Origin: Candidatus Kerfeldbacteria bacterium RIFCSPLOWO2_02_FULL_42_19
GTDB lineage: Bacteria; Patescibacteriota; Patescibacteriia; HO2-48-17
Assembly (NCBI GenBank): GCA_001818315.1
Contig: MHKF01000012.1
Location: forward strand, 128,080-192,079
DNA: 64,000 bases
Direction of reading: 5' to 3'
Part shown: positions 1 through 64,000 of the stretch, one piece after another
Layout of the letters: the number at the start of each line of letters is the position of its first letter
How positions within the stretch are numbered: position 1 is the stretch's first letter
Notes under the pieces: model-generated
Databases searched by the model: none
The model's input: only the letters and a program-made list of their open reading frames with translations
Told to the model about the DNA's origin: nothing
Made by a program: the position numbers and the translations under genes

Positions 1-15
1 GGTGCGATTCCAGGA

Positions 16-399
16 TTGTATGGGGAGACTCCGGATGGTCGGTGGCTTGCGATCGATCCACCGGAAAATTGTGTTGCGGTGCAGCCCGCGTGGCAACTCT
101 GGTATCTGACAGCTGGCAGAATTCCGCGCGTTCGTCATATGGTCATTTTCGATGAACGCAACCGTGATCGTCTTCAGCAAGCAAAACGGCAATGTTTGGG
201 ATTTCCTCGGACGCAACTCCAGTATTTCAGTCACGGTTGGACTGAAAATGTTTTACAACCGCTATCACCGTTTCGAAATGCGGAGTCTGAAAAACAATTT
301 CCACCGCAATGGGTCGGGGAATTCGTCCTCGACCGTCTGGAGGAAATTAATCTACTCAAAACTCGTCCGCTGCAAAGACCTCTTCCAGACAATTTCTAA
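16..399 (+). CDS. hypothetical protein; no recognisable family
   Basis: 127-aa ORF near the window edge with no motif I recognise; the true start is uncertain. Confidence 0.3.
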   Translation: MYGETPDGRWLAIDPPENCVAVQPAWQLWYLTAGRIPRVRHMVIFDERNRDRLQQAKRQCLGFPRTQLQYFSHGWTENVLQPLSPFRNAESEKQFPPQWVGEFVLDRLEEINLLKTRPLQRPLPDNF

Positions 400-458
400 C
401 AACCGATTATTCTGCGTTCAGTCAGTGCGTAGGACAATTCCAAAATTTCCTTTCTTTT

Positions 459-480
459 CACCCTGAAATTTTTCAGGGTG
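459..480. terminator. GC-rich hairpin (caccctgaaa/tttcagggtg) followed by an A/T-rich stretch, downstream of the first ORF
   Basis: Perfect 10-nt inverted repeat seen directly in the sequence. Confidence 0.3.
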
Positions 481-490
481 AAAACGTTTT

Positions 491-501
491 TGTGATATAA
501 T
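491..501 (+). promoter_or_regulatory. Extended -10 promoter element TGaTATAAT upstream of the glutaredoxin-like gene
   Basis: The sequence tgtgatataat lies 32 nt upstream of ATG 533; the same TG-n-TATAgT element sits in front of dnaG. Confidence 0.35.
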
Positions 502-532
502 ACACGTGTATTTGATTTTTGTTTTTTTGTAT

Positions 533-781
533 ATGGCGAATGTTACGATCTACACAACTCCAACGTGCGCATACTGTAAAATGACCAAGTCATTTTTTAA
601 AGAACACAACGTTACGTATAAAGAAATTGATGTAGCATCAGATGCGAAAGCAGCTGAAGTAATGATTCAAAAATCGGGTCAAATGGGAGTTCCAGTTACT
701 GTTGTGGAAAAAGAAGGTAAGGCAGAATTGATTGTTGGTTTTGATCAGGACAAGTTGTCCACTGCACTTGGTATTTCTTAA
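533..781 (+). CDS. glutaredoxin-like / NrdH-like thiol-disulfide protein
   Basis: 82 aa with a TPTCAYC (CxxC) motif near the N-terminus and a thioredoxin-fold pattern (GVPVTVV); I chose the internal Met 533 because the 506 start would lie inside the promoter. Confidence 0.7.
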   Translation: MANVTIYTTPTCAYCKMTKSFFKEHNVTYKEIDVASDAKAAEVMIQKSGQMGVPVTVVEKEGKAELIVGFDQDKLSTALGIS

Positions 782-824
782 TGTTGTTTTGTGAGCTACA
801 AAGTTTCGTAATTTAGATTGAGTT

Positions 825-1865
825 ATGAACCCTATGAACGTATCGCATCCCTATGATCTTATTATTATTGGCGCTGGTCCTGGCGGATGTGCTGCAGCTG
901 TATATGCTGGTCGAAAACAACTGAAGACACTTGTGATTACCGAAAGTTTTGGCGGCCAATCTATTGTTTCGAACAGTATTGAAAATTGGATTGGCGAAAA
1001 GACTATCAGTGGCGTTGAGCTTGCGAAGAAGTTAGAAGCGCATGTACGGGCGCAGGAGACTGTGACGGTGAAAACTGGAGAGAAAGTTATTGTTGTGCGT
1101 GAAGTCGGGGACATGTGTATTTCGACACTTGATTGGAAAAAACTAAGTAGCGTCGCCGCTTCTGCGAACGCTGCTTGCGAATACGAAGTTACGACTGATA
1201 AAGGAGGGGTCTTTCGTGCGAAAGCTCTACTTGTAGCGTCTGGCGGTCGTCGCCGTCGGCTCGATGTGCTAGGTGAAGCGCAGTTTGATGGCAAGGGCGT
1301 TTCGTATTGTTCTACCTGCGATGCTCCATTATTTCGCGGGAAAGATGTTGCCGTTGTTGGCGGAGGCAATGCTGGATTAGAAGCTTGCGTTGATCTTTTT
1401 CCTTACGCAAAGAAAATTTATCTTTTAAATATTGGTGACAAACTTGGCGGCGATCCTATTACGCAGAAACAGGTGTTCGATTCGTCACGGGTGACTGTGA
1501 TACATCACGCGCAAACAATGGAAATTTTTGGTGAAACGCTTGTGACGGGATTGAAATATCAAGATACGGTATCAGGCGTGGAAAAGAAGCTTGCGGCGCA
1601 GGGAGTTTTTGTGGAGATTGGTTCGATACCGAATTCGGAGTTTGTAAAGGATCTTGTCCAGATGAACAAGTACAACGAAATTATTGTGGATCATAAAACG
1701 CTTGCGACTTCGCGTCCAGGAATTTTTGCGGCAGGCGATGTGACCGATGAAATTTATAAGCAAAATAATACTTCAGTCGGTGACGCTGTCTCTGCAACTC
1801 TGTCTGCGTACAACTATCTTTTGAATATTTCGAAACAGACTCCCGCGGCTCAAGAAACAGTTTGA
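825..1865 (+). CDS. thioredoxin reductase-like FAD/NAD(P) pyridine-nucleotide disulfide oxidoreductase, with a ~30-aa insertion
   Basis: GAGPGGCAAAVYAGRK FAD-binding motif, CSTCD redox-active disulfide, second GGGNAG Rossmann motif, and AAGDVTD near the C-terminus. Confidence 0.7.
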   Translation: MNPMNVSHPYDLIIIGAGPGGCAAAVYAGRKQLKTLVITESFGGQSIVSNSIENWIGEKTISGVELAKKLEAHVRAQETVTVKTGEKVIVVREVGDMCISTLDWKKLSSVAASANAACEYEVTTDKGGVFRAKALLVASGGRRRRLDVLGEAQFDGKGVSYCSTCDAPLFRGKDVAVVGGGNAGLEACVDLFPYAKKIYLLNIGDKLGGDPITQKQVFDSSRVTVIHHAQTMEIFGETLVTGLKYQDTVSGVEKKLAAQGVFVEIGSIPNSEFVKDLVQMNKYNEIIVDHKTLATSRPGIFAAGDVTDEIYKQNNTSVGDAVSATLSAYNYLLNISKQTPAAQETV

Positions 1866-1901
1866 TATCAGTGAGTTTGGTGAATAATGTTTTTATAGTG
1901 T

Positions 1902-2669
1902 ATGTTCAATACTCTCTTCATCCCAGCCTTTATCGCGGGTTTTGTGACGTTTTTCGCTCCTTGCACGTTTCCGCTGGTGCCAGGGTATTTAGCTTTTATG
2001 AGTGGCATTTCTGTACATGATCTTTCGCAGTCGCAGCGTCTGAGACGATTACGCTTTCGCGTCTTTACGAACGGCCTTTTTTACGTTTTCGGTTTTAGTG
2101 TCATTTTTATTCTCCTCGGAAGTCTTTTTGGCCTTGGCGGTGGAATTTTTATTCAGTATCGCATTTGGTTCGCACGTATTGGCGGACTCCTTGTGATTTT
2201 TTTTGGAATTCTCATGCTCGATGTGCTTCGCATTCCTTTGTTGCGATTTTTGGAAAAAGAAAAACGTTTGCACTTGCCTCTGTGGATTCATCCTGGTCAT
2301 CCGTTCAGTTCGTTTCTTTTTGGCGCTGTTTTTGCTTTGGGATGGACTCCGTGCATTGGGCCGATTCTTGGGACCATTCTTATTTTCGCTTCCAATAGAG
2401 CGACTCTTGCAGCCGGCGCAACTTTACTTGCGGTTTTTGCTCTTGGTCTTGCGGTGCCATTTTTGCTTCTTGCTCTGTTTTACGGAAGTTTTTTTCGATA
2501 TTTTCAAAAAATACGTCGATATGTGCGAATGATTTCGCGCGTTGGAGGCGCACTCTTGATATTTCTTGGCATCCTTATAGTGTCCGGGAATATGAGTACG
2601 TGGATTGCTTGGTTTTATCGTTTGTTTCGGTTTTTGGATCTCGAAAATCGATTGCTCGAGTTTCTCTAG
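1902..2669 (+). CDS. ccdA: cytochrome c-type biogenesis / disulfide-reductant transfer membrane protein CcdA (DsbD core)
   Basis: Six predicted TM segments; the FFAPCTFPLVPGYLAF and GWTPCIGPILG motifs carry the two conserved Cys typical of CcdA. Confidence 0.75.
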   Translation: MFNTLFIPAFIAGFVTFFAPCTFPLVPGYLAFMSGISVHDLSQSQRLRRLRFRVFTNGLFYVFGFSVIFILLGSLFGLGGGIFIQYRIWFARIGGLLVIFFGILMLDVLRIPLLRFLEKEKRLHLPLWIHPGHPFSSFLFGAVFALGWTPCIGPILGTILIFASNRATLAAGATLLAVFALGLAVPFLLLALFYGSFFRYFQKIRRYVRMISRVGGALLIFLGILIVSGNMSTWIAWFYRLFRFLDLENRLLEFL

Positions 2670-2730
2670 TTTTTGATTCCAAAGGAGTTTTATTATACAA
2701 TCAAAGCACTTTATTTTTCTTTTTCATCCT

Positions 2731-3699
2731 ATGATGCGCGATGCAGTGCTTTCGTTTCATACTCAATTTGCTTTCGAGCCTGTGATTAATAATAAAGAAG
2801 TACTCGGGTCGCATATAAAGTTTCTCTTTGCGGGAATGGGCGGATCCCATCTTGCAGCCGATATTCTTCGCGGCTGGGATCCATCACTCGATATGATTAT
2901 TTGGCATAACTACGGCCTTCCAGCGATTGCCGAAGAGGCTTTGCGTGCTCGATTGTTTATTGCAAATTCATATTCAGGCAATACCGAGGAAACGATTGAT
3001 GCGCTTACGCAGGCTTTGAAGATCGGGATGTCGTGTTGCGCAATTGCTGTTGGAGGTAAACTTTTGGAAATTGCACAACAGCGCGGTTTACCGTATATTC
3101 AACTTCCTGATACTGGTATTCAGCCTCGTTCAGCACTCGGATTTTCAATACAAGCGTTGTGCACACTCCTCGGTCTTACGGAAGCCGCTTGTGAAGCGCG
3201 AGCCCTTGCGGATACGCTTAAACCTCAGGAATTGGAATCTTTAGGACAGGCGCTTGCAGACAGGCTTCACGATAAAGTCCCGGTTATCTATAGTTCTTTC
3301 CGTAATCAGGCGGTTGCGTACAATTGGAAAATTAAATTCAATGAGACCGGGAAGATTCCCGCGTTTTACAATACATTGCCCGAGTTGAATCATAATGAAA
3401 TGACGGGATTTGATGTTCAAGAGGCGAGCCGGCATTTATCGGAGCGATTTTCTTTTTTATTTTTAAGCGATACTGAAGACGATCCACGCGTGCAAAGACG
3501 TATGAATGTGCTTGAAGGTTTGTATCGTGAACGTGGATTTCCCGTAGAGGTTCTGGAACTTTCCGGGCAGTCTCGGTTTTATAGAATGTTCGCTTCTCTC
3601 GTTGTTGCAGATTGGACAGCTCTTTCTGTCGCGGAAGGCTACGGATTGGAATCTGAGCAAGTTCCTATGGTAGAAGAATTCAAAAAATTAATGCGGTAA
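2731..3699 (+). CDS. SIS-domain bifunctional phosphoglucose/phosphomannose isomerase (archaeal-type PGI/PMI)
   Basis: AGMGGSHLAADIL motif and the SIS-domain pattern at a length of ~320 aa. Confidence 0.55.
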   Translation: MMRDAVLSFHTQFAFEPVINNKEVLGSHIKFLFAGMGGSHLAADILRGWDPSLDMIIWHNYGLPAIAEEALRARLFIANSYSGNTEETIDALTQALKIGMSCCAIAVGGKLLEIAQQRGLPYIQLPDTGIQPRSALGFSIQALCTLLGLTEAACEARALADTLKPQELESLGQALADRLHDKVPVIYSSFRNQAVAYNWKIKFNETGKIPAFYNTLPELNHNEMTGFDVQEASRHLSERFSFLFLSDTEDDPRVQRRMNVLEGLYRERGFPVEVLELSGQSRFYRMFASLVVADWTALSVAEGYGLESEQVPMVEEFKKLMR

Positions 3700-3702
3700 T
3701 GT

Positions 3703-4548
3703 ATGCATCTCCTTTTTGATATTGGCGGAACAAATATTCGGCTGGCGGTTTCACGTGGCGGTCAATCGTTTGAAACACCAGTGATGTTTTCAACCCCACA
3801 GGATTTTGATATCGCGATGCAGCTTTTGGAATCTGAGGCCCGCAAACTTTCTCGTGTCTCCGTCTCTTCTGACGCTGCTTTTGCTGGTGTTGCCGGCGGC
3901 GTTGCTGGTCCGCTTTTGGATCACGGTGCCATGCTTATGAATGCACCGAATCTGTCTTTGTGGAATCGCAAGCCTTTGAAGGCAACACTCATGCGGATCT
4001 TCAAGACTTCGAACGTACGTATAGAAAATGATACAGATGTCGTCGGGTTAGGAGAAGCACTTTTTGGTGCAGCAAAGGGTTTTGAGACGGTTTTGTATAT
4101 GACCGTCAGTACGGGTGTTGGTGGAGCGTTTGTAGATCGCGGTAAAATTTTTACTGCAAAATATAGCCCTGAACCCGGGCATCAGATTATTGATCCAACA
4201 GGCGCTTTGGCTCCTTCAGGTTCTTTGGAAGATTATATTTCTGGAACTGCTTTGCAGCGTCGTTTTGGAAAGTCCGCACGTGATATTCAGGATCCAAAAA
4301 TTTGGGAGGAGTGCGCGCGTTACCTTGCTTATGGGTTGCACAATTCTATTGTTCACTACGCGCCGGAGGTTGTTGTCCTTGGCGGCAGTCTCATTACGAA
4401 ACCCGATGCGATTCCTTTTGAGAGTGTTATGCAGCATTTGAAACGTATTATGCGTATTTTTCCAGAACTTCCACAGATTCGGAAAGCCACGTTAGGAGAT
4501 TTTGGCGGACTCTACGGTGCCTTGGCCTTGTGTGGACAGCGTGTGTAG
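3703..4548 (+). CDS. ROK-family sugar kinase (glucokinase-like)
   Basis: N-terminal LLFDIGGTNIRLAV ATPase motif; GVGGAF; ROK length. Confidence 0.65.
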   Translation: MHLLFDIGGTNIRLAVSRGGQSFETPVMFSTPQDFDIAMQLLESEARKLSRVSVSSDAAFAGVAGGVAGPLLDHGAMLMNAPNLSLWNRKPLKATLMRIFKTSNVRIENDTDVVGLGEALFGAAKGFETVLYMTVSTGVGGAFVDRGKIFTAKYSPEPGHQIIDPTGALAPSGSLEDYISGTALQRRFGKSARDIQDPKIWEECARYLAYGLHNSIVHYAPEVVVLGGSLITKPDAIPFESVMQHLKRIMRIFPELPQIRKATLGDFGGLYGALALCGQRV

Positions 4549-4566
4549 TTCTGTTGCTCTTTTTAT

Positions 4567-4746
4567 CTGCATTTAAGATAAGGCAGGGGAAGGATATATT
4601 TTTTCAAATGTGTTGTGATAAGTACTTCATCAAATAGAGAGGAAAGTGTGCACTATAGTAACTCTTTCAAATACAGATCGTTCATGTTTGGATATCACAG
4701 CTTTTGAAAAATTTATCCTTCCCCTGCCTTATCTTAAAGTTGCAGT
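4567..4746. repeat. Family-A element, copy 1: a ~110-nt conserved core flanked by a locus-specific perfect ~30-bp inverted repeat
   Basis: Arms ctgcatttaagataaggcaggggaaggata / tatccttcccctgccttatcttaaagttgcag; the core is shared with 24925-25090 (ttttttcaaatgYgttgtgat…atagagaggaaagtgtg…ttcatgtttggatatcacagcWtttgaaaaa). Confidence 0.6.
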
Positions 4747-4854
4747 ATTACAATGTGTTTACTTATCCACAGACGGCGCTCTATAGACAACTGTCACTGT
4801 CGACGCTATAGTGAAAAGATGAGCGTTCTCTCGTTTATTTCTTAACGAGATTTT

Positions 4855-5199
4855 ATGTCTCCAAAAAATACGCATGTTCCTCGTGCTGCATCAAAAAAGT
4901 CCAAAAATCATGAGCCAACGAATATGGACATTCTCCAGGCTATTAATGATTTTGCGACTCATGTCGAACATCGATTTCAGAGGCTTGAGAATCGGATAGC
5001 AAAAGTTGAAGCTACAATGGTCACAAAAGATTACTTAGATCAAAGGCTGTTCGATTTGAAAACAGATACTATGACAGTTGTACGTCGGGAAGATCAAAGA
5101 TTCACTACTCTTGTCGATGTCTTATATAACCGAAAAATTTTGACTTCGCAAGATGTGGAACACGTGATGTCAATTGAACCTTCTGCAAAAATTTCGTAG
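4855..5199 (+). CDS. hypothetical coiled-coil protein
   Basis: 114-aa ORF with a lysine-rich N-terminus and a heptad-like middle; no family recognised. Confidence 0.35.
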   Translation: MSPKNTHVPRAASKKSKNHEPTNMDILQAINDFATHVEHRFQRLENRIAKVEATMVTKDYLDQRLFDLKTDTMTVVRREDQRFTTLVDVLYNRKILTSQDVEHVMSIEPSAKIS

Positions 5200-5294
5200 A
5201 CTTTGAAACTATACATGGGATTTATGAAGTTGTATGAGTGTCATGATTACATTCGCTCAACTATTTTTACATTTTTATTATTATTTTTTCGCTT

Positions 5295-5912
5295 ATGAAA
5301 GGATGTTGCAATAATACTGGCCTTTGTTGCCAGACAGGATCCCTGCTGACTCCCTTTGTTGGGAAAATTTTGCCGGACGGAACATTTAAAGTGTATCACG
5401 CAGGTAAAGATAAAACGGTTTCCCTTCGAGAATTTTTGGGTAAATGGCTTGTTTTATTTTTCTACCCAGCTGATTTTACTTTTGTATGTCCGACAGAACT
5501 TGAAGATTTAGCCGAACATTATACAGAAATTCAAAAAGTTAGCGCTGAGGTTTTGAGTGTGAGTACGGATACTGTGTATGTCCATAAGGCATGGCATGAT
5601 ACTTCAAAAGCTATTCGTAAGGTGCGATTTCCAATGCTTGCAGATCCAGCCGGTGCATTATGTCGAATACTCGGGACATATATTGAAGATGAAGGTTTGT
5701 CCTTGCGAGCTTCTGTGATTGTCGATCCCGATGGCGTGATTAAAGCGTACGAACTTCATGATAATAGTATTGGCCGGAGTGCTGCGGAACTCTTACGTAA
5801 ATTACAAGCGGCAAAGTTTGTACGCGAACATGGGGGTGAAGTGTGTCCAGCCAATTGGAAACCGGGAGCCAAAACTTTAAAACCAGGCATGGATTTGGTT
5901 GGAAAAATTTAA
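5295..5912 (+). CDS. 2-Cys peroxiredoxin (AhpC/Prx1 family)
   Basis: FFYPADFTFVCPTELEDL peroxidatic-Cys motif and a C-terminal VCPANW resolving-Cys motif. Confidence 0.8.
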   Translation: MKGCCNNTGLCCQTGSLLTPFVGKILPDGTFKVYHAGKDKTVSLREFLGKWLVLFFYPADFTFVCPTELEDLAEHYTEIQKVSAEVLSVSTDTVYVHKAWHDTSKAIRKVRFPMLADPAGALCRILGTYIEDEGLSLRASVIVDPDGVIKAYELHDNSIGRSAAELLRKLQAAKFVREHGGEVCPANWKPGAKTLKPGMDLVGKI

Positions 5913-5981
5913 ATTCGATCTGTTCCGTTTTGAATGTATCAAAATACCTCGTTTTTTTGCGAGGTATTTTGTGCTTTATTT

Positions 5982-6569
5982 TTAGAATCGCCTGAATCTT
6001 TTTTCTACTTCTGTCCAGTTGATGGCTTCAAAAAAAGCGTCGATGTATTCAGCGCGCTTTGTGCTGTAATCGGTGATGTAGGCGTGTTCAAACACGTCCA
6101 TCACAAAGAGGGGTGTGCATCCAGCCAAATGTCCTATGTCGTGTTCATTCACCCAAGTATTGAAGAGTTTTTTATCATGGGGGTCGCAATAGAGAATGAC
6201 CCAGCCGATGCCGCGCATTACCCCGGAAGCTTTAAAATCCTTCATCCAGTTATCAAAATTTCCAAATGTTTTTGTAAGCCTCTCGTTTGTTTTGAGCGCG
6301 CTGTTTTTGTTTTGTTTTTCTTTACTGAGATTTTCAAAATAATATTCGTGAAGACGCATGCCGTTCCATTCCCAGCCAAAACGGCGTTTGAGTTCAGCGT
6401 ATTCTGGCGTTGCGCTTTTGCCTTCTTGTCGATATTTTTCAAGAGTTTCTAATAGGGTATTCGTATTTTTTACGTATCCTTCGTAGAGCCCAAAGTGGGT
6501 CGTCAGGAGCGTGTCACTGAACCCGGGGGTTCCGAGAAGATTTTGAAAATTTTTTGGTGCGTAGGTCAT
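5982..6569 (-). CDS. Fe/Mn superoxide dismutase-family protein (divergent)
   Basis: C-terminal DVFEHAYITDY (cf. the DVWEHAYY metal-ligand motif), GWVIL, WNVVNW-like INWTEV; N-terminal His ligands only partly conserved. Confidence 0.6.
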   Translation of the reverse strand: MTYAPKNFQNLLGTPGFSDTLLTTHFGLYEGYVKNTNTLLETLEKYRQEGKSATPEYAELKRRFGWEWNGMRLHEYYFENLSKEKQNKNSALKTNERLTKTFGNFDNWMKDFKASGVMRGIGWVILYCDPHDKKLFNTWVNEHDIGHLAGCTPLFVMDVFEHAYITDYSTKRAEYIDAFFEAINWTEVEKRFRRF

Positions 6570-7101
6570 AGGTTTGACTCTTTAAGAGAATTATTTGTGA
6601 AATTATGGCTCTTTATGGATAAGATGGAAGAGTTTTTTTATTGAAAGGAGGAATGTTTCGGATTGAGCCCCTCAAAAAGGCCCGATATATGGATTATTTC
6701 CTAAAGCAGAAGTTTTCGCAAGGGGCTAAAATATAACAACCCCGAAAAGCAAGTATTGCTTCTGGGGTTGTTCAAAAGGTCTCTATTTTTAATCCCTCTC
6801 CAAAATTTTCTGCTCAGCCTTGTGCGGCGGCAGAGTGGAGGGTCACAATCTTAGAGAGGGAATTGTACATGAAGGAAAGGTGGGATTTGAGTCGGCGGGA
6901 ATCTATATGAACTCTGCGTTTGCAAATTTTACAAACACAGAGAGAAAGTTTTAAGGTTGAGGTTTGACTTTGAGCCTTTCGAACGAGGACTCCGAAATCT
7001 CATCGCGTCGTACGCAGTAACTTCTTATGCAAGAAGTCCTTCGCTATACGAACTCCGATAAGAGTCGCGCCTAGTCGGGTACTCAAAATCATTCTCAAAT
7101 C

Positions 7102-9945
7102 CTATGACGCTACATTTGTTGCACTGCGGCGATTTTTGAGAGAAGCGCAGTTTCCTGTCTCTGGGTCGACGTGCCTTTTTACTGCAGGCATTTCATGGAA
7201 AGGCACTCGTTCGCCGCAGTGTGGACAGAGGAATGTTTCTTCCCTGGTGCCGTTTTCGGCCGAGAAGAATCTGATTTGCTGCGGTCCACTCTGCAGGTGG
7301 ATGACCTCCACGTGAGTGTTTTCTTTCGGGGATTCGCCGAGTCGCACACCAAGTGTGGGCTCTTCCGCCTTGCCGTCGCGGTTGAAGGCAGCCTGTCGTC
7401 GCTCCCAGAAGTTGATTGCGGTGCGGGCATCTTTTTCCGGTTTCTTCGAACTCTCCTCACCGCCTTCTTTGGAGTCGTTCGCTATCTCTGCGCCGAGTTC
7501 CTGTACTTCGTGGAAGAATTCAGGGAGATCCGCGACGTGATCTTCGGCATCTTCTGGTGGAAGAGGAGGCGCTATCTCCTGATGCGCAGCTGTTGGGACC
7601 GCAGTCTCGATTGTCGCATTCCGAGCGAGAGCGGCGGTGAGTTCTTCGTAGTCACACAGCGCTTTTCTGAGTTTCTTTTCGGTTTCTTCGACTCGCTGCG
7701 TGAGTTCACTGATTGTCTTTTCTGATGTGACAAGCGTTTCGAGTCTGCCTTGTTCGGCAGCAGCAACTTTTTCTTCAGCACTTTTCGCGCGAATTTCTGC
7801 CACCGCTTCCTGTGATTTAGCTACTTCGGCGCGTCTTTCGGCAGTGATTTTTTTGGTATTCGCTTGCCGAAGCTCCTCGATGAGTCGAAGGTTCTCGTCA
7901 AGAAGCGCGTTCTTATTTGCTTCAGCATTTTGCGCCTGAATGCGGTAGAAGCCCGGGTTCGTGCACCCTTCGACGTCATTATTCTGTGACTCCATCTTAA
8001 TGATGTCGCTGAGTATCGGGGCCTCTTGTTTGAGCGCATCACGTTCGTTGCTGAGATTCGTATTTTTTCTACGAGCCTCATTCAAATCAACAATGATTTT
8101 CGTGCGCTCACGTTCGCTTGCTTGCAGATCCGCTTCGAGTTTTCGCTTTGTTTCTTGGAGTTGCTCGACCTTCTCTACAAGTATTCGAGTCTCGTGACCC
8201 GTGTCTCTCGTCATGTCTCCGATTTTCTTCTGAAGACTCTCTCGTGTTTTTTCCGACTTCTCGTAGTTTTTTTCGAGACGTCGGATTTTCTCTTGCTGAG
8301 TTTTGACAGTATCAGTATCGTCATCACTTGCAAACTGTCTCTTCAACACGAAGAGAATAATGAGTAGGAACGGGAGACACGCGAACATCAGAGGCGCGCG
8401 GCGCATGAAGACGTTCTGCGCGATCCAGTTATTGAGGGGATCAATGACTGGAATCCGGGTGGGATCTGCGGCAGGTTCGGCTGGCGGTGCGTCGACGGTT
8501 GGTGTTTCGGAGACGACGTTGCCGAACGTATTGGATTGCGGCAGAGTGTCATCTCGCTGAGGTTGCTGACCCTGTCCATCTTGCGAAGGCGTAGAGAGAC
8601 ACGCTGTCGAAGCTTTTGTTAGCTTTTCCTGCGTTTCGCTGAGTTTTTTCCGGAGCTTTTGAAGATCCTCCTCTGTTGCCTGCAATTTTTTGAGGGCATC
8701 ATCGAGGTCCTCCTTGAGGTTCTGCTTTTCTGTATGTAACGCAGCGGCGTTTTGACTCACCTCTTCCGATGTCGTATGCGTTTTTTTGAGGTATTTTACT
8801 TCATTACCCGGGTGGAGCGTTGCTTTTTTTACTCCTTCTTCTTCCACCCACATAGGACCGTTGAGCATCTCTAATTGCGCTTGATACTCACCCGAGGTAA
8901 ATTCCCCGGGATCATCTGACAGTCGTTGCGCGATGGACCAATACCCATCATTCGGTTCGACTGTCGTAGTATCGGTCAACTCCGTGGTCTCAAGATAGGC
9001 TAGGAGCGCTTTTAAAAATTTTTCCGATTGCTCCGCGTTTTCTTTTTCACTAAAGAAGTCGCGTCGCAGTTTGTCACCGCCATCTTGATCATCCTCCTTT
9101 ATAATGACGGTGCCAGTCTGAAAGCTGATTGTCACGGTCCCCATTGCAAACACTTTTCCGTTATCCCGAGCGATCTTGCTTTCGCTTTCGGGAGCTGTCG
9201 CAATGAAGTCTGCCTTGAGTTTGTTGACGATGTTCTCGGGCAGCCGGAACACGATTGTTCTTGATAACGTTCCGGTTTGCTGTACTTGCGCGCTGACCTC
9301 CTGTGTTTGTGGTGTTTCGGTTTTGATTGTTCTGTCTGTTTTCCTATCTTCAGGAGAGCCGAAACTTCCAATGCCAGGTGTGCCGTCGACTGATTTTTCC
9401 TTCTTTTCGGCATCGGTGGCGGGTTTTGCCTTGGCGTCAATGGGATCGCCTCCAACGCCTCTGTGTGCTGCAATACTGCGCGGCACTACCTTGAGTGTTT
9501 TTCGTCCCGCGATGATCTCTTGCTGTTTCTTCGGATCACGTCTTGCTACATTCGCGTTTTGAGCGAGTTCGGCAAGAGCGATTCTCAGATCTTGGCCGCT
9601 TCCGGAGACACTTGCGAACAAATTCTTACTCGCTCCAGTCTCTATGACTTCGTACCAGAGCAGAGTGTTTTCCTGTATTGCTCCATCGAAGACTTCGATG
9701 AGCAATTTGGGAATCTTGATCCCCGGAATGAAGATCTCCTGTGAGGAACACTGCATTTGTGTTCCTGCGGTGACTGCCTTCCCGTCTGGTGAACTGATTT
9801 TCACTACGAGATTCCGCAGTTCCGGTTCATTAGAGAGAATCCAACATTCTTGTTCTGCCCGCTCTTGATCCGCTGCGATTGCATCCACGATATTCAGAGC
9901 GAAAAAAACGCTCAACATCACGATCGTTGTTGTCATCAGTTTCAT
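7102..9945 (-). CDS. large signal-peptide/TM coiled-coil protein with a C-terminal zinc ribbon (hypothetical)
   Basis: 947 aa; N-terminal signal peptide; central TM (MFACLPFLLIILFVLK); long heptad-rich E/K/Q region; C-terminal CPHCG…C; GC content clearly higher than the neighbouring genes. Confidence 0.6.
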   Translation of the reverse strand: MKLMTTTIVMLSVFFALNIVDAIAADQERAEQECWILSNEPELRNLVVKISSPDGKAVTAGTQMQCSSQEIFIPGIKIPKLLIEVFDGAIQENTLLWYEVIETGASKNLFASVSGSGQDLRIALAELAQNANVARRDPKKQQEIIAGRKTLKVVPRSIAAHRGVGGDPIDAKAKPATDAEKKEKSVDGTPGIGSFGSPEDRKTDRTIKTETPQTQEVSAQVQQTGTLSRTIVFRLPENIVNKLKADFIATAPESESKIARDNGKVFAMGTVTISFQTGTVIIKEDDQDGGDKLRRDFFSEKENAEQSEKFLKALLAYLETTELTDTTTVEPNDGYWSIAQRLSDDPGEFTSGEYQAQLEMLNGPMWVEEEGVKKATLHPGNEVKYLKKTHTTSEEVSQNAAALHTEKQNLKEDLDDALKKLQATEEDLQKLRKKLSETQEKLTKASTACLSTPSQDGQGQQPQRDDTLPQSNTFGNVVSETPTVDAPPAEPAADPTRIPVIDPLNNWIAQNVFMRRAPLMFACLPFLLIILFVLKRQFASDDDTDTVKTQQEKIRRLEKNYEKSEKTRESLQKKIGDMTRDTGHETRILVEKVEQLQETKRKLEADLQASERERTKIIVDLNEARRKNTNLSNERDALKQEAPILSDIIKMESQNNDVEGCTNPGFYRIQAQNAEANKNALLDENLRLIEELRQANTKKITAERRAEVAKSQEAVAEIRAKSAEEKVAAAEQGRLETLVTSEKTISELTQRVEETEKKLRKALCDYEELTAALARNATIETAVPTAAHQEIAPPLPPEDAEDHVADLPEFFHEVQELGAEIANDSKEGGEESSKKPEKDARTAINFWERRQAAFNRDGKAEEPTLGVRLGESPKENTHVEVIHLQSGPQQIRFFSAENGTREETFLCPHCGERVPFHEMPAVKRHVDPETGNCASLKNRRSATNVAS

Positions 9946-9966
9946 GTTTCTTCTCCTTGCAGTTTT

Positions 9967-10117
9967 AGTTCCTACATTACTTGCAGTCTGTAGGAACTTG
10001 GTTGAAAAATTCTAGATTCAGAATTTATTCCGATAGGCAGGGCTGGCGGTTTGTGATTTTTTTCTCACAGACTGCCGGAAAAAGGTTCAATAAAAAGCTC
10101 TTTTCTAGCAGTCTGTG
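9967..10117. promoter_or_regulatory. Divergent intergenic region (large gene <-> dnaG) containing two perfect 10-bp palindromic hairpins that share a CAGTCTGT motif
   Basis: agttcctaca…tgtaggaact (9967-9998) and cacagactgc…gcagtctgtg (10067-10117); the same half-site recurs at 27258-27298 and 29984-30029. Confidence 0.3.
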
Positions 10118-10518
10118 CACGTCCGGTTTTTCTCTTTCTTTTGAGTATTTTCTAGCGGTTGTATTGCTGTATTTTCTTTCCTTCATTTTTCAAAGAACGT
10201 CACCAAAAGCGTAGTCATAAACATTGTCTTTGTCAATGTATATTTACAGTTTTTGGAAACAATTGAGTAAATCATGTATTGAAATTTTTGTCAATTTCGC
10301 ACAAAATTGAAAAAAGCGAATAGAAAAAACTTTTGTGAGAAATATCTGAAGGATATCATGACTTTCGCTTATGTTCCTCACTGGAGCAATCCTATTCGCT
10401 TTTTTTGAAAAAGGCTACTACCCGTCGGAATCCGAATCACTTCCTGCAAGAAGAAGAATCGGACGCGTAACATTACAAAAATAGTATACTTTGCCTTTGC
10501 TTTTTCGTCAAAAGCGGG

Positions 10519-10530
10519 TTGTGATATAGT
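10519..10530 (+). promoter_or_regulatory. Extended -10 element TGaTATAGT, 8 nt upstream of the dnaG ATG (possibly leaderless)
   Basis: ttgtgatatagt ends 7 nt before ATG 10538. Confidence 0.35.
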
Positions 10531-10537
10531 AACATAT

Positions 10538-12337
10538 ATGGATCAAGTCGCAGAAATCAAACGTCGACTCAACATTATCGACCTCGTGCAGGAATACGTT
10601 CCGATCAAAAAAGTCGGTACGAATTGGAAGGCGCGGTGCCCTTTTCATCAAGAAAAGACGCCGTCGTTTATGGTTTCCGAAGATAAACAAATCTGGCACT
10701 GCTTTGGCTGCAATGAAGGAGGGGATATGTTTCGTTTTTTACAAAAAATAGAAGGTTTGGAATTTCCGGAGGCGCTCCGCATTTTGGCTGCGAAAGCGCA
10801 TGTGACCCTTTCGCGTTGGGATCCGAAGATGCATACGCAACGAACGCGACTCCTTGAGGTGTTGACAGAAGCAGCGCGTTGGTATCATGAGACCTTACTT
10901 TCTGCTCCAGAGGCGGTGCGCGCCCGCGCGTATGCGCGAGAGCGAGGAATGACACGTGAGACGGTTGAAGATTTTTATCTTGGATATGCGAAAGAGACGA
11001 GGCAGACACTTTCGCAACATATGCTTACGAAGCGTTTTTCGGTACAGGATCTGATTGACGCTGGACTCCTCGTCAAAAATGATCATGGCGAGACGTACGA
11101 TCGTTTTCGTGGGCGGTTGATATTCACACTTTATGATTTGCAGGGAGAAGTCGTTGGATTTGCGGGACGTCTTTTAACACAGCGCACTGATCTTGCAAAG
11201 TATGTGAATTCGCCGGAAACTCCGGTGTATCACAAGAGTCGGTTTGTATATCATTTACATCGCGCGAAGCATGAGATTCGGGCGAAAGATGCTGTGATTG
11301 TGATGGAGGGATACATGGATGTGATTACTGCGTATCAGGCCGGAATTAAAAATGTTGTTGCGAGTTCGGGCACCGCACTGACGCGCGAGCAGATTCATTT
11401 GCTTGGGCGATACACAAAGAATATATTTTTTGCGTTTGATACGGATGCTGCTGGGAAAGAAGCTACGAAGCGCGCAGTGATTCCAGCGCTTGCTGCGGAT
11501 ATGCGTGCGCGTGTTGTCCTCACGCGCGGCGGAAAAGATCCGGACGAAGCAATTCGTAAGGATCGCGATGCGTTTTTGCACGCTGTTGAATCCGCTCCCG
11601 CGTTTATGGATTATTTTTGCGATACTCTCGCTTCTACGTACGATCCTTCCACCGTTGATGGAAAGAAACAGTACGCGCAGGAAATACTCTCGCTTTTGGT
11701 TCATCTTCCTGATATGGTAGAGCAACAACATTACCTTCAAGCGCTTGCTGAACGAGTGCATGTGGACGAGCGTATTTTGTACGAAAAATTTATTCACTTC
11801 GCAGCACGTGCCAACACTGTGGCTGGTTCGACTCCACAAACTTCGAGTGTTATTCCATCTGCGCAAATTTCTGCGCAGTCTCAGCTACTTCGTACCCCCA
11901 ATGTATTACTCGAGCGGCTCTTTGCTTGTATCTTCGCATTTCCAAAAACATTTCCCTTTATTATTGATCACCTTGATCCCGAATGGATGCGCGTCGGGGT
12001 TTTTCAAGAACTTTACAAGCGATTGATTATTTATTATACTCATCATCAAGATGTACAGTGGAAACAGATCGTGGACAATGTTTTAACTCCTGAAGATACT
12101 GAGCGATTTTCTCGTATGATTGTCGAGAGTCAAGAACTACTTTTGCAAGACGAACGTGTTATCATGCTTGAAATCGAACAGATTATTGCTCGCCTGCATA
12201 GGAATTATATTTTGGAACAACTTACTTCTCTTAAGCAAGATATTGCCGCGGCTGAACAGCGTAGGGAGACACAGAAACTTTCGGAACTTACGCATTTGCT
12301 TCGTGATTATACACAAAAACTTCATCAACTTTCTTAA
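10538..12337 (+). CDS. dnaG: DNA primase DnaG
   Basis: CHC2 zinc finger [11 protein letters not shown]…HCFGC; TOPRIM region ([17 protein letters not shown]); followed by rpoD as in the conserved macromolecular-synthesis operon. Confidence 0.85.
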
Positions 12338-12396
12338 GTCTCAATGAAAGTTTTTCTCGAAAAACTTGCTCTTTTATTTTTTGTTTAATTTTTTGT

Positions 12397-13761
12397 ATGC
12401 CAAGAACGCGCACACGTTTACGTGTCCATCGTAATAAAATTGTAAAAAAAAGTACTCGGGGCAAGCGCAAGCCAGAACCGAAGCGTTCTCGGAAAAAATC
12501 CGCATTGTCTTCGGTGCGTAAAAAATCTCATAACATTCGTCGATCAAAACATAATGCCTCAGCTCATGGCGCTCCAGGTCGCAAACCTCAGAAGCGAATC
12601 GGTTTGTCAACTGGAAAATCTCCTTTAAAAGCTCTCGGATTTTTACATCCGCCAGTGCCGCCGCGGGGATATACACCAACTTCGTGGCCGGAATCTGAAG
12701 CTCAGAAATTGTTTGCTAAGGGACAGATGCGCAGCTTTTTGACTGAAGATGAAATTTTACATACATTTCCTTTTATTGAAGATTATTTGCATGAATACGA
12801 ACATTTTTTGGGGCAACTCGAATACGGCGGAGTCGCCATTCGTGAGACAACGGGAAGTATTCTTGGACAACAACTCGCACCGCAAAACGAAACCCGGAAG
12901 CAGGTTTCTGATCGTAAGCCGTTCGATTTGGGTGACATTTCGAATGATTCTATTCAAATGTATTTGCGCGAGATTGGGAAAGTACCTCTTTTAAACAGTG
13001 AGGAAGAAATTCGACTTGCGAAACTCAAAGAAAGAGGGGAGCCGGACGCTAAACGGAAAATGATTGAAGCGAATTTGCGTCTCGTCGTAAGTATTGCAAA
13101 GAAGTTTACTGGCAGATCGCTTTCGCTTTTAGATCTCATTCAAGAGGGGAATGTTGGTTTGTTTCGCGCCGTGGAAAAGTTTGACTATCGGAAGGGGTAT
13201 AAATTTTCGACGTATGCGACCTGGTGGATTCGGCAGGCGATTACGCGTTCACTTGCAGATCAATCGCGCACGATTCGTATTCCGGTCCACATGGTCGAGA
13301 CGATTAATAAGTTTCAGCAGATAGAAAGGCAATTGATTCAAAGTCTTGGACGCGAGCCGCTGCCCGAAGAAATTGCCACTGAGATGGGCTTGCCGATCGA
13401 AAAAGTATTTCAGATTATAAAAATTTCGCAGGACACAGTTTCACTCGAAACGACTGTTGGAGATGATGATGAAGATTCAACGCTTGGGGATTTTATTGAA
13501 GATGCGAAGAGCGTGACACCGGATCGTGCAGCGGCTTTGGAGCTTTTGCGAGATCATGTGCGTGATGTGATTCGTGATTTAGTGCCCCGTGAACAAAAAA
13601 TTCTTGAGATGCGTTTTGGATTGCTCGACGGTGTTGCTCATACGCTCGAGGAAGTTGGTCAAGAGTTTGGTGTTACTCGAGAGCGTATCCGTCAGATTGA
13701 AGCAAAGTCACTGGAGCGCATCAAGCAACATGTCTCTATGAAAAAGCTTCAGGATTATTAG
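12397..13761 (+). CDS. rpoD: RNA polymerase primary sigma factor RpoD (sigma-70) with a basic N-terminal extension
   Basis: [12 protein letters not shown] region 2.x, IRIPVHMVE, region 4 [15 protein letters not shown]; the position after dnaG fits the operon. Confidence 0.85.
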
Positions 13762-13830
13762 TTAAAAATTTTTTTACAAGACACTTCGTTTCACATTATA
13801 AGAAAATTTAAAAGTTTTATGAGATAATTT

Positions 13831-13922
13831 CCAAAAGAGAGGAGGGGAAAACTATAGCTTTCGAAGCACTCACAATGCACAGTGTGCTGAGAAAGTTTTG
13901 TTTTCCCCTCCTCTCTTTTGGA
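13831..13922. repeat. Family-B hairpin repeat, copy 1 (between the convergent rpoD and TrmB genes; terminator-like)
   Basis: aaaagagaggaggggaaaactatagctttcgaagcactcacaatgcacagtgtgctgagaaag…cccctcctctctttt; the core is shared with 22319-22411, 32641-32721 (opposite orientation) and 62393-62477. Confidence 0.6.
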
Positions 13923-13986
13923 AATTGCCTTCAATTCGTTGCAAATGTTGATTTTGGACACACGACACCACAAATAACATTTCCGG

Positions 13987-14745
13987 TTATACGGAATGTG
14001 TCGCTTTTAGCATTTTCCAGACGAACAGGAAAAATTGTTGAAACATCTCGACAATACTTGACGACTCGATGATCACGCAGTAGGGGTCGTCTTCTTGCAA
14101 CGAGAAAAACGCCATCGCGTTTCCATAGATTGTGACCGAACAGGCAAATGGAAATTCATCAGGCAAGTATCTCACTTCCCTCAATTTATTTGAGTCTAAA
14201 TAATCATGAGCGGCATAAGGAAGGATAAGTTTTGTAAAGACGCCCATTTCCTCCCGATTCTTCAGCCAGTTTGGGAAATATTTTGGAAGGTACTTTAACA
14301 GATCCGGCTGGGATGTCGCGTAGATCTGTTTGATTTTCCTCTCTCGCAATGTTTCCAAAATATGCTCCAGACCAGTTTTGATTCCATCTAACCCGACATA
14401 GATTTTAGCTACTGGTACGTTTATGCTCCGCGGAATAATCGCTTGGAGTTGCGGCATGATCTCATTGATTGCCTCTTCTTTCTCCTTCAACTGGTTTACG
14501 AATTGATTTGTGCTTTCCGGCGTGAAGTAGGCTACGTTGTTTTTCCGTATTCGTGAGACAAATCCCTGTTGTTGCAAAGATTCGAGCGTGAGATAGACCG
14601 TAGTGCGGGGGATTCCTGTCTCTTTGGCGATTTCAAATGCCGTAGTTTCGACCTGTTTCAATAAAAAAATATAGATTACAGCTTCATTTTGGGTCAGGCC
14701 GTAGAGCCTCAACGCGTGAATTATATCCTTATTGTCGTTTTTCAT
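13987..14745 (-). CDS. TrmB-family sugar-responsive transcriptional regulator
   Basis: N-terminal wHTH (LRLYGLTQNEAVIYIFLL…TAFEIAKETGIPRTTVYLTLESLQQQGFV) plus a C-terminal sugar-binding-like domain, ~250 aa. Confidence 0.6.
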   Translation of the reverse strand: MKNDNKDIIHALRLYGLTQNEAVIYIFLLKQVETTAFEIAKETGIPRTTVYLTLESLQQQGFVSRIRKNNVAYFTPESTNQFVNQLKEKEEAINEIMPQLQAIIPRSINVPVAKIYVGLDGIKTGLEHILETLRERKIKQIYATSQPDLLKYLPKYFPNWLKNREEMGVFTKLILPYAAHDYLDSNKLREVRYLPDEFPFACSVTIYGNAMAFFSLQEDDPYCVIIESSSIVEMFQQFFLFVWKMLKATHSV

Positions 14746-14907
14746 GACAACAGTATAATAGCATATTTTTCTCTATTTTGCAATCTATTCTGTTATGCTG
14801 TTATTATTATGAGTCAAATTCTATGACTATTGATATTCATGCGTGTATCCTGTCTATAAAATTAAAGAATGATCCAAAAGTTCTTTCTTTAAGAAGGGGA
14901 ATCATGA

Positions 14908-15429
14908 TTGTTTATCAGAAAAAGGAGCAATGAGATGAATATCAATGAGCTTATCGATCAACTTGCGAAGCAAAACATGAGTGAACACTTCACGGCTAGT
15001 GTGGCGTACGGGTTTATGCGTGGGAAAACCCTGGAGATTGATCAAGCCCTGAAAAATGCCAACGAGGAAGATCGATTCTCCCTCGCCGTTAACCTCTTCC
15101 GTCTTTGGTTCGAGGCAGGCATGTGCCGCGAGCAGGAGCGATTAGAAGAAGCTAAGAGTGTCTTCGGTGAGATCTTCGAGAAGCACGGAGGCAGGTACGT
15201 GATGTATACGCTCACCGCCGATCGCAAACAGCTCCGCGTGTGGTACGGTCGTCCCGCTTGCATGGCACCCGACCACGTCGACAGTTGCGGACATAACCTG
15301 CTGTTCGGAGTCTATGGACATCCTGAGGTCGTACAACGGTACCTCAAAGCGTTTCGCGAGATACACAATCTCGACGAGATTCGGGTACCAAATGGCGTAT
15401 TGCTCTACATGCATTGGTCTGACCGCTAG
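14908..15429 (+). CDS. hypothetical protein; GC-rich orphan
   Basis: 173-aa ORF with clearly higher GC and different codon usage than its flanks; no family recognised. Confidence 0.45.
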   Translation: MFIRKRSNEMNINELIDQLAKQNMSEHFTASVAYGFMRGKTLEIDQALKNANEEDRFSLAVNLFRLWFEAGMCREQERLEEAKSVFGEIFEKHGGRYVMYTLTADRKQLRVWYGRPACMAPDHVDSCGHNLLFGVYGHPEVVQRYLKAFREIHNLDEIRVPNGVLLYMHWSDR

Positions 15430-15525
15430 TACCTTGGTCTTTGAACGCCCGCCGTTTATATAAAGGGTCTGTCGCCGAATACCATTTCTGTAAACGGCGA
15501 TAGACCCATAAACGGCGATAGTAAC

Positions 15526-15566
15526 AACCCGCTATGTCCTTTGGATCTTAGCGGGTTCTTTTTTTC
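15526..15566. terminator. Rho-independent terminator (bidirectional, between the 14908 gene and the znuB 3' end)
   Basis: aacccgct-[16-nt loop]-agcgggtt followed by cttttttt. Confidence 0.6.
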
Positions 15567-15589
15567 AAAATTGAGGGTTCATCAAATAC

Positions 15590-16384
15590 CTATCTTTTGG
15601 TGAATAAACTGAATATGAAAAAGATGAGGGCGATGATAACAATCGTGCCGCCAGGAGCAAGGTCGAGGAAGTAAGAAAGTACGAGGCCGGTGATCGTTGC
15701 TGTGAGCGAAAGTAGAATGGCAATTAAGAATGTCTGTCTAAAACTCCTTCCAAATTGGATAGCGGTTGTAACTGGAATCACCATAAGGGCGCCAATTAAG
15801 AGTATGCCAACAATTCGCATAGCCAGTGCTACTGCAATGCCGGCGAGCATCACCAGCAATGTATTGAAAGTTTTTGTTGGAAGCCCTTCTGCATACGCGA
15901 GTTCCTCATCAAAAGTTACGAGAAAGAATTCTTTGTAAAAAATGAGAATGACAGTAAGCGCAACAATGCCAAGGATAATAATGATGGCGACTTCATGCGG
16001 TGCGACGGTCGCAATACTTCCAAAGAGAAAACTCGCGAGATCGGTATTAACACCGTGACCGAGATTCACAAGTACTATCGCTATCGCGAGACTGCCAGAA
16101 AGAAAGAGCGCGAGTACTGCTTCGCTTAAAATTTTTTTATTTTGTCGAATCTGTTCTATCCCGAGCGCTGCGACGATTGTTATGACGACTGCTGCGATGA
16201 CGGGATTGATATTCAATAGTAAGCCAAGAGCAACGCCAACAAGTGCAATATGAGCGAGTGTATCGGCCATATACGCATATCTGCGCATCACAAGAAACGT
16301 TCCGATCATCGGAGCGATCAATGCAATCGCTATGCCCGCAGCGAGCGCCCGTATCATGAAATCATATTGTAGGAAATCGATCAT
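15590..16384 (-). CDS. metal (Zn/Mn) ABC transporter permease, ABC-3 family (ZnuB/MntB-like)
   Basis: ~8 TM segments; MADTLAHIALVGVALG is typical of ABC-3 permeases; downstream of an ATPase gene. Confidence 0.75.
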   Translation of the reverse strand: MIDFLQYDFMIRALAAGIAIALIAPMIGTFLVMRRYAYMADTLAHIALVGVALGLLLNINPVIAAVVITIVAALGIEQIRQNKKILSEAVLALFLSGSLAIAIVLVNLGHGVNTDLASFLFGSIATVAPHEVAIIIILGIVALTVILIFYKEFFLVTFDEELAYAEGLPTKTFNTLLVMLAGIAVALAMRIVGILLIGALMVIPVTTAIQFGRSFRQTFLIAILLSLTATITGLVLSYFLDLAPGGTIVIIALIFFIFSLFTKR

Positions 16385-16420
16385 AATGTTGTATGAAGAT
16401 CAAAAGGTTGGATTTTGCAC

Positions 16421-17194
16421 TTACGAGTATTTTTCAAGTGCTTCATGTTCGTGCGTCACTGGCTTAGCTGTTTTTTCGTAGAATTGTTCTACATATTCTT
16501 TTTTGTTAAATGATCGTGACGGTAACTGGCACATGAGTGTTTTATTCAAACAAAGGATCGTTTCGACTTGTTCAGCTACGACATCAATATCGTGAGAAAC
16601 CAGAAGAATCGTGATGCCAAATTTTTTGTTGAGTGTGTTCAATAAAGTATAGAAAGTTTTTTGCGCTTTGATGTCCACTCCAATTGTTGGTTCGTCGAGA
16701 ATGAGTATTTTTGGTTCGCGAGCAAGAGCGCGAGCAATGAATACCCGCTGACGTTCACCGCCTGATAGAGTTCCGATCAGTCGCTTTTGAAGATGCGTGA
16801 CGTTGGTGAGCGCCATACTTTGCTCAATGATTTTTTTGTCTTGGCGAGTTTGCCAATGAAAAACGCCACGTCTTGCTGTGCGGCCGCTCGCAACAATTTC
16901 CCACACCGTTGCTGGAAATTTTTTTTCAATGTCTGCCATTTTCTGCGGCACGTATCCCATTTCAAAATGTTTTTTCGCTGTTTTAATATCGTGACCAAAA
17001 ATAGAAATAGTACCAGCGTTCGGTTTAAGAAGTCCAAGAATAAGTTTCAGGAGCGTCGTCTTACCGCCGCCGTTAGGTCCGATAATTCCAACATATGCTC
17101 CTCTGGGTATCTGGAAAGAAAGATGTTCTAGAATCGTTGTTTGAAGGTATTGAAATGAGACGTCATTGAATTCAATACAGTGAATCGTGTGCAT
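16421..17194 (-). CDS. metal ABC transporter ATP-binding protein (ZnuC-like)
   Basis: Walker A GIIGPNGGGKTTLL, signature LSGGERQRV, Walker B ILILDEPT. Confidence 0.8.
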   Translation of the reverse strand: MHTIHCIEFNDVSFQYLQTTILEHLSFQIPRGAYVGIIGPNGGGKTTLLKLILGLLKPNAGTISIFGHDIKTAKKHFEMGYVPQKMADIEKKFPATVWEIVASGRTARRGVFHWQTRQDKKIIEQSMALTNVTHLQKRLIGTLSGGERQRVFIARALAREPKILILDEPTIGVDIKAQKTFYTLLNTLNKKFGITILLVSHDIDVVAEQVETILCLNKTLMCQLPSRSFNKKEYVEQFYEKTAKPVTHEHEALEKYS

Positions 17195-17350
17195 ACAATT
17201 TTGAAAAAAACCTTCGAGAACTCCGTGTCACCGGGGATATCAAGCAGGGTGCCAGAGTTCTTGAAGGCTGTGAAAAAAGTAATTTATGTTTTCATTGTAA
17301 CTTATCTTACTCAAAAAGCAAGTGTAATTCTTTTTCATTATTTTTTTGGA

Positions 17351-17713
17351 TTACGCAATGAGTTGATGAATCAGACTTACGAATTTGAGCCATTCTGCAG
17401 TGTTTTCCATGAGTATTATATGACCTTGTGTTGTAATGGCGTATTCTTTTTTTCGTGGGCCACGTTTTGATCGTTTCCATTGTGCCTCGATGAGTTTTTG
17501 CTTTTCAAGTTTGTGCAGGAGCGGGTAGAGCATGCCAGGTGAACATTTTAAAGCGCCGTTTGAATGAGTGCGTATCCAGTGACGGAGATAATACCCGTGC
17601 ATGGGTTGCTCTCTCAGCGCTGAAAGGATAATCGTTTCTGTTGTGCCTTTGAGGAGCTCTTTATGATTGAGTGTTATGTGCGGTAGAGAGCGAGGTTCGT
17701 CGTTGGATTTCAT
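17351..17713 (-). CDS. PadR-family transcriptional regulator
   Basis: ETIILSALREQPMHGYYL…GMLYPLLHKLEKQKLIEAQWK is a typical PadR winged helix; it is the first gene of an apparent PadR-znuC-znuB operon. Confidence 0.65.
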   Translation of the reverse strand: MKSNDEPRSLPHITLNHKELLKGTTETIILSALREQPMHGYYLRHWIRTHSNGALKCSPGMLYPLLHKLEKQKLIEAQWKRSKRGPRKKEYAITTQGHIILMENTAEWLKFVSLIHQLIA

Positions 17714-18040
17714 AAAACTTGATTTTTTCCTTGCGCTTTCGAAGCAGGGTTATTCATGGGATGAGTGAAAAATGGTATGTTACCTCTCGATATACCAATT
17801 ATATCTTACTACGATATAGTGTCAAGATTCTTCGAAGTACGAAGTGGCTTTTGTTGAGGATGCATCGAGAATGAGATCGGTTTTTTTTCGTATTTTTATG
17901 GACTGTAAAAGTATTCCCTCTTGAGCCGAAGTTTTTCCGTAATTGACCCACCAAAATTTTTATGGTAATCTTTAGCTGTCTCATGAATGTTTTTGCACAT
18001 TTATAATTTTTATTTTCGTCTTTCAGTACGAAAGACACGA

Positions 18041-18116
18041 TCCGCGGTAGCTCAGTTGGTAGAGCAGTTGGCTGTTAACCAATTGGTCGTGGGTTCGAGT
18101 CCCACCCGCGGAGCCA
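18041..18116 (+). tRNA. tRNA-Asn (anticodon GUU)
   Basis: 7-bp acceptor stem tccgcgg/ccgcgga, D-arm TAGCTCAGTTGGTAGAGC, anticodon loop cuGUUaa, T-arm GGTTCGAGTCC, encoded CCA; 76 nt. Confidence 0.85.
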
Positions 18117-18122
18117 TCACTT

Positions 18123-19649
18123 ATGCGTACTACCAAGCGAGTACTCAATATTATTCATATTGCTTCTGAAGTCGATCCGCTTTCTAAGCGCGGCGGTCTT
18201 GCTGATGTCGTTGAATCTTTGCCAAAAGCTCTCAAAGCTCTTGGACATGACGTATGTCTTTTTACTCCGCTCTATGGTTCGATTGATCGACAGCAGTTCC
18301 ATCTTCAGAATATTAAAAATGACATTCCTTTAAAGATCGATGCAACGACTTCCGTAAGTTTTCATATTTGGAAAGGTGAACTTCCTTCTGGTATCACTGT
18401 TTTCTTTATCGATAACCATGAATATTTCGGGCGATACAAAACTATCTATTTAAGCGAAGAAGGTTCTATCGCCGATAATGCCCGTTTTTTATTCTTTGAT
18501 CTTGCGGTGCTTAAGGTTATTATTGAACTTAATCTCAAACCAGATATTTTGCATTGTCATGATTACCAGTCTGGTCTTGTGCCTTATTTTCTCAAATATC
18601 GCTTTCGAAAAAGTAAGTTTTTCAAAAATACTGCAACGGTTTTCACAATACATAATCTCGTCTTTCAACTCGGTCGCAATTGGTGGGAAGTCCCCCCTGA
18701 ACTTAAAGACGACGGTCGATTGAAATTACCTTTGATGACCGCTGTCGATCAAATTTCCGCTATTAATTTTATGAAACGAGCGATCCTCACTGCTGATATG
18801 GTGAATACCGTTTCTGAGCAGTATGCTCTTGAAGTCCTGACGCCTGAAGTCGGTCAGAATCTTTATCGGTTGCTGAATAGCAAATACGATACGGGCCGGT
18901 TTATTGGTATCGTTAACGGCATTGATTACAATGAATACAATCCCGAAACAGACCCCGGCTTGTTTCGGAAGTTTTCCATCGATACATTGCAACTGAAACA
19001 AGAAAATAAAATCGGTCTGCAGAAAATGTTTCGACTGCCGTTGAATCCGTTGATTCCGGTGATCGGGAGTACGAGTCGTATTGCCGAACAAAAAGGTTTT
19101 GATCTCGTGATGCGTGTTGTCGAAACGTTCGCGCATTTGCCGTTGCAACTTATATTGTTTGGTGACGGTGGCCGTGAATATATTTCTTTTTTTAAAAATA
19201 TCGCACGTAGATATCCAAAGAAGATCGCAATCCAGCCTTTTGAAAGTCAGGATGAAACAAAAATTCTTGCGGGTTCCGATATGTTTTTGCTCCCTTCTCG
19301 ATTTGAACCGTGTGGACTTGGACAATTAAAAAGTTTACGATACGGTAGTATTCCCATTGTGCGTGCGACGGGTGGACTCATCGATACCGTAACAAATTAC
19401 GATCCCCGAACGCAGAAAGGAAATGGCTTCGTGTTCCGTAGTTATAATTCCAAACATCTACTGGTCGCTGTTGTTCGTGCTATGGAAAATTTCAAATATG
19501 CAAAGGAATGGAACGCGCTTGTTAAGCGCGGTATGCAACTTTCTTTTTCTTGGGCGCTGCCGGCAAAAAAATATGTCAAACTCTATCGTCATGCACTTCA
19601 TGTGAAAAACGGTAGTGATGCCGTCGATGTGTATAGCGAAAATACATGA
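18123..19649 (+). CDS. glgA: glycogen/starch synthase (GT5, GlgA-like), copy 1
   Basis: N-terminal IASEVDPLSKRGGLADVV (K-x-GGL motif); GT-B C-terminal region with E…PCGL. Confidence 0.8.
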   Translation: MRTTKRVLNIIHIASEVDPLSKRGGLADVVESLPKALKALGHDVCLFTPLYGSIDRQQFHLQNIKNDIPLKIDATTSVSFHIWKGELPSGITVFFIDNHEYFGRYKTIYLSEEGSIADNARFLFFDLAVLKVIIELNLKPDILHCHDYQSGLVPYFLKYRFRKSKFFKNTATVFTIHNLVFQLGRNWWEVPPELKDDGRLKLPLMTAVDQISAINFMKRAILTADMVNTVSEQYALEVLTPEVGQNLYRLLNSKYDTGRFIGIVNGIDYNEYNPETDPGLFRKFSIDTLQLKQENKIGLQKMFRLPLNPLIPVIGSTSRIAEQKGFDLVMRVVETFAHLPLQLILFGDGGREYISFFKNIARRYPKKIAIQPFESQDETKILAGSDMFLLPSRFEPCGLGQLKSLRYGSIPIVRATGGLIDTVTNYDPRTQKGNGFVFRSYNSKHLLVAVVRAMENFKYAKEWNALVKRGMQLSFSWALPAKKYVKLYRHALHVKNGSDAVDVYSENT

Positions 19650-20926
19650 AAAAAAATGTAACACAATTTTCTGGAGTCAGGCGTGAATCGCGCTCTATTC
19701 CTTGGGCAGCCCTTTTTCATATCTATCAACCAGATCACTGGGATCCGCGAGTGATTCGAAAGGTTGCAAAAGAAGCGTATTATCCCTTTCTACGCATGTT
19801 GCAAAAAAATCCGAATCATAAAATCACTTTGAATATTTGTGCTTCCCTTACCGAACAGTTGAGTCGTCACGGTATGTCGGACCTTTTGCGTGGCTTTGCT
19901 CTCTGCGCACAGCGCGGTCAAATTGAGTTTACTCAAACAGCAAAGTATCATCCTATTTTACCGAAATTACCGCGTAAGGAAATTATCCGGCAGTTTGAAT
20001 TGAACTATGCAACGAATCGAGCGTTTTTTGGAGAGGCTTTCGCGCCTCGAGGTGTGTTTTTACCGGAGATGTGCATGAATCACAATGTCGCTTCGATTAT
20101 TGCTGAGCTTGGATATGAGTGGATTGTGTTGGATGAAATTGCGTATGCCGGACGCATCGGCGATGTTTCGTTTCGTTATAAATATTACGATCCGAAGAGC
20201 ACATTATTGCTTTTATTCCGTAATAGAATCTTAAGCGATGTATTTTTCCGGTTGGATTTGAATACTGTCAGCGAATTTCGTAATTTTATACTCGAAAAAT
20301 TAGCGCCGCAGTCACCGCTCGTTACTGCGCTTGATGGAGAAAATCTTGGGCATCATCGCAAAGGTATGGACGGGATATATCATAAGCTTGTGCAAAGTCG
20401 ACCGTTTGTAACTATGACCTATTCTGAACTTCTCGCAACACTGCCACTCAGGAAACTCTCACATCCTTTACATCCTTCAAGTTGGGCTTCGCGTTCCGAA
20501 GAACTCGCCCGCGGAGTGCCTTATATTCGTTGGGATGATCCTACCAATCCGATTCACACGTTACTCTGGGAGATTACCCGAGGGGTCTTGAAGATTTTTT
20601 ATAAACACCAGGCGAAAACCGTTTTATGCGGTGAAGCACGGATTCGACTCGATCAGGCACTGAACAGCGATCAGTATTGGTGGGCATCCACACAACCTTG
20701 GTGGAGTGTGGAAATTCTTTTTGCAGCCCTCGATGAGTGGAAACAGGTACTTTCGCAACTCGCTGGCGTGCCTCAACAAGAGATTCAAAAGATTATGCGA
20801 CTTATCACTCGCACGAAACGTCTCGTACGTACATGGCAAGACAAGGGCGTTGCGGAGCGTCGCCGACTCGCCTATCTACGCACCGTGCAGGAGGCAAGTT
20901 TTCTTGGAGGTAAAACAGTTTTATGA
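19646..20926 (+). CDS. glycoside hydrolase family 57 protein (alpha-glucan-active), copy 1
   Basis: GH57 blocks HIYQP…, IEFTQTAKYHPILP, GVFLPEMC (nucleophile Glu region), WIVLDE; overlaps the next gene by 4 nt. Confidence 0.6.
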   Translation: MKKNVTQFSGVRRESRSIPWAALFHIYQPDHWDPRVIRKVAKEAYYPFLRMLQKNPNHKITLNICASLTEQLSRHGMSDLLRGFALCAQRGQIEFTQTAKYHPILPKLPRKEIIRQFELNYATNRAFFGEAFAPRGVFLPEMCMNHNVASIIAELGYEWIVLDEIAYAGRIGDVSFRYKYYDPKSTLLLLFRNRILSDVFFRLDLNTVSEFRNFILEKLAPQSPLVTALDGENLGHHRKGMDGIYHKLVQSRPFVTMTYSELLATLPLRKLSHPLHPSSWASRSEELARGVPYIRWDDPTNPIHTLLWEITRGVLKIFYKHQAKTVLCGEARIRLDQALNSDQYWWASTQPWWSVEILFAALDEWKQVLSQLAGVPQQEIQKIMRLITRTKRLVRTWQDKGVAERRRLAYLRTVQEASFLGGKTVL

Positions 20927-22317
20927 TTTGGACTAATTTTTTACATATTTATCAGCCGCCGACGCAGAAGCAACGATGGGTGCGTAAAATCGCTAACGAA
21001 AGTTACCGCAAACTCATTCGTGGATTTTTGGATAATCCCAAAGCCAAAGTTACGATGAATGTGAATGCTGTACTTCTGGAACTTTTCGATCGATATGGAT
21101 GTCAGGATGTGATTGCCGGATTGCGTGAACTTGGCGAGCGCGGACAGATTGAATTTACGGCATCAGCAAAATATCATCCTTTTTTGCCGCTTATGCCTGA
21201 GACTGAAATTGTTCGTCAGATCGGACTGAATACGGAAACAAATCGCAAGTATTTAGGTCCGGCGTATCAACCCAAAGGTTTTTTCCCGCCTGAAATGGCA
21301 TATAATCGGCGTGTCGGTGAGATTGTGAGTAAGCTCGGTTTTCGTTGGATTATTCTTGATGAACTCGCTTCTGCGCCTGCAACAGGGACACTGTCTGCGA
21401 GCGCACTGTATGAAATTAAAGGCATCCCCGATTTTTATGTTTTTTTTCGTGATCGCGCCATGAGCTTTCGAATTCTTTCTGCACAGGTTGGCGTGAGTGT
21501 GTTTTCAAGTAACATGTTGTTGGATTTTTTAGGTGATCGTTTGAATCGTAACGAATATTTACTTACGGCAATGGACGGCGAAACATTTGGACATCATCGA
21601 CCGGGTCTTGAGATGTTATTGTTTGAGATTTACAAAGCAGAGGGCATTACTTCTCTCACGATTTCTCAGCTTTTTGAACATTTTCACGAAAAACGTGTTA
21701 TTGATCCGCGTGATTCCACGTGGGCATTGATGCGTCGGGATTTGGAACGTAATACACCTTTTTCGCGTTGGAAGAATGAACAGAACGAAATTCAAATGTG
21801 GCAATGGGAGCTTACCGATTTGGCGATTCGGAATGTGGAGCACTTTGAACGCGCTAAGCAGGTTACTGCGGCACAGCGTGCAGCGCTCGATCGCGCGCTG
21901 CACAGCGATCAATATTGGTGGGCTTCCGCTGAGCCGTGGTGGAGTATTGAAATGATCGAGGCAGGTGCAAAAGAGTTACGGGATGTTGTTTTGAGTCTGA
22001 GTGTTTCAGCTGCTACAAAGCGTAAAGCAGAAGAACTCTACAAAAATATTTTGTATCGAGCTTTTGATTGGCAGCGGTCAGGCAAAGTCGAAACGATGGC
22101 GAAAATGGCGGATGAAGATGTGACGCAGCGCATTACGACCGAGATTCCTTATATTCCGGAAGAAGAATTTAATACGATCGTTGCGAATTTGACGAAGCAA
22201 ATGAAGCAGGCTGCAGATGCTTTAGAATACGAACGCGCAGCGCAGATTCGCGAGCGCATTAGCGAGTTGAATGCAAAGAAAGACGAAATTACACAACCGA
22301 AAGAGTATCGACCGTGA
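20923..22317 (+). CDS. GH57-family protein with a C-terminal UVR (UvrB/UvrC-type) domain
   Basis: GH57 blocks as in the upstream paralog, plus a C-terminal ANLTKQMKQAADALEYERAAQIRERISEL UVR motif. Confidence 0.6.
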   Translation: MIWTNFLHIYQPPTQKQRWVRKIANESYRKLIRGFLDNPKAKVTMNVNAVLLELFDRYGCQDVIAGLRELGERGQIEFTASAKYHPFLPLMPETEIVRQIGLNTETNRKYLGPAYQPKGFFPPEMAYNRRVGEIVSKLGFRWIILDELASAPATGTLSASALYEIKGIPDFYVFFRDRAMSFRILSAQVGVSVFSSNMLLDFLGDRLNRNEYLLTAMDGETFGHHRPGLEMLLFEIYKAEGITSLTISQLFEHFHEKRVIDPRDSTWALMRRDLERNTPFSRWKNEQNEIQMWQWELTDLAIRNVEHFERAKQVTAAQRAALDRALHSDQYWWASAEPWWSIEMIEAGAKELRDVVLSLSVSAATKRKAEELYKNILYRAFDWQRSGKVETMAKMADEDVTQRITTEIPYIPEEEFNTIVANLTKQMKQAADALEYERAAQIRERISELNAKKDEITQPKEYRP

Positions 22318-22318
22318 A

Positions 22319-22411
22319 GCGAGGAGTTGAGTGTAGGGATAGTATAGCTTTCGAAGCACTAACATTGTACTGTGTGCTGAGAAAGTATATTATCCCTACA
22401 CTCAACTCCTC
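22319..22411. repeat. Family-B hairpin repeat, copy 2 (after the GH57-UVR stop)
   Basis: gaggagttgagtgtagggatagtatagctttcgaagcactaacattgtactgtgtgctgagaaagtat…atccctacactcaactcctc. Confidence 0.6.
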
Positions 22412-22488
22412 GTGCAATCGATTTGGATTATTGCAACGATGCGCCTTCTCGGTCATAATAATATCAAGATGTTCATTTGTGATTTTTA

Positions 22489-23955
22489 ATGTACATGAAA
22501 GCATTGCGTGTTTTATTTATTGCTTCTGAATTGAATCCACTCGCAAAAGTTGGAGGTCTTGCGGATGTTATTGGAGCTTTGCCGAAAGCTCTCAAAAAGC
22601 AAGGTGTGGATGTGCGAATCATGATCCCAAAGTATAGCATGATTGATCCCAAGCAATATCCGATGCAGCGTATTGCGCGACGCATTCCGGTGCGCCTCTA
22701 TAATCGCACTTACTTGGTTAATGTTTTTACAACGAAACTTCCGGGCACTTCCATCACGGTATATCTCATCGATCAAAAGGATTTCTTTGCAGACGGCGGA
22801 GTGTATTATTCAAAGACAGCTCTTGTAGGTACTTTTAAAGAAATCGAGAGATTTTTGTTTTTCGGTCGTGCGGCCCTTGAAAGCCTTCCGCATCTCGGCT
22901 GGAAGCCAGATATTTTGCATTGTAATGATTGGCACACCGCGTTTATTCCTGTATGGCTTAAGACCATCTATTGTTGTCATCATCCATTTTACGCTTCACT
23001 TCGCACGTTATATACCATTCATAATCTTGCGAATCAAGGCATTGGTGATCTGAAGCTTTTAAAAGTTGCGAATGTTTCTACGCGAGCTCTCCCGAGTCTT
23101 GAACGTGATGCTCGGAATAATGATATTGATCTCATGGTACAAGGTATTCTCACAAGCGACGCGATCAATACGGTGAGTCCAACGTATGTGAAGGAGATTC
23201 TGACACCGGAATACGGTGAGCGTTTAGACCCAGTCCTCAAACTCCGCCAGCGTGATCTTTATGGGATTTTGAACGGTATTGATACGGATGTTTTTAATCC
23301 TTCCACTGATGTGCATATTCGACAGCGTTATTCGGTGAAGAGTTTTGAACAGAAGCAGATCAATAAGGCGGCCTTGCAACAAATGTGTGGTTTTCATGTC
23401 GATCCGCGTGTACCCGTTTTTGGTATGGTATCGCGTTTGACTCATCAAAAAGGATTCGATCTTTTAATCAAACTGCGTAAGGAACTTATAAAACTTCCTA
23501 TGCAACTTGTCATTTTGGGCACTGGCGATGCAACGATTGAAAAAGCCCTTGTGGCGCTCAGCAAACGATCGTCGCGCACGATGTGTATTTTTTTGAAATT
23601 TGATGCCAAGCTCGCGCAGATGATTTATGCTGGCAGTGATTTTTTTCTTATGCCTTCTCGGTTTGAACCGTGTGGCCTTGGACAAATGATTGCTATGCGC
23701 TATGGTACTCCGCCTGTTGTACGATCGACTGGAGGACTTGCTGATACCGTGCGGCACCTCAAAACAGGTGTCGTCTTCCATGATTATGCCGCCAAAGCAC
23801 TTCTTGCTGCTTTACACACGGCGATCCGTATCTATCACAATCCTCACGTGTATACTGCGTTAGCGAAAGCCGGCATGAGACAAGATCTTTCGTGGGGCAG
23901 TTCTGCTCAAGTGTATATGCGATTATATCGTAAACTCCTTGCATCCCATTCATAA
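22489..23955 (+). CDS. glgA: glycogen/starch synthase (GlgA-like), copy 2
   Basis: IASELNPLAKVGGLADVIGALP; GT-B C-terminal SRFEPCGL. Confidence 0.8.
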   Translation: MYMKALRVLFIASELNPLAKVGGLADVIGALPKALKKQGVDVRIMIPKYSMIDPKQYPMQRIARRIPVRLYNRTYLVNVFTTKLPGTSITVYLIDQKDFFADGGVYYSKTALVGTFKEIERFLFFGRAALESLPHLGWKPDILHCNDWHTAFIPVWLKTIYCCHHPFYASLRTLYTIHNLANQGIGDLKLLKVANVSTRALPSLERDARNNDIDLMVQGILTSDAINTVSPTYVKEILTPEYGERLDPVLKLRQRDLYGILNGIDTDVFNPSTDVHIRQRYSVKSFEQKQINKAALQQMCGFHVDPRVPVFGMVSRLTHQKGFDLLIKLRKELIKLPMQLVILGTGDATIEKALVALSKRSSRTMCIFLKFDAKLAQMIYAGSDFFLMPSRFEPCGLGQMIAMRYGTPPVVRSTGGLADTVRHLKTGVVFHDYAAKALLAALHTAIRIYHNPHVYTALAKAGMRQDLSWGSSAQVYMRLYRKLLASHS

Positions 23956-23964
23956 CATTATTCT

Positions 23965-24894
23965 ATGCGTCCAGAAATTCGTAAAGATTATATTCAAGAT
24001 AAATATGTGATCATCGCTCCTAAGCGTGCACAGCGTCCTCATGATATTGAAAAACCGGTCACGCAATTTAAGACTGAAATTCCTGCCATGTGCGCTTTCT
24101 GCCCACAAAATATTAATAAAGTGAAGCCGGTGTATAAGAAGGGTCGGGATCATGGTTGGTTGATTTATGTCGTGAAGAATATTTTTCCTGCCGTGTCGCT
24201 TGACAATCCGGAATCTTACGGAACGCAAGAAGTGATTATCGAAACACCGGATCACACAAAACACATGGATGATTTGCCTGAGCGACATATCGCGTCGCTT
24301 CTCCATACGTATGCCGAACGAACGCGCGCTTTGGAAAAAATTTTGAACATTGATTATATTTTAATTTTTAAAAATAACGGCGGTGCAGCCGGTGCATCCT
24401 TGAAACATTCCCATTCCCAGATTTTTGCGACACGCTTTGTTCCGCCGCAGTTGATGGATAAGTCCCGCAAGGTTTTTGAGTATAAGCTTTTCAACGGCAG
24501 GTGCGTTTATTGCGATACGATCGATAAAGAATCAAAAGGTCCGCGGTTTGTATATAAAGATCAACATGTCATTGCTTTTACTCCGTATGCATCGATGCAT
24601 AATTACGAAATTTGGATTATGCCGCTTCGGCATGTGGATAACATTACGAAACTCACGCACGTGGAACATCATTCTTTTGCTCGTATCTTAAAGCGCATTC
24701 TTAAGAAAATTACCTACCTCAATTTGCCGTACAATTATTATTTTCATCAACTCGTGAACGATACGGATCAGCATTTGTATTTGAAAATTGTACCGCGCGG
24801 TTCGGTCTGGGCGGGCGTGGAAATTGGGTCTGGCCTGGTGATTAATGCGATTGCGCCGGAGGAAGCTGCTAAGTATTATCGCGGTGAATTGTAA
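23965..24894 (+). CDS. GalT-type HIT-family nucleotidyltransferase (galactose-1-phosphate uridylyltransferase / ADP-glucose phosphorylase-like)
   Basis: CAFCPQN zinc/active-site motif and HSHSQIF (H-x-H-x-Q), with an internal duplicated half-domain. Confidence 0.6.
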   Translation: MRPEIRKDYIQDKYVIIAPKRAQRPHDIEKPVTQFKTEIPAMCAFCPQNINKVKPVYKKGRDHGWLIYVVKNIFPAVSLDNPESYGTQEVIIETPDHTKHMDDLPERHIASLLHTYAERTRALEKILNIDYILIFKNNGGAAGASLKHSHSQIFATRFVPPQLMDKSRKVFEYKLFNGRCVYCDTIDKESKGPRFVYKDQHVIAFTPYASMHNYEIWIMPLRHVDNITKLTHVEHHSFARILKRILKKITYLNLPYNYYFHQLVNDTDQHLYLKIVPRGSVWAGVEIGSGLVINAIAPEEAAKYYRGEL

Positions 24895-24924
24895 ATATTC
24901 GGGAATTTTCGTCCTGTAATTGAA

Positions 24925-25090
24925 AGAGTGAAGAACGGCGAGCATATGTTTTTTCAAATGCGTTGTGATTACCAACTTTATGAGATAGAGAGGAAAGTGT
25001 GTACGAGAGCAACTTTTTCAAACGAATATCATTCATGTTTGGATATCACAGCATTTGAAAAAACATATGCTCGCCGTTCTTCACTATTCA
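24925..25090. repeat. Family-A element, copy 2 (conserved core in a different, locus-specific perfect ~28-bp stem)
   Basis: Arms agtgaagaacggcgagcatatgtttttt / aaaaaacatatgctcgccgttcttcact; the core aligns with 4567-4746. Confidence 0.6.
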
Positions 25091-25110
25091 TATATCAAAA
25101 ATAAGGAGAT

Positions 25111-25308
25111 ATGGAATTTGCAAATCTGCGCTGTCCCTATTGCGGACATGTACAACAGGTGACGGTGCCACAAAAAAGTTGTCTTTTTTCGCATCGCTGC
25201 GCGCGATGTCATGATCTTATTACCGTACCATCGACGAGTTCGGAATGCTGTGTAATTTGCGCTTATTCCGATACGAAGTGTCCAGTGAGTCGCTCACAGA
25301 GTAAGTAA
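25111..25308 (+). CDS. small Cys-rich zinc-ribbon protein (hypothetical)
   Basis: 65 aa with CPYCG…C…C..C and a second CC..C cluster; weak support. Confidence 0.3.
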   Translation: MEFANLRCPYCGHVQQVTVPQKSCLFSHRCARCHDLITVPSTSSECCVICAYSDTKCPVSRSQSK

Positions 25309-25360
25309 GTTGGAGCCTAAACACAGCACAACCTCTTTACTTTGGTAGCTAAAGAGGTTG

Positions 25361-27184
25361 TTATGGCGAAAGATCAAGCCCCCATTGTTCGAGTATACTT
25401 TGGAGGTATTCGAGTGTCTTTGTGTCCATCTTTGGACTCATGAGTATTTTTGTTTTCCCGAGGCGCGCTAGTTGCTCAATTGTTTGTACACCCCAACGGT
25501 CTTTGAATCCTCGAATGATTTCTTTCGTGACGCCGTACTTGTTCAGACATTCGATATTTTTTTGTTTCGCCAATTCGGAAGGCCATAGTGGAATGTGCCG
25601 TGTTTCGTTTTTCCGTCTCCCTTGTTTCTTTTTTGATTCCTCCTTTGGTTTCTTGTGCTCTATCTCTTGGCTATCAGATGTTTGGTATGTCCGAACAAAC
25701 TGGGTGTTCAGGTTGAGCATCTCCGCGATCGTACTTATGGGCCATTCGAGATCATTAATAAGTCTTGCAATAATGATTTCGCGAATCATTTGCAGCTCTG
25801 GCGTGTTGCATGCGTATCGTATCGCGCGAAGACTCTGACCGAAACTCTCGCACATCTTTCGAACCAAATTTTCCCGAGCGACTTTTGCTCGGCGTGTCCA
25901 CGATATGCAACGTTGCACAGAACATTTTGGTTTCTTTTTAAAACATGCATCTTCTGGAAAAAGGTATTTTATTTTTTCCAAGATCTGTTTATTTTGACAC
26001 AGCCCAAGTACCCTTTTTTCTATTTGTCGTACTCGTTCCCGCGTGACACCGAGATATGCACCTACTTCTTCCAATGTCTCGCCGTCGCCGCCATTGAGAC
26101 AGAATCGTCTTTCAATACAAACCCGTTCTTGCTCAAAGAGATAACATGCGTCGAAAATTTCCTCGACGAGTTTTGTAAGTTTTTTATGCGTTTCTGCATC
26201 ACACAAACTTTCTTCTATCGAGCTGCCACTAGATACAAGATCACCTCTTGTCGCGCCGTGGTTTGCATCGTTTTGAAGAGATGCGTCCAGCGAGAGAGGA
26301 TGATCATAATTGCGTAATCGGTTGAATAGATCCAAAATTTTTTTCGAACTCGTATTCATGCGTGCTGCAAGTGATTCAATTGTTGGCCGTTCACCAGAAA
26401 GCATCTCTATCTGATAGGTTATTCTATTCAACCTTTGAAGCTCGACGATCAGATGGACTGGAAATATATGAGCCTCTGCAATAGCTCTCCACATCGCTTG
26501 TTTTATCCACCAGTGTGCATAGGTTGAGAAGCGGACTCCTCGCGTATAATCATAACGTTCTACGGCATGCATAAGACCGAGCGCGCCTTCCTGCAAGAGA
26601 CTGTCTTGCGCAAGCATTGGATCCCGGATTCTACCAATGATATTCATTAGATGCCCAAGCGTAGCGCCAACGAGGTTCAGATTTTGTTCCATAATTTGAT
26701 TGCGAGCGGCAAGTCTTTCCGCGGGTGTCCCTTCTCGGAATTGTTGGAAGAGTTTAAATTGGTTGCCGAGGATTTTTTGTGCTATCGCTTCTTCCTCTGG
26801 CGTTGTGGCCTTAAAGTGTGATGTCTCGTATGTGGCGGACAGATTTTTTGGACCAGTGAAATGACGACCGTCTCCTGCTGAAGTACGCAAATGCTCACAA
26901 CCGTACTCTTCGAGTGCTTGTTGGATTTCTGCGATAATATTATCCGCAGTGCCATGTGGCAGAGACCTTTGAACCCCTGCCCTTCTGATCTCTAGAAATG
27001 TTCGGCGTAGTTCCGCCTCACTTTTGAGTTTGAGTTTCGCGATTGTTGTAATGCCTGCACTGATCAGATAGAGTTTTGTGAATGGAGATATATTCAGCGC
27101 GTCTATCGATTCTCCGGTTTCTTGTTTGTTAAGGTGCTGCATGTGTCCCTCCTGTCTTTTCGTTGTGATGTATTCTGATTTCAC
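25361..27184 (-). CDS. sigma-70-family sigma factor with N- and C-terminal extensions that resemble RpoA alpha-CTD / HhH domains
   Basis: Region 2 YAHWWIKQAMWRAI; region 4 LEEVGAYLGVTRERVRQIE; N-terminal LNISPFTKLYLISAGITTIAKL and C-terminal IECLNKYGVTKE…TIEQLARLGKTKILMSPKMDTKTLEYLQSILEQWGLDL resemble the alpha-CTD pattern. Confidence 0.65.
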   Translation of the reverse strand: MKSEYITTKRQEGHMQHLNKQETGESIDALNISPFTKLYLISAGITTIAKLKLKSEAELRRTFLEIRRAGVQRSLPHGTADNIIAEIQQALEEYGCEHLRTSAGDGRHFTGPKNLSATYETSHFKATTPEEEAIAQKILGNQFKLFQQFREGTPAERLAARNQIMEQNLNLVGATLGHLMNIIGRIRDPMLAQDSLLQEGALGLMHAVERYDYTRGVRFSTYAHWWIKQAMWRAIAEAHIFPVHLIVELQRLNRITYQIEMLSGERPTIESLAARMNTSSKKILDLFNRLRNYDHPLSLDASLQNDANHGATRGDLVSSGSSIEESLCDAETHKKLTKLVEEIFDACYLFEQERVCIERRFCLNGGDGETLEEVGAYLGVTRERVRQIEKRVLGLCQNKQILEKIKYLFPEDACFKKKPKCSVQRCISWTRRAKVARENLVRKMCESFGQSLRAIRYACNTPELQMIREIIIARLINDLEWPISTIAEMLNLNTQFVRTYQTSDSQEIEHKKPKEESKKKQGRRKNETRHIPLWPSELAKQKNIECLNKYGVTKEIIRGFKDRWGVQTIEQLARLGKTKILMSPKMDTKTLEYLQSILEQWGLDLSP

Positions 27185-27257
27185 TCAAGTCTTCTGTGAC
27201 TTGAGATGAGGGTATAACGTTAGTTTTGTGTCGTCAAGCATGTCTTAAAAACGCAAT

Positions 27258-27298
27258 CAGACTGTGAAAACTTTTTGAGAGATGTTTCGCACAGTCTG
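27258..27298. terminator. hairpin cagactgtgaaaac…gtttcgcacagtctg, 12 nt after the stop of paralog A
   Basis: Inverted repeat seen directly; a homologous hairpin sits at 29984-30029. Confidence 0.4.
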
Positions 27299-27310
27299 TT
27301 TGAGAATGTT

Positions 27311-28060
27311 TCAAAAGAATTTTTCCTCAATCATTCGGAGCCACCGAAGCCATTTTTCTGGATCGGCGTCGAACTCCGGGCGTTTGAGGGTCAGGACGTT
27401 TCGTGCGAGCACAGCGTCGAAAGTAGTCCCGTCGAAGCTTCCCAGAATGACGCCGATGAACAGGCCGGAGTTGATGTGCACGTCTTGTTGCATGCACGAT
27501 GACACCTGCGTGCTGTGATCTGGTTCTTCGTGAAAGAGATGTTCGAGCTTTGGTGCAGCGTTGATGAGTTTTTGTTTGTATTGTTGTGTGAACGTTTCTT
27601 TCGCTGCATACTTCGCGTTTGTGTGTACAAAGAGCCGGAGGAACCTTCCGAGCATTCGCCACAGAAAGATCAATGTCGTGAGGCTTTCGTGTCCCAAGAT
27701 CTGTATGATTGCGTTGAGTGCGCAGGGGTCAATCACGAGGGAATTTTCGTATCCCTGGTGGAGGAGATGAGGCTGCATGAAGACGAGGGGCTTTATGAAG
27801 TCTGGTTCGCGGTGCTGTGGGATTGTCGACATCAGGACTCGCGGTTTGAGCTGTAGATCATGGGGGAGTTGCTCGGCGAAGCCTAGGAAGTTAAGCTTGA
27901 GGAATTCAGCGGGGTTATACTCTTCTGCTTTGGCGAATCCTGGCTCGTCATCCATGTATCCGAAGATACCAAGTCTCTCTTTTTGTGTATCCAGTTTTTG
28001 CATCTTTTTTCCTTTCTTTGATTTTTTGTTCCTCGGGTTTTCCGAAAATATTTGCGGCAT
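27311..28060 (-). CDS. uncharacterised protein, paralog A of 30039-30737 (no recognised family)
   Basis: 249 aa; shares LWRMLGRFLRLFV and the C-terminal DVHINSGLF.GV.LGSF.G.TF…LAR.VLT.KRPEF…WLRMIE.KFF with paralog B (~45-70% identity by block). Confidence 0.55.
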   Translation of the reverse strand: MPQIFSENPRNKKSKKGKKMQKLDTQKERLGIFGYMDDEPGFAKAEEYNPAEFLKLNFLGFAEQLPHDLQLKPRVLMSTIPQHREPDFIKPLVFMQPHLLHQGYENSLVIDPCALNAIIQILGHESLTTLIFLWRMLGRFLRLFVHTNAKYAAKETFTQQYKQKLINAAPKLEHLFHEEPDHSTQVSSCMQQDVHINSGLFIGVILGSFDGTTFDAVLARNVLTLKRPEFDADPEKWLRWLRMIEEKFF

Positions 28061-28109
28061 TATTGACGAATGGCGCTTTTGAGAGCAAAGTTCTCATAAG
28101 CTTCGATCT

Positions 28110-28946
28110 TTGTCAAGAGGTTTCTATTCGAGGAGATTGATGATAATGGAAAAAAACACTGTTTATTGTCAGATTCGTAAGCAATGGATTACCGCAGCCA
28201 TCTGCAGTATGTTGCAAGGTGTTCCGGATTGCGCTGGTTGTGCAGCTCCGACGCGACAATGCGAGCATTGTAAAAAACGGATTGTTGAATTTCCGGATAC
28301 CGGTTTGTGCAGGGAGTGTTCACAGAAGGATCCGGAGCAACATAATGCATCTCTGGCTCATTCTATTCCTTCGCGTTCTATGCGTTGGACGCTTTGGCAC
28401 GTTCAAGAAGATCAACCCAACTTTCAGGAGCTTTTGGCACAGGCAGAAACGCTTGTGAGGAAAGAAGGAAAAGCATCGGCGCGTCTCCTCTGTCAGAAAT
28501 TCAATGTAACGCATAGCATTGCAAAGCGGCTGATTCAGGCTTTGGAGACGAGTAGTATTATAGGTCCACCTTATGCTCGTAGACCGCGACGCGTTTTGTC
28601 AGTTCGATCTTCTGTAGATGTTCCCAGTCAAAATCAACCTGAGAACGAGTCTACTGATAAGCCAGTTCTTCCGGTCGGTGAGACTGTTTCTTCAGTCTCT
28701 TCTGATACAGTGCTTGAGACACAGGTTTTCTCTCTTACTCTACCATCGTACTTATGTCACGATGTTTCGGGTGAGTCTACCCATGATTCGGCTGCCGTGG
28801 GTTGGTCTCTCAAGATGGAGTTACTTGTGCGTATTCTGCAGGTGTTGCCTTCACAATCTCAAGCGTCAAAAATTATTCGGACAATCATGGACGACGTCCG
28901 TATCATTCACGCGATCCAACATCTGTTCATCCCCGCTGATCATTAA
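28110..28946 (+). CDS. Cys-rich zinc-binding protein with an FtsK-gamma-like winged-helix domain
   Basis: N-terminal 8-Cys cluster (CQ…C…CAGC…C..C…C..C); middle EGKASARLLCQKFNVTHSIAKRLIQALETSSIIGPP matches the FtsK gamma (GKAS-S-LLQRRL…RLID…GIV) pattern. Confidence 0.5.
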   Translation: MSRGFYSRRLMIMEKNTVYCQIRKQWITAAICSMLQGVPDCAGCAAPTRQCEHCKKRIVEFPDTGLCRECSQKDPEQHNASLAHSIPSRSMRWTLWHVQEDQPNFQELLAQAETLVRKEGKASARLLCQKFNVTHSIAKRLIQALETSSIIGPPYARRPRRVLSVRSSVDVPSQNQPENESTDKPVLPVGETVSSVSSDTVLETQVFSLTLPSYLCHDVSGESTHDSAAVGWSLKMELLVRILQVLPSQSQASKIIRTIMDDVRIIHAIQHLFIPADH

Positions 28947-28947
28947 G

Positions 28948-28980
28948 AGACTACTCTGTATGGAGTAGTCTTTGCCTTTT
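28948..28980. terminator. bidirectional terminator hairpin between the convergent 28110 and ParB-like genes
   Basis: agactactc-tgtatg-gagtagtct followed by ttgcctttt. Confidence 0.45.
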
Positions 28981-29046
28981 ATGACATACTACTCTGTCGC
29001 AATGAAAAAACACAGAAGGTGGATATTGTCCACCTTCTTGAGAAAG

Positions 29047-29898
29047 TTACGATTTTTTGTGTGTCTTCAATTCAGTTTCTACTGTTTCTATTTTTTGTTT
29101 GAGAAGTTGCAGGATCGCTACAAGCGTTTCCCGTTGCATCGCGTTGCTACTGGGGATATCGAAATGTTCGAGTCCTTCGAATGTAGCGGCGATAAATCCG
29201 CGTAGTTTTTCAAAAGTGATCACGAGTTGCCTCTTTTCTGTTTGTCTTCTCACATGACGTTGCATTCGAGCCAGCAGTCTATGGGCTGGCAATCTTTCTT
29301 TGACAGCGATGGTCGCTGCATTGAGTTGCTGCTCCGGATTAATTTCCATGATGATCTTCGCGCAAGCAATGTTGATTTCGCCAGCGGCAATCATTTTTTG
29401 TATCGCTTCAGACAGTTTCAAGAGCTGGAGTCGTTCTTCTACGAAGACGGAACTTTTTCCGATGATTCTTCCTACTGCGCTGCGGTTGCCCTGATAATGT
29501 TCGACGAGTTTTGCGATGGCTTTTGCTGTTTCAATGGGGCCAAAGTTTTTGCGTTGCACGTTACGTACTACAGCAATCTCCAGCGCTTCACCTTGCGAGA
29601 CGTATTTTATGATCGCGGGAACCGTACTCCAGTTGGCAGAAATCGCAGAACGCAGACGTCGTTCCCCGTCAATCAACTCGAAATATCCTTCTTGATCATC
29701 TGCTGTGCGTACTTCAATGGGATCCAGCATCCCTTTTTGTCGGAGCGATTCAGCAAAGTATTCAATATCCTCCTGATCAAACGCCTCGCGGAACTGATAA
29801 CGTCCAGTAATGATTCGATTCACCGGAATGTCGCGACGCTCTTCTGTGTTTGTTTCGTGAATATTCTGTGTCATGTCATCCTCCTTTGTTGGTGGCAT
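29047..29898 (-). CDS. ParB/Spo0J-like nuclease-domain protein
   Basis: ParB N-terminal box LIDGERRLRSA, preceded by LDPIEV; HTH-like middle; no parA adjacent. Confidence 0.6.
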   Translation of the reverse strand: MPPTKEDDMTQNIHETNTEERRDIPVNRIITGRYQFREAFDQEDIEYFAESLRQKGMLDPIEVRTADDQEGYFELIDGERRLRSAISANWSTVPAIIKYVSQGEALEIAVVRNVQRKNFGPIETAKAIAKLVEHYQGNRSAVGRIIGKSSVFVEERLQLLKLSEAIQKMIAAGEINIACAKIIMEINPEQQLNAATIAVKERLPAHRLLARMQRHVRRQTEKRQLVITFEKLRGFIAATFEGLEHFDIPSSNAMQRETLVAILQLLKQKIETVETELKTHKKS

Positions 29899-29983
29899 GC
29901 CCTTACTTCACTGCGCTTACTACCTTATCAATGAGAAGTTTTCTTTGTCAATTGAAATTTATTCTGTTTTGTCGTGAAGACAT

Positions 29984-30029
29984 AATCAGACTGCTTGAAA
30001 CGATTTTTCGCGTTTCTCACAGTCTGATT
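29984..30029. terminator. hairpin aatcagactgcttgaaacg…cgtttctcacagtctgatt, 10 nt after the stop of paralog B
   Basis: Homologous to the 27258-27298 hairpin. Confidence 0.4.
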
Positions 30030-30038
30030 AGAAAAGTT

Positions 30039-30737
30039 TCAAAAAAATTTACCTTCGATCATTCGTAGCCACTGAAGCCACTGCTCAGGATTTTTTTCGA
30101 ATTCAGGACGTTTGTGGGTGAGTACTTTTCGCGCGAGCGTGGCGCTGAAAGTATCACCGTTGAAACTGCCAAGTAGAACCCCTACGAAAAGGCTCGAGTT
30201 GATGTGCACATCGTCTTGCGCACCCGGTTTGAGATTAATGCTATGCTCAGGCTCTTCGCGAAAGAAGTTTTCGAGACTCGGCGCAGCCTCGATAATGCTT
30301 CGCTCTTGTTCTAGTGTGAACATTTCCGTCGTCTGAAATTTTCCATTAGCGAGTACGAAGAGCCTCAGAAAACGTCCCAACATACGCCACAACATGATTA
30401 ACGTCCAGAAATCATCCAAATTCCAGATATCCTGCACTAGTATACGCATTGTGTCCGGGTAGATGATGAGACAATTTTTCGCAACAGGGGCTTGCGGGCC
30501 GAAAAAGGTAAGTCCTCGCACAGCGTTCTCTGCAGTTGGTGGTTCTTTCATGAACAAAATTTGCGGTGGATTTTGATGTGTATGAGGTAGTTTTTCTGCA
30601 AAGCTGATAAAATTGACTCTTAGGAATTCCTCGGGACGATATCTGTCGGACAACTGAAATTCTGGATCATCGTTCAAGTATCCATACAGATTCAATCTCT
30701 CATCTTGTTTGCCCTGTTTTTGCATCTCTACATTCAC
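30039..30737 (-). CDS. uncharacterised protein, paralog B of 27311-28060
   Basis: 232 aa; same conserved blocks as paralog A. Confidence 0.55.
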   Translation of the reverse strand: MNVEMQKQGKQDERLNLYGYLNDDPEFQLSDRYRPEEFLRVNFISFAEKLPHTHQNPPQILFMKEPPTAENAVRGLTFFGPQAPVAKNCLIIYPDTMRILVQDIWNLDDFWTLIMLWRMLGRFLRLFVLANGKFQTTEMFTLEQERSIIEAAPSLENFFREEPEHSINLKPGAQDDVHINSSLFVGVLLGSFNGDTFSATLARKVLTHKRPEFEKNPEQWLQWLRMIEGKFF

Positions 30738-30928
30738 CTCCTTTCTTTCCGAACTCTACATAATATCGAATATCGAAATATCGAAGGACAATTTTGAAAG
30801 GAACGTTCTCACACGAGATCTGTTTTGTCAAGAATATTTTGGCACAAGCAGAACTGTACACGCTCAAGACGTGACGCAAAATATTTGCTATACTTTATGG
30901 AGCTATTTTATTTTATCAACAATCCATT

Positions 30929-32062
30929 ATGCAAAACAAATATATTTTTTTTCCAATATTAGCACTTTTACTTGTGTTCCCTTTTCGCTTTGCGGAGGCA
31001 AAAACATATGTCTCCATTAACGGCATCAGTAACGGTGTCGCGTTGTATGCGTATAAGGGTCCGGAACTTCTCAATAAACTTGCTAAAGTTGTGAAAAGCG
31101 GTGGTTCGATCGCGCAAGCGAAGGCACGAGCGCTTTTTAAAAAACACACGATTACGATTGGTAATGTCGTAAAGAGTAAGGGCACGCAAGGCGATGCGGA
31201 GAGTACGCATGTTCGCGCGGGGTCTTTGTTTTTTGGAAAAGCAAAGTTTAAGGCGGCAAAAAAAGGTCAGACCGTGAAGAATTTTCCTATTGTTTATCAC
31301 GTTGATGGGGATCTGAAGTGTTATATTCCAGATGAGGATGTTCCTGAGGATTATGCGATTGCTTATGTAGAAACACAAGTGCGATTTAATAACGATGATA
31401 AATTTATCGGTAGCGCTCTTGTTGATGGCCGCACCGGATTTGACGGTGGCGACGGGGATCTCGCGGGAAAATTTACAGAAAAAGACGAATACAATGTTTC
31501 GATAAAGAAAGATTTTTCGGTGAATCTCGGTAATCTCAAAGATGGCAAAACGTACCCGCTCTTGTTTTTTGGAGCGACGTTGGTTTCCTATGCCGCTGAT
31601 ATACCAGTTGATTATTGTACCGCTGATTTTTATAGCACCGGCGAATTTGGTGTAAGTGAAAAGAACAAAAAATCAAAAGGTAATTTTACGTTTGAACCTG
31701 CCGTGACGGTAACCGCGACGCCTGATTCACAACCCTGGGATCGAAGTGATATCCCAGATATCACCGTCTATGTTGAAAGTAGTAATACAACGCTTATTAA
31801 TACGATTGATGTGAATCAAGTGCAATTATTCGAACGACTCGGAGATGTTGGCCAAATGCAACCGAAGTCTATTTTGGACACCGGAGATTTTGATGGTGAT
31901 GGAGTGAGCGATCGAGGCATCGTGTTTGATGGTTTGCAGCTTTATACGATTCTGCAACTTACAACACTTGGGCATAAGGATAATCCGTTGCTTTATCTCA
32001 TCGGAGAAACAACGAGCGGCACTCCTTTTGCAGGAAAATTCCGTTTTGAGACGCAGGAATAA
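30929..32062 (+). CDS. secreted hypothetical protein
   Basis: N-terminal signal peptide MQNKYIFFPILALLLVFPFRFAEA; 377 aa, Gly/Asp-rich; no family recognised. Confidence 0.45.
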   Translation: MQNKYIFFPILALLLVFPFRFAEAKTYVSINGISNGVALYAYKGPELLNKLAKVVKSGGSIAQAKARALFKKHTITIGNVVKSKGTQGDAESTHVRAGSLFFGKAKFKAAKKGQTVKNFPIVYHVDGDLKCYIPDEDVPEDYAIAYVETQVRFNNDDKFIGSALVDGRTGFDGGDGDLAGKFTEKDEYNVSIKKDFSVNLGNLKDGKTYPLLFFGATLVSYAADIPVDYCTADFYSTGEFGVSEKNKKSKGNFTFEPAVTVTATPDSQPWDRSDIPDITVYVESSNTTLINTIDVNQVQLFERLGDVGQMQPKSILDTGDFDGDGVSDRGIVFDGLQLYTILQLTTLGHKDNPLLYLIGETTSGTPFAGKFRFETQE

Positions 32063-32108
32063 TTGTTCATTCTTTTTGACAGATTGATGAGTCGGAGATA
32101 GTATTCCT

Positions 32109-32486
32109 TTGGGTTGTTATTGTGATCTTGTTACGACACAAGACTTTTCCCGTCACATGGAAAACAGGAGGTTAAACATGTGTCATTTTGTACAGGTACC
32201 TGTGAGTCAAAATTTTGTACTTTGGGAATTGCCGATTCAAGAACCAGATACAGAACACACGTGTTCTGGACTTGGTTTGCGGGTCACTTCTGAAGGCAAA
32301 GTCGTAGACGTCGAACACTGCTCGCGTTGTTTCCCAAACCTCACAATTGCTCCTGGCACGCAATTGTGCTTGCCGGAGAATATTCCGTCATGGAAAGAGG
32401 CAGCTCATCGGGTTGACGGTTTCAGCAGTATGGTCACCCCGACCGAGGTTCTCGGGTCTCTCTTGCAATCCCGAAGTGCTGCGTGA
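32109..32486 (+). CDS. hypothetical small protein (weak)
   Basis: ORF only, several Cys; an alternative start at 32179 is possible. Confidence 0.2.
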   Translation: MGCYCDLVTTQDFSRHMENRRLNMCHFVQVPVSQNFVLWELPIQEPDTEHTCSGLGLRVTSEGKVVDVEHCSRCFPNLTIAPGTQLCLPENIPSWKEAAHRVDGFSSMVTPTEVLGSLLQSRSAA

Positions 32487-32640
32487 GATCGATCGTTTGA
32501 CTCGTTTTTTTTCTCTTTCTGTGAGCAGGTTTTGCCTGCTCCGCTTCTTGAGATTGTGATGTTCGCTCTCGTAGTTTCAAGAAGCTGAGTACTTGTATCG
32601 GGACTGTCGCCGAATGTTATTTTTTGTTCAATACACGAAA

Positions 32641-32721
32641 CAAAAGAGGAGGATGACTCTCCTTTCTCAGCACACTGTGCAGTGTCAGTGCTTCGAAAGC
32701 AAGAGTCATCCTCTTCTTTTG
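32641..32721. repeat. Family-B hairpin repeat, copy 3 (inverted orientation)
   Basis: aaaagaggaggatgactctcctttctcagcacactgtgcagtgtcagtgcttcgaaagcaagagtcatcctcttctttt. Confidence 0.6.
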
Positions 32722-32895
32722 TTTTGCACATTGCATAAGAAAACGGTATTCGTGGACAGTCCCATATCGCGTCGTTATTTTCTTTTTGAGTAGAATGTTT
32801 TATATTTTAAGCAGTTGACTATTTTTATCTGTTGTTTTTTTATTCTCGGTGTGAAGAACAAAATATCCATACATCGTAGGTTTTGTTTCGCGAGC

Positions 32896-34380
32896 ATGCT
32901 TGCGATCTTCCTTTTGGTATTTTTTACGCAGGGCGTATGGGCTCAGACGAAAGACGTCGTTGGACTCAACGTCCATTGGGCGCTCGGAGGTTTCAATCGC
33001 GAAGGCAAATATCAAAAGCGTCTCCGTGACGGCAAAACCCAATGGGCGCGTGAACATTTTTATCAGGAAGTGATTATGGGCGAAGGTCAGGAAGGCTGGC
33101 TTGCGCGATACGATTATGTCATGCGTCAATACAAAGGATTGAATATTCAGGTTGTCGGTATGCTTGCCTACGGTCGGCAGCACGGAGATTTCAATCAACC
33201 TGATCTTTCGGAATGGGAGGAGTTTGTGACAACGGTTGTGCGTCGATATGGAAAAGACGTTGCTGTGTGGGAAGTATGGAACGAGCCTGACTCGCCGGAT
33301 TTTTTAGTACCAAATACTGCTGCGGCATATATCCCCATTTTAAATGTTGCATCGAAAGTGATTCGAAAATACGATCCACATGCGCGCATACTCAACGGCG
33401 GCTTGAGTTTTCCAAATGCAAGTTTTGCACGCACATTGTATGAGCAGGTGCCGAAGGATTTTGATGCTCTTGCGTTTCACGTGTATACGTGTCGCCAACC
33501 GAATCATAATCTTCTGCAGGCGCAGCTCGCTGAAATCGATACGGTATTGCGCACGTACGCTCCTAAGGATCGTGTTTGGGTAACGGAATTTGGGTGTTCT
33601 ACGGGTTCATCTGGGATTACTCAGGAATATGCGACGGCGTATAAACAGGAAGTTTTGGACATTCTATTCGCCTATCCGTGGATGGAACGCGCGTTCATTT
33701 ATACGATTCGCAATCGCGACGATGCAGGTGCGTATGAAAATAATTTTGGACTTCTGGATGTCGACATGGAGATTTTGCCTGGTTGGGTTTGGTATCAGGG
33801 CTTACTTCGAGGTCCTTATGATCAAAAGCGTGTTGATAGCCGTACACAAACTGCTCAAGCAAAAAAACTGCGCAAGGAACTCGAACATTATTTTGGTAAG
33901 GGGAATATTCCTGTGCATGGCGAACGTTGGACTCAGCTTGTGGATGCCTATGTGTACGGCGGGTATACCGTGAAAGCGATTGCACAAGGTATTCGTTTTG
34001 GCGGAAAAACTGTTCATCCGACGATTCTGTGGAAGGTGTGGAGAAAACAGGAGATTTATCAAGACTATATTAATAAAGATTGGACAGGAAAGATGTTTAT
34101 TCACGCGTACGGAAAGCCGCGGATTTCTGCTGCGAAAGAGCAGGAAAAATCCGAGAAACTTTTGTCGATACTCAAAGAAGATTATCATTTTGATCAACTG
34201 CGTATAAACGCAGATAATTGGCCTTTGCTCTCGAAGGCGTATATATATGGGAACTATCCAGAAGAAGCGATTGCGCGAGTGCAGATTTCCGGCGGCAAAA
34301 CTGTACATCCAGAAATTTCGTGGCACGCGTGGCGCAAACGAACTGAATATCAAGAAGGTATGAAAGTACCGCTTCCATGA
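32896..34380 (+). CDS. clan GH-A glycoside hydrolase (GH5-like) with a signal peptide and two C-terminal ~95-aa tandem repeats
   Basis: VWEVWNEPD (acid/base NEP motif) and VTEFGCS (nucleophile TEF); C-terminal repeats YVYGGYTVKAIAQGIRFGGKTVHPTILWKVWRK / YIYGNYPEEAIARVQISGGKTVHPEISWHAWRK; start taken at the Met before the hydrophobic signal. Confidence 0.55.
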   Translation: MLAIFLLVFFTQGVWAQTKDVVGLNVHWALGGFNREGKYQKRLRDGKTQWAREHFYQEVIMGEGQEGWLARYDYVMRQYKGLNIQVVGMLAYGRQHGDFNQPDLSEWEEFVTTVVRRYGKDVAVWEVWNEPDSPDFLVPNTAAAYIPILNVASKVIRKYDPHARILNGGLSFPNASFARTLYEQVPKDFDALAFHVYTCRQPNHNLLQAQLAEIDTVLRTYAPKDRVWVTEFGCSTGSSGITQEYATAYKQEVLDILFAYPWMERAFIYTIRNRDDAGAYENNFGLLDVDMEILPGWVWYQGLLRGPYDQKRVDSRTQTAQAKKLRKELEHYFGKGNIPVHGERWTQLVDAYVYGGYTVKAIAQGIRFGGKTVHPTILWKVWRKQEIYQDYINKDWTGKMFIHAYGKPRISAAKEQEKSEKLLSILKEDYHFDQLRINADNWPLLSKAYIYGNYPEEAIARVQISGGKTVHPEISWHAWRKRTEYQEGMKVPLP

Positions 34381-34431
34381 TGTTTTTTGATTGTATTGCC
34401 AGACTGCGAAATTCGCGATAAAGTCAGTACG

Positions 34432-35670
34432 ATGGCGCAGATATATAAAAAAATAATTCTTCCTCTGATTTTTGCGGTAGCTTTTTTTTTATTTCCAGCA
34501 GATGCTGCTTTTGCGCAAGAAGCGAATCGCACTTGGTGCGCAGCTCGTGTGCTTTTTCAGGATAAGGTTTTGCAGCGCGTGTATGATGCTTTTATACAAG
34601 ATTCCTGGCCTTCGTGGTACGCTCATTCTGGTAGAGAACTCGGTGCTTTTGTTTCAACATGCGATCAGCCTCATCGATTGGTTATTGGACTTTCAGAAGT
34701 TTCCGATCCTTTACCAAACTTTTATTATTCGGCTTTTTTGTACATGCATATATCTCCAACGGGGCATGTGCCGCGCAAGGAAGCTTCTGAGATTGTCATT
34801 CTTGGCAAGCAAACTCCAGATGTTCTTTTACAAGTTGCCAGTATGCCGCGCGTGGCAGAATATCTTACCAAAATGTATCCAACACGTGGGATTGTCGTAG
34901 CGAACGCTCCCAAACTCTCCGGCGAGCCGATTCCGGAAGGTTTTTCCGGCTTAACTTTTGATTTGTTTCAGTCCTATATTCCATCCGCACAAGATGAAGT
35001 CAAAACGTATCTCGCGTATGATTGGCAGAACGGAACATTGTGGTATCGTTTGCCGCTCGATAAAAAGTGGGAGGAATTTCCTGAAGTTGATAATGTGACT
35101 GTACAATATACGCAGGCAGCGGCTGCGATTTCTGAAGGCTGTACGGTGCGTTTTACAGAAAATGATTTTATATTCGGCAAGCTTTCGATACAATCGCAAG
35201 CGCAGTTTATTCTCACTTCCACGCTTCCTGATTGTCCGCCAGAATTTGAAGTCACTATGAATCTCGAAGAATTGGCAGCGCTTGCTCATAAGGAGACGAC
35301 GACTCAACCGGTTGATAAACGCCCACTCACAGCGACATTCGAAGGAACACCAATCGAATCCCCTTTGCATCCTTTTTTTAGAGATTTTATTGTGAGTGTT
35401 CCTGTATCGCATACGATATTAACTGCTGATCTCCTGACTGTGCCGCAAGGACTTCTCACTGTAGGTCGTTTACACTCGATTCTTTTTCAGCACTTTCTCA
35501 ATATCCTTGCTTTGATGTTGTTTGCGGTTGGTATTTTGTTATTCGCTCTTGTTTTGTACGCCCGACTGATTTATCCTTCTTCTCTTTTGGCTCCCACGGT
35601 GTCATCCAAAAAATCTTTACAGAAAACTGACGCGTCTGTCGATCATCATTCCGCGTCTTCTTCATCTTAA
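34432..35670 (+). CDS. hypothetical exported protein with a C-terminal TM anchor
   Basis: Signal peptide ILPLIFAVAFFLFPADAAFA; C-terminal hydrophobic segment plus a Ser-rich tail. Confidence 0.45.
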   Translation: MAQIYKKIILPLIFAVAFFLFPADAAFAQEANRTWCAARVLFQDKVLQRVYDAFIQDSWPSWYAHSGRELGAFVSTCDQPHRLVIGLSEVSDPLPNFYYSAFLYMHISPTGHVPRKEASEIVILGKQTPDVLLQVASMPRVAEYLTKMYPTRGIVVANAPKLSGEPIPEGFSGLTFDLFQSYIPSAQDEVKTYLAYDWQNGTLWYRLPLDKKWEEFPEVDNVTVQYTQAAAAISEGCTVRFTENDFIFGKLSIQSQAQFILTSTLPDCPPEFEVTMNLEELAALAHKETTTQPVDKRPLTATFEGTPIESPLHPFFRDFIVSVPVSHTILTADLLTVPQGLLTVGRLHSILFQHFLNILALMLFAVGILLFALVLYARLIYPSSLLAPTVSSKKSLQKTDASVDHHSASSSS

Positions 35671-35679
35671 ATATTTTCT

Positions 35680-36810
35680 ATGCTCGGAGCTTTTCCCTCA
35701 CAAATGATTGAAAAACTTTTTACTGCCGGTCATATTCATGGAGCTGCTTTGCAGAATATACAACCTTCTTCGCTTGATCTTACACTTAGCGAGGAACTTT
35801 ATCGCGTGGAAGGCGTTTTTTTGCCACAGCGCGGAGAGCACGTACGTGATTTGATTGACATGTTTCACGCGCAGTCTGTAACTTTTGCTGAACCGCTTCA
35901 ATGTCACGGAGTGTATCTGTGTCGTCTGAATGAGCGTTTAGTGCTACCCGAGAGCGTCTATGCGTATGCGAATAACAAGTCGTCTACCGGTAGGATTAAT
36001 TTGCAGGTGCGTCTGCTTTGCGATGGCGTTCCGAAGTTTGATCAGATTCCCAAAAGCTACTGTGGCGAGTTGTGGATTCTTGTTGCGCCGCATTCATTTA
36101 GTATTGCTTTGCAACCAGGACAGTCGCTCAATCAGATGCGTTTTTTCAACGCGGATACGCGGCTTTCGGAAGAAGAACATCGCGCGCTCTATAGTTTTCA
36201 ACCGCTTTTGTATCAATTTGATGGAAAGTCATTCCCTGCAGCCGAAGTACTGTTTGATAAAGGTGGCGGTATCACGATGACGATTGATTTTGATCAGGAT
36301 ATTATTGGGTATGTTGCATTTCCGAATTCCGCAAAAGTTTTGGACTATGCGCGAAGGGATTATAAACCCGAAGATTTTTTTGAGCCTATTTGTCGACTGA
36401 AAAAGAATCAGTTAGTATTGAATAGAGAGGGATTTTACATTTTTTCCACGAAGGAATACATCGCTGTGCCGCCGGAATTTTCGGTCGAGATGATTGCGTA
36501 TGATCCAACCAAAGGCGAGTTCCGTACGCACTATGCTGGATTTTTTGATCCCGGCTGGGGTTTTGGAGCGCGCGGCGAACTGAAAGGTACGCCGGCGGTA
36601 CTCGAAGTGTACCCGCACGATCATAACTTTATCTTCCGTGATGGACAGCCGATTTGCAAAATGGTCTACGAGCGACTTGCGACGTTTCCAGATCGTATCT
36701 ACGGCGTAGGCGACCTCGGTTCACATTATCAGCATCAGCGCGGCCCGTGCCTTTCCAAACATTTTGTGCAGCACGCAAAAGTAGCTGCGAGTGTTTTGAG
36801 TCAAATATAA
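35680..36810 (+). CDS. dCTP deaminase-like protein, long tandem-domain form (dUTPase superfamily)
   Basis: N-terminal IQPSSLDLTLSEELYRV (cf. Dcd VQPASVDLRLG), SSTGRINLQV (GRSS.ARLG-like), ALQPGQSLNQMRFF; the second half carries THYAGFFDPGW (a DPGW motif). Confidence 0.5.
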   Translation: MLGAFPSQMIEKLFTAGHIHGAALQNIQPSSLDLTLSEELYRVEGVFLPQRGEHVRDLIDMFHAQSVTFAEPLQCHGVYLCRLNERLVLPESVYAYANNKSSTGRINLQVRLLCDGVPKFDQIPKSYCGELWILVAPHSFSIALQPGQSLNQMRFFNADTRLSEEEHRALYSFQPLLYQFDGKSFPAAEVLFDKGGGITMTIDFDQDIIGYVAFPNSAKVLDYARRDYKPEDFFEPICRLKKNQLVLNREGFYIFSTKEYIAVPPEFSVEMIAYDPTKGEFRTHYAGFFDPGWGFGARGELKGTPAVLEVYPHDHNFIFRDGQPICKMVYERLATFPDRIYGVGDLGSHYQHQRGPCLSKHFVQHAKVAASVLSQI

Positions 36811-36975
36811 TTTTGTTGCAGTGAGAGGGTATATTGCTGGGCGACTCTTTTTGCGAGCGGGTACGGTTCGAGCGAAATGCAATGGAGCGAGAGAGCGAAC
36901 AAAAAGTGTCAGTGAGTCCACACGCTGGGTGGACGAACGGCACAGCAATATACCCTCTCACTGCAACAAAATTTT
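36809..36975. repeat. ~165-bp element: a perfect 31-bp inverted repeat flanking a ~100-nt core, between the dcd-like and thyA-like genes
   Basis: aattttgttgcagtgagagggtatattgctg … cagcaatataccctctcactgcaacaaaatttt; the core contains gagagagcgaacaaaaagtgtcagtga, which resembles the Family-A core block agagaggaaagtgtg. Confidence 0.5.
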
Positions 36976-36987
36976 TTACCAAACTTC

Positions 36988-38517
36988 ATGACCCACACTA
37001 TGCCTGCAAAAGATTTTCCAAAAGAATGGCCGATCTATTTTAAAGACAATATTATCGTTGGAAATCTTCAGAATTCTGTTGGAATTGCCTGTCTTTGGAC
37101 GCCGAAAGTCATGTTCGCACGAAAGTTAAACGCCGCAAGTTACTGCGTTTTGAGTCAGTTGTATTCGAACGACGGCATTAATCCAATTTTGCGCAATGTT
37201 TTAGCTCGGCCGCAAATTCATACGATTGTTATTTGCGGGCAGGATAAAATTGGTTCAGCCGATGCGCTGACAAAGCTTTGCGTTAGCGGTATTGATGAGA
37301 AATACAAGATAATCGGTAAACTCGAGGCAAAGGTGGATAAGGAGATTCCGCGCGAGGCCGTGGAACTTTTTCGTAGGAACGTAAAGATTGTGGATATGCG
37401 TGGCGTGCTCGATGCGGCGAAAATTCAACAAGCCGTGCGCGAACACGCAGCGCCGAACACACCGTGGGCAGCGCCGCAACTTTTTCCTGAACCAGAACTT
37501 TCAACCGAACGTTTTCCGATCGATCCTCACGGAGTCAAGATTCGTGAGAAGTATGTCGCGCAAGCGTGGCTTCGGGTGCTGTATTATATTATGCGCTTCG
37601 GCGCGGAAAAACCTACGCATCACGGCACGAATCAAAAAGAACTCCTGAATATGATGACGATTATCACTGACGAAGATCCCGAAAATATCCATTGGGCAGA
37701 TTGGTTCAATTTTACACGCGAGCACTTTGAAGGGTATAAGCTACAAGTCATGAGTGCGGAATCGATTCCTAGTCTGGAGTATACGTACGGCATGCGATTG
37801 CGGAATCACGATGGCGTGAATCAGATTGAGACGCTTATTGCAAAAATTCGAGAGGAATATTTTTCCCGACGCGCTGTTGCTTTTACGTGGAATGTCGCTC
37901 AGGATAACGTGAGTCAGCATCCGCCGTGCCTTGATCTCGTACAGGTGATTGTGCAGGACGATACGCTTCACATGACGTGTTACTTTCGTTCGAATGACAT
38001 GTTCCGCGCATGGCCGGAAAATGCGTTGGCCTTGCGCACGATGCACAAGGAGATTGCCGACGGAGTGGAATTGCCGATGGGCGAAATGTGTATTATTTCT
38101 CACAGCGCTCATGTGTACGAAGAAAACTATAATGAAGTGAAGGAGCTTTTGAAAAATTATTATGCGAAAGAGGTTGTTTTTTGCCGTTTTGATCCGCGTG
38201 GCAATTTTACGATTCACGTGAATCGCGAAAAGCGTCAGTTAGAAATGATCATGATGACGCCGAAAGGTGAGAAGATTGTCAAATACGAAGCACCCGATGC
38301 GTTCCGTATGATGCAAAAATTGGTCGCTGATGAAGCAGTTAGCGAGATTGGGCACGCGTTAGATTTGGGTGAGGAGCTCATGGAAGCAGAAATTTGTTTG
38401 CGTACAGGCCTTGAATATCGGCAGGATATCACAGGACGTACGCAATTTTTAAAGGAACTTGATCAGCTTTTGGCAGCACGCAGGCAAGAGGAACGAATCT
38501 TCGCGCGTTCAAGATGA
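36988..38517 (+). CDS. thymidylate synthase (ThyA-fold) homolog with a ~170-aa N-terminal extension
   Basis: RRAVAFTWNVAQD…HPPCLDLVQVIVQD…CYFRSNDMFRAWPENALALRTMHKEIA…ISHSAHVYEENYNE parallels the ThyA blocks R..WNP.D…PPCH…QF.V…YQRS.D…PFNIASYALL…GD.HIY.NH, including the catalytic Cys. Confidence 0.55.
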   Translation: MTHTMPAKDFPKEWPIYFKDNIIVGNLQNSVGIACLWTPKVMFARKLNAASYCVLSQLYSNDGINPILRNVLARPQIHTIVICGQDKIGSADALTKLCVSGIDEKYKIIGKLEAKVDKEIPREAVELFRRNVKIVDMRGVLDAAKIQQAVREHAAPNTPWAAPQLFPEPELSTERFPIDPHGVKIREKYVAQAWLRVLYYIMRFGAEKPTHHGTNQKELLNMMTIITDEDPENIHWADWFNFTREHFEGYKLQVMSAESIPSLEYTYGMRLRNHDGVNQIETLIAKIREEYFSRRAVAFTWNVAQDNVSQHPPCLDLVQVIVQDDTLHMTCYFRSNDMFRAWPENALALRTMHKEIADGVELPMGEMCIISHSAHVYEENYNEVKELLKNYYAKEVVFCRFDPRGNFTIHVNREKRQLEMIMMTPKGEKIVKYEAPDAFRMMQKLVADEAVSEIGHALDLGEELMEAEICLRTGLEYRQDITGRTQFLKELDQLLAARRQEERIFARSR

Positions 38518-38625
38518 TGTTTCCTACCTTTCTATGAACCTCACGTTGTTTTGACAATTTTTATTATCCGTGATACCCCTTTCTTACTACGTTCTACGTT
38601 CCAATAGGAAAAAAAGGAGAGAAAA

Positions 38626-39453
38626 ATGGAGCAGCAGAAGTTAAGTAGATACTTTGTTGTTTGTTTCGGTGAATGGATCAGTAAGATTTTTTCGCCTCAT
38701 CGAATCGATAACCTTTCTGTGGATTTTGTTGCGGTCGTTGAGGGAGAACAAATGATTCACTGTACATTCACACCCGCGTCGCTGTTCGATCCACCTCAAA
38801 CTTTAAAATTTCTAGCGCAGACGCTGGACGGGATCGTAAAACAATCTCAGGCTGTTGCTGGAAGAGTCCAGGCATACATCAAAACGCGACTTATCCAAGC
38901 CGAAGTCAAGGGACAGCCGATCATTGATGTTCATCATACGAAAACATTCCGCACTGCTGCGGGTTTTGTGGCGGGCTTGGAAGTGTCTATTACCTTTACT
39001 CCGCTCGTGCCACTTCGTCCCTTGAAGGAGAGTACGCACAACATCATCCATACATTTTCGGATTTTTTTTCGGAGTATCATTTGATTCGAGAGGGTTGTC
39101 GCGTGGAGGAGGGACTGTTCGTTGGATTGGCGGCTCAGATGATTGCAGAGACTCTCGCGCGGATGCTTTTTGAAGCTGCGATGGCGAATCCGCCGGTTTT
39201 ACCGGACAAGCGTGCTGAGCGATACGATTCCCTTCAAGCCCAAATCAAGGCGCATGAAGCAAAGCTCCAGGAATTACGGCAGCAGATGAAAGCGCTTGGT
39301 TCGCCCGAAGGGTGTGCCGGTGAAGATGATGGACAGTACTGCAGTCAGAGTTTCTGGTTGGAGGCTGATGGGAAAATACCGGACGGCTGGACAGTGGACT
39401 TCTGTGGAGATGGATGCTGTACGAAATTTTACTGCCCGGAGCATGCGCGATGA
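38626..39453 (+). CDS. hypothetical protein with a Cys-rich C-terminus; GC-rich
   Basis: 275-aa ORF, higher GC than the flanks, C-terminal CAGEDDGQYC…DFCGDGCCTKFYCPEH. Confidence 0.4.
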   Translation: MEQQKLSRYFVVCFGEWISKIFSPHRIDNLSVDFVAVVEGEQMIHCTFTPASLFDPPQTLKFLAQTLDGIVKQSQAVAGRVQAYIKTRLIQAEVKGQPIIDVHHTKTFRTAAGFVAGLEVSITFTPLVPLRPLKESTHNIIHTFSDFFSEYHLIREGCRVEEGLFVGLAAQMIAETLARMLFEAAMANPPVLPDKRAERYDSLQAQIKAHEAKLQELRQQMKALGSPEGCAGEDDGQYCSQSFWLEADGKIPDGWTVDFCGDGCCTKFYCPEHAR

Positions 39454-39481
39454 TCGGGAATTCGTGAAAGGAGGTGATTGC

Positions 39482-39916
39482 ATGGGGCAAAATTTACGAC
39501 CAACTGCTTTACAATTGGAAGAGTTGGAGAAGTTGGGTCTTCCAGTTTCAGGGAATCCGTGGATTACGTTCGACGCCTGCCGTGAACTCCTTTTGTTCAT
39601 TATTCATGGAAATTATACTGTGGGCAAGATCAGAGATGAACGAGCGACTATCGCGGTATCTTATTGGAAGCAGTGGGTTGGTAAGAGAGTCGAATCGCAA
39701 GCGAGCTTCGCTCCTGGCCATGGAGAGGTTCTCTATCTGAAGCCTCATAAGGTTGAGGATGTAGGGGCGTTACGCAGAGATTCACACGGACGCTTCGATC
39801 ATCTCTTTCCGTTTCAGGCGAGTGTTCGTTTCGATGATGGACGAAAGAAAATACTTGCATTGTCGCATCTTCGCCTACTCAAGAAAACAGAAAGCGATGT
39901 TTCGGAGGTCTCATGA
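39482..39916 (+). CDS. hypothetical protein
   Basis: 144-aa ORF preceded by an aggaggtg SD-like sequence 6 nt upstream; I preferred it over the overlapping 39296 start. Confidence 0.35.
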   Translation: MGQNLRPTALQLEELEKLGLPVSGNPWITFDACRELLLFIIHGNYTVGKIRDERATIAVSYWKQWVGKRVESQASFAPGHGEVLYLKPHKVEDVGALRRDSHGRFDHLFPFQASVRFDDGRKKILALSHLRLLKKTESDVSEVS

Positions 39917-39938
39917 GGTCGTTTTAGAAGTTTGCTCC

Positions 39939-40163
39939 TTAGAGTTTTTTGGAGAAAAGGGCACGTTGTTTCTGCACTGGTATTTTCAATGTGCCCTTTT
40001 GTGTTTTGTCACAAAAAATTTCTCCGTGTTCAAAATTAATCGTTATTTGATCGCCAGAAGCGAGGCATTGCGTCGCATTATTCGTTCCGACAATACAAGG
40101 AATATGGAATTCACGCGCGATGATCGCAGGATGACTCGTCACTCCACCTCGGTCCATGAGCAT
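39939..40163 (-). pseudogene. orphan PEP-utilising-enzyme mobile (phosphohistidine) domain fragment, probably a gene remnant
   Basis: MLMDRGGVTSHPAIIAREFHIPCIVGTNNATQCLASGDQITINFEHGEIF matches the PEP-utilising mobile-domain consensus GGRTSHAAI.ARE.GIP.VVG…G; only ~74 aa and it abuts trxB antisense. Confidence 0.4.
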
Positions 40164-40214
40164 GATCAGATAATATTTGCTTTTAGTCTGGTTTTTTCTT
40201 ATGATGAAACACAT

Positions 40215-41162
40215 ATGTCCGAGATTCACAAACTTATCATTATCGGCTCCGGTCCTGCTGGAATTACTGCGGCGTTGTATGCGGCACGAGCAGACCTCGC
40301 GCCGATTGTTTTGCTTGGCAAAGAACCTGGTGGACAACTTATGACGACAACTGATGTGGAAAATTATCCTGGTTTTCCCGAGGGCATACAAGGCCCGGAG
40401 CTTATGCAGAAGTTTATGGATCAAGCAAAGCGTTTTGGCGCGAAACTTGTCAGTGAATCCGTTGTACGCGTCGATTTTTCTAGTCCGCCGCACAAGGTTT
40501 ATGTGAGCGCGAGCGTTGGTGAAAAAGAATATAGAGGTGAAGCGGTGATCGTTGCGACCGGTGCTTCTGCTATGTGGCTTGGTTTGGAATCTGAAGCACG
40601 ATTACGCGGACGCGGCGTTTCGAGTTGCGCTACATGCGATGGAGCTTTTTTTCGCAATAAGTCCGTAGTTGTCGTCGGCGGTGGAGATACCGCTCTGGAA
40701 GAAGCGCTTTTTTTGACGAAGTTTTCAACGAAAGTCACAGTTGTGCACCGACGCGATGCATTGCGCGCAAGCAAAATTATGCAGGATCGTGCTTTCGGAA
40801 ATTCAAAGATAGCTTTCATTTGGAATGTTGAAGTCATCGAGGTATTAGGTTCACAGAAAGTAGAAAGTGTGAAATTGCGTGATACAAAAACAGGCGCAGA
40901 GTCGATTTTCCCCTGTGAAGGACTTTTTATTGCCATCGGTCATAAACCGAATACAGACGTTTTTAAGAACGTGCTCCAACTCGATAAAAAGGGTTACATT
41001 GTTCCCGAAGATGAAACCGCGAGCGGCATCGAAGGTATTTTTATTGCCGGTGACGTAGGTGATATTCGATATCGACAGGCAGTAACAGCCGCGGGTTCCG
41101 GATGTAAAGCTGCGATGGATGCCGAACGTTGGCTCGAAGAACGCACATCTCACAGCGTGTAG
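40215..41162 (+). CDS. trxB: thioredoxin-disulfide reductase
   Basis: IIGSGPAGITAALYAAR FAD motif, CATCDG redox centre, GGGDTALEEA NADPH motif, FIAGDV; start placed at Met 40215 rather than the long upstream ORF. Confidence 0.8.
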   Translation: MSEIHKLIIIGSGPAGITAALYAARADLAPIVLLGKEPGGQLMTTTDVENYPGFPEGIQGPELMQKFMDQAKRFGAKLVSESVVRVDFSSPPHKVYVSASVGEKEYRGEAVIVATGASAMWLGLESEARLRGRGVSSCATCDGAFFRNKSVVVVGGGDTALEEALFLTKFSTKVTVVHRRDALRASKIMQDRAFGNSKIAFIWNVEVIEVLGSQKVESVKLRDTKTGAESIFPCEGLFIAIGHKPNTDVFKNVLQLDKKGYIVPEDETASGIEGIFIAGDVGDIRYRQAVTAAGSGCKAAMDAERWLEERTSHSV

Positions 41163-41228
41163 TGTTTTTTATGCAGCAATTCATTTCGTGATATGATAAC
41201 CATGTGATAGTTTTCTATTAAATTTTCT

Positions 41229-41810
41229 ATGGATAAGCGCTCTCAGAAGATTTCCAAAAATTTTACGTCGAAGGATTACGTTGGCATTATCATCGCTCTT
41301 TTGATTGTAGTTCTCGCACTGCTCGGTCGTTGGTATTTTCAAAAAGAAGGTCGTGTGACGCAAGACAAAACAACTTCCGGTGCTGCTTCTGAGAATAGTT
41401 CGAATTCAGTAAACGATGCTGATACGCCGGCGTCTCGTTTGTTCTTTTTACGGCCTACGCAAGTCTCTTTCGATGAGCAGTTGGATATACGTGTGATTTT
41501 AAGTGAACTCGTCTTTATACCTTGTCCGACATCGGAGCTCGGGTGTCGTTTTCAGGAATTTCGAGCAGGTATTATTGTGTCTGTTGTATCGGAACCACAA
41601 AATACAACTCGGCTTTTATTTAACAACTTCCCTTCCGAACAATTCGCTTTTGGAAAACGTTTCCGCCTACTTGACGCTGCTCAGGATTTTGTTCGTTTGC
41701 TCGTCGTGGAATCTACCAGTACGGAATCTGCAACAATCGATACCGGTACATCTCAAAATTTTGTGATCACCGTTGATGACGCCGAAGTCGTCGATTCTCC
41801 GCAGAAGTAG
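41229..41810 (+). CDS. hypothetical membrane-anchored protein
   Basis: Single N-terminal TM (VGIIIALLIVVLALLG), then an acidic extracytoplasmic region. Confidence 0.4.
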   Translation: MDKRSQKISKNFTSKDYVGIIIALLIVVLALLGRWYFQKEGRVTQDKTTSGAASENSSNSVNDADTPASRLFFLRPTQVSFDEQLDIRVILSELVFIPCPTSELGCRFQEFRAGIIVSVVSEPQNTTRLLFNNFPSEQFAFGKRFRLLDAAQDFVRLLVVESTSTESATIDTGTSQNFVITVDDAEVVDSPQK

Positions 41811-42066
41811 TGATATACTGCGACGCCGACTGGAAATTAACACCACATTTCATGGACCAGTATAATCGGGGCGCAAAAAGGATGTTGTGCGACCTATCTG
41901 AATTCCACAACTTTTCCGTATGCTCTCCTTGGATTCAGTGCGGTTTCATAGTGTGATATCCATAGTTATAAGTCACGGTGGATAGGCGTTTCGAAAAAAT
42001 AGACATGCACTCCTTGACGTAGACGTACAAAAAAATCTACATACTTGTTGATGACGATGAGACACA

Positions 42067-43692
42067 TTATGGTGAAACCAGATAAAATGTTTCGTTGACA
42101 CCATGAAATTGATCAGTCAATGTGATATCCGGTCGATAGTGCGGTTCGCTGACATAACTTGTTTCAAATGGGCTCCCCGTTAAAATGACTTTTGGATTCT
42201 GCTGCAGGAAGCTGTGAATGTCAATCACTGTATTCCACTTGGAGAATTGTTTAGTGAAGATTTCATATACAAAATAATTTGGATACAGTTGGGTTAACTC
42301 CCAATTATATGATTGTGACACACTATTATTGCCAAAATTTAAAGCAAATTCAAGTGATGATGATCGAAAATAATGAAAAACGGTATAATCAGCATAGCGT
42401 TCTTGTAATTCTTGTTGAAGAGAGAGTACTTCTTGCTTGGTATTCTTTTCTACCGTATTTAATTTTTTCACTTCTGAAAAGGTAAGTGCCATCGATTGAC
42501 CAGCGAACACAAAAAAAAGAATAGTCAGACATATTGTTGCAACCGTTTTTGGTTCATGAAAATGACGCAATTGGAGAAGAGCACAACAAATCATCATAGC
42601 TGTAAGTGGTACGAACGGCAAATAATAATATTGGATCATATGCTTGGCAATAAAACCAAAGGCGAGAATTTGGGTGATCGCTGCAGCTGCACCCACACGA
42701 AATGTCATTGTTTGGAGATACTGTCGCCGTTGTGGCAAAACAATGATGCTCACGATACTGACGAGTAAAAAAAGAATGATGACTTCGAAAATATGGGGAA
42801 AACCATCAAGTAATATTTTGAGATTACTCCAATAGACCGACCAATCTAGAATTTGTGCAGTTCCGGCACCATGAATACCACTGTGTTGAAAAATCTTTAT
42901 TACCCAATCGAATAACTCTGCATAGCGCTGTCGAATAGGTAAGGTAAAAAAAAAGAAAAAACTAACGGCGCTTATCAAATAGAGTAATTTTAAACGGATT
43001 GTACGGATGATAATGAGAGGAAGGACAATCGTTGGCAAAAAATTCATTTTGGTGGCAATACCTAAACCAATAATCATTGCAGCTATGAGCGCATACACTA
43101 TGCCATGGCGCCAAGTTTGTTGCTTTGATTTGAGCATCATCACTAGCCACAGCATGAGCAATAATACTACTGTTAACAACATAGCTTCGGGTGCTACTTT
43201 CACTAAGCTATTCATTGGTATATAGCTAGAAAAAAATGGCGCGGTTTGTAGCAGCCATCCCAACCAAACGTTTTTTAATTTGTAATAAGCCGTAAAGCCG
43301 ATCGTACTTAATAGTAATGCATTGATGATGAGGAATACATAGCTCACTGTTTGTAAATATAATTCCGGATTTGTAAGCACGTCGGTTTCAAGTGTTGGCC
43401 AATCATAAACAAAATTGTTGCGTAGAAAGTGAACACACCGCATCACAATGGCAATAAAAATTTGTACCGGCGTACCAGGATGATCAATATGGCCAATGGG
43501 TAAATCTTCAATCACATTGAGTGCATTCATGAGATACGCATAATCTGGATCATAATTTGAACCTGACCAATATGGACCGCGCGAATTTTTAAGATACATC
43601 CCCAAGACAACAAAGAGTCCGGGAATGACGATAAAGCCTATCCAACGAGCTACAATTTTCCATTTGAAATGACGTGTGCCAATGATATTCAT
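42067..43692 (-). CDS. polytopic membrane protein, GT-C-like (ArnT/PMT-type) putative glycosyltransferase, paralog 1
   Basis: ~12 TM segments; conserved N-terminal loop YWSGSNYDPDYAYLMNALNVIEDLPIGHIDHPGTPVQ; tandem with its paralog. Confidence 0.45.
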   Translation of the reverse strand: MNIIGTRHFKWKIVARWIGFIVIPGLFVVLGMYLKNSRGPYWSGSNYDPDYAYLMNALNVIEDLPIGHIDHPGTPVQIFIAIVMRCVHFLRNNFVYDWPTLETDVLTNPELYLQTVSYVFLIINALLLSTIGFTAYYKLKNVWLGWLLQTAPFFSSYIPMNSLVKVAPEAMLLTVVLLLMLWLVMMLKSKQQTWRHGIVYALIAAMIIGLGIATKMNFLPTIVLPLIIIRTIRLKLLYLISAVSFFFFFTLPIRQRYAELFDWVIKIFQHSGIHGAGTAQILDWSVYWSNLKILLDGFPHIFEVIILFLLVSIVSIIVLPQRRQYLQTMTFRVGAAAAITQILAFGFIAKHMIQYYYLPFVPLTAMMICCALLQLRHFHEPKTVATICLTILFFVFAGQSMALTFSEVKKLNTVEKNTKQEVLSLQQELQERYADYTVFHYFRSSSLEFALNFGNNSVSQSYNWELTQLYPNYFVYEIFTKQFSKWNTVIDIHSFLQQNPKVILTGSPFETSYVSEPHYRPDITLTDQFHGVNETFYLVSP

Positions 43693-43700
43693 AGTCTGTG

Positions 43701-45077
43701 TTATCGAGGATAAAGTTCTTGTAACTCAACTGTATATGAGCCGTACGCAAAGTTATTACCGGCCTGCAAAGCCGAGTACTGGCCGGCACTTGTTTCATGA
43801 GTCGCAAGAAATTCCTTTTGCGTTTGTCGTTCAATGTCAATAGCTTGCGAGGTTTGACGAGAGCCTGAGATAATCGACTGTACAAATATAAAAATAAACA
43901 AAACTGCCAGGTAAACTCCGCTGGCATTTCGATGTTGAGATTTATTGCGCAATTGCATGAGAATACAACAAACTATAATGCCAGTCAGTGGAATAAATGG
44001 TATAAAATAATGATAACGCATATGTTTTGCAATCATCACCAGACTCAATAATTGACTAACGATGGCAGCTGCACCCACACGAAATGTCATTGTTTGGAGA
44101 TACTGCCGCCGTTGTGGCAAAACAATGATGCTCACGATACTGACGAGTAAAAAAAGAATGATGACTTCGAAAATACGGGGAAAACCATCGATTAATCCTT
44201 GCAAGTTGTTCCAATAGAGAGGCCAATCAATCACACCAACTGTACCGCTCCCGTGAATACCTGTATGTTGAAAAATACTTCCAAACCAATGAAATAATTT
44301 ATTGTATTGTGATCGAATCGGCCATGTCCACAAGAAAAAAAATCCAATCGTACTAGCGAAATACAATAATTTTAAGCGGATGGTTTGAATAATGAATAAC
44401 GGCACAATAAGCATTGGCAAAAAATTGACTTTGGTTGCAATACCCAAACCAACGATACTAGCAGCCACCAAACTAGAGTCGATCGCTTGGCGCCGATTGA
44501 ATTTGGTTTTCCCGAGCATTACGACTAACCAACAAATCAATAGCAAGACAATGGTCAATAATAATCCTTCCGGCGCCACTTTCGTGAAACTGTACATTGG
44601 TATGAATGAGCTCAGGAATGGCGTCGACTGCAAAATAATGGCAAAATAATAGTTTTTCAGTATCCCATATGTTATTATTCCAACGGTCAATAATAATACT
44701 GAATTGATGATCAGTAATGTATAACTGATGGCCTGTAAATACAATTCTGGATGTATTAGAACATCTGTTTCGAGCGTTTGTAAATCATATTGGGCACCAT
44801 TGCGTATAAGATGAGACGTTTTAATCACGAGTGCACTGAATAATTGTACCGGCGTACCAGGATGATCAATATGGCCAATGGGTAAATCTTCAATCACATT
44901 GAGTGCATTCATGAGATACGCATAATCTGGATCATAATTTGAACCTGACCAATATGGACCGCGCACATTTTTTATAAATATCCCTGTCATCAATAATGCG
45001 ACCGGAAGGATCAGCAAGCCGCACCCCAGTAACCAGGATTTCCAACTCAAGTGTCGCAACCAATTTACCAGCTGCAT
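43701..45077 (-). CDS. GT-C-like polytopic membrane protein, paralog 2
   Basis: Same N-terminal loop block; the internal 35-aa stretch EVIILFLLVSIVSIIVLPQRRQYLQTMTFRVGAAA is identical to paralog 1. Confidence 0.45.
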   Translation of the reverse strand: MQLVNWLRHLSWKSWLLGCGLLILPVALLMTGIFIKNVRGPYWSGSNYDPDYAYLMNALNVIEDLPIGHIDHPGTPVQLFSALVIKTSHLIRNGAQYDLQTLETDVLIHPELYLQAISYTLLIINSVLLLTVGIITYGILKNYYFAIILQSTPFLSSFIPMYSFTKVAPEGLLLTIVLLLICWLVVMLGKTKFNRRQAIDSSLVAASIVGLGIATKVNFLPMLIVPLFIIQTIRLKLLYFASTIGFFFLWTWPIRSQYNKLFHWFGSIFQHTGIHGSGTVGVIDWPLYWNNLQGLIDGFPRIFEVIILFLLVSIVSIIVLPQRRQYLQTMTFRVGAAAIVSQLLSLVMIAKHMRYHYFIPFIPLTGIIVCCILMQLRNKSQHRNASGVYLAVLFIFIFVQSIISGSRQTSQAIDIERQTQKEFLATHETSAGQYSALQAGNNFAYGSYTVELQELYPR

Positions 45078-45253
45078 ATTATTTGAGCAATGGCATTAAA
45101 AAAATACTGACAATCAATAACAGATAGTAGACATTTATAGATATCAGACAAATTTAATTTTGTTTCAAGCAAAGTAATCATTTTTAAAAGTAGCCAGCTG
45201 TGACGAAGGTGAGAAATATTGGTGGTGTCCTATGTTTGTGCCTTATATCGTAA

Positions 45254-46084
45254 TTAAAGATGATATGAAACTCCAATCCCAGCACCGGCATACCAATGAT
45301 GGAGGGGCTGCTCTTGAAAGAATAAAAAAGCTCGTTTCGTACGCTGACTAAATTCCCACAACTTTGATGAACAGTGAACATTGTCTCCGAGAATGATTGC
45401 TCGTGGTGATAATTTCGCTTGCACAGTCTCGTACTCGCGCAGTTCATATTCCTGAGAATGATCGCTGTCATTAATAAAAAGATCGATTGTCTGAGATAAT
45501 GTGTTCAGTGACGCGATTGAATCGCCATAGAGTATTTTGGCATATTCAGAGTATGGTAGCTGCAATAAATATCCAGCCACCGGGTCGATATCAGTCGTAT
45601 ATAAGTAGCCAGGTGCACCATCATGAGCATTACGTTTTAAAGCAGCCGCAATAATGCATGAACCAAGCCCCTTATTGGTTCCAGTTTCAACGACGATCTT
45701 CGGTTTCATCGCTCGAACAAATGCATACCAGCCAATGCGACGACTGTATTTTGCTGTTGAATCAGCAATATAGCGTTCGGGAGCCTGCTGTGTGAAACGA
45801 ACGATATGATCGTGTAATGCCTGATCATGGACAATTTCATCAATATATCGTTGTACGTCGCCTACAGGTTGATGGGTGACAGTAGCAACAAAGGCAATCA
45901 AATATTGCCTATTCAGGGCAGTGAGATCATATGTAAAATTATCAATCTCACGCGAAGTGAATGTCCAATGGAGTAATTGTTTGAATGTTGGTATGACATA
46001 ATGAGCACCAAACCAAAAACGGTATGGTATAAGCAGGATGCGACCTGCCGCCGTTGTTTTTAAAAAATGTTTCAACTTCTCCAT
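45254..46084 (-). CDS. class I SAM-dependent methyltransferase (TylF/CmcI-like O-methyltransferase family)
   Basis: IVVETGTNKGLGS SAM-binding motif and LFINDSDHS…E, at a length of ~276 aa. Confidence 0.5.
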   Translation of the reverse strand: MEKLKHFLKTTAAGRILLIPYRFWFGAHYVIPTFKQLLHWTFTSREIDNFTYDLTALNRQYLIAFVATVTHQPVGDVQRYIDEIVHDQALHDHIVRFTQQAPERYIADSTAKYSRRIGWYAFVRAMKPKIVVETGTNKGLGSCIIAAALKRNAHDGAPGYLYTTDIDPVAGYLLQLPYSEYAKILYGDSIASLNTLSQTIDLFINDSDHSQEYELREYETVQAKLSPRAIILGDNVHCSSKLWEFSQRTKRAFLFFQEQPLHHWYAGAGIGVSYHL

Positions 46085-46360
46085 AGCTCCATTGTGGATC
46101 TAAAAATAATGGCGTTGTGGTATTTCAATAATCAGCAAAGTGTGCCGTAATCCTTACTTCTCAACTGCTGCTGTGCTCACCTCATCGGTTCGGTAACGGA
46201 CGTTAAATAGACGGCGCCACCCCCTGCGACTAATGTTGTAGTTTAACATCGCTCAACTGGGTCGTCAATTTTTCGCAAGTTTATTTTTTTTCACAACCAA
46301 CGGATGATTTCCTGGGAAACAGAAAATTTTTTAAGAAAAGCTTTGCGTTCCGTTTTCATC

Positions 46361-47318
46361 TTAACGTACCCAAGCGTTGTATTCTTTGAGTCGCCCCTGC
46401 TTCTCATAAAGAAGGCGTGGATTCAGGATTTCTCGGGGAATTTGTTTGAGAAGCATGGCGTTCTCGGGTGCGTTCACGTTAGCGATCTCGTACCCGAAGT
46501 CAGGATCGCGTTGCCATCGAATTTTTCCTTCAATCATAACTTCTAACATGGCCGAGGAGTGAGGAATTTTTATTTTGAGCGCACGCCCTGCTGAGACGTC
46601 TTGTGCATCACCACCGATAAACCCTGTGTTCATCATCCACATCTCAACTCCTTTCATGCTCCTGGCAATCTCACTGAAACGTTCGGCCTGAAGACGATGA
46701 ATTCTGGGGAAGAAGGGCTGTGTAAATGGGGATCGAATTCTGCCGTGTTCTTTCCCTGCAACCGAGGTTTTAGTGGTCTCTCCGAGCATAAAATACGCTG
46801 TAGCCTGTGCGGGCGAAGTGAAGCGGAGGATGCCTGGCGTTGCAGCGTCGCTCCCTGCATCACGATTCAAAATCCCCATAAGCTTGACTTGCGGGATATT
46901 TCGAAAATTTGCAGCATTTTTTATTGCGCTCATTGGGATGATCGAACGACTGTTCTGAGTCCAGATCACAAAATCCCATCCATCTTTTGAGATGCCGCGT
47001 TCATCAACGATTTCTTTAAATGAAACTTTTGACAAAATATAGTTGTCCACATTTTCAGCCACGGCGCCGTTGCGATTCGATCAGCTTCTGCGCCTTTTCT
47101 GGAGGAATTGTATTCGAGGAGTAGCAGTCCTTCTCCGCATCAGGAGCAATAATGTAGGTGTATTGATCTATCCTCGCTTTGTTCCGCGAGATCTTGTTCA
47201 AACTCCCGTAAGCAGTTCGGATCGTTACCGATGTGTATTCCAATGCGAGTTCCTGGAGTTCTTTCTGATTTGGATTTTCAATATATCTTACTTTGTAAGG
47301 TTTCAAATTGTGTGACAT
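46361..47318 (-). pseudogene. pckA: ATP-dependent PEP carboxykinase (pckA) remnant: N-terminal 87 aa and C-terminal 233 aa in different frames; the central kinase region is missing
   Basis: N-terminal ORF 47055-47318 (…YGSLNKISRNKARIDQYTYIIAP…) and C-terminal ORF 46361-47062 (…EMWMMNTGFIGG…LLYEKQG…) match the two PckA ends; no GLSGTGKTT P-loop region; 8-nt overlap with a frame change. Confidence 0.55.
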
Positions 47319-47399
47319 GTCCGTCTGCTTTACTACTTTTGAACCTACTGGTATCTTATATTAAGCTTGGCTATTTTATGAGTCTTTTTCTTATTATTT

Positions 47400-48233
47400 A
47401 TGGGTTCTGAATCAATAAAATACGAGATTACACCTCCAAAGGGACTTATAAGGTTCAACCTTCCGGAGATTTGGAGATTTAAGGACCTGTTTTATATTTT
47501 GGTCTGGCGAGATATTAAGGTTCGGTATAAGCAGACGGTTTTAGGTATTCTGTGGGCTCTGTTTCAGCCATTTTTGACGATGGTGATTTTTACTATCTTC
47601 TTTAGTGTTTTTGCAAAAGTTCCTTCCGATAACGCCCCTTATCCCATTTTTGTTTATTCTGGTTTGCTCTTTTGGAACTATTATTCGACCGCTCTAACGA
47701 ATGCGAGTAATTCACTTATCAATAATGAGGGGATTGTGCAAAAAGTCTATTTTCCGCGTCTCATTTTACCGATCTCAACTGTGTTGACACCGATAGCAGA
47801 CTTTATATTTGCCTTTTTTATTTTATTGGGATTAATGGTTTATTATCATTTTACCCCCGGAATTTTAGGCCTTCTGCTTGTACCTCTCTTGCTTCTCATT
47901 TCTATTTTCAGCGCTCTTGGGCTTGGATTATTACTCTCTGCTGTGAATACTAAATATCGAGATGTTCGCTACATCCTTCCTTTCTTTATGCAAATTTTAC
48001 TTTTTATTACGCCTGTCATTTATCCCGTCTCTATTATTCCAGAACAATTTCGCTGGTTGGCTTTCTTTAATCCAATGACCGGCGTGATCACTCTTGCTCG
48101 CAATGTTATTATCGGGGTAGGGGAAGTAAATTTCGGACACATTGGTGTTTCCGTATTCGTGAGTGTCGTTTTACTCTTCATTGGCCTCGCTTACTTTAGA
48201 AAAACAGAACGCTTCTTCGCCGACGTATTATAA
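47400..48233 (+). CDS. ABC-2 type polysaccharide/O-antigen export permease (Wzm/TagG-like)
   Basis: RDIKVRYKQTVLGILWALFQP signature, six TM segments. Confidence 0.7.
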   Translation: MGSESIKYEITPPKGLIRFNLPEIWRFKDLFYILVWRDIKVRYKQTVLGILWALFQPFLTMVIFTIFFSVFAKVPSDNAPYPIFVYSGLLFWNYYSTALTNASNSLINNEGIVQKVYFPRLILPISTVLTPIADFIFAFFILLGLMVYYHFTPGILGLLLVPLLLLISIFSALGLGLLLSAVNTKYRDVRYILPFFMQILLFITPVIYPVSIIPEQFRWLAFFNPMTGVITLARNVIIGVGEVNFGHIGVSVFVSVVLLFIGLAYFRKTERFFADVL

Positions 48234-48247
48234 GGTATTATGATACT

Positions 48248-49474
48248 ATGCAATCAATTATTCAAGTTGAAAAACTGAGCAAAAAATTTCATATTGGCCA
48301 AAAAGAGCACTACTATTCTTTGCGTGACTCCTTAGTGGATGCCATCACTTTTAGGCAGAAAAAAAAATATGATATCTTCTGGGCATTGAAAGATATTAAT
48401 TTTGAAGTTCAACCCGGCGAAGCACTGGGAATTATAGGCCGCAATGGAGCTGGTAAAAGCACTCTCTTGAAAATTCTTTCTCAGATCACTCCGCCGACCA
48501 CTGGGCGAATCAAAATTGGAGGACATGTAGCTTCTCTCTTAGAGGTCGGTACTGGTTTTCACCCAGAACTCACAGGCCATGAAAATATTTACTTAAACGG
48601 TGCAATTTTAGGTATGTCCCGTAAAGAAATAAAAAGAAAGTTCGATGAGATTGTGACTTTTGCTGAAATTGAAAAATTTCTCAATACGCCAGTGAAACGT
48701 TATTCTTCTGGAATGTATGTAAGACTCGCTTTCGCTGTGGCTGCCCATTTGGAACCGGAGATATTAGTAATCGACGAGGTTTTAGCAGTTGGCGATGTTC
48801 AGTTCCAAAGAAAATGCTTGAATAAAATGAATGAAATTTCTCAAAAAGATGACCGCACGGTTCTTTTTGTCAGCCACAATACAGGAGCTATCCAGACTCT
48901 ATGTGAACATTGCATCTTGCTTGATCAAGGAAAAATAATAATGCAAGGAGACACTCCGAGAGTCATTGAGAAGTATTTGAGAACATTTAATGACACAATA
49001 CTGATTGATCGTAAAGACAGAATCGGTAAAGGTGAAATCCGACTTACAGATGTCTCTTTCGAAAATTCTGCAGGAGAAGAAGTCGCATCTTTCATCTCAG
49101 AAAAAGACGCTATACTTAAGATAAGGTACGAATCGGTGAACAATTCAGACACAGATTTGAGAGATGTTGATATTGGCATTGGAATAGATGATAGTATTGG
49201 TCAGAGAATTGCTGGTCTATCTACAGTTGGTAATAAAAATTTTCCTGACCGCATTAAAAAGAGTGGTTTGTTTATATGTACCATCAAAACATTACCTTTG
49301 AATACGGGACGCTTTTATCTGACCTTGATTTTACGCCACAAGGGCGAGATTATGGATTGGATTCAGCAAGCTGCCTTTTTTGATGTTGAGAACCTGCAAA
49401 ATTTCAACTATGGCTCATCGCTCTCAAGATCAGACGGCCCTTTTTTAATTAATCATTTATGGACAGTACAATGA
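48248..49474 (+). CDS. polysaccharide ABC exporter ATP-binding protein (Wzt/TagH-like) with an extra C-terminal domain
   Basis: Walker A GIIGRNGAGKSTLL, YSSGMYVRLAFA signature, ILVIDEVLAVGD; ~150-aa C-terminal extension. Confidence 0.75.
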   Translation: MQSIIQVEKLSKKFHIGQKEHYYSLRDSLVDAITFRQKKKYDIFWALKDINFEVQPGEALGIIGRNGAGKSTLLKILSQITPPTTGRIKIGGHVASLLEVGTGFHPELTGHENIYLNGAILGMSRKEIKRKFDEIVTFAEIEKFLNTPVKRYSSGMYVRLAFAVAAHLEPEILVIDEVLAVGDVQFQRKCLNKMNEISQKDDRTVLFVSHNTGAIQTLCEHCILLDQGKIIMQGDTPRVIEKYLRTFNDTILIDRKDRIGKGEIRLTDVSFENSAGEEVASFISEKDAILKIRYESVNNSDTDLRDVDIGIGIDDSIGQRIAGLSTVGNKNFPDRIKKSGLFICTIKTLPLNTGRFYLTLILRHKGEIMDWIQQAAFFDVENLQNFNYGSSLSRSDGPFLINHLWTVQ

Positions 49475-50145
49475 TAGCGATTCAACAGTTCGTTTCAAAA
49501 ATCAGAGCTAGGTTTTTCAAATCTCAATATCTTGATCCCGATTTTGATAAACGAGGAGCAACGACCAACGAAGAAATTGATCTGTTTTGGCAAGACGAAC
49601 AAAGAGTCAAAGAGTACCTCGTTCAGGAACGTTTAGATTTCTTTCAGGAGGTAGCTCATAAAATACCTTATTCCGAAGATGTTAAATCAGTCATTGATAT
49701 CGGATGTGGCTCAGGACACGTTCTCTTCCATTATTCAAAGATACATCATATTAAGGAAGAAGCTCTCGTTGCGTGCGAAATCTCAATTCATGCTCTTTTG
49801 CAAGTGAATAAATTGCTTCCTAGGGTTAATCTACTAAGAGTTGATTTGCTTTTATTGCCCCATTTATTGAATCACAAGTTTGATTTGGCTATTGCTACTG
49901 AAATTCTCGAACACTTACAGCAACCCCAGAAGTACTTAAAGAGTATAATAGAGATACTGAATCTTGGAGGAAAAGTTCTCATTACTATCCCCAATGGTGA
50001 TCTCGACAATTGGAGCGGACACGTGAATTTCTGGAATAAGAATCAATTTAAAGAATTTCTTGGAAAATTCAATGAAATAGAGTTGGTATATTCGGAAACC
50101 TTATCAAGTAATGATCTTTTATTTGTAATTAAAAAAGTGAGATGA
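49459..50145 (+). CDS. class I SAM-dependent methyltransferase
   Basis: VIDIGCGSGHVLF motif I. Confidence 0.55.
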   Translation: MDSTMIAIQQFVSKIRARFFKSQYLDPDFDKRGATTNEEIDLFWQDEQRVKEYLVQERLDFFQEVAHKIPYSEDVKSVIDIGCGSGHVLFHYSKIHHIKEEALVACEISIHALLQVNKLLPRVNLLRVDLLLLPHLLNHKFDLAIATEILEHLQQPQKYLKSIIEILNLGGKVLITIPNGDLDNWSGHVNFWNKNQFKEFLGKFNEIELVYSETLSSNDLLFVIKKVR

Positions 50146-51203
50146 TGAGCATTAGTATGAAGACAGTTCATTTCGCCATCTTAGGGTGCGGTAAAATTGG
50201 TACAAGGCATGCCGAAAAAATGCGTAGTGTGGATTATGTACGTCTCAATGCTGTATGTGATATAGTCGGTGAAAAAGCAGATATTCTCTCAGAGAAGCAT
50301 GTTTGTAGATCCTATCACAGCATAGAACAGATGCTTAAAGACCCGGATATCGATTTTGTGAATATTTGCACTCCTTCAGGCTTACACGCACAGCACTCCA
50401 TCATGTGTTTAAATGCCGGCAAGAATGTTCTCTGTGAAAAACCAATGGCACTTACCGTAAAAGATGCTGTCAATATGCGCAAGGCAGCTGAGAAAAACGG
50501 TAAAATGTTGTATGTTGTCAAACAGAATCGGTACAATCCACCAGTCAAACTCGTGAAGCAATTGATCGACGAAAAAAAATTTGGCAGACCCATTTTGGCT
50601 GTGGTAAATATGTTCTGGAATAGAAACGACGATTATTACAAAAGCGATCCTTGGCGTGGAACATTAAAACTCGATGGTGGAACGATTTATACACAAGCAA
50701 GCCATTTTGTCGATTTGCTTCTTATGTTTTTGGGTAAACCAAAGTCTGTCTACGCTTTAATAGGAACAAAGAACCATAACATTGAAATTGAAGACACAGG
50801 AGTGATCACCGTACATTTTGAAAATGGTGCTTATGGAACAATGAATTATACTACTTGTGCCACAAAGAAGAATTTTGAAGGATCTATAACCCTCATCTTT
50901 TCCAAAGGCACTATTAAGATCGGCGGAGAGTATATTAATACCATCGAATACTTTCAAGTTGAAGGTGTAGATGGTTACGAACTAGAGCCCAGTGTAGTGG
51001 AAGCTAATGATTACGGTACATACCGTGGTTCTATGTCAAATCATCATGAAGTTTTTAAGGACATCGTCAGAAAGTTTAACAACAGTCAAGATAATGGTAA
51101 CCTTGTATATGGAGACGAAGCAATTGAGACTATCGCTTTAATTGAAAAAGCTTTGGAGTCAGCACGAAACGAAAAAATAATAACTATAAAAGATGAACTA
51201 TGA
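50142..51203 (+). CDS. Gfo/Idh/MocA-family NAD(P)-dependent sugar oxidoreductase (WbpB-like)
   Basis: N-terminal Rossmann segment HFAILGCGKIGTRHAEK; EKP motif. Confidence 0.65.
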   Translation: MMSISMKTVHFAILGCGKIGTRHAEKMRSVDYVRLNAVCDIVGEKADILSEKHVCRSYHSIEQMLKDPDIDFVNICTPSGLHAQHSIMCLNAGKNVLCEKPMALTVKDAVNMRKAAEKNGKMLYVVKQNRYNPPVKLVKQLIDEKKFGRPILAVVNMFWNRNDDYYKSDPWRGTLKLDGGTIYTQASHFVDLLLMFLGKPKSVYALIGTKNHNIEIEDTGVITVHFENGAYGTMNYTTCATKKNFEGSITLIFSKGTIKIGGEYINTIEYFQVEGVDGYELEPSVVEANDYGTYRGSMSNHHEVFKDIVRKFNNSQDNGNLVYGDEAIETIALIEKALESARNEKIITIKDEL

Positions 51204-52174
51204 AACAAGTTCGTATTCTTTTGACATCCGTTGGAGTTGAAACAGGTCCTAATGTCATTAATGCACTAAAAAAATCTTCTGACTTCACTCCATATATTAT
51301 TGGCACGGATAACGATCCTCTTGCTGCAGGTCTGTATTTATGTGATGAAAAAGTTATTGCCCCTAGGATAGATACGCCTGATTATATGTCACATCTTATG
51401 CAAGTTTGTCATACATACAGGGTTGATATCATTATTCCACTCCTCTCAAAGGAAATGCCTTTCTTTGCTAGTGCATCCCAACTCTTAAAAGAGAAAGCAG
51501 GAATTAAAATCGCGATTTCTGATCCAAAAACTATTCAACTTTGTGCAGATAAAAATTTGTTCGTGAAGTTCTTAATTGATCATAATATCCCAGCTCCTCG
51601 TGCTTTTGATGAGCAAGACATAAAGGAAACAGATTTTCCTCTCTTTGTCAAGCCTATTACTGGCAGTTCGAGTCGTTATGCTATTCGAGTGAATTCTCTT
51701 GCTGATCTTGAATATATCAAAAGAATTGCCGGTCCACTTTCCATTCAAGAATTACTCACCGGACCCGAGTACACCGTCGATACATTATGTGATTTAGAAG
51801 GTACATTGGTCACAGCCGTCATTAGGGAACGTCTTGAGGTTAAAGATGGTAAAGCAGTCAAAGGGCGTACAGTGAAAGATGATGATTTGATACAGCTTAT
51901 CAAGAATCTTGTAAGTTATGTGAAAATTATTGGTCCATCCAATATTCAATGCATTAAAAATCAAGGAATTTATACATTTTTTGAAATTAATACGCGCTTC
52001 TCTGCCGGTGGACTTCCTCTCACTGTTGTAGCAGGAGTCAATTTACCTGCTTTGCTTGTGAAAATACATCTTGGAATGGAAATTCATCCCGAAGAGTTGT
52101 TGTATAGAGAGAATGTATATATGAGCAGATATCTCACCGAGGTCTTTCCTCAACCAGTAAGGAATTTACTATGA
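51200..52174 (+). CDS. ATP-grasp domain protein (probable sugar-modifying ligase)
   Basis: Carbamoyl-phosphate-synthase-like ATP-grasp layout; sits inside a sugar-modification operon. Confidence 0.45.
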   Translation: MKQVRILLTSVGVETGPNVINALKKSSDFTPYIIGTDNDPLAAGLYLCDEKVIAPRIDTPDYMSHLMQVCHTYRVDIIIPLLSKEMPFFASASQLLKEKAGIKIAISDPKTIQLCADKNLFVKFLIDHNIPAPRAFDEQDIKETDFPLFVKPITGSSSRYAIRVNSLADLEYIKRIAGPLSIQELLTGPEYTVDTLCDLEGTLVTAVIRERLEVKDGKAVKGRTVKDDDLIQLIKNLVSYVKIIGPSNIQCIKNQGIYTFFEINTRFSAGGLPLTVVAGVNLPALLVKIHLGMEIHPEELLYRENVYMSRYLTEVFPQPVRNLL

Positions 52175-53175
52175 GAATAGCTGGTTCACAGATTCTCGTT
52201 ACAGGTGGTGCAGGATTTATCGGCTCTCATATAGTTGCATCACTTGTGAGAGATGGAGCTCGTGTGACAGTTTTTGATAATTTTAGCTTTGGACGCCATG
52301 AGAATTTATCCAAAATTGCGAATAATATTGAAGTAATAGAGGGAGATATTCTCGACGAAAAAAAACTTAATAAAGTAATGAAGGGTAAAAATATCGTTTC
52401 ACATCAAGCTGCGCAGTTGGAAATATTTTTAGCTAGCGCTGATCCGTACGCAGATCTTAAAATAAATACACTTGGAACCCTCAATGTTTTACAAGCCGCT
52501 CAAAAAAATGGTGTCGCTAAGGTAATTAATGCTTCATCCGCTTGCGTTTATGGACAAAAAAATGGTTCCGTAACTGAAGAGAGTATGCCTATACCAAATT
52601 GGGAATATGGTGTGAGTAAACTAGCTGCTGAAAGATATGGTACTATCTATTCAACTTATAAGAATTTACCAGTTGTTAGTTTGCGTTATGGTATTACTTA
52701 TGGTCCTAGAGAATGGTTTAGGCGCGTTTTGACGATATTCATTAAACGTGCAATTCAAGGAAAAGACTTAGTCATTTTCGGTGAAGGTGCACAAATCCGT
52801 GATTTTATCTCCGTCCACGATGTTGTCGCACTTCATAATTTCGCAATACAAGACGATATTTGTCAAGGAGATTCCTTTAATGTTGGTACCAATATCGGTA
52901 CAAGTATCAAGGAGCTTGCAGAAATAGTCATAAAAGTAACTGGTAGGAATTTAAAGATTCTCCACGAAGACATCAGAGAAGGTGAATTTTCTAAACTTGT
53001 TCCCGAGAAAAAACGCAATACTGCTGAACTTCAATGTATGCTTCTAGATTCGAGTAAAGCCACCAAAGTATTTAGGTGGAAACCGTTAGTATCTCTAGAA
53101 CAAGGCATACGAGAAGAATATGAATGGGCACAAGAAAATTTGAGCTTTTGGAAAAAAATACACTACTCAGCCTGA
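52171..53175 (+). CDS. NAD-dependent nucleotide-sugar epimerase/dehydratase (SDR family)
   Basis: ILVTGGAGFIGSH; YGVSK (Y-x3-K). Confidence 0.75.
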   Translation: MRIAGSQILVTGGAGFIGSHIVASLVRDGARVTVFDNFSFGRHENLSKIANNIEVIEGDILDEKKLNKVMKGKNIVSHQAAQLEIFLASADPYADLKINTLGTLNVLQAAQKNGVAKVINASSACVYGQKNGSVTEESMPIPNWEYGVSKLAAERYGTIYSTYKNLPVVSLRYGITYGPREWFRRVLTIFIKRAIQGKDLVIFGEGAQIRDFISVHDVVALHNFAIQDDICQGDSFNVGTNIGTSIKELAEIVIKVTGRNLKILHEDIREGEFSKLVPEKKRNTAELQCMLLDSSKATKVFRWKPLVSLEQGIREEYEWAQENLSFWKKIHYSA

Positions 53176-53185
53176 TTAGAAAAAC

Positions 53186-53899
53186 ATGAAAAAAGTTAAC
53201 ACGAGTTACTACCAATCCACAGACGGTCAGAACGTGAAAAGAATCTTAGTTGACTCCTATCTGATCTTTATTAACGAGATAATCGAGCAAGGCGATTTCA
53301 ACACCGTTATACAAATGGGTTATGGCGATGGTGAAGTGATTGAAAGACTGATGAACAAAGTCAAGCATGTTATCGTTATCGAGGGCGATTATGAGCTTTA
53401 CCGTAGAGCGATCGCTGAACACAAAAAAAATGATCATGTACTAATTATCAATTCTTTTTTTGAGCATTTTTTCCTAAAAAACAAAGTTGATCTTGTGCTC
53501 GGTAATCATGTTCTTGAACATGTTGATGATCCCGGCACTGTATTACATATGACTCGTCAGTGGCTCAAAAATACTGGTAAAGCGCTTTTTACTGTTCCAA
53601 ATGCTACATCTCTTCATCGTAGAATAGGTAAGGAAATGGGTTTATTGAAATCGATTTATGATTTGAACCCACAAGATCGCAAAGTTGGCCATCAAAGAGT
53701 TTATGATTGGCAATCATTTAATGATGAACTTCAAAATTCAGGTTACAAAATAATCAAAGCAGGTGGCTTTAACATTAAGTTGACATCACAAAAACAGATG
53801 AAAGATTGGTCTCATGAATTGTTGCGCGCTATTTTTTTAATTAGCCTCGAATGCCAACCACAAATATGCTCAAACCTTTATGCAATCTGCCGAAATTAA
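53186..53899 (+). CDS. class I SAM-dependent methyltransferase (type 11)
   Basis: VIQMGYGDGEVIERL; DLVLGNHVLEHVDDP. Confidence 0.5.
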   Translation: MKKVNTSYYQSTDGQNVKRILVDSYLIFINEIIEQGDFNTVIQMGYGDGEVIERLMNKVKHVIVIEGDYELYRRAIAEHKKNDHVLIINSFFEHFFLKNKVDLVLGNHVLEHVDDPGTVLHMTRQWLKNTGKALFTVPNATSLHRRIGKEMGLLKSIYDLNPQDRKVGHQRVYDWQSFNDELQNSGYKIIKAGGFNIKLTSQKQMKDWSHELLRAIFLISLECQPQICSNLYAICRN

Positions 53900-54533
53900 A
53901 AAATCACTCTTTGTCGATATAGATGGACCGATTCTGGACGTTTCTGAACGGTATTATAATGTCTATTATGATTTTTGTAGACAGAATAATATAAGGCCGG
54001 TTTCTAAAAAGTATTACTGGCAAAAGAGACGCAGGAAACAAAATGTCTCTCTGAAGTCTTCACTTACGGAGAAATATAAAGAATTTTGGATAAAAACAAT
54101 AGAACTACCACAATACACTCATTTTGACACCATACGTCCACACACGATTGAAGTTCTTGCTAAACTGCAGCAAAATTGTAATCTGTACGCCGTGTCACTC
54201 AGACAGAACGCAGAAACAGAAAAAAAAACATTAAAGCAATTTGGCGTTTCCGAATTTTTTAATAACATTTATATCGCGCCACCTTCCCTTTTTGAGACAA
54301 TGAAGAACTGGCGGATTAAAAGAGCATTAATTCATGAGATTGCGTCACTGGGTGATATAATCATTGGAGACACACCTACTGATATTAAATGTGGTCAAAG
54401 TTTAAGATTCATTACGGTTGCAGTGCTCTCAGGCATAACGAACTACAGTCTGCTTAAGTCTTATCAGCCTGATTACATTATTAGAAAAATTGATTCTCTT
54501 CCAAGATTATTAGATAGAAACAATTTGCTATGA
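53880..54533 (+). CDS. HAD-superfamily hydrolase
   Basis: Motif I LFVDIDGPILD; ~217 aa. Confidence 0.5.
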   Translation: MQSAEIKKSLFVDIDGPILDVSERYYNVYYDFCRQNNIRPVSKKYYWQKRRRKQNVSLKSSLTEKYKEFWIKTIELPQYTHFDTIRPHTIEVLAKLQQNCNLYAVSLRQNAETEKKTLKQFGVSEFFNNIYIAPPSLFETMKNWRIKRALIHEIASLGDIIIGDTPTDIKCGQSLRFITVAVLSGITNYSLLKSYQPDYIIRKIDSLPRLLDRNNLL

Positions 54534-55627
54534 AGGTACCTTTAGTTGATTTAAAAAGACAATATGTTCAGATCCAATCTGAAATTGCAACGGCAATACA
54601 ACAGGTTATTACTGACACAGCCTTTGTCTTAGGGAAATATACGGAACAATTCGAAGTTGAGTTTGCTCGCTACTGCCAGGTTCAACATTGCGTTGGTTTA
54701 AATTCTGGCAGCGATGGTTTGTTACTCGCCTATATTGCTTGTGGCGTCAAAGCTGGTGATGAAGTGATTACTGTTGCCCATACCTTTTTCGCCACCACCG
54801 AACCCTTGGCTCATCTTGGTGCTACACCAGTCTTTGTTGATATTGATCCCACTACCTATCTTATTGATCCTGAAAAAATTGAAGCGGCTATAACTCCAAA
54901 AACTAAAGTGATTGTTCCTGTGCACCTTTATGGCCAAATGGCGGATATGACAAACATAATGGCTATCGCCAGGAAATATAACTTGAAAGTGATTGAAGAT
55001 TGTGCCCAAGCTCACGGTGCAACTCATCAAGGCCAAAAAGCCGGCACCTTCGGCGACATTGGAATCTATAGTTTTTACCCTGGAAAAAATCTTGGTGCTT
55101 ATGGCGACGCTGGTTGCATAGTTACCAACAATAGCGAATACGCTCAGTTAGTGAGAAAATTACGGGATCACGGCCGAAGCAGTAAATATGAATATGACAT
55201 TGCTGGTTATAGTTCTAGAATGGATGGTTTACAGGCAGCAATTCTCTCAACCAAATTAAAATATCTAGAGAAGTGGAATAAGGCAAGAAGAAAAGCCGCA
55301 GCTCACTACAATGAACTCTTACCTGAAGAAATTAAAAAACCAGTTGAAACGAAGAACAATCGTCATGTCTACCATCTTTATGTGATTGAGGTAGCGAATC
55401 GCAATAGAGTTCTTTCATATCTCACAGAGAATGGTGTTGAAGCTGGCATTCATTATCCTATTCCGTTGCACTTGCAACCACCCTACTCGGCATCAGTTAT
55501 GAGTCATACATCCTTACCTCGCACCGAAGCGGCTGCGAAAAATATTTTATCCCTACCTCTTTTCCCTGAGATCACCGACGAAGAACTTCAATATATCGTG
55601 CGTCAAGTTAAAACAGCAATAAAGTAA
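54530..55627 (+). CDS. DegT/DnrJ/EryC1/StrS-family PLP-dependent sugar aminotransferase
   Basis: MKVPLVDLKRQY N-terminus; full fold-type I layout for sugar aminotransferases; Lys in YSFYPGKNLGAYGD. Confidence 0.8.
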   Translation: MKVPLVDLKRQYVQIQSEIATAIQQVITDTAFVLGKYTEQFEVEFARYCQVQHCVGLNSGSDGLLLAYIACGVKAGDEVITVAHTFFATTEPLAHLGATPVFVDIDPTTYLIDPEKIEAAITPKTKVIVPVHLYGQMADMTNIMAIARKYNLKVIEDCAQAHGATHQGQKAGTFGDIGIYSFYPGKNLGAYGDAGCIVTNNSEYAQLVRKLRDHGRSSKYEYDIAGYSSRMDGLQAAILSTKLKYLEKWNKARRKAAAHYNELLPEEIKKPVETKNNRHVYHLYVIEVANRNRVLSYLTENGVEAGIHYPIPLHLQPPYSASVMSHTSLPRTEAAAKNILSLPLFPEITDEELQYIVRQVKTAIK

Positions 55628-56730
55628 TGAAAATTTTGATTCTCGATACTTATTATCCCGCATTCCTAGATGATTTTTATCATCGATATCCTACAATATC
55701 GGACGAAAAATATGAAGATCAGTTGCAAGCCTTACTGAACCAACAATTCGGCACTGCTGATTTTTACTCCAAAAATTTGCGTCTCTTAGGTCATGAAGCT
55801 AAAGATATTATTTATAATGCCGAATCATTACAAAACAAGTGGGCTCAAGAACATAATATACATTTTAAGTACAATATCACGGAAATCATTCCGATCTTGT
55901 ATCGATACCTTCAGAAAAGATGGCCGGAACGAATTTTGTTGGATCAAATTAAGAATTATCAACCGGATATTCTTTATATACAAAATGTGAGTGTTCTTTC
56001 TTCTGGTTTTCTCTATCGCATAAAGCCATCACTCAAAATGTTGGTCGGTCAAATTGCTTCGCCATTCGATTCTAAGATCGATCTCAGTGTTTATGATCTC
56101 TTGATCTCAGCAGCCCCAAACTTTGTCCAACACTTTCGTCAGCGAGGCTACGCTTCAGAACGCTTAAAAATTGGTTTTGAATCTACTATTCTTTCTCAAT
56201 TGAAGAAAAATCGAATAACTTGGAATACAATCTTTATCGGTGGTTTTACCGGTCCACATCTGAAAACTACTCGTCTTTTAGAAAAAGTTGCGGTCGAAGT
56301 TCCGATCGATTTTTGGGGCTATGACGCGTACAATTTGGACCATGACAGTCCGATACGACAACGTTTCCATGGGCCGGTTTGGGGAGTTGAAATGTATTCT
56401 GTTCTTCATAACTCTAAAATCGCAATCAATCGTCATGTAGATGAAGCCGAAAATTATGCTGGCAATATGCGAATCTACGAAGTAACTGGTACAGGCACTC
56501 TGCTCATCACTGATATGAAGGATAATTTAGGTGAGTTGTTTAAGATCGGCGAGGAAATCGAAACGTATTCTTCTCCTGAAGAGTTGATCGCAAAAATTAA
56601 GTTTTATTCTCATAATGAATCAGCACGTCAAAAAATTGCTCATGCCGGACAACAACGGACACTCAAAGACCATAATTATTATCAACGAATGAAAGAGCTC
56701 ATCCAGATTCTTAAAAGGTATACGCCATGA
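55627..56730 (+). CDS. CgeB-like glycosyltransferase (GT1-like), paralog 1
   Basis: C-terminal YEVTGTGTLLITD…GEEIETYSSPEELIAKIKFY…IAHAGQQRTLKDH matches the CgeB-family C-terminus. Confidence 0.45.
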   Translation: MKILILDTYYPAFLDDFYHRYPTISDEKYEDQLQALLNQQFGTADFYSKNLRLLGHEAKDIIYNAESLQNKWAQEHNIHFKYNITEIIPILYRYLQKRWPERILLDQIKNYQPDILYIQNVSVLSSGFLYRIKPSLKMLVGQIASPFDSKIDLSVYDLLISAAPNFVQHFRQRGYASERLKIGFESTILSQLKKNRITWNTIFIGGFTGPHLKTTRLLEKVAVEVPIDFWGYDAYNLDHDSPIRQRFHGPVWGVEMYSVLHNSKIAINRHVDEAENYAGNMRIYEVTGTGTLLITDMKDNLGELFKIGEEIETYSSPEELIAKIKFYSHNESARQKIAHAGQQRTLKDHNYYQRMKELIQILKRYTP

Positions 56731-57842
56731 AATTTCTCATCATTGATACATATTATCCCTCTTTTCTTAAAAGTTTCCGTCATAAGTATCCAGAATCATT
56801 GGGGATGTCTTATCAGGAACAACGGCAATTTTTACTTGATCAAAAATTCGGTACTTCGGATTTCTATTCTGGAAATTTCAAAAAGCTTGGGCATCAAGCT
56901 GAAGATATTATCGTGAATGATCTTTATCTTCAGTTTCGGTGGGCTCAAGAAAGAAATTTTTTTGTTTCTGAATCACGTTTTAAGGCTCGCATGCGGGTTT
57001 TACTTCGGGCTTATCATCTTCTTGGTCCACCGCGATGGATTCAAGAGATTGCTTTAGCTCAGATTCAAGAATATAAACCAGACATTATCTATATCCATAA
57101 TTTGACTATTTTTAGCCCTGATTATTTTCAAAAAATAAAAAAACAATGCCAATTCGTAGTTGGTCAAATTGCTTGTCCTCTACCGCCAAAAATATATTGG
57201 GAAAACTACGATCTGATTGTCACTTCATTTCCTCACTTTGTGCAAAGATTTCGCCAGCAAGGCATCAAGAGTGAATATTTAAAAATAGCTTTCGAACCTC
57301 ACATTCTTGACCTCGTTAGCAAACAGCCACGTATTTATAACGTTTCTTTTATTGGTAGTTATTCCTATCATCATAAGGGCGGGACGCAGATTCTGGAAGA
57401 TGTTGCACGGAAAGTGAAAGTTGATTTTTGGGGCCTGAAACAATTTTTCATGTCGCCATTCTCACCGATTGGTCGACGGTATCATGGAAGTGCATGGGGT
57501 CTCGATATGTATACTTTACTTGCTCAGAGCAGAATTGTTATTAACCGTCACATTGGCGCGGCTCAGAACTATGCTAATAACATGCGACTGTACGAATCAA
57601 CCGGAATGGGCGCTCTTTTAATTACTGACATGAAAGACAATTTGAATCATTTATTTCACATCGGCAAAGAGATTATTGCTTATTCGGATGTTGAGGATTT
57701 AGTTGATAAGATTCGTTACTATCTTGAACATGAGAAAGAACGCGCCGAGATTGCTCAGGCTGGACAACAGCGAACTCTTCAGGAGCATACGTATGAAAAC
57801 AGGATGAAGGAACTTTTAACTATTTTAGCAAAATATTTATGA
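56727..57842 (+). CDS. CgeB-like glycosyltransferase, paralog 2
   Basis: Collinear with the upstream paralog (YESTGMGALLITD…IAQAGQQRTLQEH). Confidence 0.45.
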   Translation: MKFLIIDTYYPSFLKSFRHKYPESLGMSYQEQRQFLLDQKFGTSDFYSGNFKKLGHQAEDIIVNDLYLQFRWAQERNFFVSESRFKARMRVLLRAYHLLGPPRWIQEIALAQIQEYKPDIIYIHNLTIFSPDYFQKIKKQCQFVVGQIACPLPPKIYWENYDLIVTSFPHFVQRFRQQGIKSEYLKIAFEPHILDLVSKQPRIYNVSFIGSYSYHHKGGTQILEDVARKVKVDFWGLKQFFMSPFSPIGRRYHGSAWGLDMYTLLAQSRIVINRHIGAAQNYANNMRLYESTGMGALLITDMKDNLNHLFHIGKEIIAYSDVEDLVDKIRYYLEHEKERAEIAQAGQQRTLQEHTYENRMKELLTILAKYL

Positions 57843-58507
57843 ACAAAGACAACCGTAATTATGTTTTTACTTCCGATTCCCTTTCAGAGAGAGATGAATA
57901 CCAGAGGATGGCTAGTTGGATTCCTGGTGGCAGTAGAGTGATTGATTTGGGGAGCGGCGATGGCTCACTTTTAGCGTTATTGCAGAAACGAGGCATTCAG
58001 GGTGAAGGAATTGAAATTGCTGAAAGCGGCGTCGAGATCACAAAAAAGAGGGGTATCAAAGCGCAAATTGGACGAATTGATGTGCCGTTGCCATATAAAG
58101 ATAAAGAATTTGATTATGCTCTTTGTAACGTGACCATACAGATGGTGATGTACCCGGAAGTATTACTGCAAGAAATGAAACGTATTGCAAAGTACCAAAT
58201 CCTTTCCTTTCCTAATTTCGCTTTTCTTCCCAATCGTCTTGACCTACTCATTCGTGGGCGAATGCCTCATTTCATGATTCCTAGTTATAAATGGTATTCC
58301 ACTGGGCATATTCATCAACTCTCTATCAATGATTTTTCCGATCTTTGTAAAGAATTAAATCTCAAAATTCTCGATTCCAAGCATATCCGTCCAGACGTAC
58401 TCAGGCTCCATATCTTCCAAGTCCCACATTTTATCTTAAGACGCTTTCCTAATGTATTCGTTAGTACCGCAATTTTTCTAACAAAAGAAAAGGAAATAGC
58501 GAAATAA
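57839..58507 (+). CDS. MetW-like class I SAM-dependent methyltransferase
   Basis: VIDLGSGDGSLLALL…GIEI…FDYALCNVTIQMV matches the MetW-type MTase pattern. Confidence 0.5.
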   Translation: MNKDNRNYVFTSDSLSERDEYQRMASWIPGGSRVIDLGSGDGSLLALLQKRGIQGEGIEIAESGVEITKKRGIKAQIGRIDVPLPYKDKEFDYALCNVTIQMVMYPEVLLQEMKRIAKYQILSFPNFAFLPNRLDLLIRGRMPHFMIPSYKWYSTGHIHQLSINDFSDLCKELNLKILDSKHIRPDVLRLHIFQVPHFILRRFPNVFVSTAIFLTKEKEIAK

Positions 58508-58590
58508 ATACAATATGTATATCCAAGAAAGATTCATTGTATGAAATCAGCGTATATGTTATATTCTTGCTGAGAATTGTAAAATATAAG

Positions 58591-58950
58591 ATGGCTTACA
58601 TTCTGTTAGTGCTTGCAATAGGAATGAACGTTACCGCACAACTTCTTCTCAAATATGTTGCGAAACAGATGCAATTTTTTGATGTTGCAGTGAATAAAGT
58701 TGTTCTGATAAAAACACTTCTTTTGCAACCGGCTTTTTGGATTGCATTAGTTTCGTATGGCATCAGCTTCGGGCTTTATTTAGTCGTGTTGTCAAAATTA
58801 GAATTGAGTAAAGCCTATCCGATCAGTAGTACTGCTGGCATTGTGCTTATTGTTGTTATATCCATTTTTACCTTTCATGAACCTTTGACGTTTCCCAAAA
58901 TTCTAGGCGTAGGATTAGGTTTGCTCGGTATTTTGTTATTATTTAAATAA
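58591..58950 (+). CDS. small 4-TM EamA/SMR-like transporter (ArnE/ArnF-like Und-P-sugar flippase subunit)
   Basis: 119 aa, four TM segments, directly upstream of a GT2 gene. Confidence 0.45.
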   Translation: MAYILLVLAIGMNVTAQLLLKYVAKQMQFFDVAVNKVVLIKTLLLQPAFWIALVSYGISFGLYLVVLSKLELSKAYPISSTAGIVLIVVISIFTFHEPLTFPKILGVGLGLLGILLLFK

Positions 58951-58952
58951 GC

Positions 58953-60356
58953 ATGCACTATCAGGCTATTGTTGAATTTATGAACCAACAAGCTGCTCGT
59001 CGTACGAAGTGGCGCGAGCGCAATTGGTATTATTACGAAGATCTCGTCAGTTTTTTACAATATAATGTCCCCCAAAATAGCCGAGTATTAGAAATTGGCT
59101 GTGGTGATGGCTATCTTTTACATCAGCTTCAACCCATGTATGGGGTTGGTATTGATATTGCCCCGGCCATGATTGAACAAGCTCAACAAAAATACCCTGA
59201 CTTGCATTTTTTTGTTATGGATGTTGAGCAACTGAAACTCCAAGAAACTTTCGATTATATTATTCTCTCTGATACTATTGGTTATTTTTATGATGTACAG
59301 AAGGTGTTAAATAATTTACGCAGCGTTTCTCATAGCGGGACAAGAGTGCTTATTACGTATCAAAATTTTTTGTGGTCACCGTTACTTCAACTCGTGGAAC
59401 TGCTCCATCTCAAAATGCCCTCTAAGAAATTGAATTGGCTCAATGTAGGCGATTTAGTGAATTTACTTAACTTAGAAAATTTTGAGGTTGTAAAAAGTGG
59501 TCATCGCTTACTTCTTCCATGGTATATTCCTTTCCTTTCAAAATTCATGAACAAATATTTGGCACACCTACCCTTATTGAATCAGTTGTGTTTGACGAGT
59601 TTTGTTATTGCCCGTCCTTGCATTCCAACGCAAGAATATAGTGTGAGTGTGATCATTCCAGCGCGCAATGAACGCGGTAATATTGAACAAGCTGTTCAAC
59701 GTATTCCTCACTTAGGGAAACACACAGAAATTATTTTTGTTGAAGGTCATTCCAATGATAATACTTTAACCGAAATTCAACGAGTGTGTCAGAACTATGC
59801 TGACAAACTTGACATCAAATATGCTGTACAAGACGGCAAGGGCAAAGGTGACGCGGTACGTAAAGGCTTTGCTATGGCTCACGGTGATATCTTGATGATT
59901 CTCGATGCTGATTTAACTGTTCGTCCAGAAGATTTGCCGAAATTTTATCAAGCTATCGCTTCGGGGAAAGGTGAATTTATCAATGGTTGTCGTTTAGTAT
60001 ACCCTATGGAAAAAGAGGCTATGCGTATTTTGAATATGATCGCAAATCGTTTTTTCTCTGTAACTTTTTCATGGTTATTGGGTCAGCGCATTAAAGATAC
60101 TCTCTGTGGCACGAAAGTCATTTGTAAAAAAGCCTATGAGCAATTAGCAAGTAATCGAGCATTTTTTGGTGATTTCGATCCATTTGGTGATTTTGATTTG
60201 TTATTCGGTGCAGCGAAGTTAAATTTAAAAATCGTAGAGTTACCCATACGTTACCAGGCACGAGTATACGGTTCAACGAATATTTCACGTTTCCGACACG
60301 GGTTTATTCTTTTGAAAATGGTCTTGTTTGCGATGAATAAAATTAAATTTATTTAA
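58953..60356 (+). CDS. fusion protein: N-terminal class I SAM methyltransferase plus C-terminal GT2 polyprenyl-phosphate glycosyltransferase (DPM1/ArnC/GtrB-like)
   Basis: VLEIGCGDGYLLHQL…ILSDTIGYF (MTase); VSVIIPARNERGNIEQAV…ILDADLT (GT2 DxD). Confidence 0.65.
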   Translation: MHYQAIVEFMNQQAARRTKWRERNWYYYEDLVSFLQYNVPQNSRVLEIGCGDGYLLHQLQPMYGVGIDIAPAMIEQAQQKYPDLHFFVMDVEQLKLQETFDYIILSDTIGYFYDVQKVLNNLRSVSHSGTRVLITYQNFLWSPLLQLVELLHLKMPSKKLNWLNVGDLVNLLNLENFEVVKSGHRLLLPWYIPFLSKFMNKYLAHLPLLNQLCLTSFVIARPCIPTQEYSVSVIIPARNERGNIEQAVQRIPHLGKHTEIIFVEGHSNDNTLTEIQRVCQNYADKLDIKYAVQDGKGKGDAVRKGFAMAHGDILMILDADLTVRPEDLPKFYQAIASGKGEFINGCRLVYPMEKEAMRILNMIANRFFSVTFSWLLGQRIKDTLCGTKVICKKAYEQLASNRAFFGDFDPFGDFDLLFGAAKLNLKIVELPIRYQARVYGSTNISRFRHGFILLKMVLFAMNKIKFI

Positions 60357-60412
60357 AAACTCATGCACTGGAAACAGTATGTTTTATTTGCACTTCTTAT
60401 AAGCTTCAACGC

Positions 60413-62353
60413 GTGTCGGCCTTCGATAATTCAAGAAATGAGTGTATGCAAGAAATAATATTCGTTACGATCATTCTTTTTGTCTGGGGTATTTTAAGTC
60501 TCGGTATCGGGCACTCCATCTTACGTAAATTATCTTGGCAAGCGAATGACGCTGTTTCTATCAGCATCGCTTATTTATTGGGTTTTGCTGTGTTGGCATA
60601 TAGTTTGGTGCTGTTAGGTTTAATCAAACTCTTTACGCTTCCGGCAGTCAGTATCGTAGGAGTTATCTATGTCGTACTTTTTGGACGAGGCGGTTTGCGC
60701 CAATTTTGGCAGTTCGTCATCAGCAGTGTGCATTTGAGTAAAAATATCTGGCGTACGCATCGTTGGTTGATAGTGCCGTTATTAGCTGTGGCAGTGTTTG
60801 TTCTCGTGAATTATCTTGCAAGTTTTGCTCCACCCACAGCACGCGATGAAATTTCTTATCATCTCCCAGAGGCGCGTGCACTCGTCTCAAGTCAGTCATT
60901 AGATTTTCTTACTAATGCTAAAAATTTTTATACGAATCTTCCACTCCTCTTAGAGGTCGTGTATGCCTGGGGTATTTTGGTGTCAGGCTATTCGTTGGCG
61001 CACGTCATGCACTACAGTATTTGGTTAGCTTTTTGCTTGTTTATATTTGGTTGGTTATACGAATATTTTGGTCGAACAACCGCGACGTGGTCGATAGTCG
61101 GTTTGTTTTTACTCACGCAAGTTGTGACTACGGCCACGAGCGGTTTAGTAGATACTGCCTATATGGTGCTCGAAATTATGAGCGTCTGTTTATTCATAAC
61201 TTGGTTTCATAGCAAACAAAATACAACTCTTGCCTTGGCTGGTATTATGATCGGCTTCGCTTTATCTATCAAATATTCTCCTCTCTTTACCGCTAGTTTA
61301 CTCGCTGTATTCATTGCAGGTGTCAGCTTTCCCCGACGTCAGTGGAGACCATTCATTTGGTTTGTATTACCTGTTGTCTTGGTTGGAGGATTTTGGTACA
61401 TCAAAAATTTCATTGTTTATTTCAATCCTACCTATCCGCTCCTCTTCGGACATGCCGACTATGGTGAAGCGGAATATCTTTCATTGATCGCAGCGATCCA
61501 AGATTTTGTTGTACCGCGAACGTTGTGGAATTATGTACAGATTCCGGTAACTTTTTATTTAGCTTGGACCAAGAGTGATTATCCACTCCTGTCGTTATCC
61601 TATCAACCCCAAAGCCTGATTGTATTGTTCAGTCTTGCCAGTTTGCCTTGGCTAATTGCACTCAAACGAGCCAGATTGGTCGTTCTGATACTGTTTTCTT
61701 ATATGATTGTCTATAGTTTGTATTGGTTCTTTATTGCGACTCATCAAGTACGTTTTTTGGATACAATTACTATTGTGCTGCTGTTGTTAGCAGTTATTGC
61801 TATTACCCGCTTGCCACGATATTGGAAATATGTGCCGGTCGCCATTTTATTCATTGCCATCATCGGTATTGGCTTACGTTACGATATTCGGAGTTATTTG
61901 CTCCATGTGATAGACGCCGCTATCGCTCAGCGCTGGATGCGTAAAAATGAAATTTATTACTTGATTGATCACATGAGTAAAAAGGATTATTTGGAATCGC
62001 ACTTTGGTTGCGGGGTATTAGCTCTTGACTACCTGGATACTACAAATCCAAACGTCAAGGTGTTAGATAATTGGACCGCATGGCATGATCACCAATTTAA
62101 GTTTTACGATCAGCACAGTCGTTTCATCAGTTTTCCGCCTGATTTGCCAGTTACAGATGTCAACAGCTTTATTCAAAGTAATGGTATTGGCTATATTTAT
62201 TTTGATACGAGAGCTAAAAATGATTTTGCGAATAGTACCGATCCATTTTTCAGGGAACACTATCGCGCCCGGTCAAACCAAGAACAACAATTGCTCGACG
62301 GCGCTACTTTGGTATTTGAATCAACTACCTGTCAACTCCATCGTTTACGATAA
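60413..62353 (+). CDS. polytopic GT-C-like membrane protein (ArnT/PMT-like glycosyltransferase candidate)
   Basis: ≥12 TM segments; ARDEISYHLPEA loop with a DE motif after the early TM segments; follows the GT2 and flippase genes. Confidence 0.5.
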   Translation: MSAFDNSRNECMQEIIFVTIILFVWGILSLGIGHSILRKLSWQANDAVSISIAYLLGFAVLAYSLVLLGLIKLFTLPAVSIVGVIYVVLFGRGGLRQFWQFVISSVHLSKNIWRTHRWLIVPLLAVAVFVLVNYLASFAPPTARDEISYHLPEARALVSSQSLDFLTNAKNFYTNLPLLLEVVYAWGILVSGYSLAHVMHYSIWLAFCLFIFGWLYEYFGRTTATWSIVGLFLLTQVVTTATSGLVDTAYMVLEIMSVCLFITWFHSKQNTTLALAGIMIGFALSIKYSPLFTASLLAVFIAGVSFPRRQWRPFIWFVLPVVLVGGFWYIKNFIVYFNPTYPLLFGHADYGEAEYLSLIAAIQDFVVPRTLWNYVQIPVTFYLAWTKSDYPLLSLSYQPQSLIVLFSLASLPWLIALKRARLVVLILFSYMIVYSLYWFFIATHQVRFLDTITIVLLLLAVIAITRLPRYWKYVPVAILFIAIIGIGLRYDIRSYLLHVIDAAIAQRWMRKNEIYYLIDHMSKKDYLESHFGCGVLALDYLDTTNPNVKVLDNWTAWHDHQFKFYDQHSRFISFPPDLPVTDVNSFIQSNGIGYIYFDTRAKNDFANSTDPFFREHYRARSNQEQQLLDGATLVFESTTCQLHRLR

Positions 62354-62392
62354 TGGAGCTGCCGTTGAATCCCGTTTCTTGTACAATGTGCA

Positions 62393-62477
62393 AAGCAAAA
62401 GAGGAGGAAGGCGAGAGCTTCCGAAGCACTGACAGTGCACAGTGTGCTTCGGAAGCTCTCGCCTTCCTCCTCTTTTG
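62393..62477. repeat. Family-B hairpin repeat, copy 4 (between convergent genes)
   Basis: aaaagaggaggaaggcgagagcttccgaagcactgacagtgcacagtgtgcttcggaagctctcgccttcctcctcttttg. Confidence 0.6.
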
Positions 62478-62665
62478 TCTATAATCACAATGTATTTTTC
62501 ACAGGCGGAAGCGTATTCAGCTGCAGTCCTTTAATAATCCGAAGCTTTGAGTTTACCTATCACAAATAAAAGCGCATCGAATCGGATCGGTGCATATACC
62601 CATAACTGTCCACAATCCTGCATATAGGCTAAAACTTGATTTTTCCCTGCGCTCTTGGCGCAGGG

Positions 62666-63037
62666 TCATTCATTGACAATGACACTCATGAGGAGTACGA
62701 CTGCTGCAGTGATTTTTGATTGAGTCAAAGCTCTACGAAGCCAGTACCACAAGGTTTGCCAAAGGCGACGACATTCACGGGTAATTGTCTTTATAAAGGC
62801 AATCCACAGTAGTCCAAAGATGCTATAGACAACTGTCGCTTTAAACTGTCCTATCAATCCCAGTAATAATCCAATATTTCCTAAGATACCCAGACCAATA
62901 AGATACGCTACACTCACAATGACTGCGTAGTGGTGCTCAAAGCGCAACCGACGCAATAACGACATTCCCATGCCGATAGCGAGGCTACTGAAAAAGAATG
63001 CTAGTAAAGTATTAGAAACGATGGAAATGATACTCAT
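62666..63037 (-). pseudogene. truncated N-terminal fragment (123 aa) of a GT-C-like membrane-protein paralog
   Basis: LRRLRFEHHYAVIVSVAYLIGLGILGNIGLLLGLIGQF parallels LRKLSWQANDAVSISIAYLLGFAVLAYSLVLLGLIKLF at the N-terminus of the 60413 gene; a stop follows after 123 aa. Confidence 0.4.
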
Positions 63038-63654
63038 TTCAACGCGAACACGAAGTTATTTAAACCAAGTTGCCAGGTACTCGTTTTTATTTTTTCTTGT
63101 TTGAATCCAGCTTGGGCAAGTAGATCGCGCAGGTCTTGATCGGACATATAACATTTGTGATCAGAAATTTCTGTAGCATCCGTGACATGCAAACGAAAAG
63201 CTAAAAGTTCTAGTAATGGCTTATTCGCTGGTGTTGGTGTTGTGAGTAATAGTCTCCCATTCGGTTTTAAGATGCGATACACTTCACGCAAATGTTGCTG
63301 ACGATCCGATAAATGTTCAAGCACAGCTAATGAAGTTACTACATCCATAGCGTTATCTGGCAGCGGGATATGTTGATTCACATTAGCTGGTTGTAATGTT
63401 ACTCGATCATTCGATAGTTGCGTATCAACTGCAATATCAAAACCATAGGCTTTTGTAAATCGATCTTGGTACGTAAATAAAAATCGTCCGCGATATCCGC
63501 AGCCCATATCACATACTATGCTCCTCTCTGGGATAGAACGAATAACATGTTGCATTCGAAGATGAGCCAGAAAATCTTCGAGCCAATAACGTTTTGTCTG
63601 ACCATGTGATGTAGTGCGGTGATCATGGTTATGATGGTGATGTGTCTCGCTCAT
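63034..63654 (-). CDS. class I SAM-dependent methyltransferase (type 11)
   Basis: IVCDMGCGYRGRFL motif I; DVVTSLAVLEHL. Confidence 0.6.
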   Translation of the reverse strand: MSETHHHHNHDHRTTSHGQTKRYWLEDFLAHLRMQHVIRSIPERSIVCDMGCGYRGRFLFTYQDRFTKAYGFDIAVDTQLSNDRVTLQPANVNQHIPLPDNAMDVVTSLAVLEHLSDRQQHLREVYRILKPNGRLLLTTPTPANKPLLELLAFRLHVTDATEISDHKCYMSDQDLRDLLAQAGFKQEKIKTSTWQLGLNNFVFALK

Positions 63655-63663
63655 AGAATATTA

Positions 63664-64000
63664 TTATTTATGAATTTTTGCCATATTTTTTTGTACTGCT
63701 GCTTCCAATTCACTAAAACGTCGGTTGATGGTACTGATAACAAAACCAGTTAATGCCACGAACACACTGACTAATACTAACCCAACCGCTAGTACTGCAG
63801 TTGGTAAACGCAACACTAAACCAGTACGGAAAAATTCAGAAATCACTATACTCCCAGTAATGACACCGGGTATAAAAAATAATAAAGCCAATAAAATAAA
63901 GAACTTTATCGGACGATAATCCCGCAAAATTTGAAAAATGGTCAGTAAAATTTTTGTACCATCCCGGAAGGTATGAAGTTTCGAAACGCTTCCGGCTGGT
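63664..64000 (-). CDS. C-terminal part of a GT2 GtrB/ArnC-like glycosyltransferase (partial; runs off the window edge)
   Basis: The frame stays open to nt 64000; the C-terminus has two TM helices and RTGLVLRLP, which is typical of the membrane-anchoring tail of polyprenyl-phosphate GT2 enzymes. Confidence 0.35.
   Translation of the reverse strand, partial: PAGSVSKLHTFRDGTKILLTIFQILRDYRPIKFFILLALLFFIPGVITGSIVISEFFRTGLVLRLPTAVLAVGLVLVSVFVALTGFVISTINRRFSELEAAVQKNMAKIHK

Follow-up and report, generated by a model that had tools for sequence, protein, structure and literature searches.

UVR hairpins have been described in UvrB, UvrC, McsA, ClpC and DISC1, and the hosts known elsewhere act as helicase, nuclease, kinase activator or AAA+ protein. 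These hairpins dimerise head to head through the hairpin loop, by way of an ultra-conserved loop Phe and an Ala, and the known contacts are UVR-to-UVR (PMC13273187); the heterotypic UVR-to-UVR pairing of UvrB with UvrC is established knowledge cited in the same work. For the glycoside hydrolases of family GH57, fingerprints of specificity are available: in branching enzymes, position 23 is Leu and positions 35-36 are Phe and a non-aromatic residue; alpha-amylases have Glu/Gln at position 1, Arg/Glu at 12, Thr at 23 and Tyr-Tyr at 35-36; and a Trp-Trp pair closing the fifth conserved sequence region (CSR-5) is of the amylopullulanase type (PMC6037648). Branching enzymes are also typified by a flexible loop and the beta5-beta6 strands between CSR-3 and CSR-4 (PMC9291813). 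In AaApu, the GH57 amylopullulanase of Aquifex aeolicus (PDB 9jlr), a C-terminal three-helix bundle contributes to substrate binding (PMC12106739). Some archaea lack a classical branching enzyme, and their small, glycogen-gene-linked GH57 proteins, named 'alpha-amylase / alpha-amylase-like', have been floated in a review as the 'missing' branching activity (PMC11046441). No paper with a GH57-UVR fusion in its title or abstract was found in the literature; UVR is mentioned neither in the 2018 in silico survey of GH57 nor in that Chem Rev 2024 alpha-glucan review, where CPR and Patescibacteria are also unmentioned.

Such a fusion protein, designated GH57b-UVR (GH57b), is encoded in the 64 kb stretch of DNA analysed here, which is referred to below as the window. 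The features of the locus are collected in Table 1.

Table 1. Features of the GH57b-UVR gene and its neighbourhood (nucleotide positions in the window; residue numbers of the encoded protein).
Feature	Position (nt)	Strand	Description
GlgA-1, glycogen/starch synthase (GT5)	18123..19649	+	first operon gene; PF08323, E=1.3e-65
GH57a, tail-less GH57 paralog	19646..20926	+	426 aa; PF03065, E=5e-32
GH57b-UVR	20923..22317	+	464 aa plus stop codon; ORF with Pfam GH57 and UVR
Catalytic GH57 module of GH57b, residues 1-395	20923..22107	+	barrel ~1-280, helical bundle ~281-395
CSRs of GH57b			YQPPT 10-14; GQIEFT 74-79; FPPEMA 121-126; AMDGETFGHH 216-225; ALHSDQYWW 325-333
Hinge/linker of GH57b, residues 396-412	22108..22158	+	conserved D397-E398-[DE]-V-T-Q-R-I, P409/P412
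UVR helix-loop-helix hairpin of GH57b, residues 413-451	22159..22275	+	Pfam match 420-450 = nt 22180-22272
Inverted repeat, 27 nt	arms 22320-22346 and 22386-22412	.	39-nt loop; directly after GH57b stop
GlgA-2, second glycogen/starch synthase (GT5)	22489..23955	+	PF08323, E=1.4e-72; TIGR02095, 541 bits
GalT-like HIT-family hexose-1-phosphate nucleotidyltransferase	23965..24894	+	last operon gene; PF01087, E=2.2e-16

Two domains were called in GH57b by Pfam, both above their curated cut-offs: PF03065 (Glyco_hydro_57) at residues 21-260, with 121 bits (cut-off 21.2, E=8e-35), and PF02151 (UVR) at residues 420-450, with 36.8 bits (cut-off 21.5, E=2.8e-9), in a protein whose C-terminal end reads ...EEEFNTIVANLTKQMKQAADALEYERAAQIRERISELNAKKDEITQPKEYRP. 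Therefore, GH57b is confirmed as a genuine fusion of GH57 and UVR, as the original prediction had proposed. Also as proposed, the gene follows another GH57 gene in tandem, its paralog, with which it shares the 4 nt ATGA at 20923-20926; a GGAGG is located 13 nt upstream of the GH57b ATG. GH57b-UVR does not represent a system of a new kind: both domains are well known, and precomputed domain tables already show them fused.

Similarity to repair proteins was confined to the tail, where the UvrB and UvrC models of NCBIfam matched with E ~1e-5 and where the only matches to UvrB chains in the PDB were located. With the 69-aa tail as sole query against the PDB, the C-terminal hairpin of UvrB was retrieved (2d7d_B, a UvrB 40-mer; E=1.6e-4), with 17 of 36 residues identical along the aligned tail letters NTIVANLTKQMKQAADALEYERAAQIRERISELNAK; this hairpin is what the tail resembles best, part of the preceding linker included (9gy7_E), and the matches to the ClpC1 M-domain were weak (E 0.4-0.65). 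As in UvrB, the UVR of GH57b lies at the very C-terminal end of the protein, preceded by a flexible linker, and the loop aromatic and Ala of head-to-head pairing are conserved (PMC13273187). The difference from UvrB, UvrC, McsA, ClpC and DISC1 lies in the host, which here is a glycoside hydrolase. Classification of the whole protein as a UvrB, UvrC or McsA homologue was rejected, since the defining features were lacking: only the last ~50-60 residues matched the NCBIfam models of UvrB and UvrC, whose cut-offs (285-750 bits) were above the 18-24 bits scored, the helicase, GIY-YIG and Endo V domains were absent (Pfam), and no other DNA-repair domain was detected by Pfam or NCBIfam.

In the AlphaFold2 model of GH57b (mean pLDDT 88.6, pTM 0.84, with a core above 90), an incomplete (beta/alpha)7 barrel is followed by a helical bundle, as GH57 requires. 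The UVR is modelled as two antiparallel helices, residues 413-432 and 436-451, separated by a 3-residue turn, with a pLDDT of ~72. Its signature, E435-Y436-E-R-A439-A-Q-I-R-E-R445-I-S-E448-L449, was compared in 80 sequences, in which A439, R445 and E448 were found in 100%, Y/F436 in 99% (Y in 68%, F in 31%), E435 and R438 in 98% each, and L449 in 97%. In the alignment with PDB chains, Y/F436 and A439 fall opposite the F and A of UvrB. Mean column conservation was 0.64 for the hairpin versus 0.67 for the barrel, and the UVR hairpin is under strong purifying selection. The hinge that precedes it contains, at residues 401-406, the least confident stretch of the model (pLDDT <50), despite which its sequence is conserved (D397 in 98%, E398 in 100% and R403 in 93% of the 80 sequences). 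Such strong retention of DEDVTQRI, P409 and P412 would be unexpected in a purely flexible tether, so that this segment or the hairpin may dock on the enzyme or on a partner.

All five GH57 conserved sequence regions are present in GH57b, with the catalytic Glu in CSR-3 and the Asp in CSR-4. The nucleophile E124 and the proton donor D218 are both intact, and among 47 sequences D218 was invariant and E124 was conserved in at least 90%. GH57b is predicted to be a minimal, catalytically competent GH57 enzyme active on alpha-glucans, with glycogen as its probable substrate. Its fingerprint is mixed (Tyr at position 1, Phe at position 12, Thr221 at position 23 and Trp332-Trp333 at positions 35-36): the Thr is of the GH57 alpha-amylase type, the Trp-Trp pair of the amylopullulanase type, and the branching-enzyme markers are absent, a combination that appears to match none of the specificities described for GH57. 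As a GH57 alpha-amylase the protein was rejected, as only the Thr at position 23 fits among the four fingerprint sites. As a canonical GH57 branching enzyme it was also rejected: its scores were 33.3 bits against 1000 for NF041133 and 29.2 against 920 for NF041566 (NCBIfam), and Thr221 and Trp332-Trp333 do not conform to the fingerprint.

The closest structural neighbour of GH57b was AaApu, likewise a short, catalytic-domain-only GH57 enzyme (477 aa) with a C-terminal helical bundle; the Trp-Trp pair closing CSR-5 in GH57b is of the amylopullulanase type (PMC6037648). The two proteins are, however, only 20% identical, and AaApu has no UVR hairpin and is the enzyme of a hyperthermophile, outside any CPR operon context. 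GH57b was also compared with the GH57 branching enzymes of T. kodakarensis (3n8t) and T. thermophilus (1ufa/3p0b) and with AmyC of T. maritima (2b5d), of which 3n8t was its best sequence match in the PDB (E=1.1e-7). The CSR-4 motif FGHH/FGHW and the genomic association with glycogen synthesis are common to both sides, whereas Pfam gave no C-terminal domain of the DUF1957 type in GH57b. In the phmmer alignment to 3n8t, residues 133-204 of GH57b (72 aa) lie opposite chain residues 191-340 (150 aa), which suggests at the level of this sequence alignment that most of the branching-specific beta5-beta6/loop insertion is missing; a short low-confidence loop is modelled at residues 188-192. With the archaeal proteins, GH57b shares small size, linkage to glycogen genes and Thr at position 23, and the same question of a 'missing' brancher applies to it. 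They differ in that the archaeal proteins have Arg/Glu at position 12 and Tyr-Tyr at 35-36, where GH57b has Phe and Trp-Trp, and in that GH57b is bacterial (CPR) and bears the UVR tail.

The fusion was looked for in relatives of GH57b, as the original prediction had suggested, and PF03065 and PF02151 occurred together in 118 of 119 relatives (55-68% identity) among the matches listed. Relatives are encoded in at least 579 species-level genomes, and the protein family comprises thousands of sequences, labelled in public records as 'UvrB/UvrC motif-containing protein', 'hypothetical protein' or generic GH57. The tail was kept at 79 of 80 related loci, all of them from Patescibacteria/CPR, and the remaining locus was cut by the end of its contig. 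The UVR-bearing proteins clustered in a single branch when a rough neighbour-joining tree was built from 146 sequences (mostly 50%-identity cluster representatives, with both paralogs of the window and eleven of the upstream copies); judged by this tree, the fusion probably had a single origin. In a sister clade, whose proteins are ~497 aa long, the UVR has diverged and mostly falls short of the Pfam threshold, and two further helices come after it, which suggests that the partner surface could there be intramolecular.

GH57b belongs to an operon with the conserved order GlgA-GH57-GH57(UVR)-GlgA-GalT-like. GlgA-1 scored 457 bits against a cut-off of 328 with TIGR02095 (glgA); GlgA-2 is conserved downstream in most related loci; and the GalT-like protein, which reached 103.6 bits against 102.1 with TIGR00209, is conserved at the operon end. 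The full arrangement GlgA-(GH57a)-GH57b-GlgA-GalT was found at 34 of the 80 loci. The 27-nt inverted repeat between GH57b and GlgA-2 is 96% complementary and unique in the window, where none would be expected by chance; it is not followed by a T-run and did not appear in the output of the terminator scan. The 171-nt gap that holds it is the place of extra genes in many relatives. Counts from a promoter and terminator scan of positions 17400-25400 were at shuffle level. A search of all six-frame ORFs of the window with an HMM built from 120 tails revealed no second significant UVR-like segment, the next best match (E=0.08) being at 30415-30666 on the minus strand, with no Pfam match. Large ORFs of the window that had been suspected of encoding UvrA, UvrB or UvrC turned out to be a primase, sigma factors or ORFs without Pfam hits.

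The reading that we favour, with a probability of roughly 55%, is that the UVR tail is a flexibly tethered pairing module on a GH57 enzyme that builds or remodels glycogen, most likely engaged in a homodimer or with another UVR-bearing partner; homotypic pairing is the leading form, as we infer from the known contacts of this domain. GH57b would belong to a GlgA-linked GH57 subfamily specific to Patescibacteria (CPR) and would act on the glycogen-like polymer produced by the two flanking GlgA synthases, probably by branching, chain transfer or trimming. An ancient lineage within this subfamily would have gained a UvrB-type hairpin at its C-terminus by way of a short hinge. The hairpin would most likely serve, like its counterparts in UvrB, UvrC, Clp proteins and DISC1, as an autonomous pairing unit that makes head-to-head contacts through the loop aromatic Y436 and A439, so that two enzyme molecules would be held as a homodimer or, possibly, one would be joined to another UVR-bearing partner. 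The suggestion in the original prediction that the domain mediates contacts between proteins thus appears to be the most reasonable function for this hairpin.

A wider role, as the assembly hub of a CPR-specific complex for building glycogen, is rather unlikely but conceivable. UVR-UVR pairing and the DEDVTQRI hinge would then gather a pair of GH57b molecules (two GH57 sites), the co-translated GH57a and the GlgA synthases, and a single particle would elongate, branch and trim the growing glucan, supplying the branching activity that reduced CPR genomes otherwise appear to lack. In an exotic variant, counted within the same slim chance, the hairpin would pair with the UVR of UvrB, UvrC or a Clp-type protein; if true, storage-glucan metabolism would come under stress or proteolytic control.

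Three further explanations were considered, each of which we hold to be unlikely, and to the same degree. According to the first, put forward in the original prediction, the hairpin docks on the upstream, tail-less GH57a and the two translationally coupled enzymes form an obligate heterodimer. The overlap of the genes by ATGA would suit such a pair, as would its age. GH57a and GH57b are 37% identical over 362 aa, and the pair is old, for the same five-gene operon is present in a relative that is just 36% identical (L081). The catalytic residues have been kept in both: in GH57a the Glu (FLPEMC, residues 138-143) and the Asp (ALDGENLGHH, residues 228-237) are intact, and at each of the 44 loci examined neither copy had lost its Glu or Asp. 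GH57a also has a conserved C-terminal motif of its own, ...FLGGK, which was conserved with the catalytic motifs across the upstream copies of those 44 loci as [YF][LMF]GG[KQ]K and could be a docking peptide. GH57a was found by tblastn at 46 of the 80 loci. However, at 31 of the 80, the fetched flanks held no tail-less paralog, GlgA being followed directly by the UVR-bearing GH57, and there the UVR signature, E[YF]ERAAQ[IL]RDR, was unchanged, which weakens docking to the paralog as it had been stated. Moreover, Pfam detected no UVR or comparable hairpin in GH57a, and known UVR contacts are made with another UVR (PMC13273187).

The second would have the UVR tether GH57b to the adjacent GlgA-1, coupling elongation to branching or remodelling. 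Plant starch synthases form coiled-coil-mediated complexes, which could serve as a model for such a tether. Nothing in the neighbourhood is better conserved than a GlgA immediately upstream of the GH57 gene or genes, which occurs in nearly all of the 80 related loci, and in the window GlgA-1 and GH57a also overlap by 4 nt (ATGA at 19646-19649). This adjacency can nevertheless be explained without UVR docking, as GlgA is also followed directly by members of this GH57 family that lack the tail (L083, L084). In addition, only standard GT5/GT1 domains, and no UVR, were detected in GlgA-1 by Pfam and NCBIfam.

The third takes the hairpin as an intramolecular extension of the helical bundle, which would shape or cover the glucan cleft or stabilise the fold. 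The part taken in substrate binding by the C-terminal three-helix bundle of AaApu (PMC12106739) is in line with it, and the conserved DEDVTQRI/PxIP ahead of the hairpin suggests that the linker is docked and not free; the two more helices past the UVR in the sister clade point the same way. Against this, confidence falls from above 90 in the core to below 50 at hinge residues 401-406 and ~72 in the hairpin, the residues conserved are exactly the canonical pairing residues of UVR, and many family members do without any tail.

Pairing of the hairpin with an unrelated UVR (UvrB, UvrC or a ClpC/McsA-type protein), which would link glycogen to DNA damage or proteolysis, is suggested by domain identity and is more improbable still. 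The tail is closest to the C-terminal hairpin of UvrB itself, its linker part included (9gy7_E), ClpC1 M-domain matches were obtained, weak as they are, and UvrB and UvrC do pair heterotypically through their UVRs; but no further UVR-bearing gene was detected in the window or the conserved operon, and neither a functional logic nor evidence of co-occurrence was found. Acquisition by chance, which the original prediction had left as an option, or a functionless generic coiled coil has a negligible probability, for nothing but the small size of the tail (~36 aa) speaks for it, whereas the domain scores above the Pfam curated cut-off, is kept at 79 of the 80 loci, which span many CPR lineages, with a conservation equal to that of the catalytic barrel, and has several positions that are 98-100% invariant, a conservation in orthologs that excludes chance acquisition.

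The preferred reading, a pairing module on a glycogen-acting enzyme, would make GH57b a clean example of how a pairing hairpin of the DNA-repair type has been put to new use on a carbohydrate enzyme, and its UVR tail lends support to the recent idea that UVR is a portable module for self-association. Patescibacteria/CPR account for a large share of bacterial diversity and have tiny genomes, and to our knowledge their carbon-storage biochemistry has been inferred from annotation only. The GH57b family represents the conserved GH57 partner of GlgA in these bacteria, and learning whether its activity is branching, trimming or transfer would close a gap in what is known of glycogen synthesis and use in CPR.

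The GH57b-UVR gene encodes 464 aa, and its translation carried the C-terminal sequence quoted in the original prediction, then KDEITQPKEYRP. Against Pfam, Glyco_hydro_57 (PF03065) was matched on residues 21-260 (E=8e-35) and the UVR hairpin (PF02151) on residues 420-450 (E=2.8e-9; 36.8 bits, curated cut-off 21.5), both above their curated cut-offs, as expected for the proposed fusion. NCBIfam held no family covering the protein, and the match to its UvrB and UvrC equivalog models was confined to the last ~50-60 residues. With phmmer, the whole protein matched UvrB C-termini among PDB sequences; the 69-aa tail by itself matched UvrB 2d7d_B (E=1.6e-4), with 17 of 36 aligned residues identical in the hairpin, and its similarity to another UvrB, 9gy7_E, reached into the linker before the hairpin. 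The terminal position of the UVR is also that of UvrB, and the loop aromatic and Ala of UvrB lie at aligned positions, 99% and 100% conserved. The upstream ORF, GH57a, is a second GH57 with 37% identity over 362 aa; the two genes share an ATGA with GGAGG 13 nt upstream, which bears out the predicted tandem with a 4-nt overlap. The GlgA-1/GH57a junction has the same kind of overlap.

Features of the window discussed in the text
Feature	Coordinates	Strand
Normal sigma-70	12397-13761	
GlgA-1	18123-19649	+
GH57a	19646-20926	+
Conserved GH57a C-terminus	20870-20923	
ATGA overlap, GH57a/GH57b-UVR	20923-20926	
GH57b-UVR	20923-22317	+
Linker, residues 397-412	22111-22158	
Gap, GH57b-UVR/GlgA-2	22318-22488	
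Inverted repeat	22320-22412	
GlgA-2	22489-23955	+
GalT-like	23965-24894	+
Sigma-70-like protein, 607 aa	25361-27184	-
Three-part ORF, 509 aa	36988-38517	
ORF without Pfam match, 947 aa	7102-9945	-
ORF without Pfam match, 541 aa	42067-43692	-
ORF without Pfam match, 458 aa	43701-45077	-
ORF without Pfam match, 646 aa	60413-62353	+

When the window's five proteins were compared by tblastn with 80 related loci, a conserved operon was found in which GlgA, GH57a (when present) and GH57b-UVR are followed, after 0 to 5 kb, by GlgA and a GalT-like gene. The exact gene order of the window was present in 34 of the 80 loci, a tail-less GH57 lay immediately upstream in 46, and GlgA was followed directly by the UVR-bearing GH57, without the paralog, in 31. 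This five-gene arrangement is old, because the locus (L081) of a relative only 36% identical, P0152, has the same genes in the same order. The upstream GH57 copies kept the catalytic Glu and Asp in 44/44 loci examined, and most of them end with the motif [YF][LMF]GG[KQ]K. In GH57a and the upstream copies of L001-L061, the conserved C-terminus reads W[QE]xxGxA...[YF][LMF]GG[KQ]K[IV], and could be a docking peptide. Tail-less family members were also found single, right after GlgA (loci L083 and L084). As the gene lies between two glycogen synthases and ahead of a GalT-like nucleotidyltransferase, the GH57 pair would most plausibly be the glucan-remodelling part of the glycogen pathway, in branching, chain transfer or trimming/debranching; a recent review (PMC11046441) asks the same of archaeal GH57 'amylases' where the genome has no classical branching enzyme. 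The GalT-like HIT-family enzyme, encoded by the conserved last gene of this operon without GlgC, may supply or recycle NDP-glucose for both GlgA enzymes.

In many relatives, one or two APH-like kinase genes (PF01636) and a PHP-domain phosphoesterase gene (PF02811) lie between GH57-UVR and GlgA-2 (e.g. L001:9384-11261; L013:11011-13929). At this junction the window has a gap of just 171 nt, which suggests that its lineage lost these genes or never gained them. Right after the GH57b-UVR stop codon, an inverted repeat unique in the window (27 nt, 96% complementary, 39-nt loop, without a T-run) may serve as a hairpin in transcript stabilisation or processing, or be a deletion remnant. P0257 (753 aa; cluster member MAF24795.1) joins a tail-less GH57 of this family to an APH-type kinase domain at residues 487-668; the fusion connects GH57 with the operon's kinase and hints at a phosphorylated sugar or glucan intermediate, perhaps in a maltokinase-like role. 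On another metagenomic contig (L082:220-3347), a 627-aa 4-alpha-glucanotransferase-type GH57 with AmyA middle and C-terminal domains overlaps by 4 nt a following tail-less GH57 of the family, a pairing different from that of the window.

Adjoining the glycogen operon on the opposite strand is a sigma-70-like gene, whose product showed only regions 2 and 4, with long N- and C-terminal extensions; a normal sigma-70 is encoded elsewhere in the window. The 509-aa ORF combines MtrA-like (PF04208, 10-155), thymidylate-synthase (PF00303, 235-391) and pterin-binding DUF4346 (402-480) domains in an unusual architecture. The remaining ORFs of the table gave no Pfam match at E<=1e-5.

The AlphaFold2 model of GH57b-UVR, run on a 47-sequence alignment (mean pLDDT 88.6, pTM 0.84), consisted of an incomplete barrel of strands and helices up to ~residue 280, a helical bundle up to ~395, a hinge at 401-406 with pLDDT below 50, and helices 413-432 and 436-451 with pLDDT ~72. 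The solved enzymes listed for this model were the Aquifex amylopullulanase (9jlr, 34.1), AmyC (2b5d, 33.8), the Staphylothermus amylopullulanase (7e1y, 32.0), the Thermus branching enzyme (1ufa, 30.5) and a 4-alpha-glucanotransferase (1k1w, 29.1); sequence identity to any solved GH57 was 15-22%. All five GH57 conserved regions were present, with the nucleophile E124 and proton donor D218 conserved. Compared with published specificity fingerprints (PMC6037648), the protein shares Thr at position 23 with alpha-amylases, although its aromatic at position 12 is not of their type, and Trp-Trp at positions 35-36 with amylopullulanases, whereas the branching-enzyme markers are absent. Scores against the NCBIfam branching-enzyme models were ~30 bits (cut-offs 920-1000). 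In the phmmer alignment, the segment corresponding to the branching-specific strands and flexible loop (PMC9291813) has about half the length seen in the T. kodakarensis enzyme. The protein is thus a member of the GH57 family that, judged by its sequence, fits none of the described specificity groups.

A UVR hairpin consists of two short helices in antiparallel arrangement, is joined flexibly to other domains, and forms head-to-head dimers via a loop with an ultra-conserved Phe and an Ala (2026 structural paper, PMC13273187). GH57b-UVR agrees with this description wherever the two could be compared: hairpin and hinge both appear in its predicted structure, and the loop aromatic and Ala are conserved. 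The UVR was unchanged in the loci without the tail-less paralog, so docking to that paralog finds no support in the form originally proposed; GlgA adjacency does not need a UVR, as in L083 and L084, and no other UVR gene was found in the operon or the 64-kb window. Taken together, these observations make homotypic pairing of the UVR, by which the enzyme would dimerise, the most economical mechanism. The linker (acidic DE[DE]VTQRI, then PxIP) is strongly conserved (D397 98%, E398 100%, R403 93%, P409 and P412 above 80%), although model confidence is lowest there. Such a motif fits poorly with a purely floppy tether, and therefore keeps two alternatives alive: that the hairpin is an intramolecular extension of the C-terminal helical bundle, which we consider unlikely, or that it docks a partner, where GH57a and GlgA-1 are each just as doubtful.

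Among 5.8 billion proteins searched, both PF03065 and PF02151 were present in 118 of the 119 relatives listed (55-68% identical). Their NCBI records bear the name 'UvrB/UvrC motif-containing protein' in Patescibacteria and Candidatus Kerfeldbacteria, and at JGI they are annotated as GH57 or DUF1957 hydrolases. A scan with one genome per species found relatives in at least 579 genomes. The best 80 loci all came from CPR/Patescibacteria MAGs (Kerfeld-, Torok-, Doudna-, Harrison-, Wildermuth-, Nealson-, Portnoy- and Lipton-bacteria, Paceibacterota and WWE3), a handful with evidently wrong TPA labels. The tail was detected by a tail HMM in 79 of them, the missing one (L053) being cut by the contig end. 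In these 79 full-length copies plus the window protein, mean column conservation was 0.64 for the hairpin (413-451) versus 0.67 for the barrel, and helix 2 was nearly invariant (E435 98%, Y/F436 99%, R438 98%, A439 100%, R445 100%, E448 100%, L449 97%). Therefore, acquisition of the tail by chance, the other option of the original prediction, is excluded by this retention and barrel-level conservation.

The family comprised 286 clusters at E below 1e-30 in a library of 50%-identity representatives. The tail was present in about 25-30 of the 150 best representatives, the others being ~400 aa and tail-less. In a rough neighbour-joining tree (BLOSUM distances, without support values), the tailed proteins formed one branch, GH57a fell in a separate tail-less branch, and additional tail-less branches lay elsewhere. 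A second homology search revealed a large sister clade of ~497 aa (P0152, at L081:3275-4783, and ~120 relatives) in Taylor-, Zambryski- and Yanofsky-bacteria, Paceibacterota and WWE3. Its UVR is divergent (EYEQAIKWRDA) and mostly scores under the Pfam threshold; the ~50 extra residues after it are modelled as two additional helices, with which the hairpin may pair intramolecularly.

The sequences are public and both Pfam families of GH57b-UVR are already in domain tables. Literature searches combining GH57 with UVR, or the UVR domain with glycogen, found no title or abstract on the fusion, and neither a 1602-sequence GH57 survey nor a 2024 alpha-glucan review mentions UVR or CPR. Both parts of the fusion are familiar and its most likely role, dimerisation, would be unsurprising; the observation is solid and clean experiments are possible. 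GH57b-UVR belongs to a GH57 subfamily that is uncharacterised, linked to GlgA and spread across the CPR, and in which one ancient branch has a UvrB-type pairing hairpin.

What the first reader, a model, noticed from the sequence alone, without database searches (positions are those of the whole stretch)
25361..27184. 607-aa sigma-70-family protein flanked by two alpha-CTD-like helix-hairpin-helix domains
Regions 2 to 4 are clear (YAHWWIKQAMWRAI; GVTRERVRQIE). About 140 aa before region 2 and ~250 aa after region 4 are extra. The N-terminal segment LNISPFTKLYLISAGITTIAKLKLKSEAEL and the C-terminal segment IECLNKYGVTKE…TIEQLARLGKTKILMSPKMDTKTLEYLQSILEQWGLDL both follow the RpoA alpha-CTD pattern L.LS.R..N.L..AGI.TI..L…L…GKKSL.EI…L…GL.L. 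A sigma factor that carries its own UP-element-binding or alpha-CTD-like modules would be an unusual architecture. It may supply alpha-CTD functions or tether the sigma factor to specific promoters. The gene lies in an island with a ParB-like protein and unknown paralogs.
Basis: partly seen in the sequence, partly recalled or inferred. Interest (0 to 1): 0.65.

Follow-up and report, generated by a model that had tools for sequence, protein, structure and literature searches.

The report
Orphan alternative sigma factor with extra ends
This is a real but one-of-a-kind second sigma factor in an uncultivated Kerfeldbacteria genome; its extra N- and C-terminal ends weakly resemble the DNA-binding tail of the RNA polymerase alpha subunit, but I could not prove that resemblance.

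Summary
The ORF is real (25361..27184, minus strand). Its likely start is the ATG at 27142, behind an AGGAGG, which gives 593 aa as in NCBI's 'hypothetical protein' of Candidatus Kerfeldbacteria. Sigma-70 regions 2, 3 and 4 pass Pfam thresholds.

It is not the housekeeping sigma. A canonical dnaG-rpoD pair sits at 10538-13761, and the two sigmas share only 33% identity.

The extensions are about 112 aa at the N terminus and about 196 aa at the C terminus, not 140 and 250. No other protein shares the C-extension in an exhaustive search of 1.84 billion representatives.

The alpha-CTD idea is partly supported:
- **N-terminal segment.** Its only non-sigma, non-HTH Pfam hits are three helix-hairpin-helix families (HHH_5, TfoX_C, RNA_pol_A_CTD; E 0.013-0.19). 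That points to generic HhH, not specifically alpha-CTD.
- **C-terminal 45 residues.** They match a purpose-built alpha-CTD profile (12.8 bits, P about 5e-6, 0 of 5000 shuffles). They also match B. subtilis alpha-CTD in an unbiased PDB search, but only at E=0.4. Pfam finds nothing.
- **DNA contacts.** Most alpha-CTD DNA-contact residues, including R265, are not conserved.
- **Structure.** AlphaFold models of the extensions were too poor to test the fold.

Verdict: a new variant of a known kind, of moderate interest.

The parts
25361..27142 (-). Alternative sigma-70-family gene, most likely form: 593 aa with an ATG start, stop codon included. The longest ORF extends to a GTG at 27184 (607 aa). 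Residue numbers below use the 607-aa numbering.
   Evidence: ORF list. AGGAGG 5 nt upstream of the ATG. Identical to NCBI protein P0001, 593 aa. In-frame codon-usage log-odds are positive and beat both other frames.
27148..27153 (-). Shine-Dalgarno AGGAGG for the ATG at 27142
   Evidence: Read directly from the sequence.
27209..27237 (-). Weak promoter-like element: TTGACG (27237-27232), then either TATACC after 15 nt or TACCCT after 17 nt
   Evidence: Read directly from the sequence. The consensus scan did not list it. This is inference only.
26894..27115 (-). N-terminal helix-hairpin-helix-like domain (residues 24-97). The profile-supported part is residues 26-60; the second half (61-97) is unassigned.
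   Evidence: Pfam RNA_pol_A_CTD 17-61 at E=0.013 and HHH_5 at 0.026. On the isolated segment: HHH_5 0.047, TfoX_C 0.12, RNA_pol_A_CTD 0.19. Custom alpha-CTD HMM 9.5 bits, P about 5e-5, 0 of 5000 shuffles. hhalign probability 54%. Sigma region 1.1 profile only 1.7 bits.
26807..26884 (-). Linker (residues 101-126), predicted disordered
   Evidence: AlphaFold pLDDT 37-50. No family hit.
25952..26806 (-). Sigma-70 core (residues 127-411): a degenerate region 1.2, then region 2 (26477-26668), region 3 (26267-26440) and region 4 (26006-26134)
   Evidence: Pfam. NCBIfam RpoD_Cterm 152.7 bits. PDB SigA/HrdB E=2e-34. AlphaFold pLDDT 72-98. BLAST ranges against 119 sigma factors.
25676..25951 (-). Basic helical middle domain of the C-extension (residues 412-503; net charge +8, pI 9.7, five Cys). 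It looks HTH-like by eye (WPISTIAEMLNLNTQFVRTY), but no family is assigned.
   Evidence: Charge. No Pfam hit. No PDB hit. Sigma-profile control -0.4 bits. pLDDT 57-77 in the full-length model.
25580..25675 (-). Lys/Arg-rich linker (residues 504-535, EHKKPKEESKKKQGRRKNETRH)
   Evidence: Composition. pLDDT about 30.
25364..25579 (-). C-terminal alpha-CTD-like domain (residues 536-607). The profile-supported part is residues 563-606 (25367-25498).
   Evidence: Custom alpha-CTD HMM 12.8 bits, P about 5e-6, 0 of 5000 shuffles. hhalign probability 71%, P=3.7e-5. PDB phmmer finds B. subtilis alpha-CTD 3ihq_B/1z3e_B/3gfk_B at E=0.4. No Pfam hit.
25331..25360 (.). Hairpin AACCTCTTTA-N10-TAAAGAGGTT between the sigma stop codon and the convergent small ORF; a likely bidirectional terminator
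   Evidence: Read directly from the sequence.
27258..27298 (-). Inverted repeat CAGACTGTG-N23-CACAGTCTG followed by a T-run, between paralogue A and the sigma gene. A homologous copy lies between paralogue B and parB (29983-30030).
   Evidence: Repeat search (D1, D4, I4, I8). Alignment of the two intergenic regions.
27311..28060 (-). Paralogue A (249 aa, unknown function), directly upstream of the sigma gene
   Evidence: 50% identical to paralogue B. No Pfam, PHROG or PADLOC hit. No relatives found in metagenome or viral contigs.
28110..28946 (+). FtsK-gamma-domain protein (278 aa)
   Evidence: Pfam FtsK_gamma at E=1.3e-9.
29047..29898 (-). ParB-like protein (283 aa)
   Evidence: Pfam ParB_N at 7.5e-23 and HTH_ParB at 2.6e-15. 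PHROG ParB-like families.
30039..30737 (-). Paralogue B (232 aa), directly upstream of parB
12397..13761 (+). Resident housekeeping sigma factor RpoD (454 aa), just downstream of dnaG (10538-12337). It is context that shows the finding is a second sigma factor.
   Evidence: Pfam r1.2, r2, r3 and r4. TIGR02393 scores 355.7 bits against a cutoff of 354. 33% identity to the 593-aa sigma.

Best explanation
This is a lineage-restricted alternative sigma-70-family factor of a Candidatus Kerfeldbacteria (CPR) genome. It has its own ribosome-binding site and terminator hairpin. It lies in a small cluster of orphan DNA-binding genes (ParB-like, FtsK-gamma, two unknown paralogues).

**Shown.**
- It has a complete sigma core (regions 2, 3, 4) that models confidently.
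- The -35-reading residues of region 4.2 (R-E-R-x-R-Q) are kept.
- The region 2.4 position equivalent to E. coli T440 is Trp. Three residues are deleted between regions 2.4 and 3.0.
- The basic tail of region 4, which in E. coli touches activators and alpha-CTD, is replaced.
- A separate canonical RpoD exists next to dnaG.

**Inferred.**
- In place of the acidic region 1.1 it carries a neutral helix-hairpin-helix-type domain.
- After region 4 it carries a basic 196-aa tail: a helical, possibly HTH, domain, then a Lys/Arg-rich flexible linker, then a terminal domain shaped like the last two-thirds of the alpha-CTD.
- Region 4 sits on the -35 element, so the tethered basic tail would reach the DNA upstream of it. 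The positions quoted for that DNA (about -40 to -70, where alpha-CTDs normally bind) come from my knowledge of E. coli promoter complexes and were not computed here. There the tail would add promoter affinity or selectivity in cis, mainly through electrostatic and backbone contacts rather than the canonical R265 minor-groove contact.
- The N-terminal domain may gate DNA binding of free sigma, as region 1.1 does, or may bind a partner.
For: **Core.** Pfam r2, r3 and r4. RpoD-type profiles at 120-170 bits. PDB SigA/HrdB at E=2e-34. AlphaFold pLDDT 72-98 over 131-410.

**Second sigma.** dnaG-rpoD at 10538-13761 passes the RpoD_Cterm cutoff. The two are 33% identical.

**Real gene.** RBS, terminator hairpin and in-frame codon bias in N-ext, core and C-domain. 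The identical protein occurs on 23 contigs from several assemblies.

**Extensions lie outside the sigma fold.** All 119 other sigmas end at residues 393-412. The sigma profile scores -0.4 bits or less on the extensions.

**HhH/alpha-CTD likeness.**
- Pfam RNA_pol_A_CTD at E=0.013 and HHH_5 at 0.026 in the whole-protein scan. HHH_5, TfoX_C and RNA_pol_A_CTD are the only hits on the isolated N-domain.
- The custom alpha-CTD HMM gives 12.8 bits (C) and 9.5 bits (N). No shuffle out of 5000 each reaches these, and none of 177 control proteins exceeds 5.6 bits.
- hhalign gives 71% and 54% probability.
- B. subtilis alpha-CTD chains rank among the top hits of the PDB search with the C-domain.
- Helix boundaries in the low-confidence models coincide with alpha-CTD helices 1 to 4.

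**Basic tail.** Net charge +15 over residues 412-607, while the N-domain is neutral.
Against: - No database-wide test reaches significance for either extension. Pfam scores are below the gathering thresholds and the PDB E-value is 0.4.
- Pfam finds nothing in the C-extension.
- For the N-domain, alpha-CTD is no better than generic HhH families.
- By alignment, the alpha-CTD DNA-contact residues R265, N268, C269 and G296 are replaced in both domains (F36/L39 in N; I557/G560/F561/D587 in C).
- AlphaFold could not fold the extensions: pLDDT 30-75 in the full-length model and 41.6 for the C-extension alone. Foldseek then gave no match.
- The C-extension has no homologue anywhere, so there is no conservation or covariation evidence that it is functional. 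Codon bias in residues 412-535 is near zero.
- The upstream-DNA-contact mechanism is entirely inferred.
Confidence: 0.5

Rival explanations
1. The extensions are fast-evolving, lineage-specific helical decorations with no evolutionary or structural relation to alpha-CTD or HhH domains, and the resemblance is convergent helix-capping patterns or chance. They could still act as a fused regulatory or partner-binding module, as in ECF sigma factors with C-terminal extensions.
For: - All database-wide scores are sub-threshold.
- Syntaxin-1A outranks alpha-CTD in the PDB search with the C-domain.
- The N-domain query finds no alpha-CTD in the PDB.
- Pfam is silent on the C-extension.
- The C-extension is a complete sequence orphan.
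- Key alpha-CTD residues are absent.
Against: - Two separate segments of one transcription protein both score best against the same small family.
- 0 of 5000 shuffles and 0 of 177 real control proteins reach their scores.
- The only Pfam hits to the isolated N-domain are three members of the HhH clan.
- Control profiles (sigma core, region 1.1) score about 0 to 1.7 bits on the same segments.
Confidence: 0.3
2. The N-extension is a degenerate sigma region 1.1 rather than an alpha-CTD-like domain. The protein would then be a diverged copy of a primary-type sigma whose region 1.1 and region 1.2 have decayed.
For: - Residues 75-96 (LPHGTADNIIAEIQQALEEYGC) align with the end of region 1.1 (LP...ID.V..aL.eeGI) in a 62-sequence profile and with HrdB region 1.1 in the PDB search (domain 1).
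- BLAST alignments to three RpoDs start at residues 42-71.
- The best full-length relatives are primary sigmas.
Against: - The region 1.1 profile scores only 1.7 bits (P=0.016), against 9.5 bits for the alpha-CTD profile.
- Pfam Sigma70_r1_1 is not reported for this protein even at E<=10, whereas it is for the resident RpoD.
- The domain is neutral rather than acidic.
- Residues 26-60 match HhH families, which region 1.1 does not.
Confidence: 0.12
3. The gene belongs to an integrated mobile element or remnant (plasmid- or phage-derived: ParB, FtsK-gamma, sigma, duplicated unknown genes). It drives only that element's genes, and its odd ends are element-specific adaptor domains. This reading is compatible with the best explanation for the domains. 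It differs only on biological role.
For: - Neighbours are ParB-like and FtsK-gamma proteins plus orphan paralogues.
- Duplicated gene-plus-intergenic modules carry a shared inverted repeat upstream of both the sigma gene and parB.
- Codon-usage scores of island genes (0.10-0.23) are mostly below the window's annotated genes (mean 0.31, minimum 0.18).
- The protein matches a PHROG phage sigma family (phrog_351, E=7e-47).
- The MzaA profile (below cutoff) is the best NCBIfam hit.
Against: - No integrase, tRNA, flanking direct repeats or phage structural genes were found at the borders. The only tRNA is at 18041.
- There is no PADLOC system.
- No relatives were found in viral contigs or phage genomes beyond generic sigma similarity.
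- No genome lacking the island was available for comparison.
Confidence: 0.3

Closest known systems
Primary-type (group 1/2) sigma-70 factors: RpoD/SigA/HrdB, RpoS (TIGR02393, PDB 8k60_F, 5uh5_F)
   Same: Regions 2, 3 and 4 are present in order, with 32-39% identity over about 250-285 residues. The -35 recognition helix motif TRERVRQIE and the melting aromatics (Y..WW) are present.
   Different: - It scores 152.7 bits against the 354-bit cutoff of RpoD_Cterm, and no Pfam region 1.2 or 1.1 is detected.
- It has T440->W and a 3-residue deletion after region 2.4. The basic C-terminal tail of region 4 is replaced, and 196 extra C-terminal residues follow.
- The genome has its own dnaG-linked RpoD.
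C-terminal domain of the RNA polymerase alpha subunit (alpha-CTD, Pfam PF03118; B. subtilis 1Z3E/3IHQ chain B, E. coli 1COO)
   Same: The layout L.LS...L..AGI.T...L..K[ST]E.EL appears in residues 27-59. The layout G[VI].T[IV].[EQ]LA...9...K[ST]LE....LE..GL.L appears in residues 563-606. Both domains are small, helical and tethered by a flexible linker to a polymerase-bound module.
   Different: - It is attached to sigma, not to the alpha N-terminal domain.
- Scores are below Pfam's gathering score.
- The DNA-contact residues R265, N268, C269 and G296 are not conserved.
- The N-domain has a 12-14-residue insertion before the second hairpin. The first helix of the C-domain is ambiguous.
- The fold is not verified.
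Generic helix-hairpin-helix DNA-binding modules (Pfam HHH_5, TfoX_C)
   Same: The N-domain scores as well against these as against alpha-CTD (E=0.026-0.12).
   Different: Scores are below threshold. These families are not known to me as parts of sigma factors (own knowledge, not tested).
MzaA, the sigma-70-family protein of the MZA anti-phage system (NCBIfam NF041931, PADLOC PDLC02203)
   Same: It is the best-scoring NCBIfam model (170.8 bits) and the only PADLOC hit (96.6 bits). Like this protein, it is a sigma core embedded in a much longer protein.
   Different: The score is far below the 800-bit cutoff and only the sigma core aligns. In MzaA the extra part (about 470 aa) is N-terminal. None of the eight neighbouring proteins scanned matches any PADLOC model. 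The resident RpoD scores even higher on the same model (331.5 bits), so the hit is generic.
ECF sigma factors with fused C-terminal regulatory extensions (e.g. groups ECF41/ECF42; own knowledge)
   Same: They show the same idea of a sigma factor that carries an extra C-terminal domain modulating its own activity.
   Different: This protein has region 3 and a primary-type region 2/4, so it is not an ECF sigma. Its extension is basic and DNA-binding-like rather than SnoaL- or TPR-like.

Membership tests
Sigma-70 family | Region 2 (core binding, -10 recognition) above the Pfam gathering score | tested here: met
   PF04542 scores 46.7 bits against 24, at residues 173-236.
Sigma-70 family | Region 4 (-35 recognition HTH) above the Pfam gathering score | tested here: met
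   PF04545 scores 48.2 bits against 24.1, at residues 351-393. The motif GVTRERVRQIE is present.
Sigma-70 family | Binds core RNA polymerase and directs promoter-specific initiation | not testable with these tools
   This needs biochemistry.
Primary sigma factor RpoD/SigA | Reaches the curated cutoff of an RpoD equivalog model | tested here: not met
   TIGR02393 scores 152.7 bits against 354, and NF004208 scores 149.2 against 555. The resident protein at 12397-13761 reaches 355.7.
Primary sigma factor RpoD/SigA | Regions 1.1 and 1.2 present | tested here: not met
   Neither PF00140 nor PF03979 is reported at E<=10. A region 1.1 profile scores 1.7 bits. BLAST alignments suggest only a remnant of region 1.2 from residue 127.
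Primary sigma factor RpoD/SigA | Conserved dnaG-rpoD gene neighbourhood | tested here: not met
   dnaG (10538-12337) is followed by the other sigma gene. This gene is flanked by orphan genes.
RNA polymerase alpha-CTD (PF03118) | Reaches the Pfam gathering score (23.8 bits) | tested here: not met
   The N-domain scores 11.9-15.7 bits. The C-domain has no hit.
RNA polymerase alpha-CTD (PF03118) | Compact four-helix fold with two helix-hairpin-helix motifs | tested here: inconclusive
   AlphaFold pLDDT is 45-75 for the N-domain and 30-75 for the C-domain in the full model, and 41.6 for the C-extension alone. Foldseek against the PDB found nothing below E=4. Predicted helix breaks do coincide with the alpha-CTD hairpins.
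RNA polymerase alpha-CTD (PF03118) | DNA-binding determinant R265, N268, C269, G296, K298, S299 (E. coli numbering; own knowledge of the family) | tested here: not met
   By HMM and hhalign alignment the equivalents are F36, L39 and Y40 in the N-domain, and I557, G560, F561 and D587 in the C-domain. Only K589/T590 match K298/S299.
RNA polymerase alpha-CTD (PF03118) | Tethered to the alpha N-terminal (assembly) domain | tested here: not met
   Both segments are parts of a sigma-family protein.
Helix-hairpin-helix clan (HHH_5, TfoX_C and relatives) | Significant profile match to at least one HhH family | tested here: inconclusive
   For the N-domain, HHH_5 gives E=0.026-0.079, TfoX_C 0.12 and RNA_pol_A_CTD 0.013-0.19. 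All are below cutoff, but they are the only hits on the isolated segment. The C-domain matches only the custom alpha-CTD profile.
MzaA / MZA anti-phage system | Reaches the MzaA equivalog cutoff and is encoded next to the other Mza genes | tested here: not met
   It scores 170.8 bits against 800. None of the eight neighbouring proteins scanned has a PADLOC hit.
ECF (group 4) sigma factors | Only regions 2 and 4, with no region 3 | tested here: not met
   Region 3 is present (PF04539, 25.6 bits), and RpoD-type models align over 230-270 residues.

The most novel reading that the evidence does not exclude
A sigma factor that carries its own upstream-promoter readers. An alpha-CTD-derived domain on a Lys/Arg-rich tether after region 4, plus a second HhH domain in place of region 1.1, would let this sigma supply in cis the upstream-DNA contacts that normally come from the alpha subunits. 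It might also displace the alpha-CTDs from their docking site next to region 4. That would give a minimal-genome CPR bacterium, or a mobile element in it, a self-sufficient promoter-selectivity module.
Probability: 0.2. Interest if true: 0.7.

Novelty: new variant of a known kind. Interest (0 to 1): 0.4.

Why it matters
Sigma factors are normally thought to read only the core promoter (-35, extended -10, -10, discriminator). Upstream DNA is read by the alpha-subunit C-terminal domains and by activators. A natural sigma with tethered extra DNA-binding modules would show that this division of labour can be collapsed into one polypeptide.

It would also offer a compact part for synthetic promoter control. 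And it would add to the sparse knowledge of transcription in CPR bacteria, which have very few regulators.

As it stands the case rests on twilight-zone similarity in a single uncultivated organism. Its present value is as a specific hypothesis that is cheap to test, not as an established new architecture.

Tried and rejected
1. **Word-index homologue searches with the extensions alone** returned nothing. They also failed to return the protein itself, so I treat them as uninformative. The exhaustive search of the C-extension is the valid negative. It cannot see matches below roughly 45 bits (my estimate for a 1.8-billion-protein library).
2. **AlphaFold, full length, with a 49-sequence alignment**. 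The core is good and the extensions are poor.
3. **AlphaFold of residues 412-607 alone** gave mean pLDDT 41.6. **Foldseek against the PDB** with that model gave no match below E=4. The structural test was therefore not possible.
4. **phmmer of the long extensions against the PDB** gave only spurious hits.
5. **Looking for related islands through the two paralogues** gave nothing in two metagenome scans and one viral scan.
6. **Phage relatives of the sigma or of its extensions** gave only generic core similarity, or nothing.
7. **Defence-system reading (MzaA)** is rejected. The score is far below cutoff, there are no partner genes, and the resident RpoD scores higher on the same model.
8. **A second copy of sigma region 4 or region 3 in the C-extension** is rejected, because the sigma profile scores -0.4 bits or less.
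9. **Region 1.1 identity of the N-extension** has weak support only.
10. **Population variation as a test of selection** failed. There are no differences within the gene across the assemblies compared.
11. **Literature searches for sigma/alpha-CTD fusions or 'alpha-CTD-like' domains** found no precedent. That is not proof of absence.
12. **The genome's rpoA** is not in the window, since no window ORF exceeds 2.5 bits on the alpha-CTD profile, and I could not retrieve it.
Full report
**1. The observation**

An ORF of 607 codons runs on the minus strand from a GTG at 27184 to a stop at 25361-25363.

Fourteen codons downstream of the GTG there is an ATG at 27142, preceded by AGGAGG at 27153-27148 with a 5-nt spacer. 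No such site precedes the GTG. The public annotation starts at that ATG: P0001, 593 aa, 'hypothetical protein A3B74_00770, Candidatus Kerfeldbacteria bacterium RIFCSPHIGHO2_02_FULL'. I keep the 607-residue numbering below for comparison with the finding.

A perfect 10-bp-stem hairpin (25331-25360) separates the stop codon from a convergent 65-codon Cys-rich ORF. Codon-usage log-odds are positive in frame and clearly better than the other two frames for residues 15-126, 127-411 and 536-607. They are near zero for 412-535. The identical protein is encoded on 23 contigs from several assemblies of the same aquifer population, always in the same context.

**2. The sigma core**

- Pfam finds Sigma70_r2 (173-236, 46.7 bits), r3 (249-306, 25.6 bits) and r4 (351-393, 48.2 bits).
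- NCBIfam RpoD, RpoS and SigB models align over about 160-400 at 120-170 bits, all far below their cutoffs.
- PDB SigA/HrdB chains match at E about 2e-34.
- With a 49-sequence alignment, AlphaFold models residues 131-410 at pLDDT 72-98.
- BLAST against 119 other sigma factors shows that all of them end opposite residues 393-412. Most start aligning at about 127 or later.

The non-canonical parts are therefore residues 15-126 (about 112 aa) and 412-607 (196 aa).

Read directly from the sequence, with E. coli numbering from my own knowledge:
- The region 4.2 recognition helix keeps R584, E585, R588 and Q589 (TRERVRQIE).
- Region 2.4 keeps Q437 but has Trp at the T440 position.
- Three residues (R448-I450) are missing before the PVH motif.
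- The basic residues at the end of region 4 that contact activators and alpha-CTD in E. coli (R596, K597, R599, R603) are G, L, Q, I here.

**3. It is a second sigma factor**

The window also holds dnaG (10538-12337) followed by a 454-aa protein (12397-13761). That protein has regions 1.2, 2, 3 and 4, reaches the RpoD_Cterm cutoff (355.7 against 354 bits) and has a weak region 1.1 signal (E=0.0027). It is the housekeeping sigma.

The protein under study is only 33% identical to it. It is about equally distant (32-39%) from every other sigma in 5.8 billion clustered proteins, and none of the listed hits covers more than 60% of its length. It is thus a highly diverged alternative sigma with no known orthologue.

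**4. The extensions: homologues**

An exhaustive phmmer search of residues 396-607 against 1.84 billion representatives returned only the protein itself. In a library of that size I estimate that only matches above roughly 45 bits would be seen, so distant domain-level relatives are not excluded. Close or moderately diverged ones are.

The two word-index searches with the extensions did not even recover the protein itself, so I discount them. tblastn against phage genomes found nothing.

**5. The extensions: alpha-CTD test**

*Database-wide tests.*
- On the whole protein, Pfam gives RNA_pol_A_CTD at E=0.013 (residues 17-61, profile 5-49 of 67; 15.7 against 23.8 bits) and HHH_5 at E=0.026.
- On the isolated N-domain the only hits are HHH_5 (0.047), TfoX_C (0.12) and RNA_pol_A_CTD (0.19), all helix-hairpin-helix families.
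- Pfam reports nothing for the C-extension, the C-terminal domain or the middle domain.
- phmmer of residues 554-607 against all PDB sequences puts the B. subtilis alpha-CTD chains 3ihq_B, 1z3e_B and 3gfk_B at ranks 3-5 (E=0.4) and C. difficile RpoA at rank 15. All sit behind syntaxin-1A (E=0.17).
- The N-domain query finds no alpha-CTD in the PDB.

*Targeted tests.* I collected 80 rpoA loci from Bacillota genomes and built a profile from 72 distinct alpha-CTDs plus E. coli.

| Test | C-terminal domain | N-terminal domain |
|---|---|---|
| hmmsearch, filters off, one-sequence search space | 12.8 bits, P about 5e-6; residues 563-606 on profile 24-67 | 9.5 bits, P about 5e-5; residues 26-60 on profile 8-42 |
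| Shuffles reaching that score | 0 of 5000 | 0 of 5000 |
| hhalign | 71% probability, P=3.7e-5, 45 columns | 54% probability, P=1.3e-4, 58 columns spanning the whole alpha-CTD with an insertion |

The best of 58 other window ORFs scored 2.5 bits and the best of 119 other sigma factors 5.6 bits. Control profiles do not match these segments: the sigma core scores -0.4 bits or less and region 1.1 scores 1.7 bits.

*Caveat.* The segments were picked by eye for this resemblance. The honest significance is therefore the database-wide one, which is marginal (E about 0.01-0.4).

*My reading.* An HhH-type N-terminal module is likely (about 65%). An alpha-CTD-like C-terminal module is about even odds. 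Specific descent from alpha-CTD, rather than from generic HhH modules, is not shown for the N-domain.

**6. The structure test failed**

The extensions had pLDDT 30-75 in the full-length model. The C-extension alone gave a mean pLDDT of 41.6, and Foldseek against the PDB gave nothing below E=4.

The only structural hint is that predicted helix boundaries coincide with alpha-CTD helix 1, hairpin 1, helices 2/3, hairpin 2 and helix 4 under the profile alignments. The boundaries are N: 34-42, 45-71, 80-93; C: 552-564, 569-580, 588-600.

**7. Functional residues and charge**

Under the profile alignments, the alpha-CTD DNA-contact residues are mostly not conserved:

| E. coli residue | N-domain | C-domain |
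|---|---|---|
| R265 | F36 | I557 |
| N268/C269 | L39/Y40 | G560/F561 |
| G296 | not assigned | D587 |
| K298/S299 | not assigned | K589/T590 (retained) |

A canonical UP-element minor-groove contact is therefore unlikely.

The C-extension is nevertheless strongly basic: +8 for 412-503, +4 for the linker 504-535 (EHKKPKEESKKKQGRRKNETRH) and +3 for 536-607. The N-domain is neutral, unlike the acidic region 1.1. The middle domain contains a helix-turn-helix-looking stretch (WPISTIAEMLNLNTQFVRTY), but no profile supports that.

**8. Context**

The gene is the last of a minus-strand cluster:
- paralogue B (30039-30737);
- ParB-like protein (29047-29898; ParB_N 7.5e-23, HTH_ParB 2.6e-15);
- a divergent FtsK-gamma-domain protein (28110-28946, plus strand);
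- paralogue A (27311-28060);
- the sigma gene.

The two paralogues are 50% identical. The DNA downstream of each is also homologous and carries the same inverted repeat (CAGACTGTG...CAGTCTG) ahead of parB and of the sigma gene. The unit 'paralogue + repeat + DNA-binding gene' is thus duplicated.

The paralogues have no Pfam, PHROG or PADLOC hits and no relatives in the metagenome or viral collections scanned. Island genes have mostly lower codon-usage scores (0.10-0.23) than the window's annotated genes (mean 0.31).

There is no integrase, flanking tRNA or direct repeat. The flanks are ordinary metabolism: glycogen genes on one side, and a glycosyl hydrolase, dCTP deaminase and thymidylate synthase on the other. 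A mobile-element origin is plausible but unproven.

**9. Mechanism proposed**

*Shown:* a complete, primary-like sigma core with a canonical -35-reading helix and an altered -10/-12 reading position.

*Inferred:* as an alternative sigma it binds core polymerase. Region 4 sits on a TTGACA-like -35 element. The basic C-terminal tail, tethered by a flexible Lys/Arg-rich linker, lies on the DNA upstream of -35. I take that to be about -40 to -70, the alpha-CTD territory, from my knowledge of E. coli promoter complexes. There it adds affinity or selectivity. The N-terminal HhH domain takes the place of region 1.1. I give this about 0.5 overall, and about 0.2 for the strong version in which the modules truly substitute for or compete with alpha-CTDs.

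**10. Comparison and novelty**

It is a member of the sigma-70 family. It is not an RpoD equivalog, not an ECF sigma and not MzaA. The MzaA hit is generic, because the resident RpoD scores higher on that model. It does not meet the alpha-CTD family's thresholds or its DNA-binding signature.

I found no literature precedent for a sigma fused to alpha-CTD-like modules in five text searches, which is weak evidence.

I rate it a new variant of a known kind. It has an unusual, orphan domain architecture on a standard sigma core, with a specific hypothesis that is cheap to test but only twilight-zone support. Interest is 0.4.

Noticed in passing
window 10538-13761 (+): A canonical dnaG-rpoD pair. 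The 454-aa RpoD has a 180-residue N-terminal region with only a weak region 1.1 signal (E=0.0027 at residues 100-153). It is the housekeeping sigma of this genome.
   Followed up: yes
window 27258-27298 and 29983-30030; 27284-27491 vs 30012-30219: The 3' ends of the two unknown paralogues and the intergenic DNA after them are homologous (74-79%). Both carry the inverted repeat CAGACTG(TG)...CAGTCTG just upstream of the sigma gene and of parB. This is either a shared operator or a terminator-like hairpin, in a duplicated 'paralogue + repeat + DNA-binding gene' module.
   Followed up: partly
window 24924-24961 / 25051-25088: A 38-nt inverted repeat, 97% complementary, with an 89-nt spacer. It lies between the galT-like gene and a 65-codon Cys-rich ORF (25111-25308, weak Zn-ribbon hit at E=0.003) that has its own AAGGAGA ribosome-binding site. 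No Rfam family matches.
   Followed up: no
window 32620-32660 / 32702-32742: A 41-nt inverted repeat (80% complementary) in the gap before the glycosyl-hydrolase gene, at the far side of the orphan gene cluster. Its function is unknown.
   Followed up: no
window 36988-38517 (+): A 509-aa protein combines an MtrA-like domain, a thymidylate-synthase domain and a PterinBD-DUF4346 domain. This is an unusual fusion, and it sits next to a dCTP deaminase.
   Followed up: no
window 7102-9945 (-), 42067-43692 (-), 43701-45077 (-), 30929-32062 (+), 34387-35670 (+): Large ORFs (947, 541, 458, 377 and 427 aa) with no Pfam hit at the thresholds used. These are orphan proteins typical of CPR genomes.
   Followed up: no
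window 18123-23955 (+): A glycogen-type cluster with two starch/glycogen-synthase paralogues and two GH57 paralogues, one carrying a C-terminal UVR motif. A tRNA-Asn lies at 18041-18116.
   Followed up: no
window 46361-47062 (-): A 233-aa ORF matches only the C-terminal third of ATP-dependent PEP carboxykinase (profile positions 298-456 of 465). It is possibly a truncated gene or a fragment.
   Followed up: no
tool behaviour: The word-index protein search did not return the query's own parent protein (P0001) when given only its N- or C-terminal part. 'No hit' from that tool with short sub-sequences should not be read as absence.
   Followed up: yes

Follow-up and report, generated by a model that had tools for sequence, protein, structure and literature searches.

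The question raised by this locus is what brings two homologous genes of no recognised family, each followed by a similar hairpin, next to several genes for DNA-binding proteins. The locus lies in a window of 64,000 nucleotides (the whole stretch of DNA analysed here) from Candidatus Kerfeldbacteria, a CPR bacterium from groundwater of the Rifle aquifer. The earlier note on this DNA had described a duplicated module of protein plus hairpin around a Cys-rich FtsK-gamma-type gene and a ParB-like gene, with an atypical sigma factor downstream, and had suggested a defence system, a segregation system or a mobile-element remnant.

Both of the duplicated genes are on the minus strand: paralog A at 27311-28003 (230 aa, identical to P0001) and paralog B at 30039-30725 (228 aa, from an ATG at 30725). 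The mechanical open reading frames reach to 28060 and to a GTG at 30737, respectively; Shine-Dalgarno context and public gene calls point to 28003 and 30725 as the likely starts, and MQK opens both proteins. The two are intact and 50% identical, aligned end to end (BLASTP, E 8e-79), and have in common LWRMLGRFLRLFV and the C-terminus DVHINS...WLRMIE.KFF, so that the proposed homology and conserved C-terminus were borne out. Identity between the copies at codon positions 1, 2 and 3 is 0.64, 0.73 and 0.45, and therefore both paralogs are under purifying selection. The duplication is old, as judged by the 50% amino-acid identity, and no sign of recent gene conversion was observed (towards the 3' end, third positions are 0.48-0.50 identical). 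That the family could not be recognised by eye agrees with the database searches, in which Pfam, NCBIfam, PHROGs and PADLOC all gave no match. AlphaFold models were unusable (pLDDT 44-46), and a Foldseek search returned nothing significant.

The duplicated unit is larger than the gene and hairpin noticed previously. Both of these were indeed duplicated, but the copies extend over an entire cassette of promoter-like box, coding sequence and hairpin, at approximately 27241-28125 and 29970-30835, and thus include the upstream region. The box conserved upstream of both genes reads TCTTGACAAA...TGAGAAC.TT.CT.TCAAAA. Upstream of paralog A it is present as CTCTTGACAAA (28109-28119, minus strand), and its homolog upstream of paralog B is TTCTTGACAAA (30824-30834, minus strand), followed by the conserved TGAGAAC.TT.CT.TCAAAA.

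Downstream of each copy of the cassette, at a distance of about 130-170 nt and in the same orientation, is a gene for a DNA-binding protein. For paralog A, this partner is an alternative sigma-70 family factor of 593 aa (25361-27142, minus strand) containing sigma-70 regions 2, 3 and 4, which confirms the atypical sigma factor expected there; its RpoD-like core spans aa ~141-390, and the N-terminal extension of ~140 aa and the C-terminal extension of ~200 aa have no assignment. The housekeeping rpoD is found elsewhere in the window (12397-13761). For paralog B, the partner is an atypical ParB/Noc-family gene. Between the two cassettes is a third DNA-binding gene (28146-28946, plus strand; convergent with the ParB gene and divergent from paralog A), whose 266-aa product has a Cys-rich, Zn-ribbon-like N-terminus, a winged helix at aa ~95-150 and an unassigned C-terminal part of ~110 aa. 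Its FtsK-gamma assignment holds, with PF09397 matched at 38 bits (cutoff 30.6). No full-length homolog of this protein was found in 5.8 billion clusters, and no sequence match in PDB.

The ParB-like protein (275 aa; 29047-29874, minus strand) has both ParB_N and HTH_ParB domains and matches TIGR00180 at 129.6 bits (cutoff 58.45), as had been proposed; its best matches among solved structures are Noc (E 1.5e-31) and Spo0J/ParB (E ~1e-24 to 1e-25). It retains GERRLR, while ENLQR is replaced by RNVQR, the N-terminal LG(K/R)GL ParA-activating peptide is absent, and the contact motifs of the HTH are changed (EERLQLL for ANxLRLL; ACAK). In Bacillus subtilis, E111 of ENLQR is needed for CTP hydrolysis and dispensable for CTP binding (PMC8494293). 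The window contains no parS site within 3 mismatches across 64 kb, and no ParA, integrase or relaxase domain was detected in the scanned ORFs of at least 150 aa, in line with the absences reported previously. The opinion that this is not a plain partition locus is thus upheld by the missing ParA, parS, ENLQR glutamate and ParA-activating peptide.

The homologous hairpin 3' of each paralog was also verified, its CAGACTG core beginning 12 nt past each stop codon. Hairpin A (27254-27302, minus strand), between the stop codon of paralog A and the sigma gene, consists of an outer stem CAGACUGUG/CACAGUCUG and an inner stem GAAAC/GUUUU (-17.6 kcal/mol; folding z -3.4), with a U5 run 7 nt past the stem. 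Hairpin B (29983-30030, minus strand), between the stop codon of paralog B and the ParB gene, has a 12-bp outer stem UAAUCAGACUGU/GCAGUCUGAUUA and a 6-bp inner stem (-24.7 kcal/mol; folding z -5.8), and no U-tract is present downstream of it. A third member of the same family, CACAGACUGC...GCAGUCUGUG (10054-10127, plus strand), has no paralog gene attached and sits in the 590-nt gap between dnaG and a gene for a 947-aa protein. The 75 nt past the stop codons are 71% identical between the two cassettes, versus 45% at third codon positions, and the hairpin stems are conserved well beyond synonymous sites. Canonical intrinsic-terminator-like hairpins were found after the ParB gene (29014-29038, minus strand, with a U-tract) and after the FtsK-gamma gene (28946-28973, plus strand). 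Because these two genes use canonical U-tract terminators and hairpin B lacks a U-tract, the paralog hairpins may serve something besides termination.

One such role would be that of DNA sites: the ParB-like clamp or the FtsK-gamma protein might use the inverted repeats as operators or as centromere-like sites for loading, and the copies upstream of the sigma gene, upstream of the ParB gene and in the gap between dnaG and the 947-aa gene would then form a small regulon comparable to those of KorB or Noc. The rarity of the repeat is consistent with this, as CAGACTG-N10-40-CAGTCTG occurs 3 times in the window versus 0.00 expected from shuffles, and a covariance model of the family likewise finds just three in 64 kb. 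So are the locations ahead of start codons (on the minus strand, hairpins A and B precede those of the sigma and ParB genes by ~55-115 nt, and the third hairpin precedes that of the 947-aa gene by ~120 nt), the altered ParB contact motif together with the absence of canonical parS, the missing U-tract of hairpin B, and folding energies that are nearly equal on both strands. However, the arms are spaced differently in the three hairpins (by 27, 26 and 34 nt), with inner stems kept by different sequences, a pattern more in keeping with a folded structure than with a fixed dimer operator, and 8-12 nt past the stop codon is the typical position of 3'-end stem-loops. We consider DNA sites an unlikely explanation.

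To characterize the paralogs themselves, we searched for relatives with a word index and exhaustively with HMMER among 1.84 billion representative proteins, which returned self matches and a single protein from outside this species, P0004. The paralog family, as well as the FtsK-gamma protein, is confined essentially to one species. P0004 is a true homolog, with an hhalign probability of 97.5% (E 6e-12) and colinear across 191 columns. Its HELRH motif aligns exactly with RFLRL of paralogs A and B and is the site of a weak match (E 0.03) to the putative metallopeptidase family DUF6782, a profile of comparable length in which the motif falls at about the same relative place. The predicted secondary structure, a helix, three strands, a helix and a long motif-bearing helix, fits a zincin topology with low confidence. 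With RFLRL in place of the HELRH of P0004, the paralogs look, tentatively, like catalytically dead zincin-like proteins; the family has three members, and the zincin ancestry is read from one motif in one sequence.

A related idea is that the paralogs are active metalloproteases which cleave the adjacent DNA-binding protein, as in ImmA/ImmR or IrrE/DdrO pairs. The well-formed HELRH of the remote homolog and the position of a protease-like gene next to a DNA-binding protein gene would agree with this, but both window paralogs have lost both His ligands and the catalytic Glu and match neither Peptidase_M78 nor any other peptidase family. RFLRL in place of HELRH contradicts proteolytic activity, and this reading appears highly improbable.

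It should be considered whether the gene neighbourhood has any functional meaning, since gene adjacency within a single species could be a historical accident. The paralogs might be lineage-specific and functionally unlinked genes that were duplicated locally, with accidental neighbours and with hairpins that are merely terminators. CPR genomes abound in unassignable genes; in the window, five of 10 large proteins have no NCBIfam match and several lack a Pfam match. In the cluster, a promoter-like box, a ribosome-binding site and a hairpin or terminator accompany every gene individually, and the genes downstream of the hairpins (sigma and ParB) have a strong Shine-Dalgarno sequence and TTGAC-type boxes after them. 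Because the neighbourhood of P0004 has no ParB or sigma gene, the association with DNA-binding genes is not conserved in the sole relative, and comparative support for linkage is unobtainable for a family essentially confined to one species. On the other hand, both copies independently lie at a similar short distance upstream of a co-directional DNA-binding gene, with a third such gene between them, and purifying selection has kept both since an old duplication. On balance, we regard the absence of any functional link as somewhat unlikely, though a serious contender.

The suggestions of an anti-phage defence system or an integrated plasmid or prophage remnant are not supported. It is true that PHROG matches place each of the three domain types, ParB-like, sigma and FtsK-gamma, in phage protein families as well, that the top NCBIfam match of the sigma factor is MzaA, and that the genes are species-restricted, which is frequent in accessory genes. 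However, four of the five genes (both paralogs, ParB and FtsK-gamma) have no PADLOC match, and the sigma factor reaches only 170.8 bits against the MzaA cutoff of 800, whereas RpoD of the window scores 331.5 on the same model. GC content stays flat at 0.42-0.47 throughout, housekeeping genes (of glycogen metabolism, dCTP deaminase and thymidylate synthase) flank the cluster, the scanned ORFs contain no integrase or relaxase, and no flanking direct repeats were found. Searches by tblastn with the paralog against phages and plasmids and with the FtsK-gamma protein against phages gave nothing, and neither did a scan of viral contigs with the paralog alignment. The locus is identical to the window in all seven public contigs fetched and is present in four NCBI MAGs. 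Such an origin therefore seems very improbable, and nothing supports a defence system, a partition system or a mobile element for this cluster.

The explanation that we tentatively prefer, while giving it less than an even chance, is that of a chromosomal regulatory or nucleoid cluster, restricted to one species, whose pseudo-zincins would each modulate the DNA-binding protein encoded just downstream. The cluster would have originated by duplication of a self-contained cassette of promoter-like box, ~230-aa gene and 3' stem-loop. The ancestor of the paralogs was presumably a small zincin-like metallopeptidase, whose descendants, having lost metal and catalytic residues, would not be proteases. 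Each paralog would most likely bind and modulate the product of the next gene, paralog A the sigma factor and paralog B the ParB-like protein, in a way akin to an anti-sigma factor or to MtfA titrating Mlc. The ParB-like protein would be a DNA clamp or regulator that binds CTP, works without ParA and probably hydrolyses CTP poorly, rather than the ParB of a partition system. The conserved hairpin may act in the RNA, as a stem-loop at the 3' end of the paralog transcript that terminates or stabilises this transcript and keeps it separate from the next gene, which carries a promoter-like sequence and a strong ribosome-binding site of its own; the conservation of the stems and the somewhat better z-scores on the mRNA-sense strand agree with this.

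Several known systems resemble parts of this cluster. For the 593-aa sigma factor, MzaA of the anti-phage MZA system (NF041931; PADLOC PDLC02203) is the best NCBIfam and PADLOC model, but the match spans the generic sigma-70 core only and other MZA components were not found. The ParB-like protein shares the GERRLR-bearing N-terminal domain and the ParB HTH with chromosomal ParB/Spo0J and Noc (TIGR00180; PF02195 and PF17762), which are CTP-dependent clamps; it differs from them in the missing hydrolysis glutamate and ParA-activating peptide, in the altered HTH contact motifs and in having neither a ParA gene nor a parS site within the window, and its score on the Noc equivalog model (135) is far under the cutoff of 315. 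The FtsK gamma domain is the KOPS-reading winged helix of FtsK/SpoIIIE translocases, and the corresponding segment of the window protein exceeds the Pfam gathering score; unlike the translocases, this protein is stand-alone, without alpha/beta motor domains, and has a Cys-rich N-terminus.

Paralog A and its neighbour are reminiscent of anti-sigma/sigma gene pairs in that a small uncharacterised gene lies immediately beside and co-directional with an alternative sigma-70 gene. In contrast to such pairs, Pfam and NCBIfam reveal no known anti-sigma domain in the paralog, its gene is set apart from the sigma gene by a promoter-like box and a strong hairpin, and its sister copy adjoins a ParB-like gene, not a sigma gene. 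A further comparison is with zincin-like regulators and their pseudo-enzyme derivatives: ImmA and IrrE cleave ImmR and DdrO, and MtfA binds and titrates Mlc. The paralogs show no sequence or fold match to these proteins and HExxH is missing in both; any relationship would thus be one of analogy plus one motif. The likeness is that of a small, cytoplasmic protein encoded beside a DNA-binding regulator gene and, via P0004, of an HExxH motif on a predicted long helix that follows the strands.

It is best supported that a cassette encoding a probable pseudo-zincin has been duplicated in this cluster, with each copy co-directionally preceding the gene of a DNA-binding protein and with one more such gene in the interval between the copies. 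In the 5' to 3' direction of the minus strand, the series begins with the gene of the orphan-family protein paralog B (30725-30039, 228 aa), which is followed by a stem-loop (hairpin B, 30030-29983), a ParB-family gene (29874-29047) whose 3' end carries a canonical U-tract terminator (29038-29014), the gene of paralog A (28003-27311, 230 aa), a second stem-loop homologous to the first (hairpin A, 27302-27254) and an alternative sigma-70 gene (27142-25361). On the plus strand, the gene for a Cys-rich FtsK-gamma protein (28146-28946), with a terminator of its own (28946-28973), is convergent with the ParB-family gene and divergent from that of paralog A.

The two paralogs share 50% identity from end to end (BLASTP, E = 8e-79). 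Their identity at codon positions 1, 2 and 3 is 0.64, 0.73 and 0.45, respectively, and therefore both copies are under purifying selection; at the 3' ends of the genes, where third-position identity is 0.48-0.50, there is no sign of recent gene conversion. The earlier note, whose observation as a whole proved real and accurately described, had reported the duplication of a protein together with a hairpin. Both parts were found again, but the extent had been drawn too small: an upstream box common to both genes, (C/T)TCTTGACAAA...TGAGAAC.TT.CT.TCAAAA, and the ribosome-binding site are duplicated along with the coding sequence, the hairpin and approximately 15 nt past it. This unit of ~870 bp is a complete expression cassette. 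A short tandem repeat, three copies of AATATCGA at 30762-30785, was also noticed in the upstream region of paralog B, where it separates a TTGACA-like box from the ribosome-binding site; paralog A has no such repeat upstream.

The 75 nt past the stop codons of the paralogs are 71% identical, compared with 45% at synonymous positions. Hairpin A folds with -17.6 kcal/mol (z = -3.4) and hairpin B with -24.7 kcal/mol (z = -5.8), and their outer stems are almost invariant, whereas the way in which stem length is kept up differs, hairpin A having its extra pairs inside the stem and hairpin B outside. Both stems are stable; a U5 run occurs 7 nt past the stem of hairpin A, and no U-tract follows hairpin B. 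A consensus terminator scan called the terminators of the ParB-family and FtsK-gamma genes and neither of these two hairpins, which are not textbook terminators. We favour an RNA stem-loop at the 3' end of the transcript because the hairpins start 8-12 nt past the stop codon, their arms are variably spaced and the structure of the stems has been maintained. On the other hand, the folding energies of the two strands are hardly separable, and a live rival is that one of the cluster's three DNA-binding proteins uses the hairpins as DNA operators or loading sites. In one form of this idea, which we dropped, the stems would be parS-like: the GTGAAAAC and GTTTCGCAC within them do look like half-sites of parS, but their order is wrong, and a third hairpin of the window lacks them.

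This third hairpin (10054-10127, plus strand) belongs to the same CAGACTG...CAGTCTG family, with the same CAGACUG core and similar flanks, and has no paralog gene attached. It is located in an unusually long gap of 590 nt between the gene for an unknown protein of 947 aa and dnaG, and may either be left over from a cassette that was lost or serve as a shared site of regulation. Searches around it by tblastn and blastn gave no third paralog or decayed copy, and a covariance model built from the three hairpins found no further copy in the window. When the window was compared with Rfam, only tRNA reached the gathering score, and nothing meaningful appeared at E ≤ 5 within 27100-31000.

The paralog family is essentially confined to the source species. 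Neither paralog matched Pfam, NCBIfam, PADLOC or PHROGs, and a word-index protein search with paralog B returned only paralog A. An exhaustive HMMER search of 1.84 billion cluster representatives with a two-paralog profile gave four matches, two of which were the paralogs themselves. A third, P0003, is a eukaryote-like protein of 1082 aa with Egalitarian winged-helix repeats that repeatedly carries AAPKLQNFFEKHPQHF, resembling AAPSLENFFREEPEHS and AAPKLEHLFHEEPDHS of the paralogs (aa ~150-165; short common motif AAPKLxNFFEKHPxH). It was rejected as a homolog, the match being a 40-aa one summed over repeats and the motif not being kept in the fourth match, P0004; we judged the likeness to be due to chance. 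P0004, by contrast the single accepted relative outside the species, is by its sequence a genuine distant homolog: it has 222 aa and is colinear with the paralogs over 191 columns (hhalign probability 97.5%). It comes from a different organism of higher GC, where small unknown ORFs, nusA and ftsK are near and no ParB or sigma gene was found in the neighbourhood. A word-index search with the three-sequence alignment returned only the query sequences and P0004, and scans of GTDB genomes with very specific 8-mers of the ParB-like protein and the neighbouring glycogen synthase gave no relative. A test of co-occurrence across genomes is therefore impossible for the paralogs, as the family has no relatives to co-occur with.

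P0004 provides the main clue to the origin of the paralogs. In the alignment, it has LWQMTCHELRHLV where they have LWRMLGRFLRLFV, such that an HExxH motif (HELRH) is present only in this remote homolog and both paralogs have RFLRL instead. The HELRH of P0004 has hydrophobic flanks and is a well-formed zincin motif, and the protein weakly matches DUF6782, a putative metallopeptidase family, at the same spot (E = 0.03), with similar relative position and profile length. AlphaFold models of the paralogs were of low confidence (pLDDT 44 with two sequences and 46 with three) and showed a helix, three strands, a helix and a long helix at the position of the motif. From the HELRH motif, the weak DUF6782 match and the predicted order of helices, we tentatively take the paralogs to derive from a small protein of zincin-like type and to have become pseudo-enzymes by loss of both histidines and the catalytic glutamate. 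A Foldseek search of the low-confidence model against the PDB gave no match with E < 1, the best zincin-like one (3e11, E = 1.6) not being significant, and neither the family profile nor P0004 had a relevant match when PDB sequences were searched by profile and by phmmer. What their sequences firmly indicate is that paralogs A and B cannot be HExxH proteases; thus, a protease-substrate mechanism of the ImmA/IrrE type is excluded for them. No literature was found on DUF6782 or on this combination of genes.

The ParB-like protein (275 aa) was recognized by PF02195 for the N-terminal domain of ParB (E = 7.5e-23), by PF17762 for its helix-turn-helix domain (E = 2.6e-15) and by TIGR00180 (129.6 bits against a cutoff of 58.45). 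Like Noc and Spo0J, it has the CTP-binding motif (GxxRxxA/GERRxR), GERRLRSA aligning with GERRWRA/GERRYRA. Unlike Noc and ParB, it has RNVQR at the ENLQR position in alignments with four ParB/Noc proteins of the PDB, and its helix-turn-helix contacts also differ from those of canonical ParB (EERLQLL for ANxLRLL, and ACAK for (G/R)HAR). In Bacillus subtilis ParB, residue E111 of ENLQR is required for CTP hydrolysis and dispensable for CTP binding and clamp closure (PMC8494293). The N-terminus of the protein, MTQNIHETNTEERRDIPVNRI (or MPPTKEDDMTQ...), is devoid of the ParA-activating motif. That peptide of ParB has the form LG(K/R)GL.... The terminal extensions matched no domain, no Walker-type ATPase of the ParA/CbiA type was found in the cluster or in the other scanned ORFs of the window, and canonical parS (TGTTNCACGTGAAACA) had no match with up to three mismatches in the 64 kb. 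Four of the six features of canonical ParABS that were tested fail at this locus, ParA and parS in the window among them, and this bears out the suggestion of the earlier note that it is not a plain partition locus. We infer that it acts independently of ParA as a CTP-binding DNA clamp or regulator, comparable in this to Noc or KorB, and has a DNA specificity of its own.

In addition, a metagenome scan with a degenerate ELIDGERRLR pattern retrieved 118 loci, all of them distant ParB-like genes with at most 38% identity. No homolog of the paralogs, the FtsK-gamma protein or the sigma factor was present in the fetched DNA of these loci, and none was an orthologous locus. Glu almost never occurs at the ENLQR position of these metagenomic proteins, which have LNKIR, ANFCR, RNKVR, HNLCR and others instead. 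Their sequences suggest a wide class of ParB-like proteins that carry IDGERR and lack the glutamate of hydrolysis.

The FtsK-gamma protein (266 aa) has the winged helix of PF09397 (38 bits against a gathering cutoff of 30.6) and, unlike FtsK and SpoIIIE, is without the alpha/beta RecA-like motor (PF17854 and PF01580), only the gamma domain being matched in its whole length. It had no full-length homolog and no PDB sequence match, and no domain was matched by its terminal extensions. The product of the sigma gene (593 aa) contains sigma-70 regions 2, 3 and 4, so that all three domain calls of the earlier note (FtsK-gamma, ParB and sigma) hold. Its architecture is unusual: the RpoD-like core is confined to aa ~141-390, the N-terminal extension of ~140 aa carries a faint signal resembling helix-hairpin-helix or the RNA polymerase alpha-CTD (E = 0.01-0.2), and the C-terminal extension of ~200 aa matched no family whatever. 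Convergent with the 3' end of this gene is a Cys-rich ORF of 65 aa (25111-25308, plus strand; CxxC...CxxC) with a weak match to Zn_ribbon_Brz (E = 0.003), which is a 52-aa gene in the public annotation.

The setting of the cluster is an ordinary chromosome. The scaffold that holds the window is 320 kb long, dnaG and the housekeeping rpoD are found at 10.5-13.8 kb of the window, and the cluster is flanked by glycogen-metabolism genes, a HIT/GalT-like gene and genes for dCTP deaminase, a thymidylate synthase fusion and thioredoxin reductase. Exact sequence matches of the locus proteins are hypothetical proteins of Candidatus Kerfeldbacteria bacterium RIFCSPHIGHO2_02_FULL_42_14, a CPR organism of the Rifle aquifer, and the proteins are present in four NCBI MAG accession series, namely OGY79358-62, OGY81886-90, OGY83475-79 and OGY86995-99. 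Seven public contigs were fetched for the locus, and their identity to the window is 99.98-100%, so that they show no strain variation.

The earlier note had considered a remnant of a mobile element and a defence system, and neither was supported. GC content is flat over the cluster region (0.42-0.47), and no integrase, relaxase or ParA domains were detected in the scanned ORFs of the window; flanking repeats, a compositional shift and presence/absence polymorphism, the last compared only among near-identical contigs, were likewise not observed. No relative of the paralogs was found by a scan of viral contigs or by tblastn against phages and plasmids, and the FtsK-gamma protein had no match in a phage collection. 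As for defence, for which DefenseFinder or PADLOC had been proposed as a check, PADLOC was run (PADLOC-DB 2.0 models), and four of the five cluster genes, those for both paralogs, the FtsK-gamma protein and the ParB-like protein, had no match. The sigma factor matched only the generic core of the model of MzaA, the sigma-factor component of the MZA anti-phage system, far below the cutoff, and RpoD scored higher. The cluster has no signature of a defence system or mobile element.

Several other features of the window were noticed. A gene at 36988-38517 (plus strand) encodes a 509-aa fusion of an MtrA-like domain, an archaeal-type thymidylate synthase and the pterin-binding DUF4346. A block of lower GC (47400-62400; 0.37-0.40 vs ~0.44 elsewhere) contains genes for a Wzm/Wzt-type ABC exporter, many methyltransferases, a GFO/IDH/MocA oxidoreductase, a HAD hydrolase and a methyltransferase-glycosyltransferase fusion, and is probably a cluster for glycan biosynthesis and export. 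Finally, an ORF of 233 aa (46361-47062, minus strand) may be a truncated or remnant gene, as its match to ATP-dependent PEP carboxykinase is limited to the C-terminal third, at positions 298-456 of the 465 in the profile.

Because each cassette is arranged with a DNA-binding gene downstream, our preferred reading, at low confidence, is that each paralog would bind and modulate the DNA-binding protein encoded downstream of it, by analogy with anti-sigma factors or with MtfA, which titrates Mlc. The main rival, which we rate only slightly lower, is that the genes of the cluster lie together by accident and are ORFans without relation to each other, of a kind that abounds in CPR genomes. Modulation by the paralogs could be extended to a joint reading in which the pseudo-zincins would be dedicated non-catalytic partners, paralog A as an anti-sigma factor or sigma adaptor of a new type for the extended alternative sigma factor and paralog B gating a hydrolysis-deficient, ParA-independent CTP switch of the ParB family, with the hairpin or palindrome coupling expression or loading the clamp. 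We consider this extension quite improbable; if true, it would represent a previously undescribed partner-switch module of a CPR bacterium, in which sigma-factor control is tied to a ParB-type clamp.

The idea of an undescribed system is not refuted, and it has no comparative support, nor could any be obtained from current databases. At present, the main value of this analysis is negative: what looked like an attractive new system is a single-species ORFan cluster to which guilt-by-association is inapplicable and which has no defence or mobile-element signature. The cluster is built from parts of known kinds: a switch of the ParB family, a sigma-70 factor, an FtsK-gamma winged helix and a probable derivative of a zincin. 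If the pairing is functional, it would be an example of a dead zincin that has taken on a regulatory task, in a CPR lineage in which gene regulation has hardly been studied, and a CTP switch of the ParB family would gain a ParA-independent role in regulation beside Noc, KorB and PadC.
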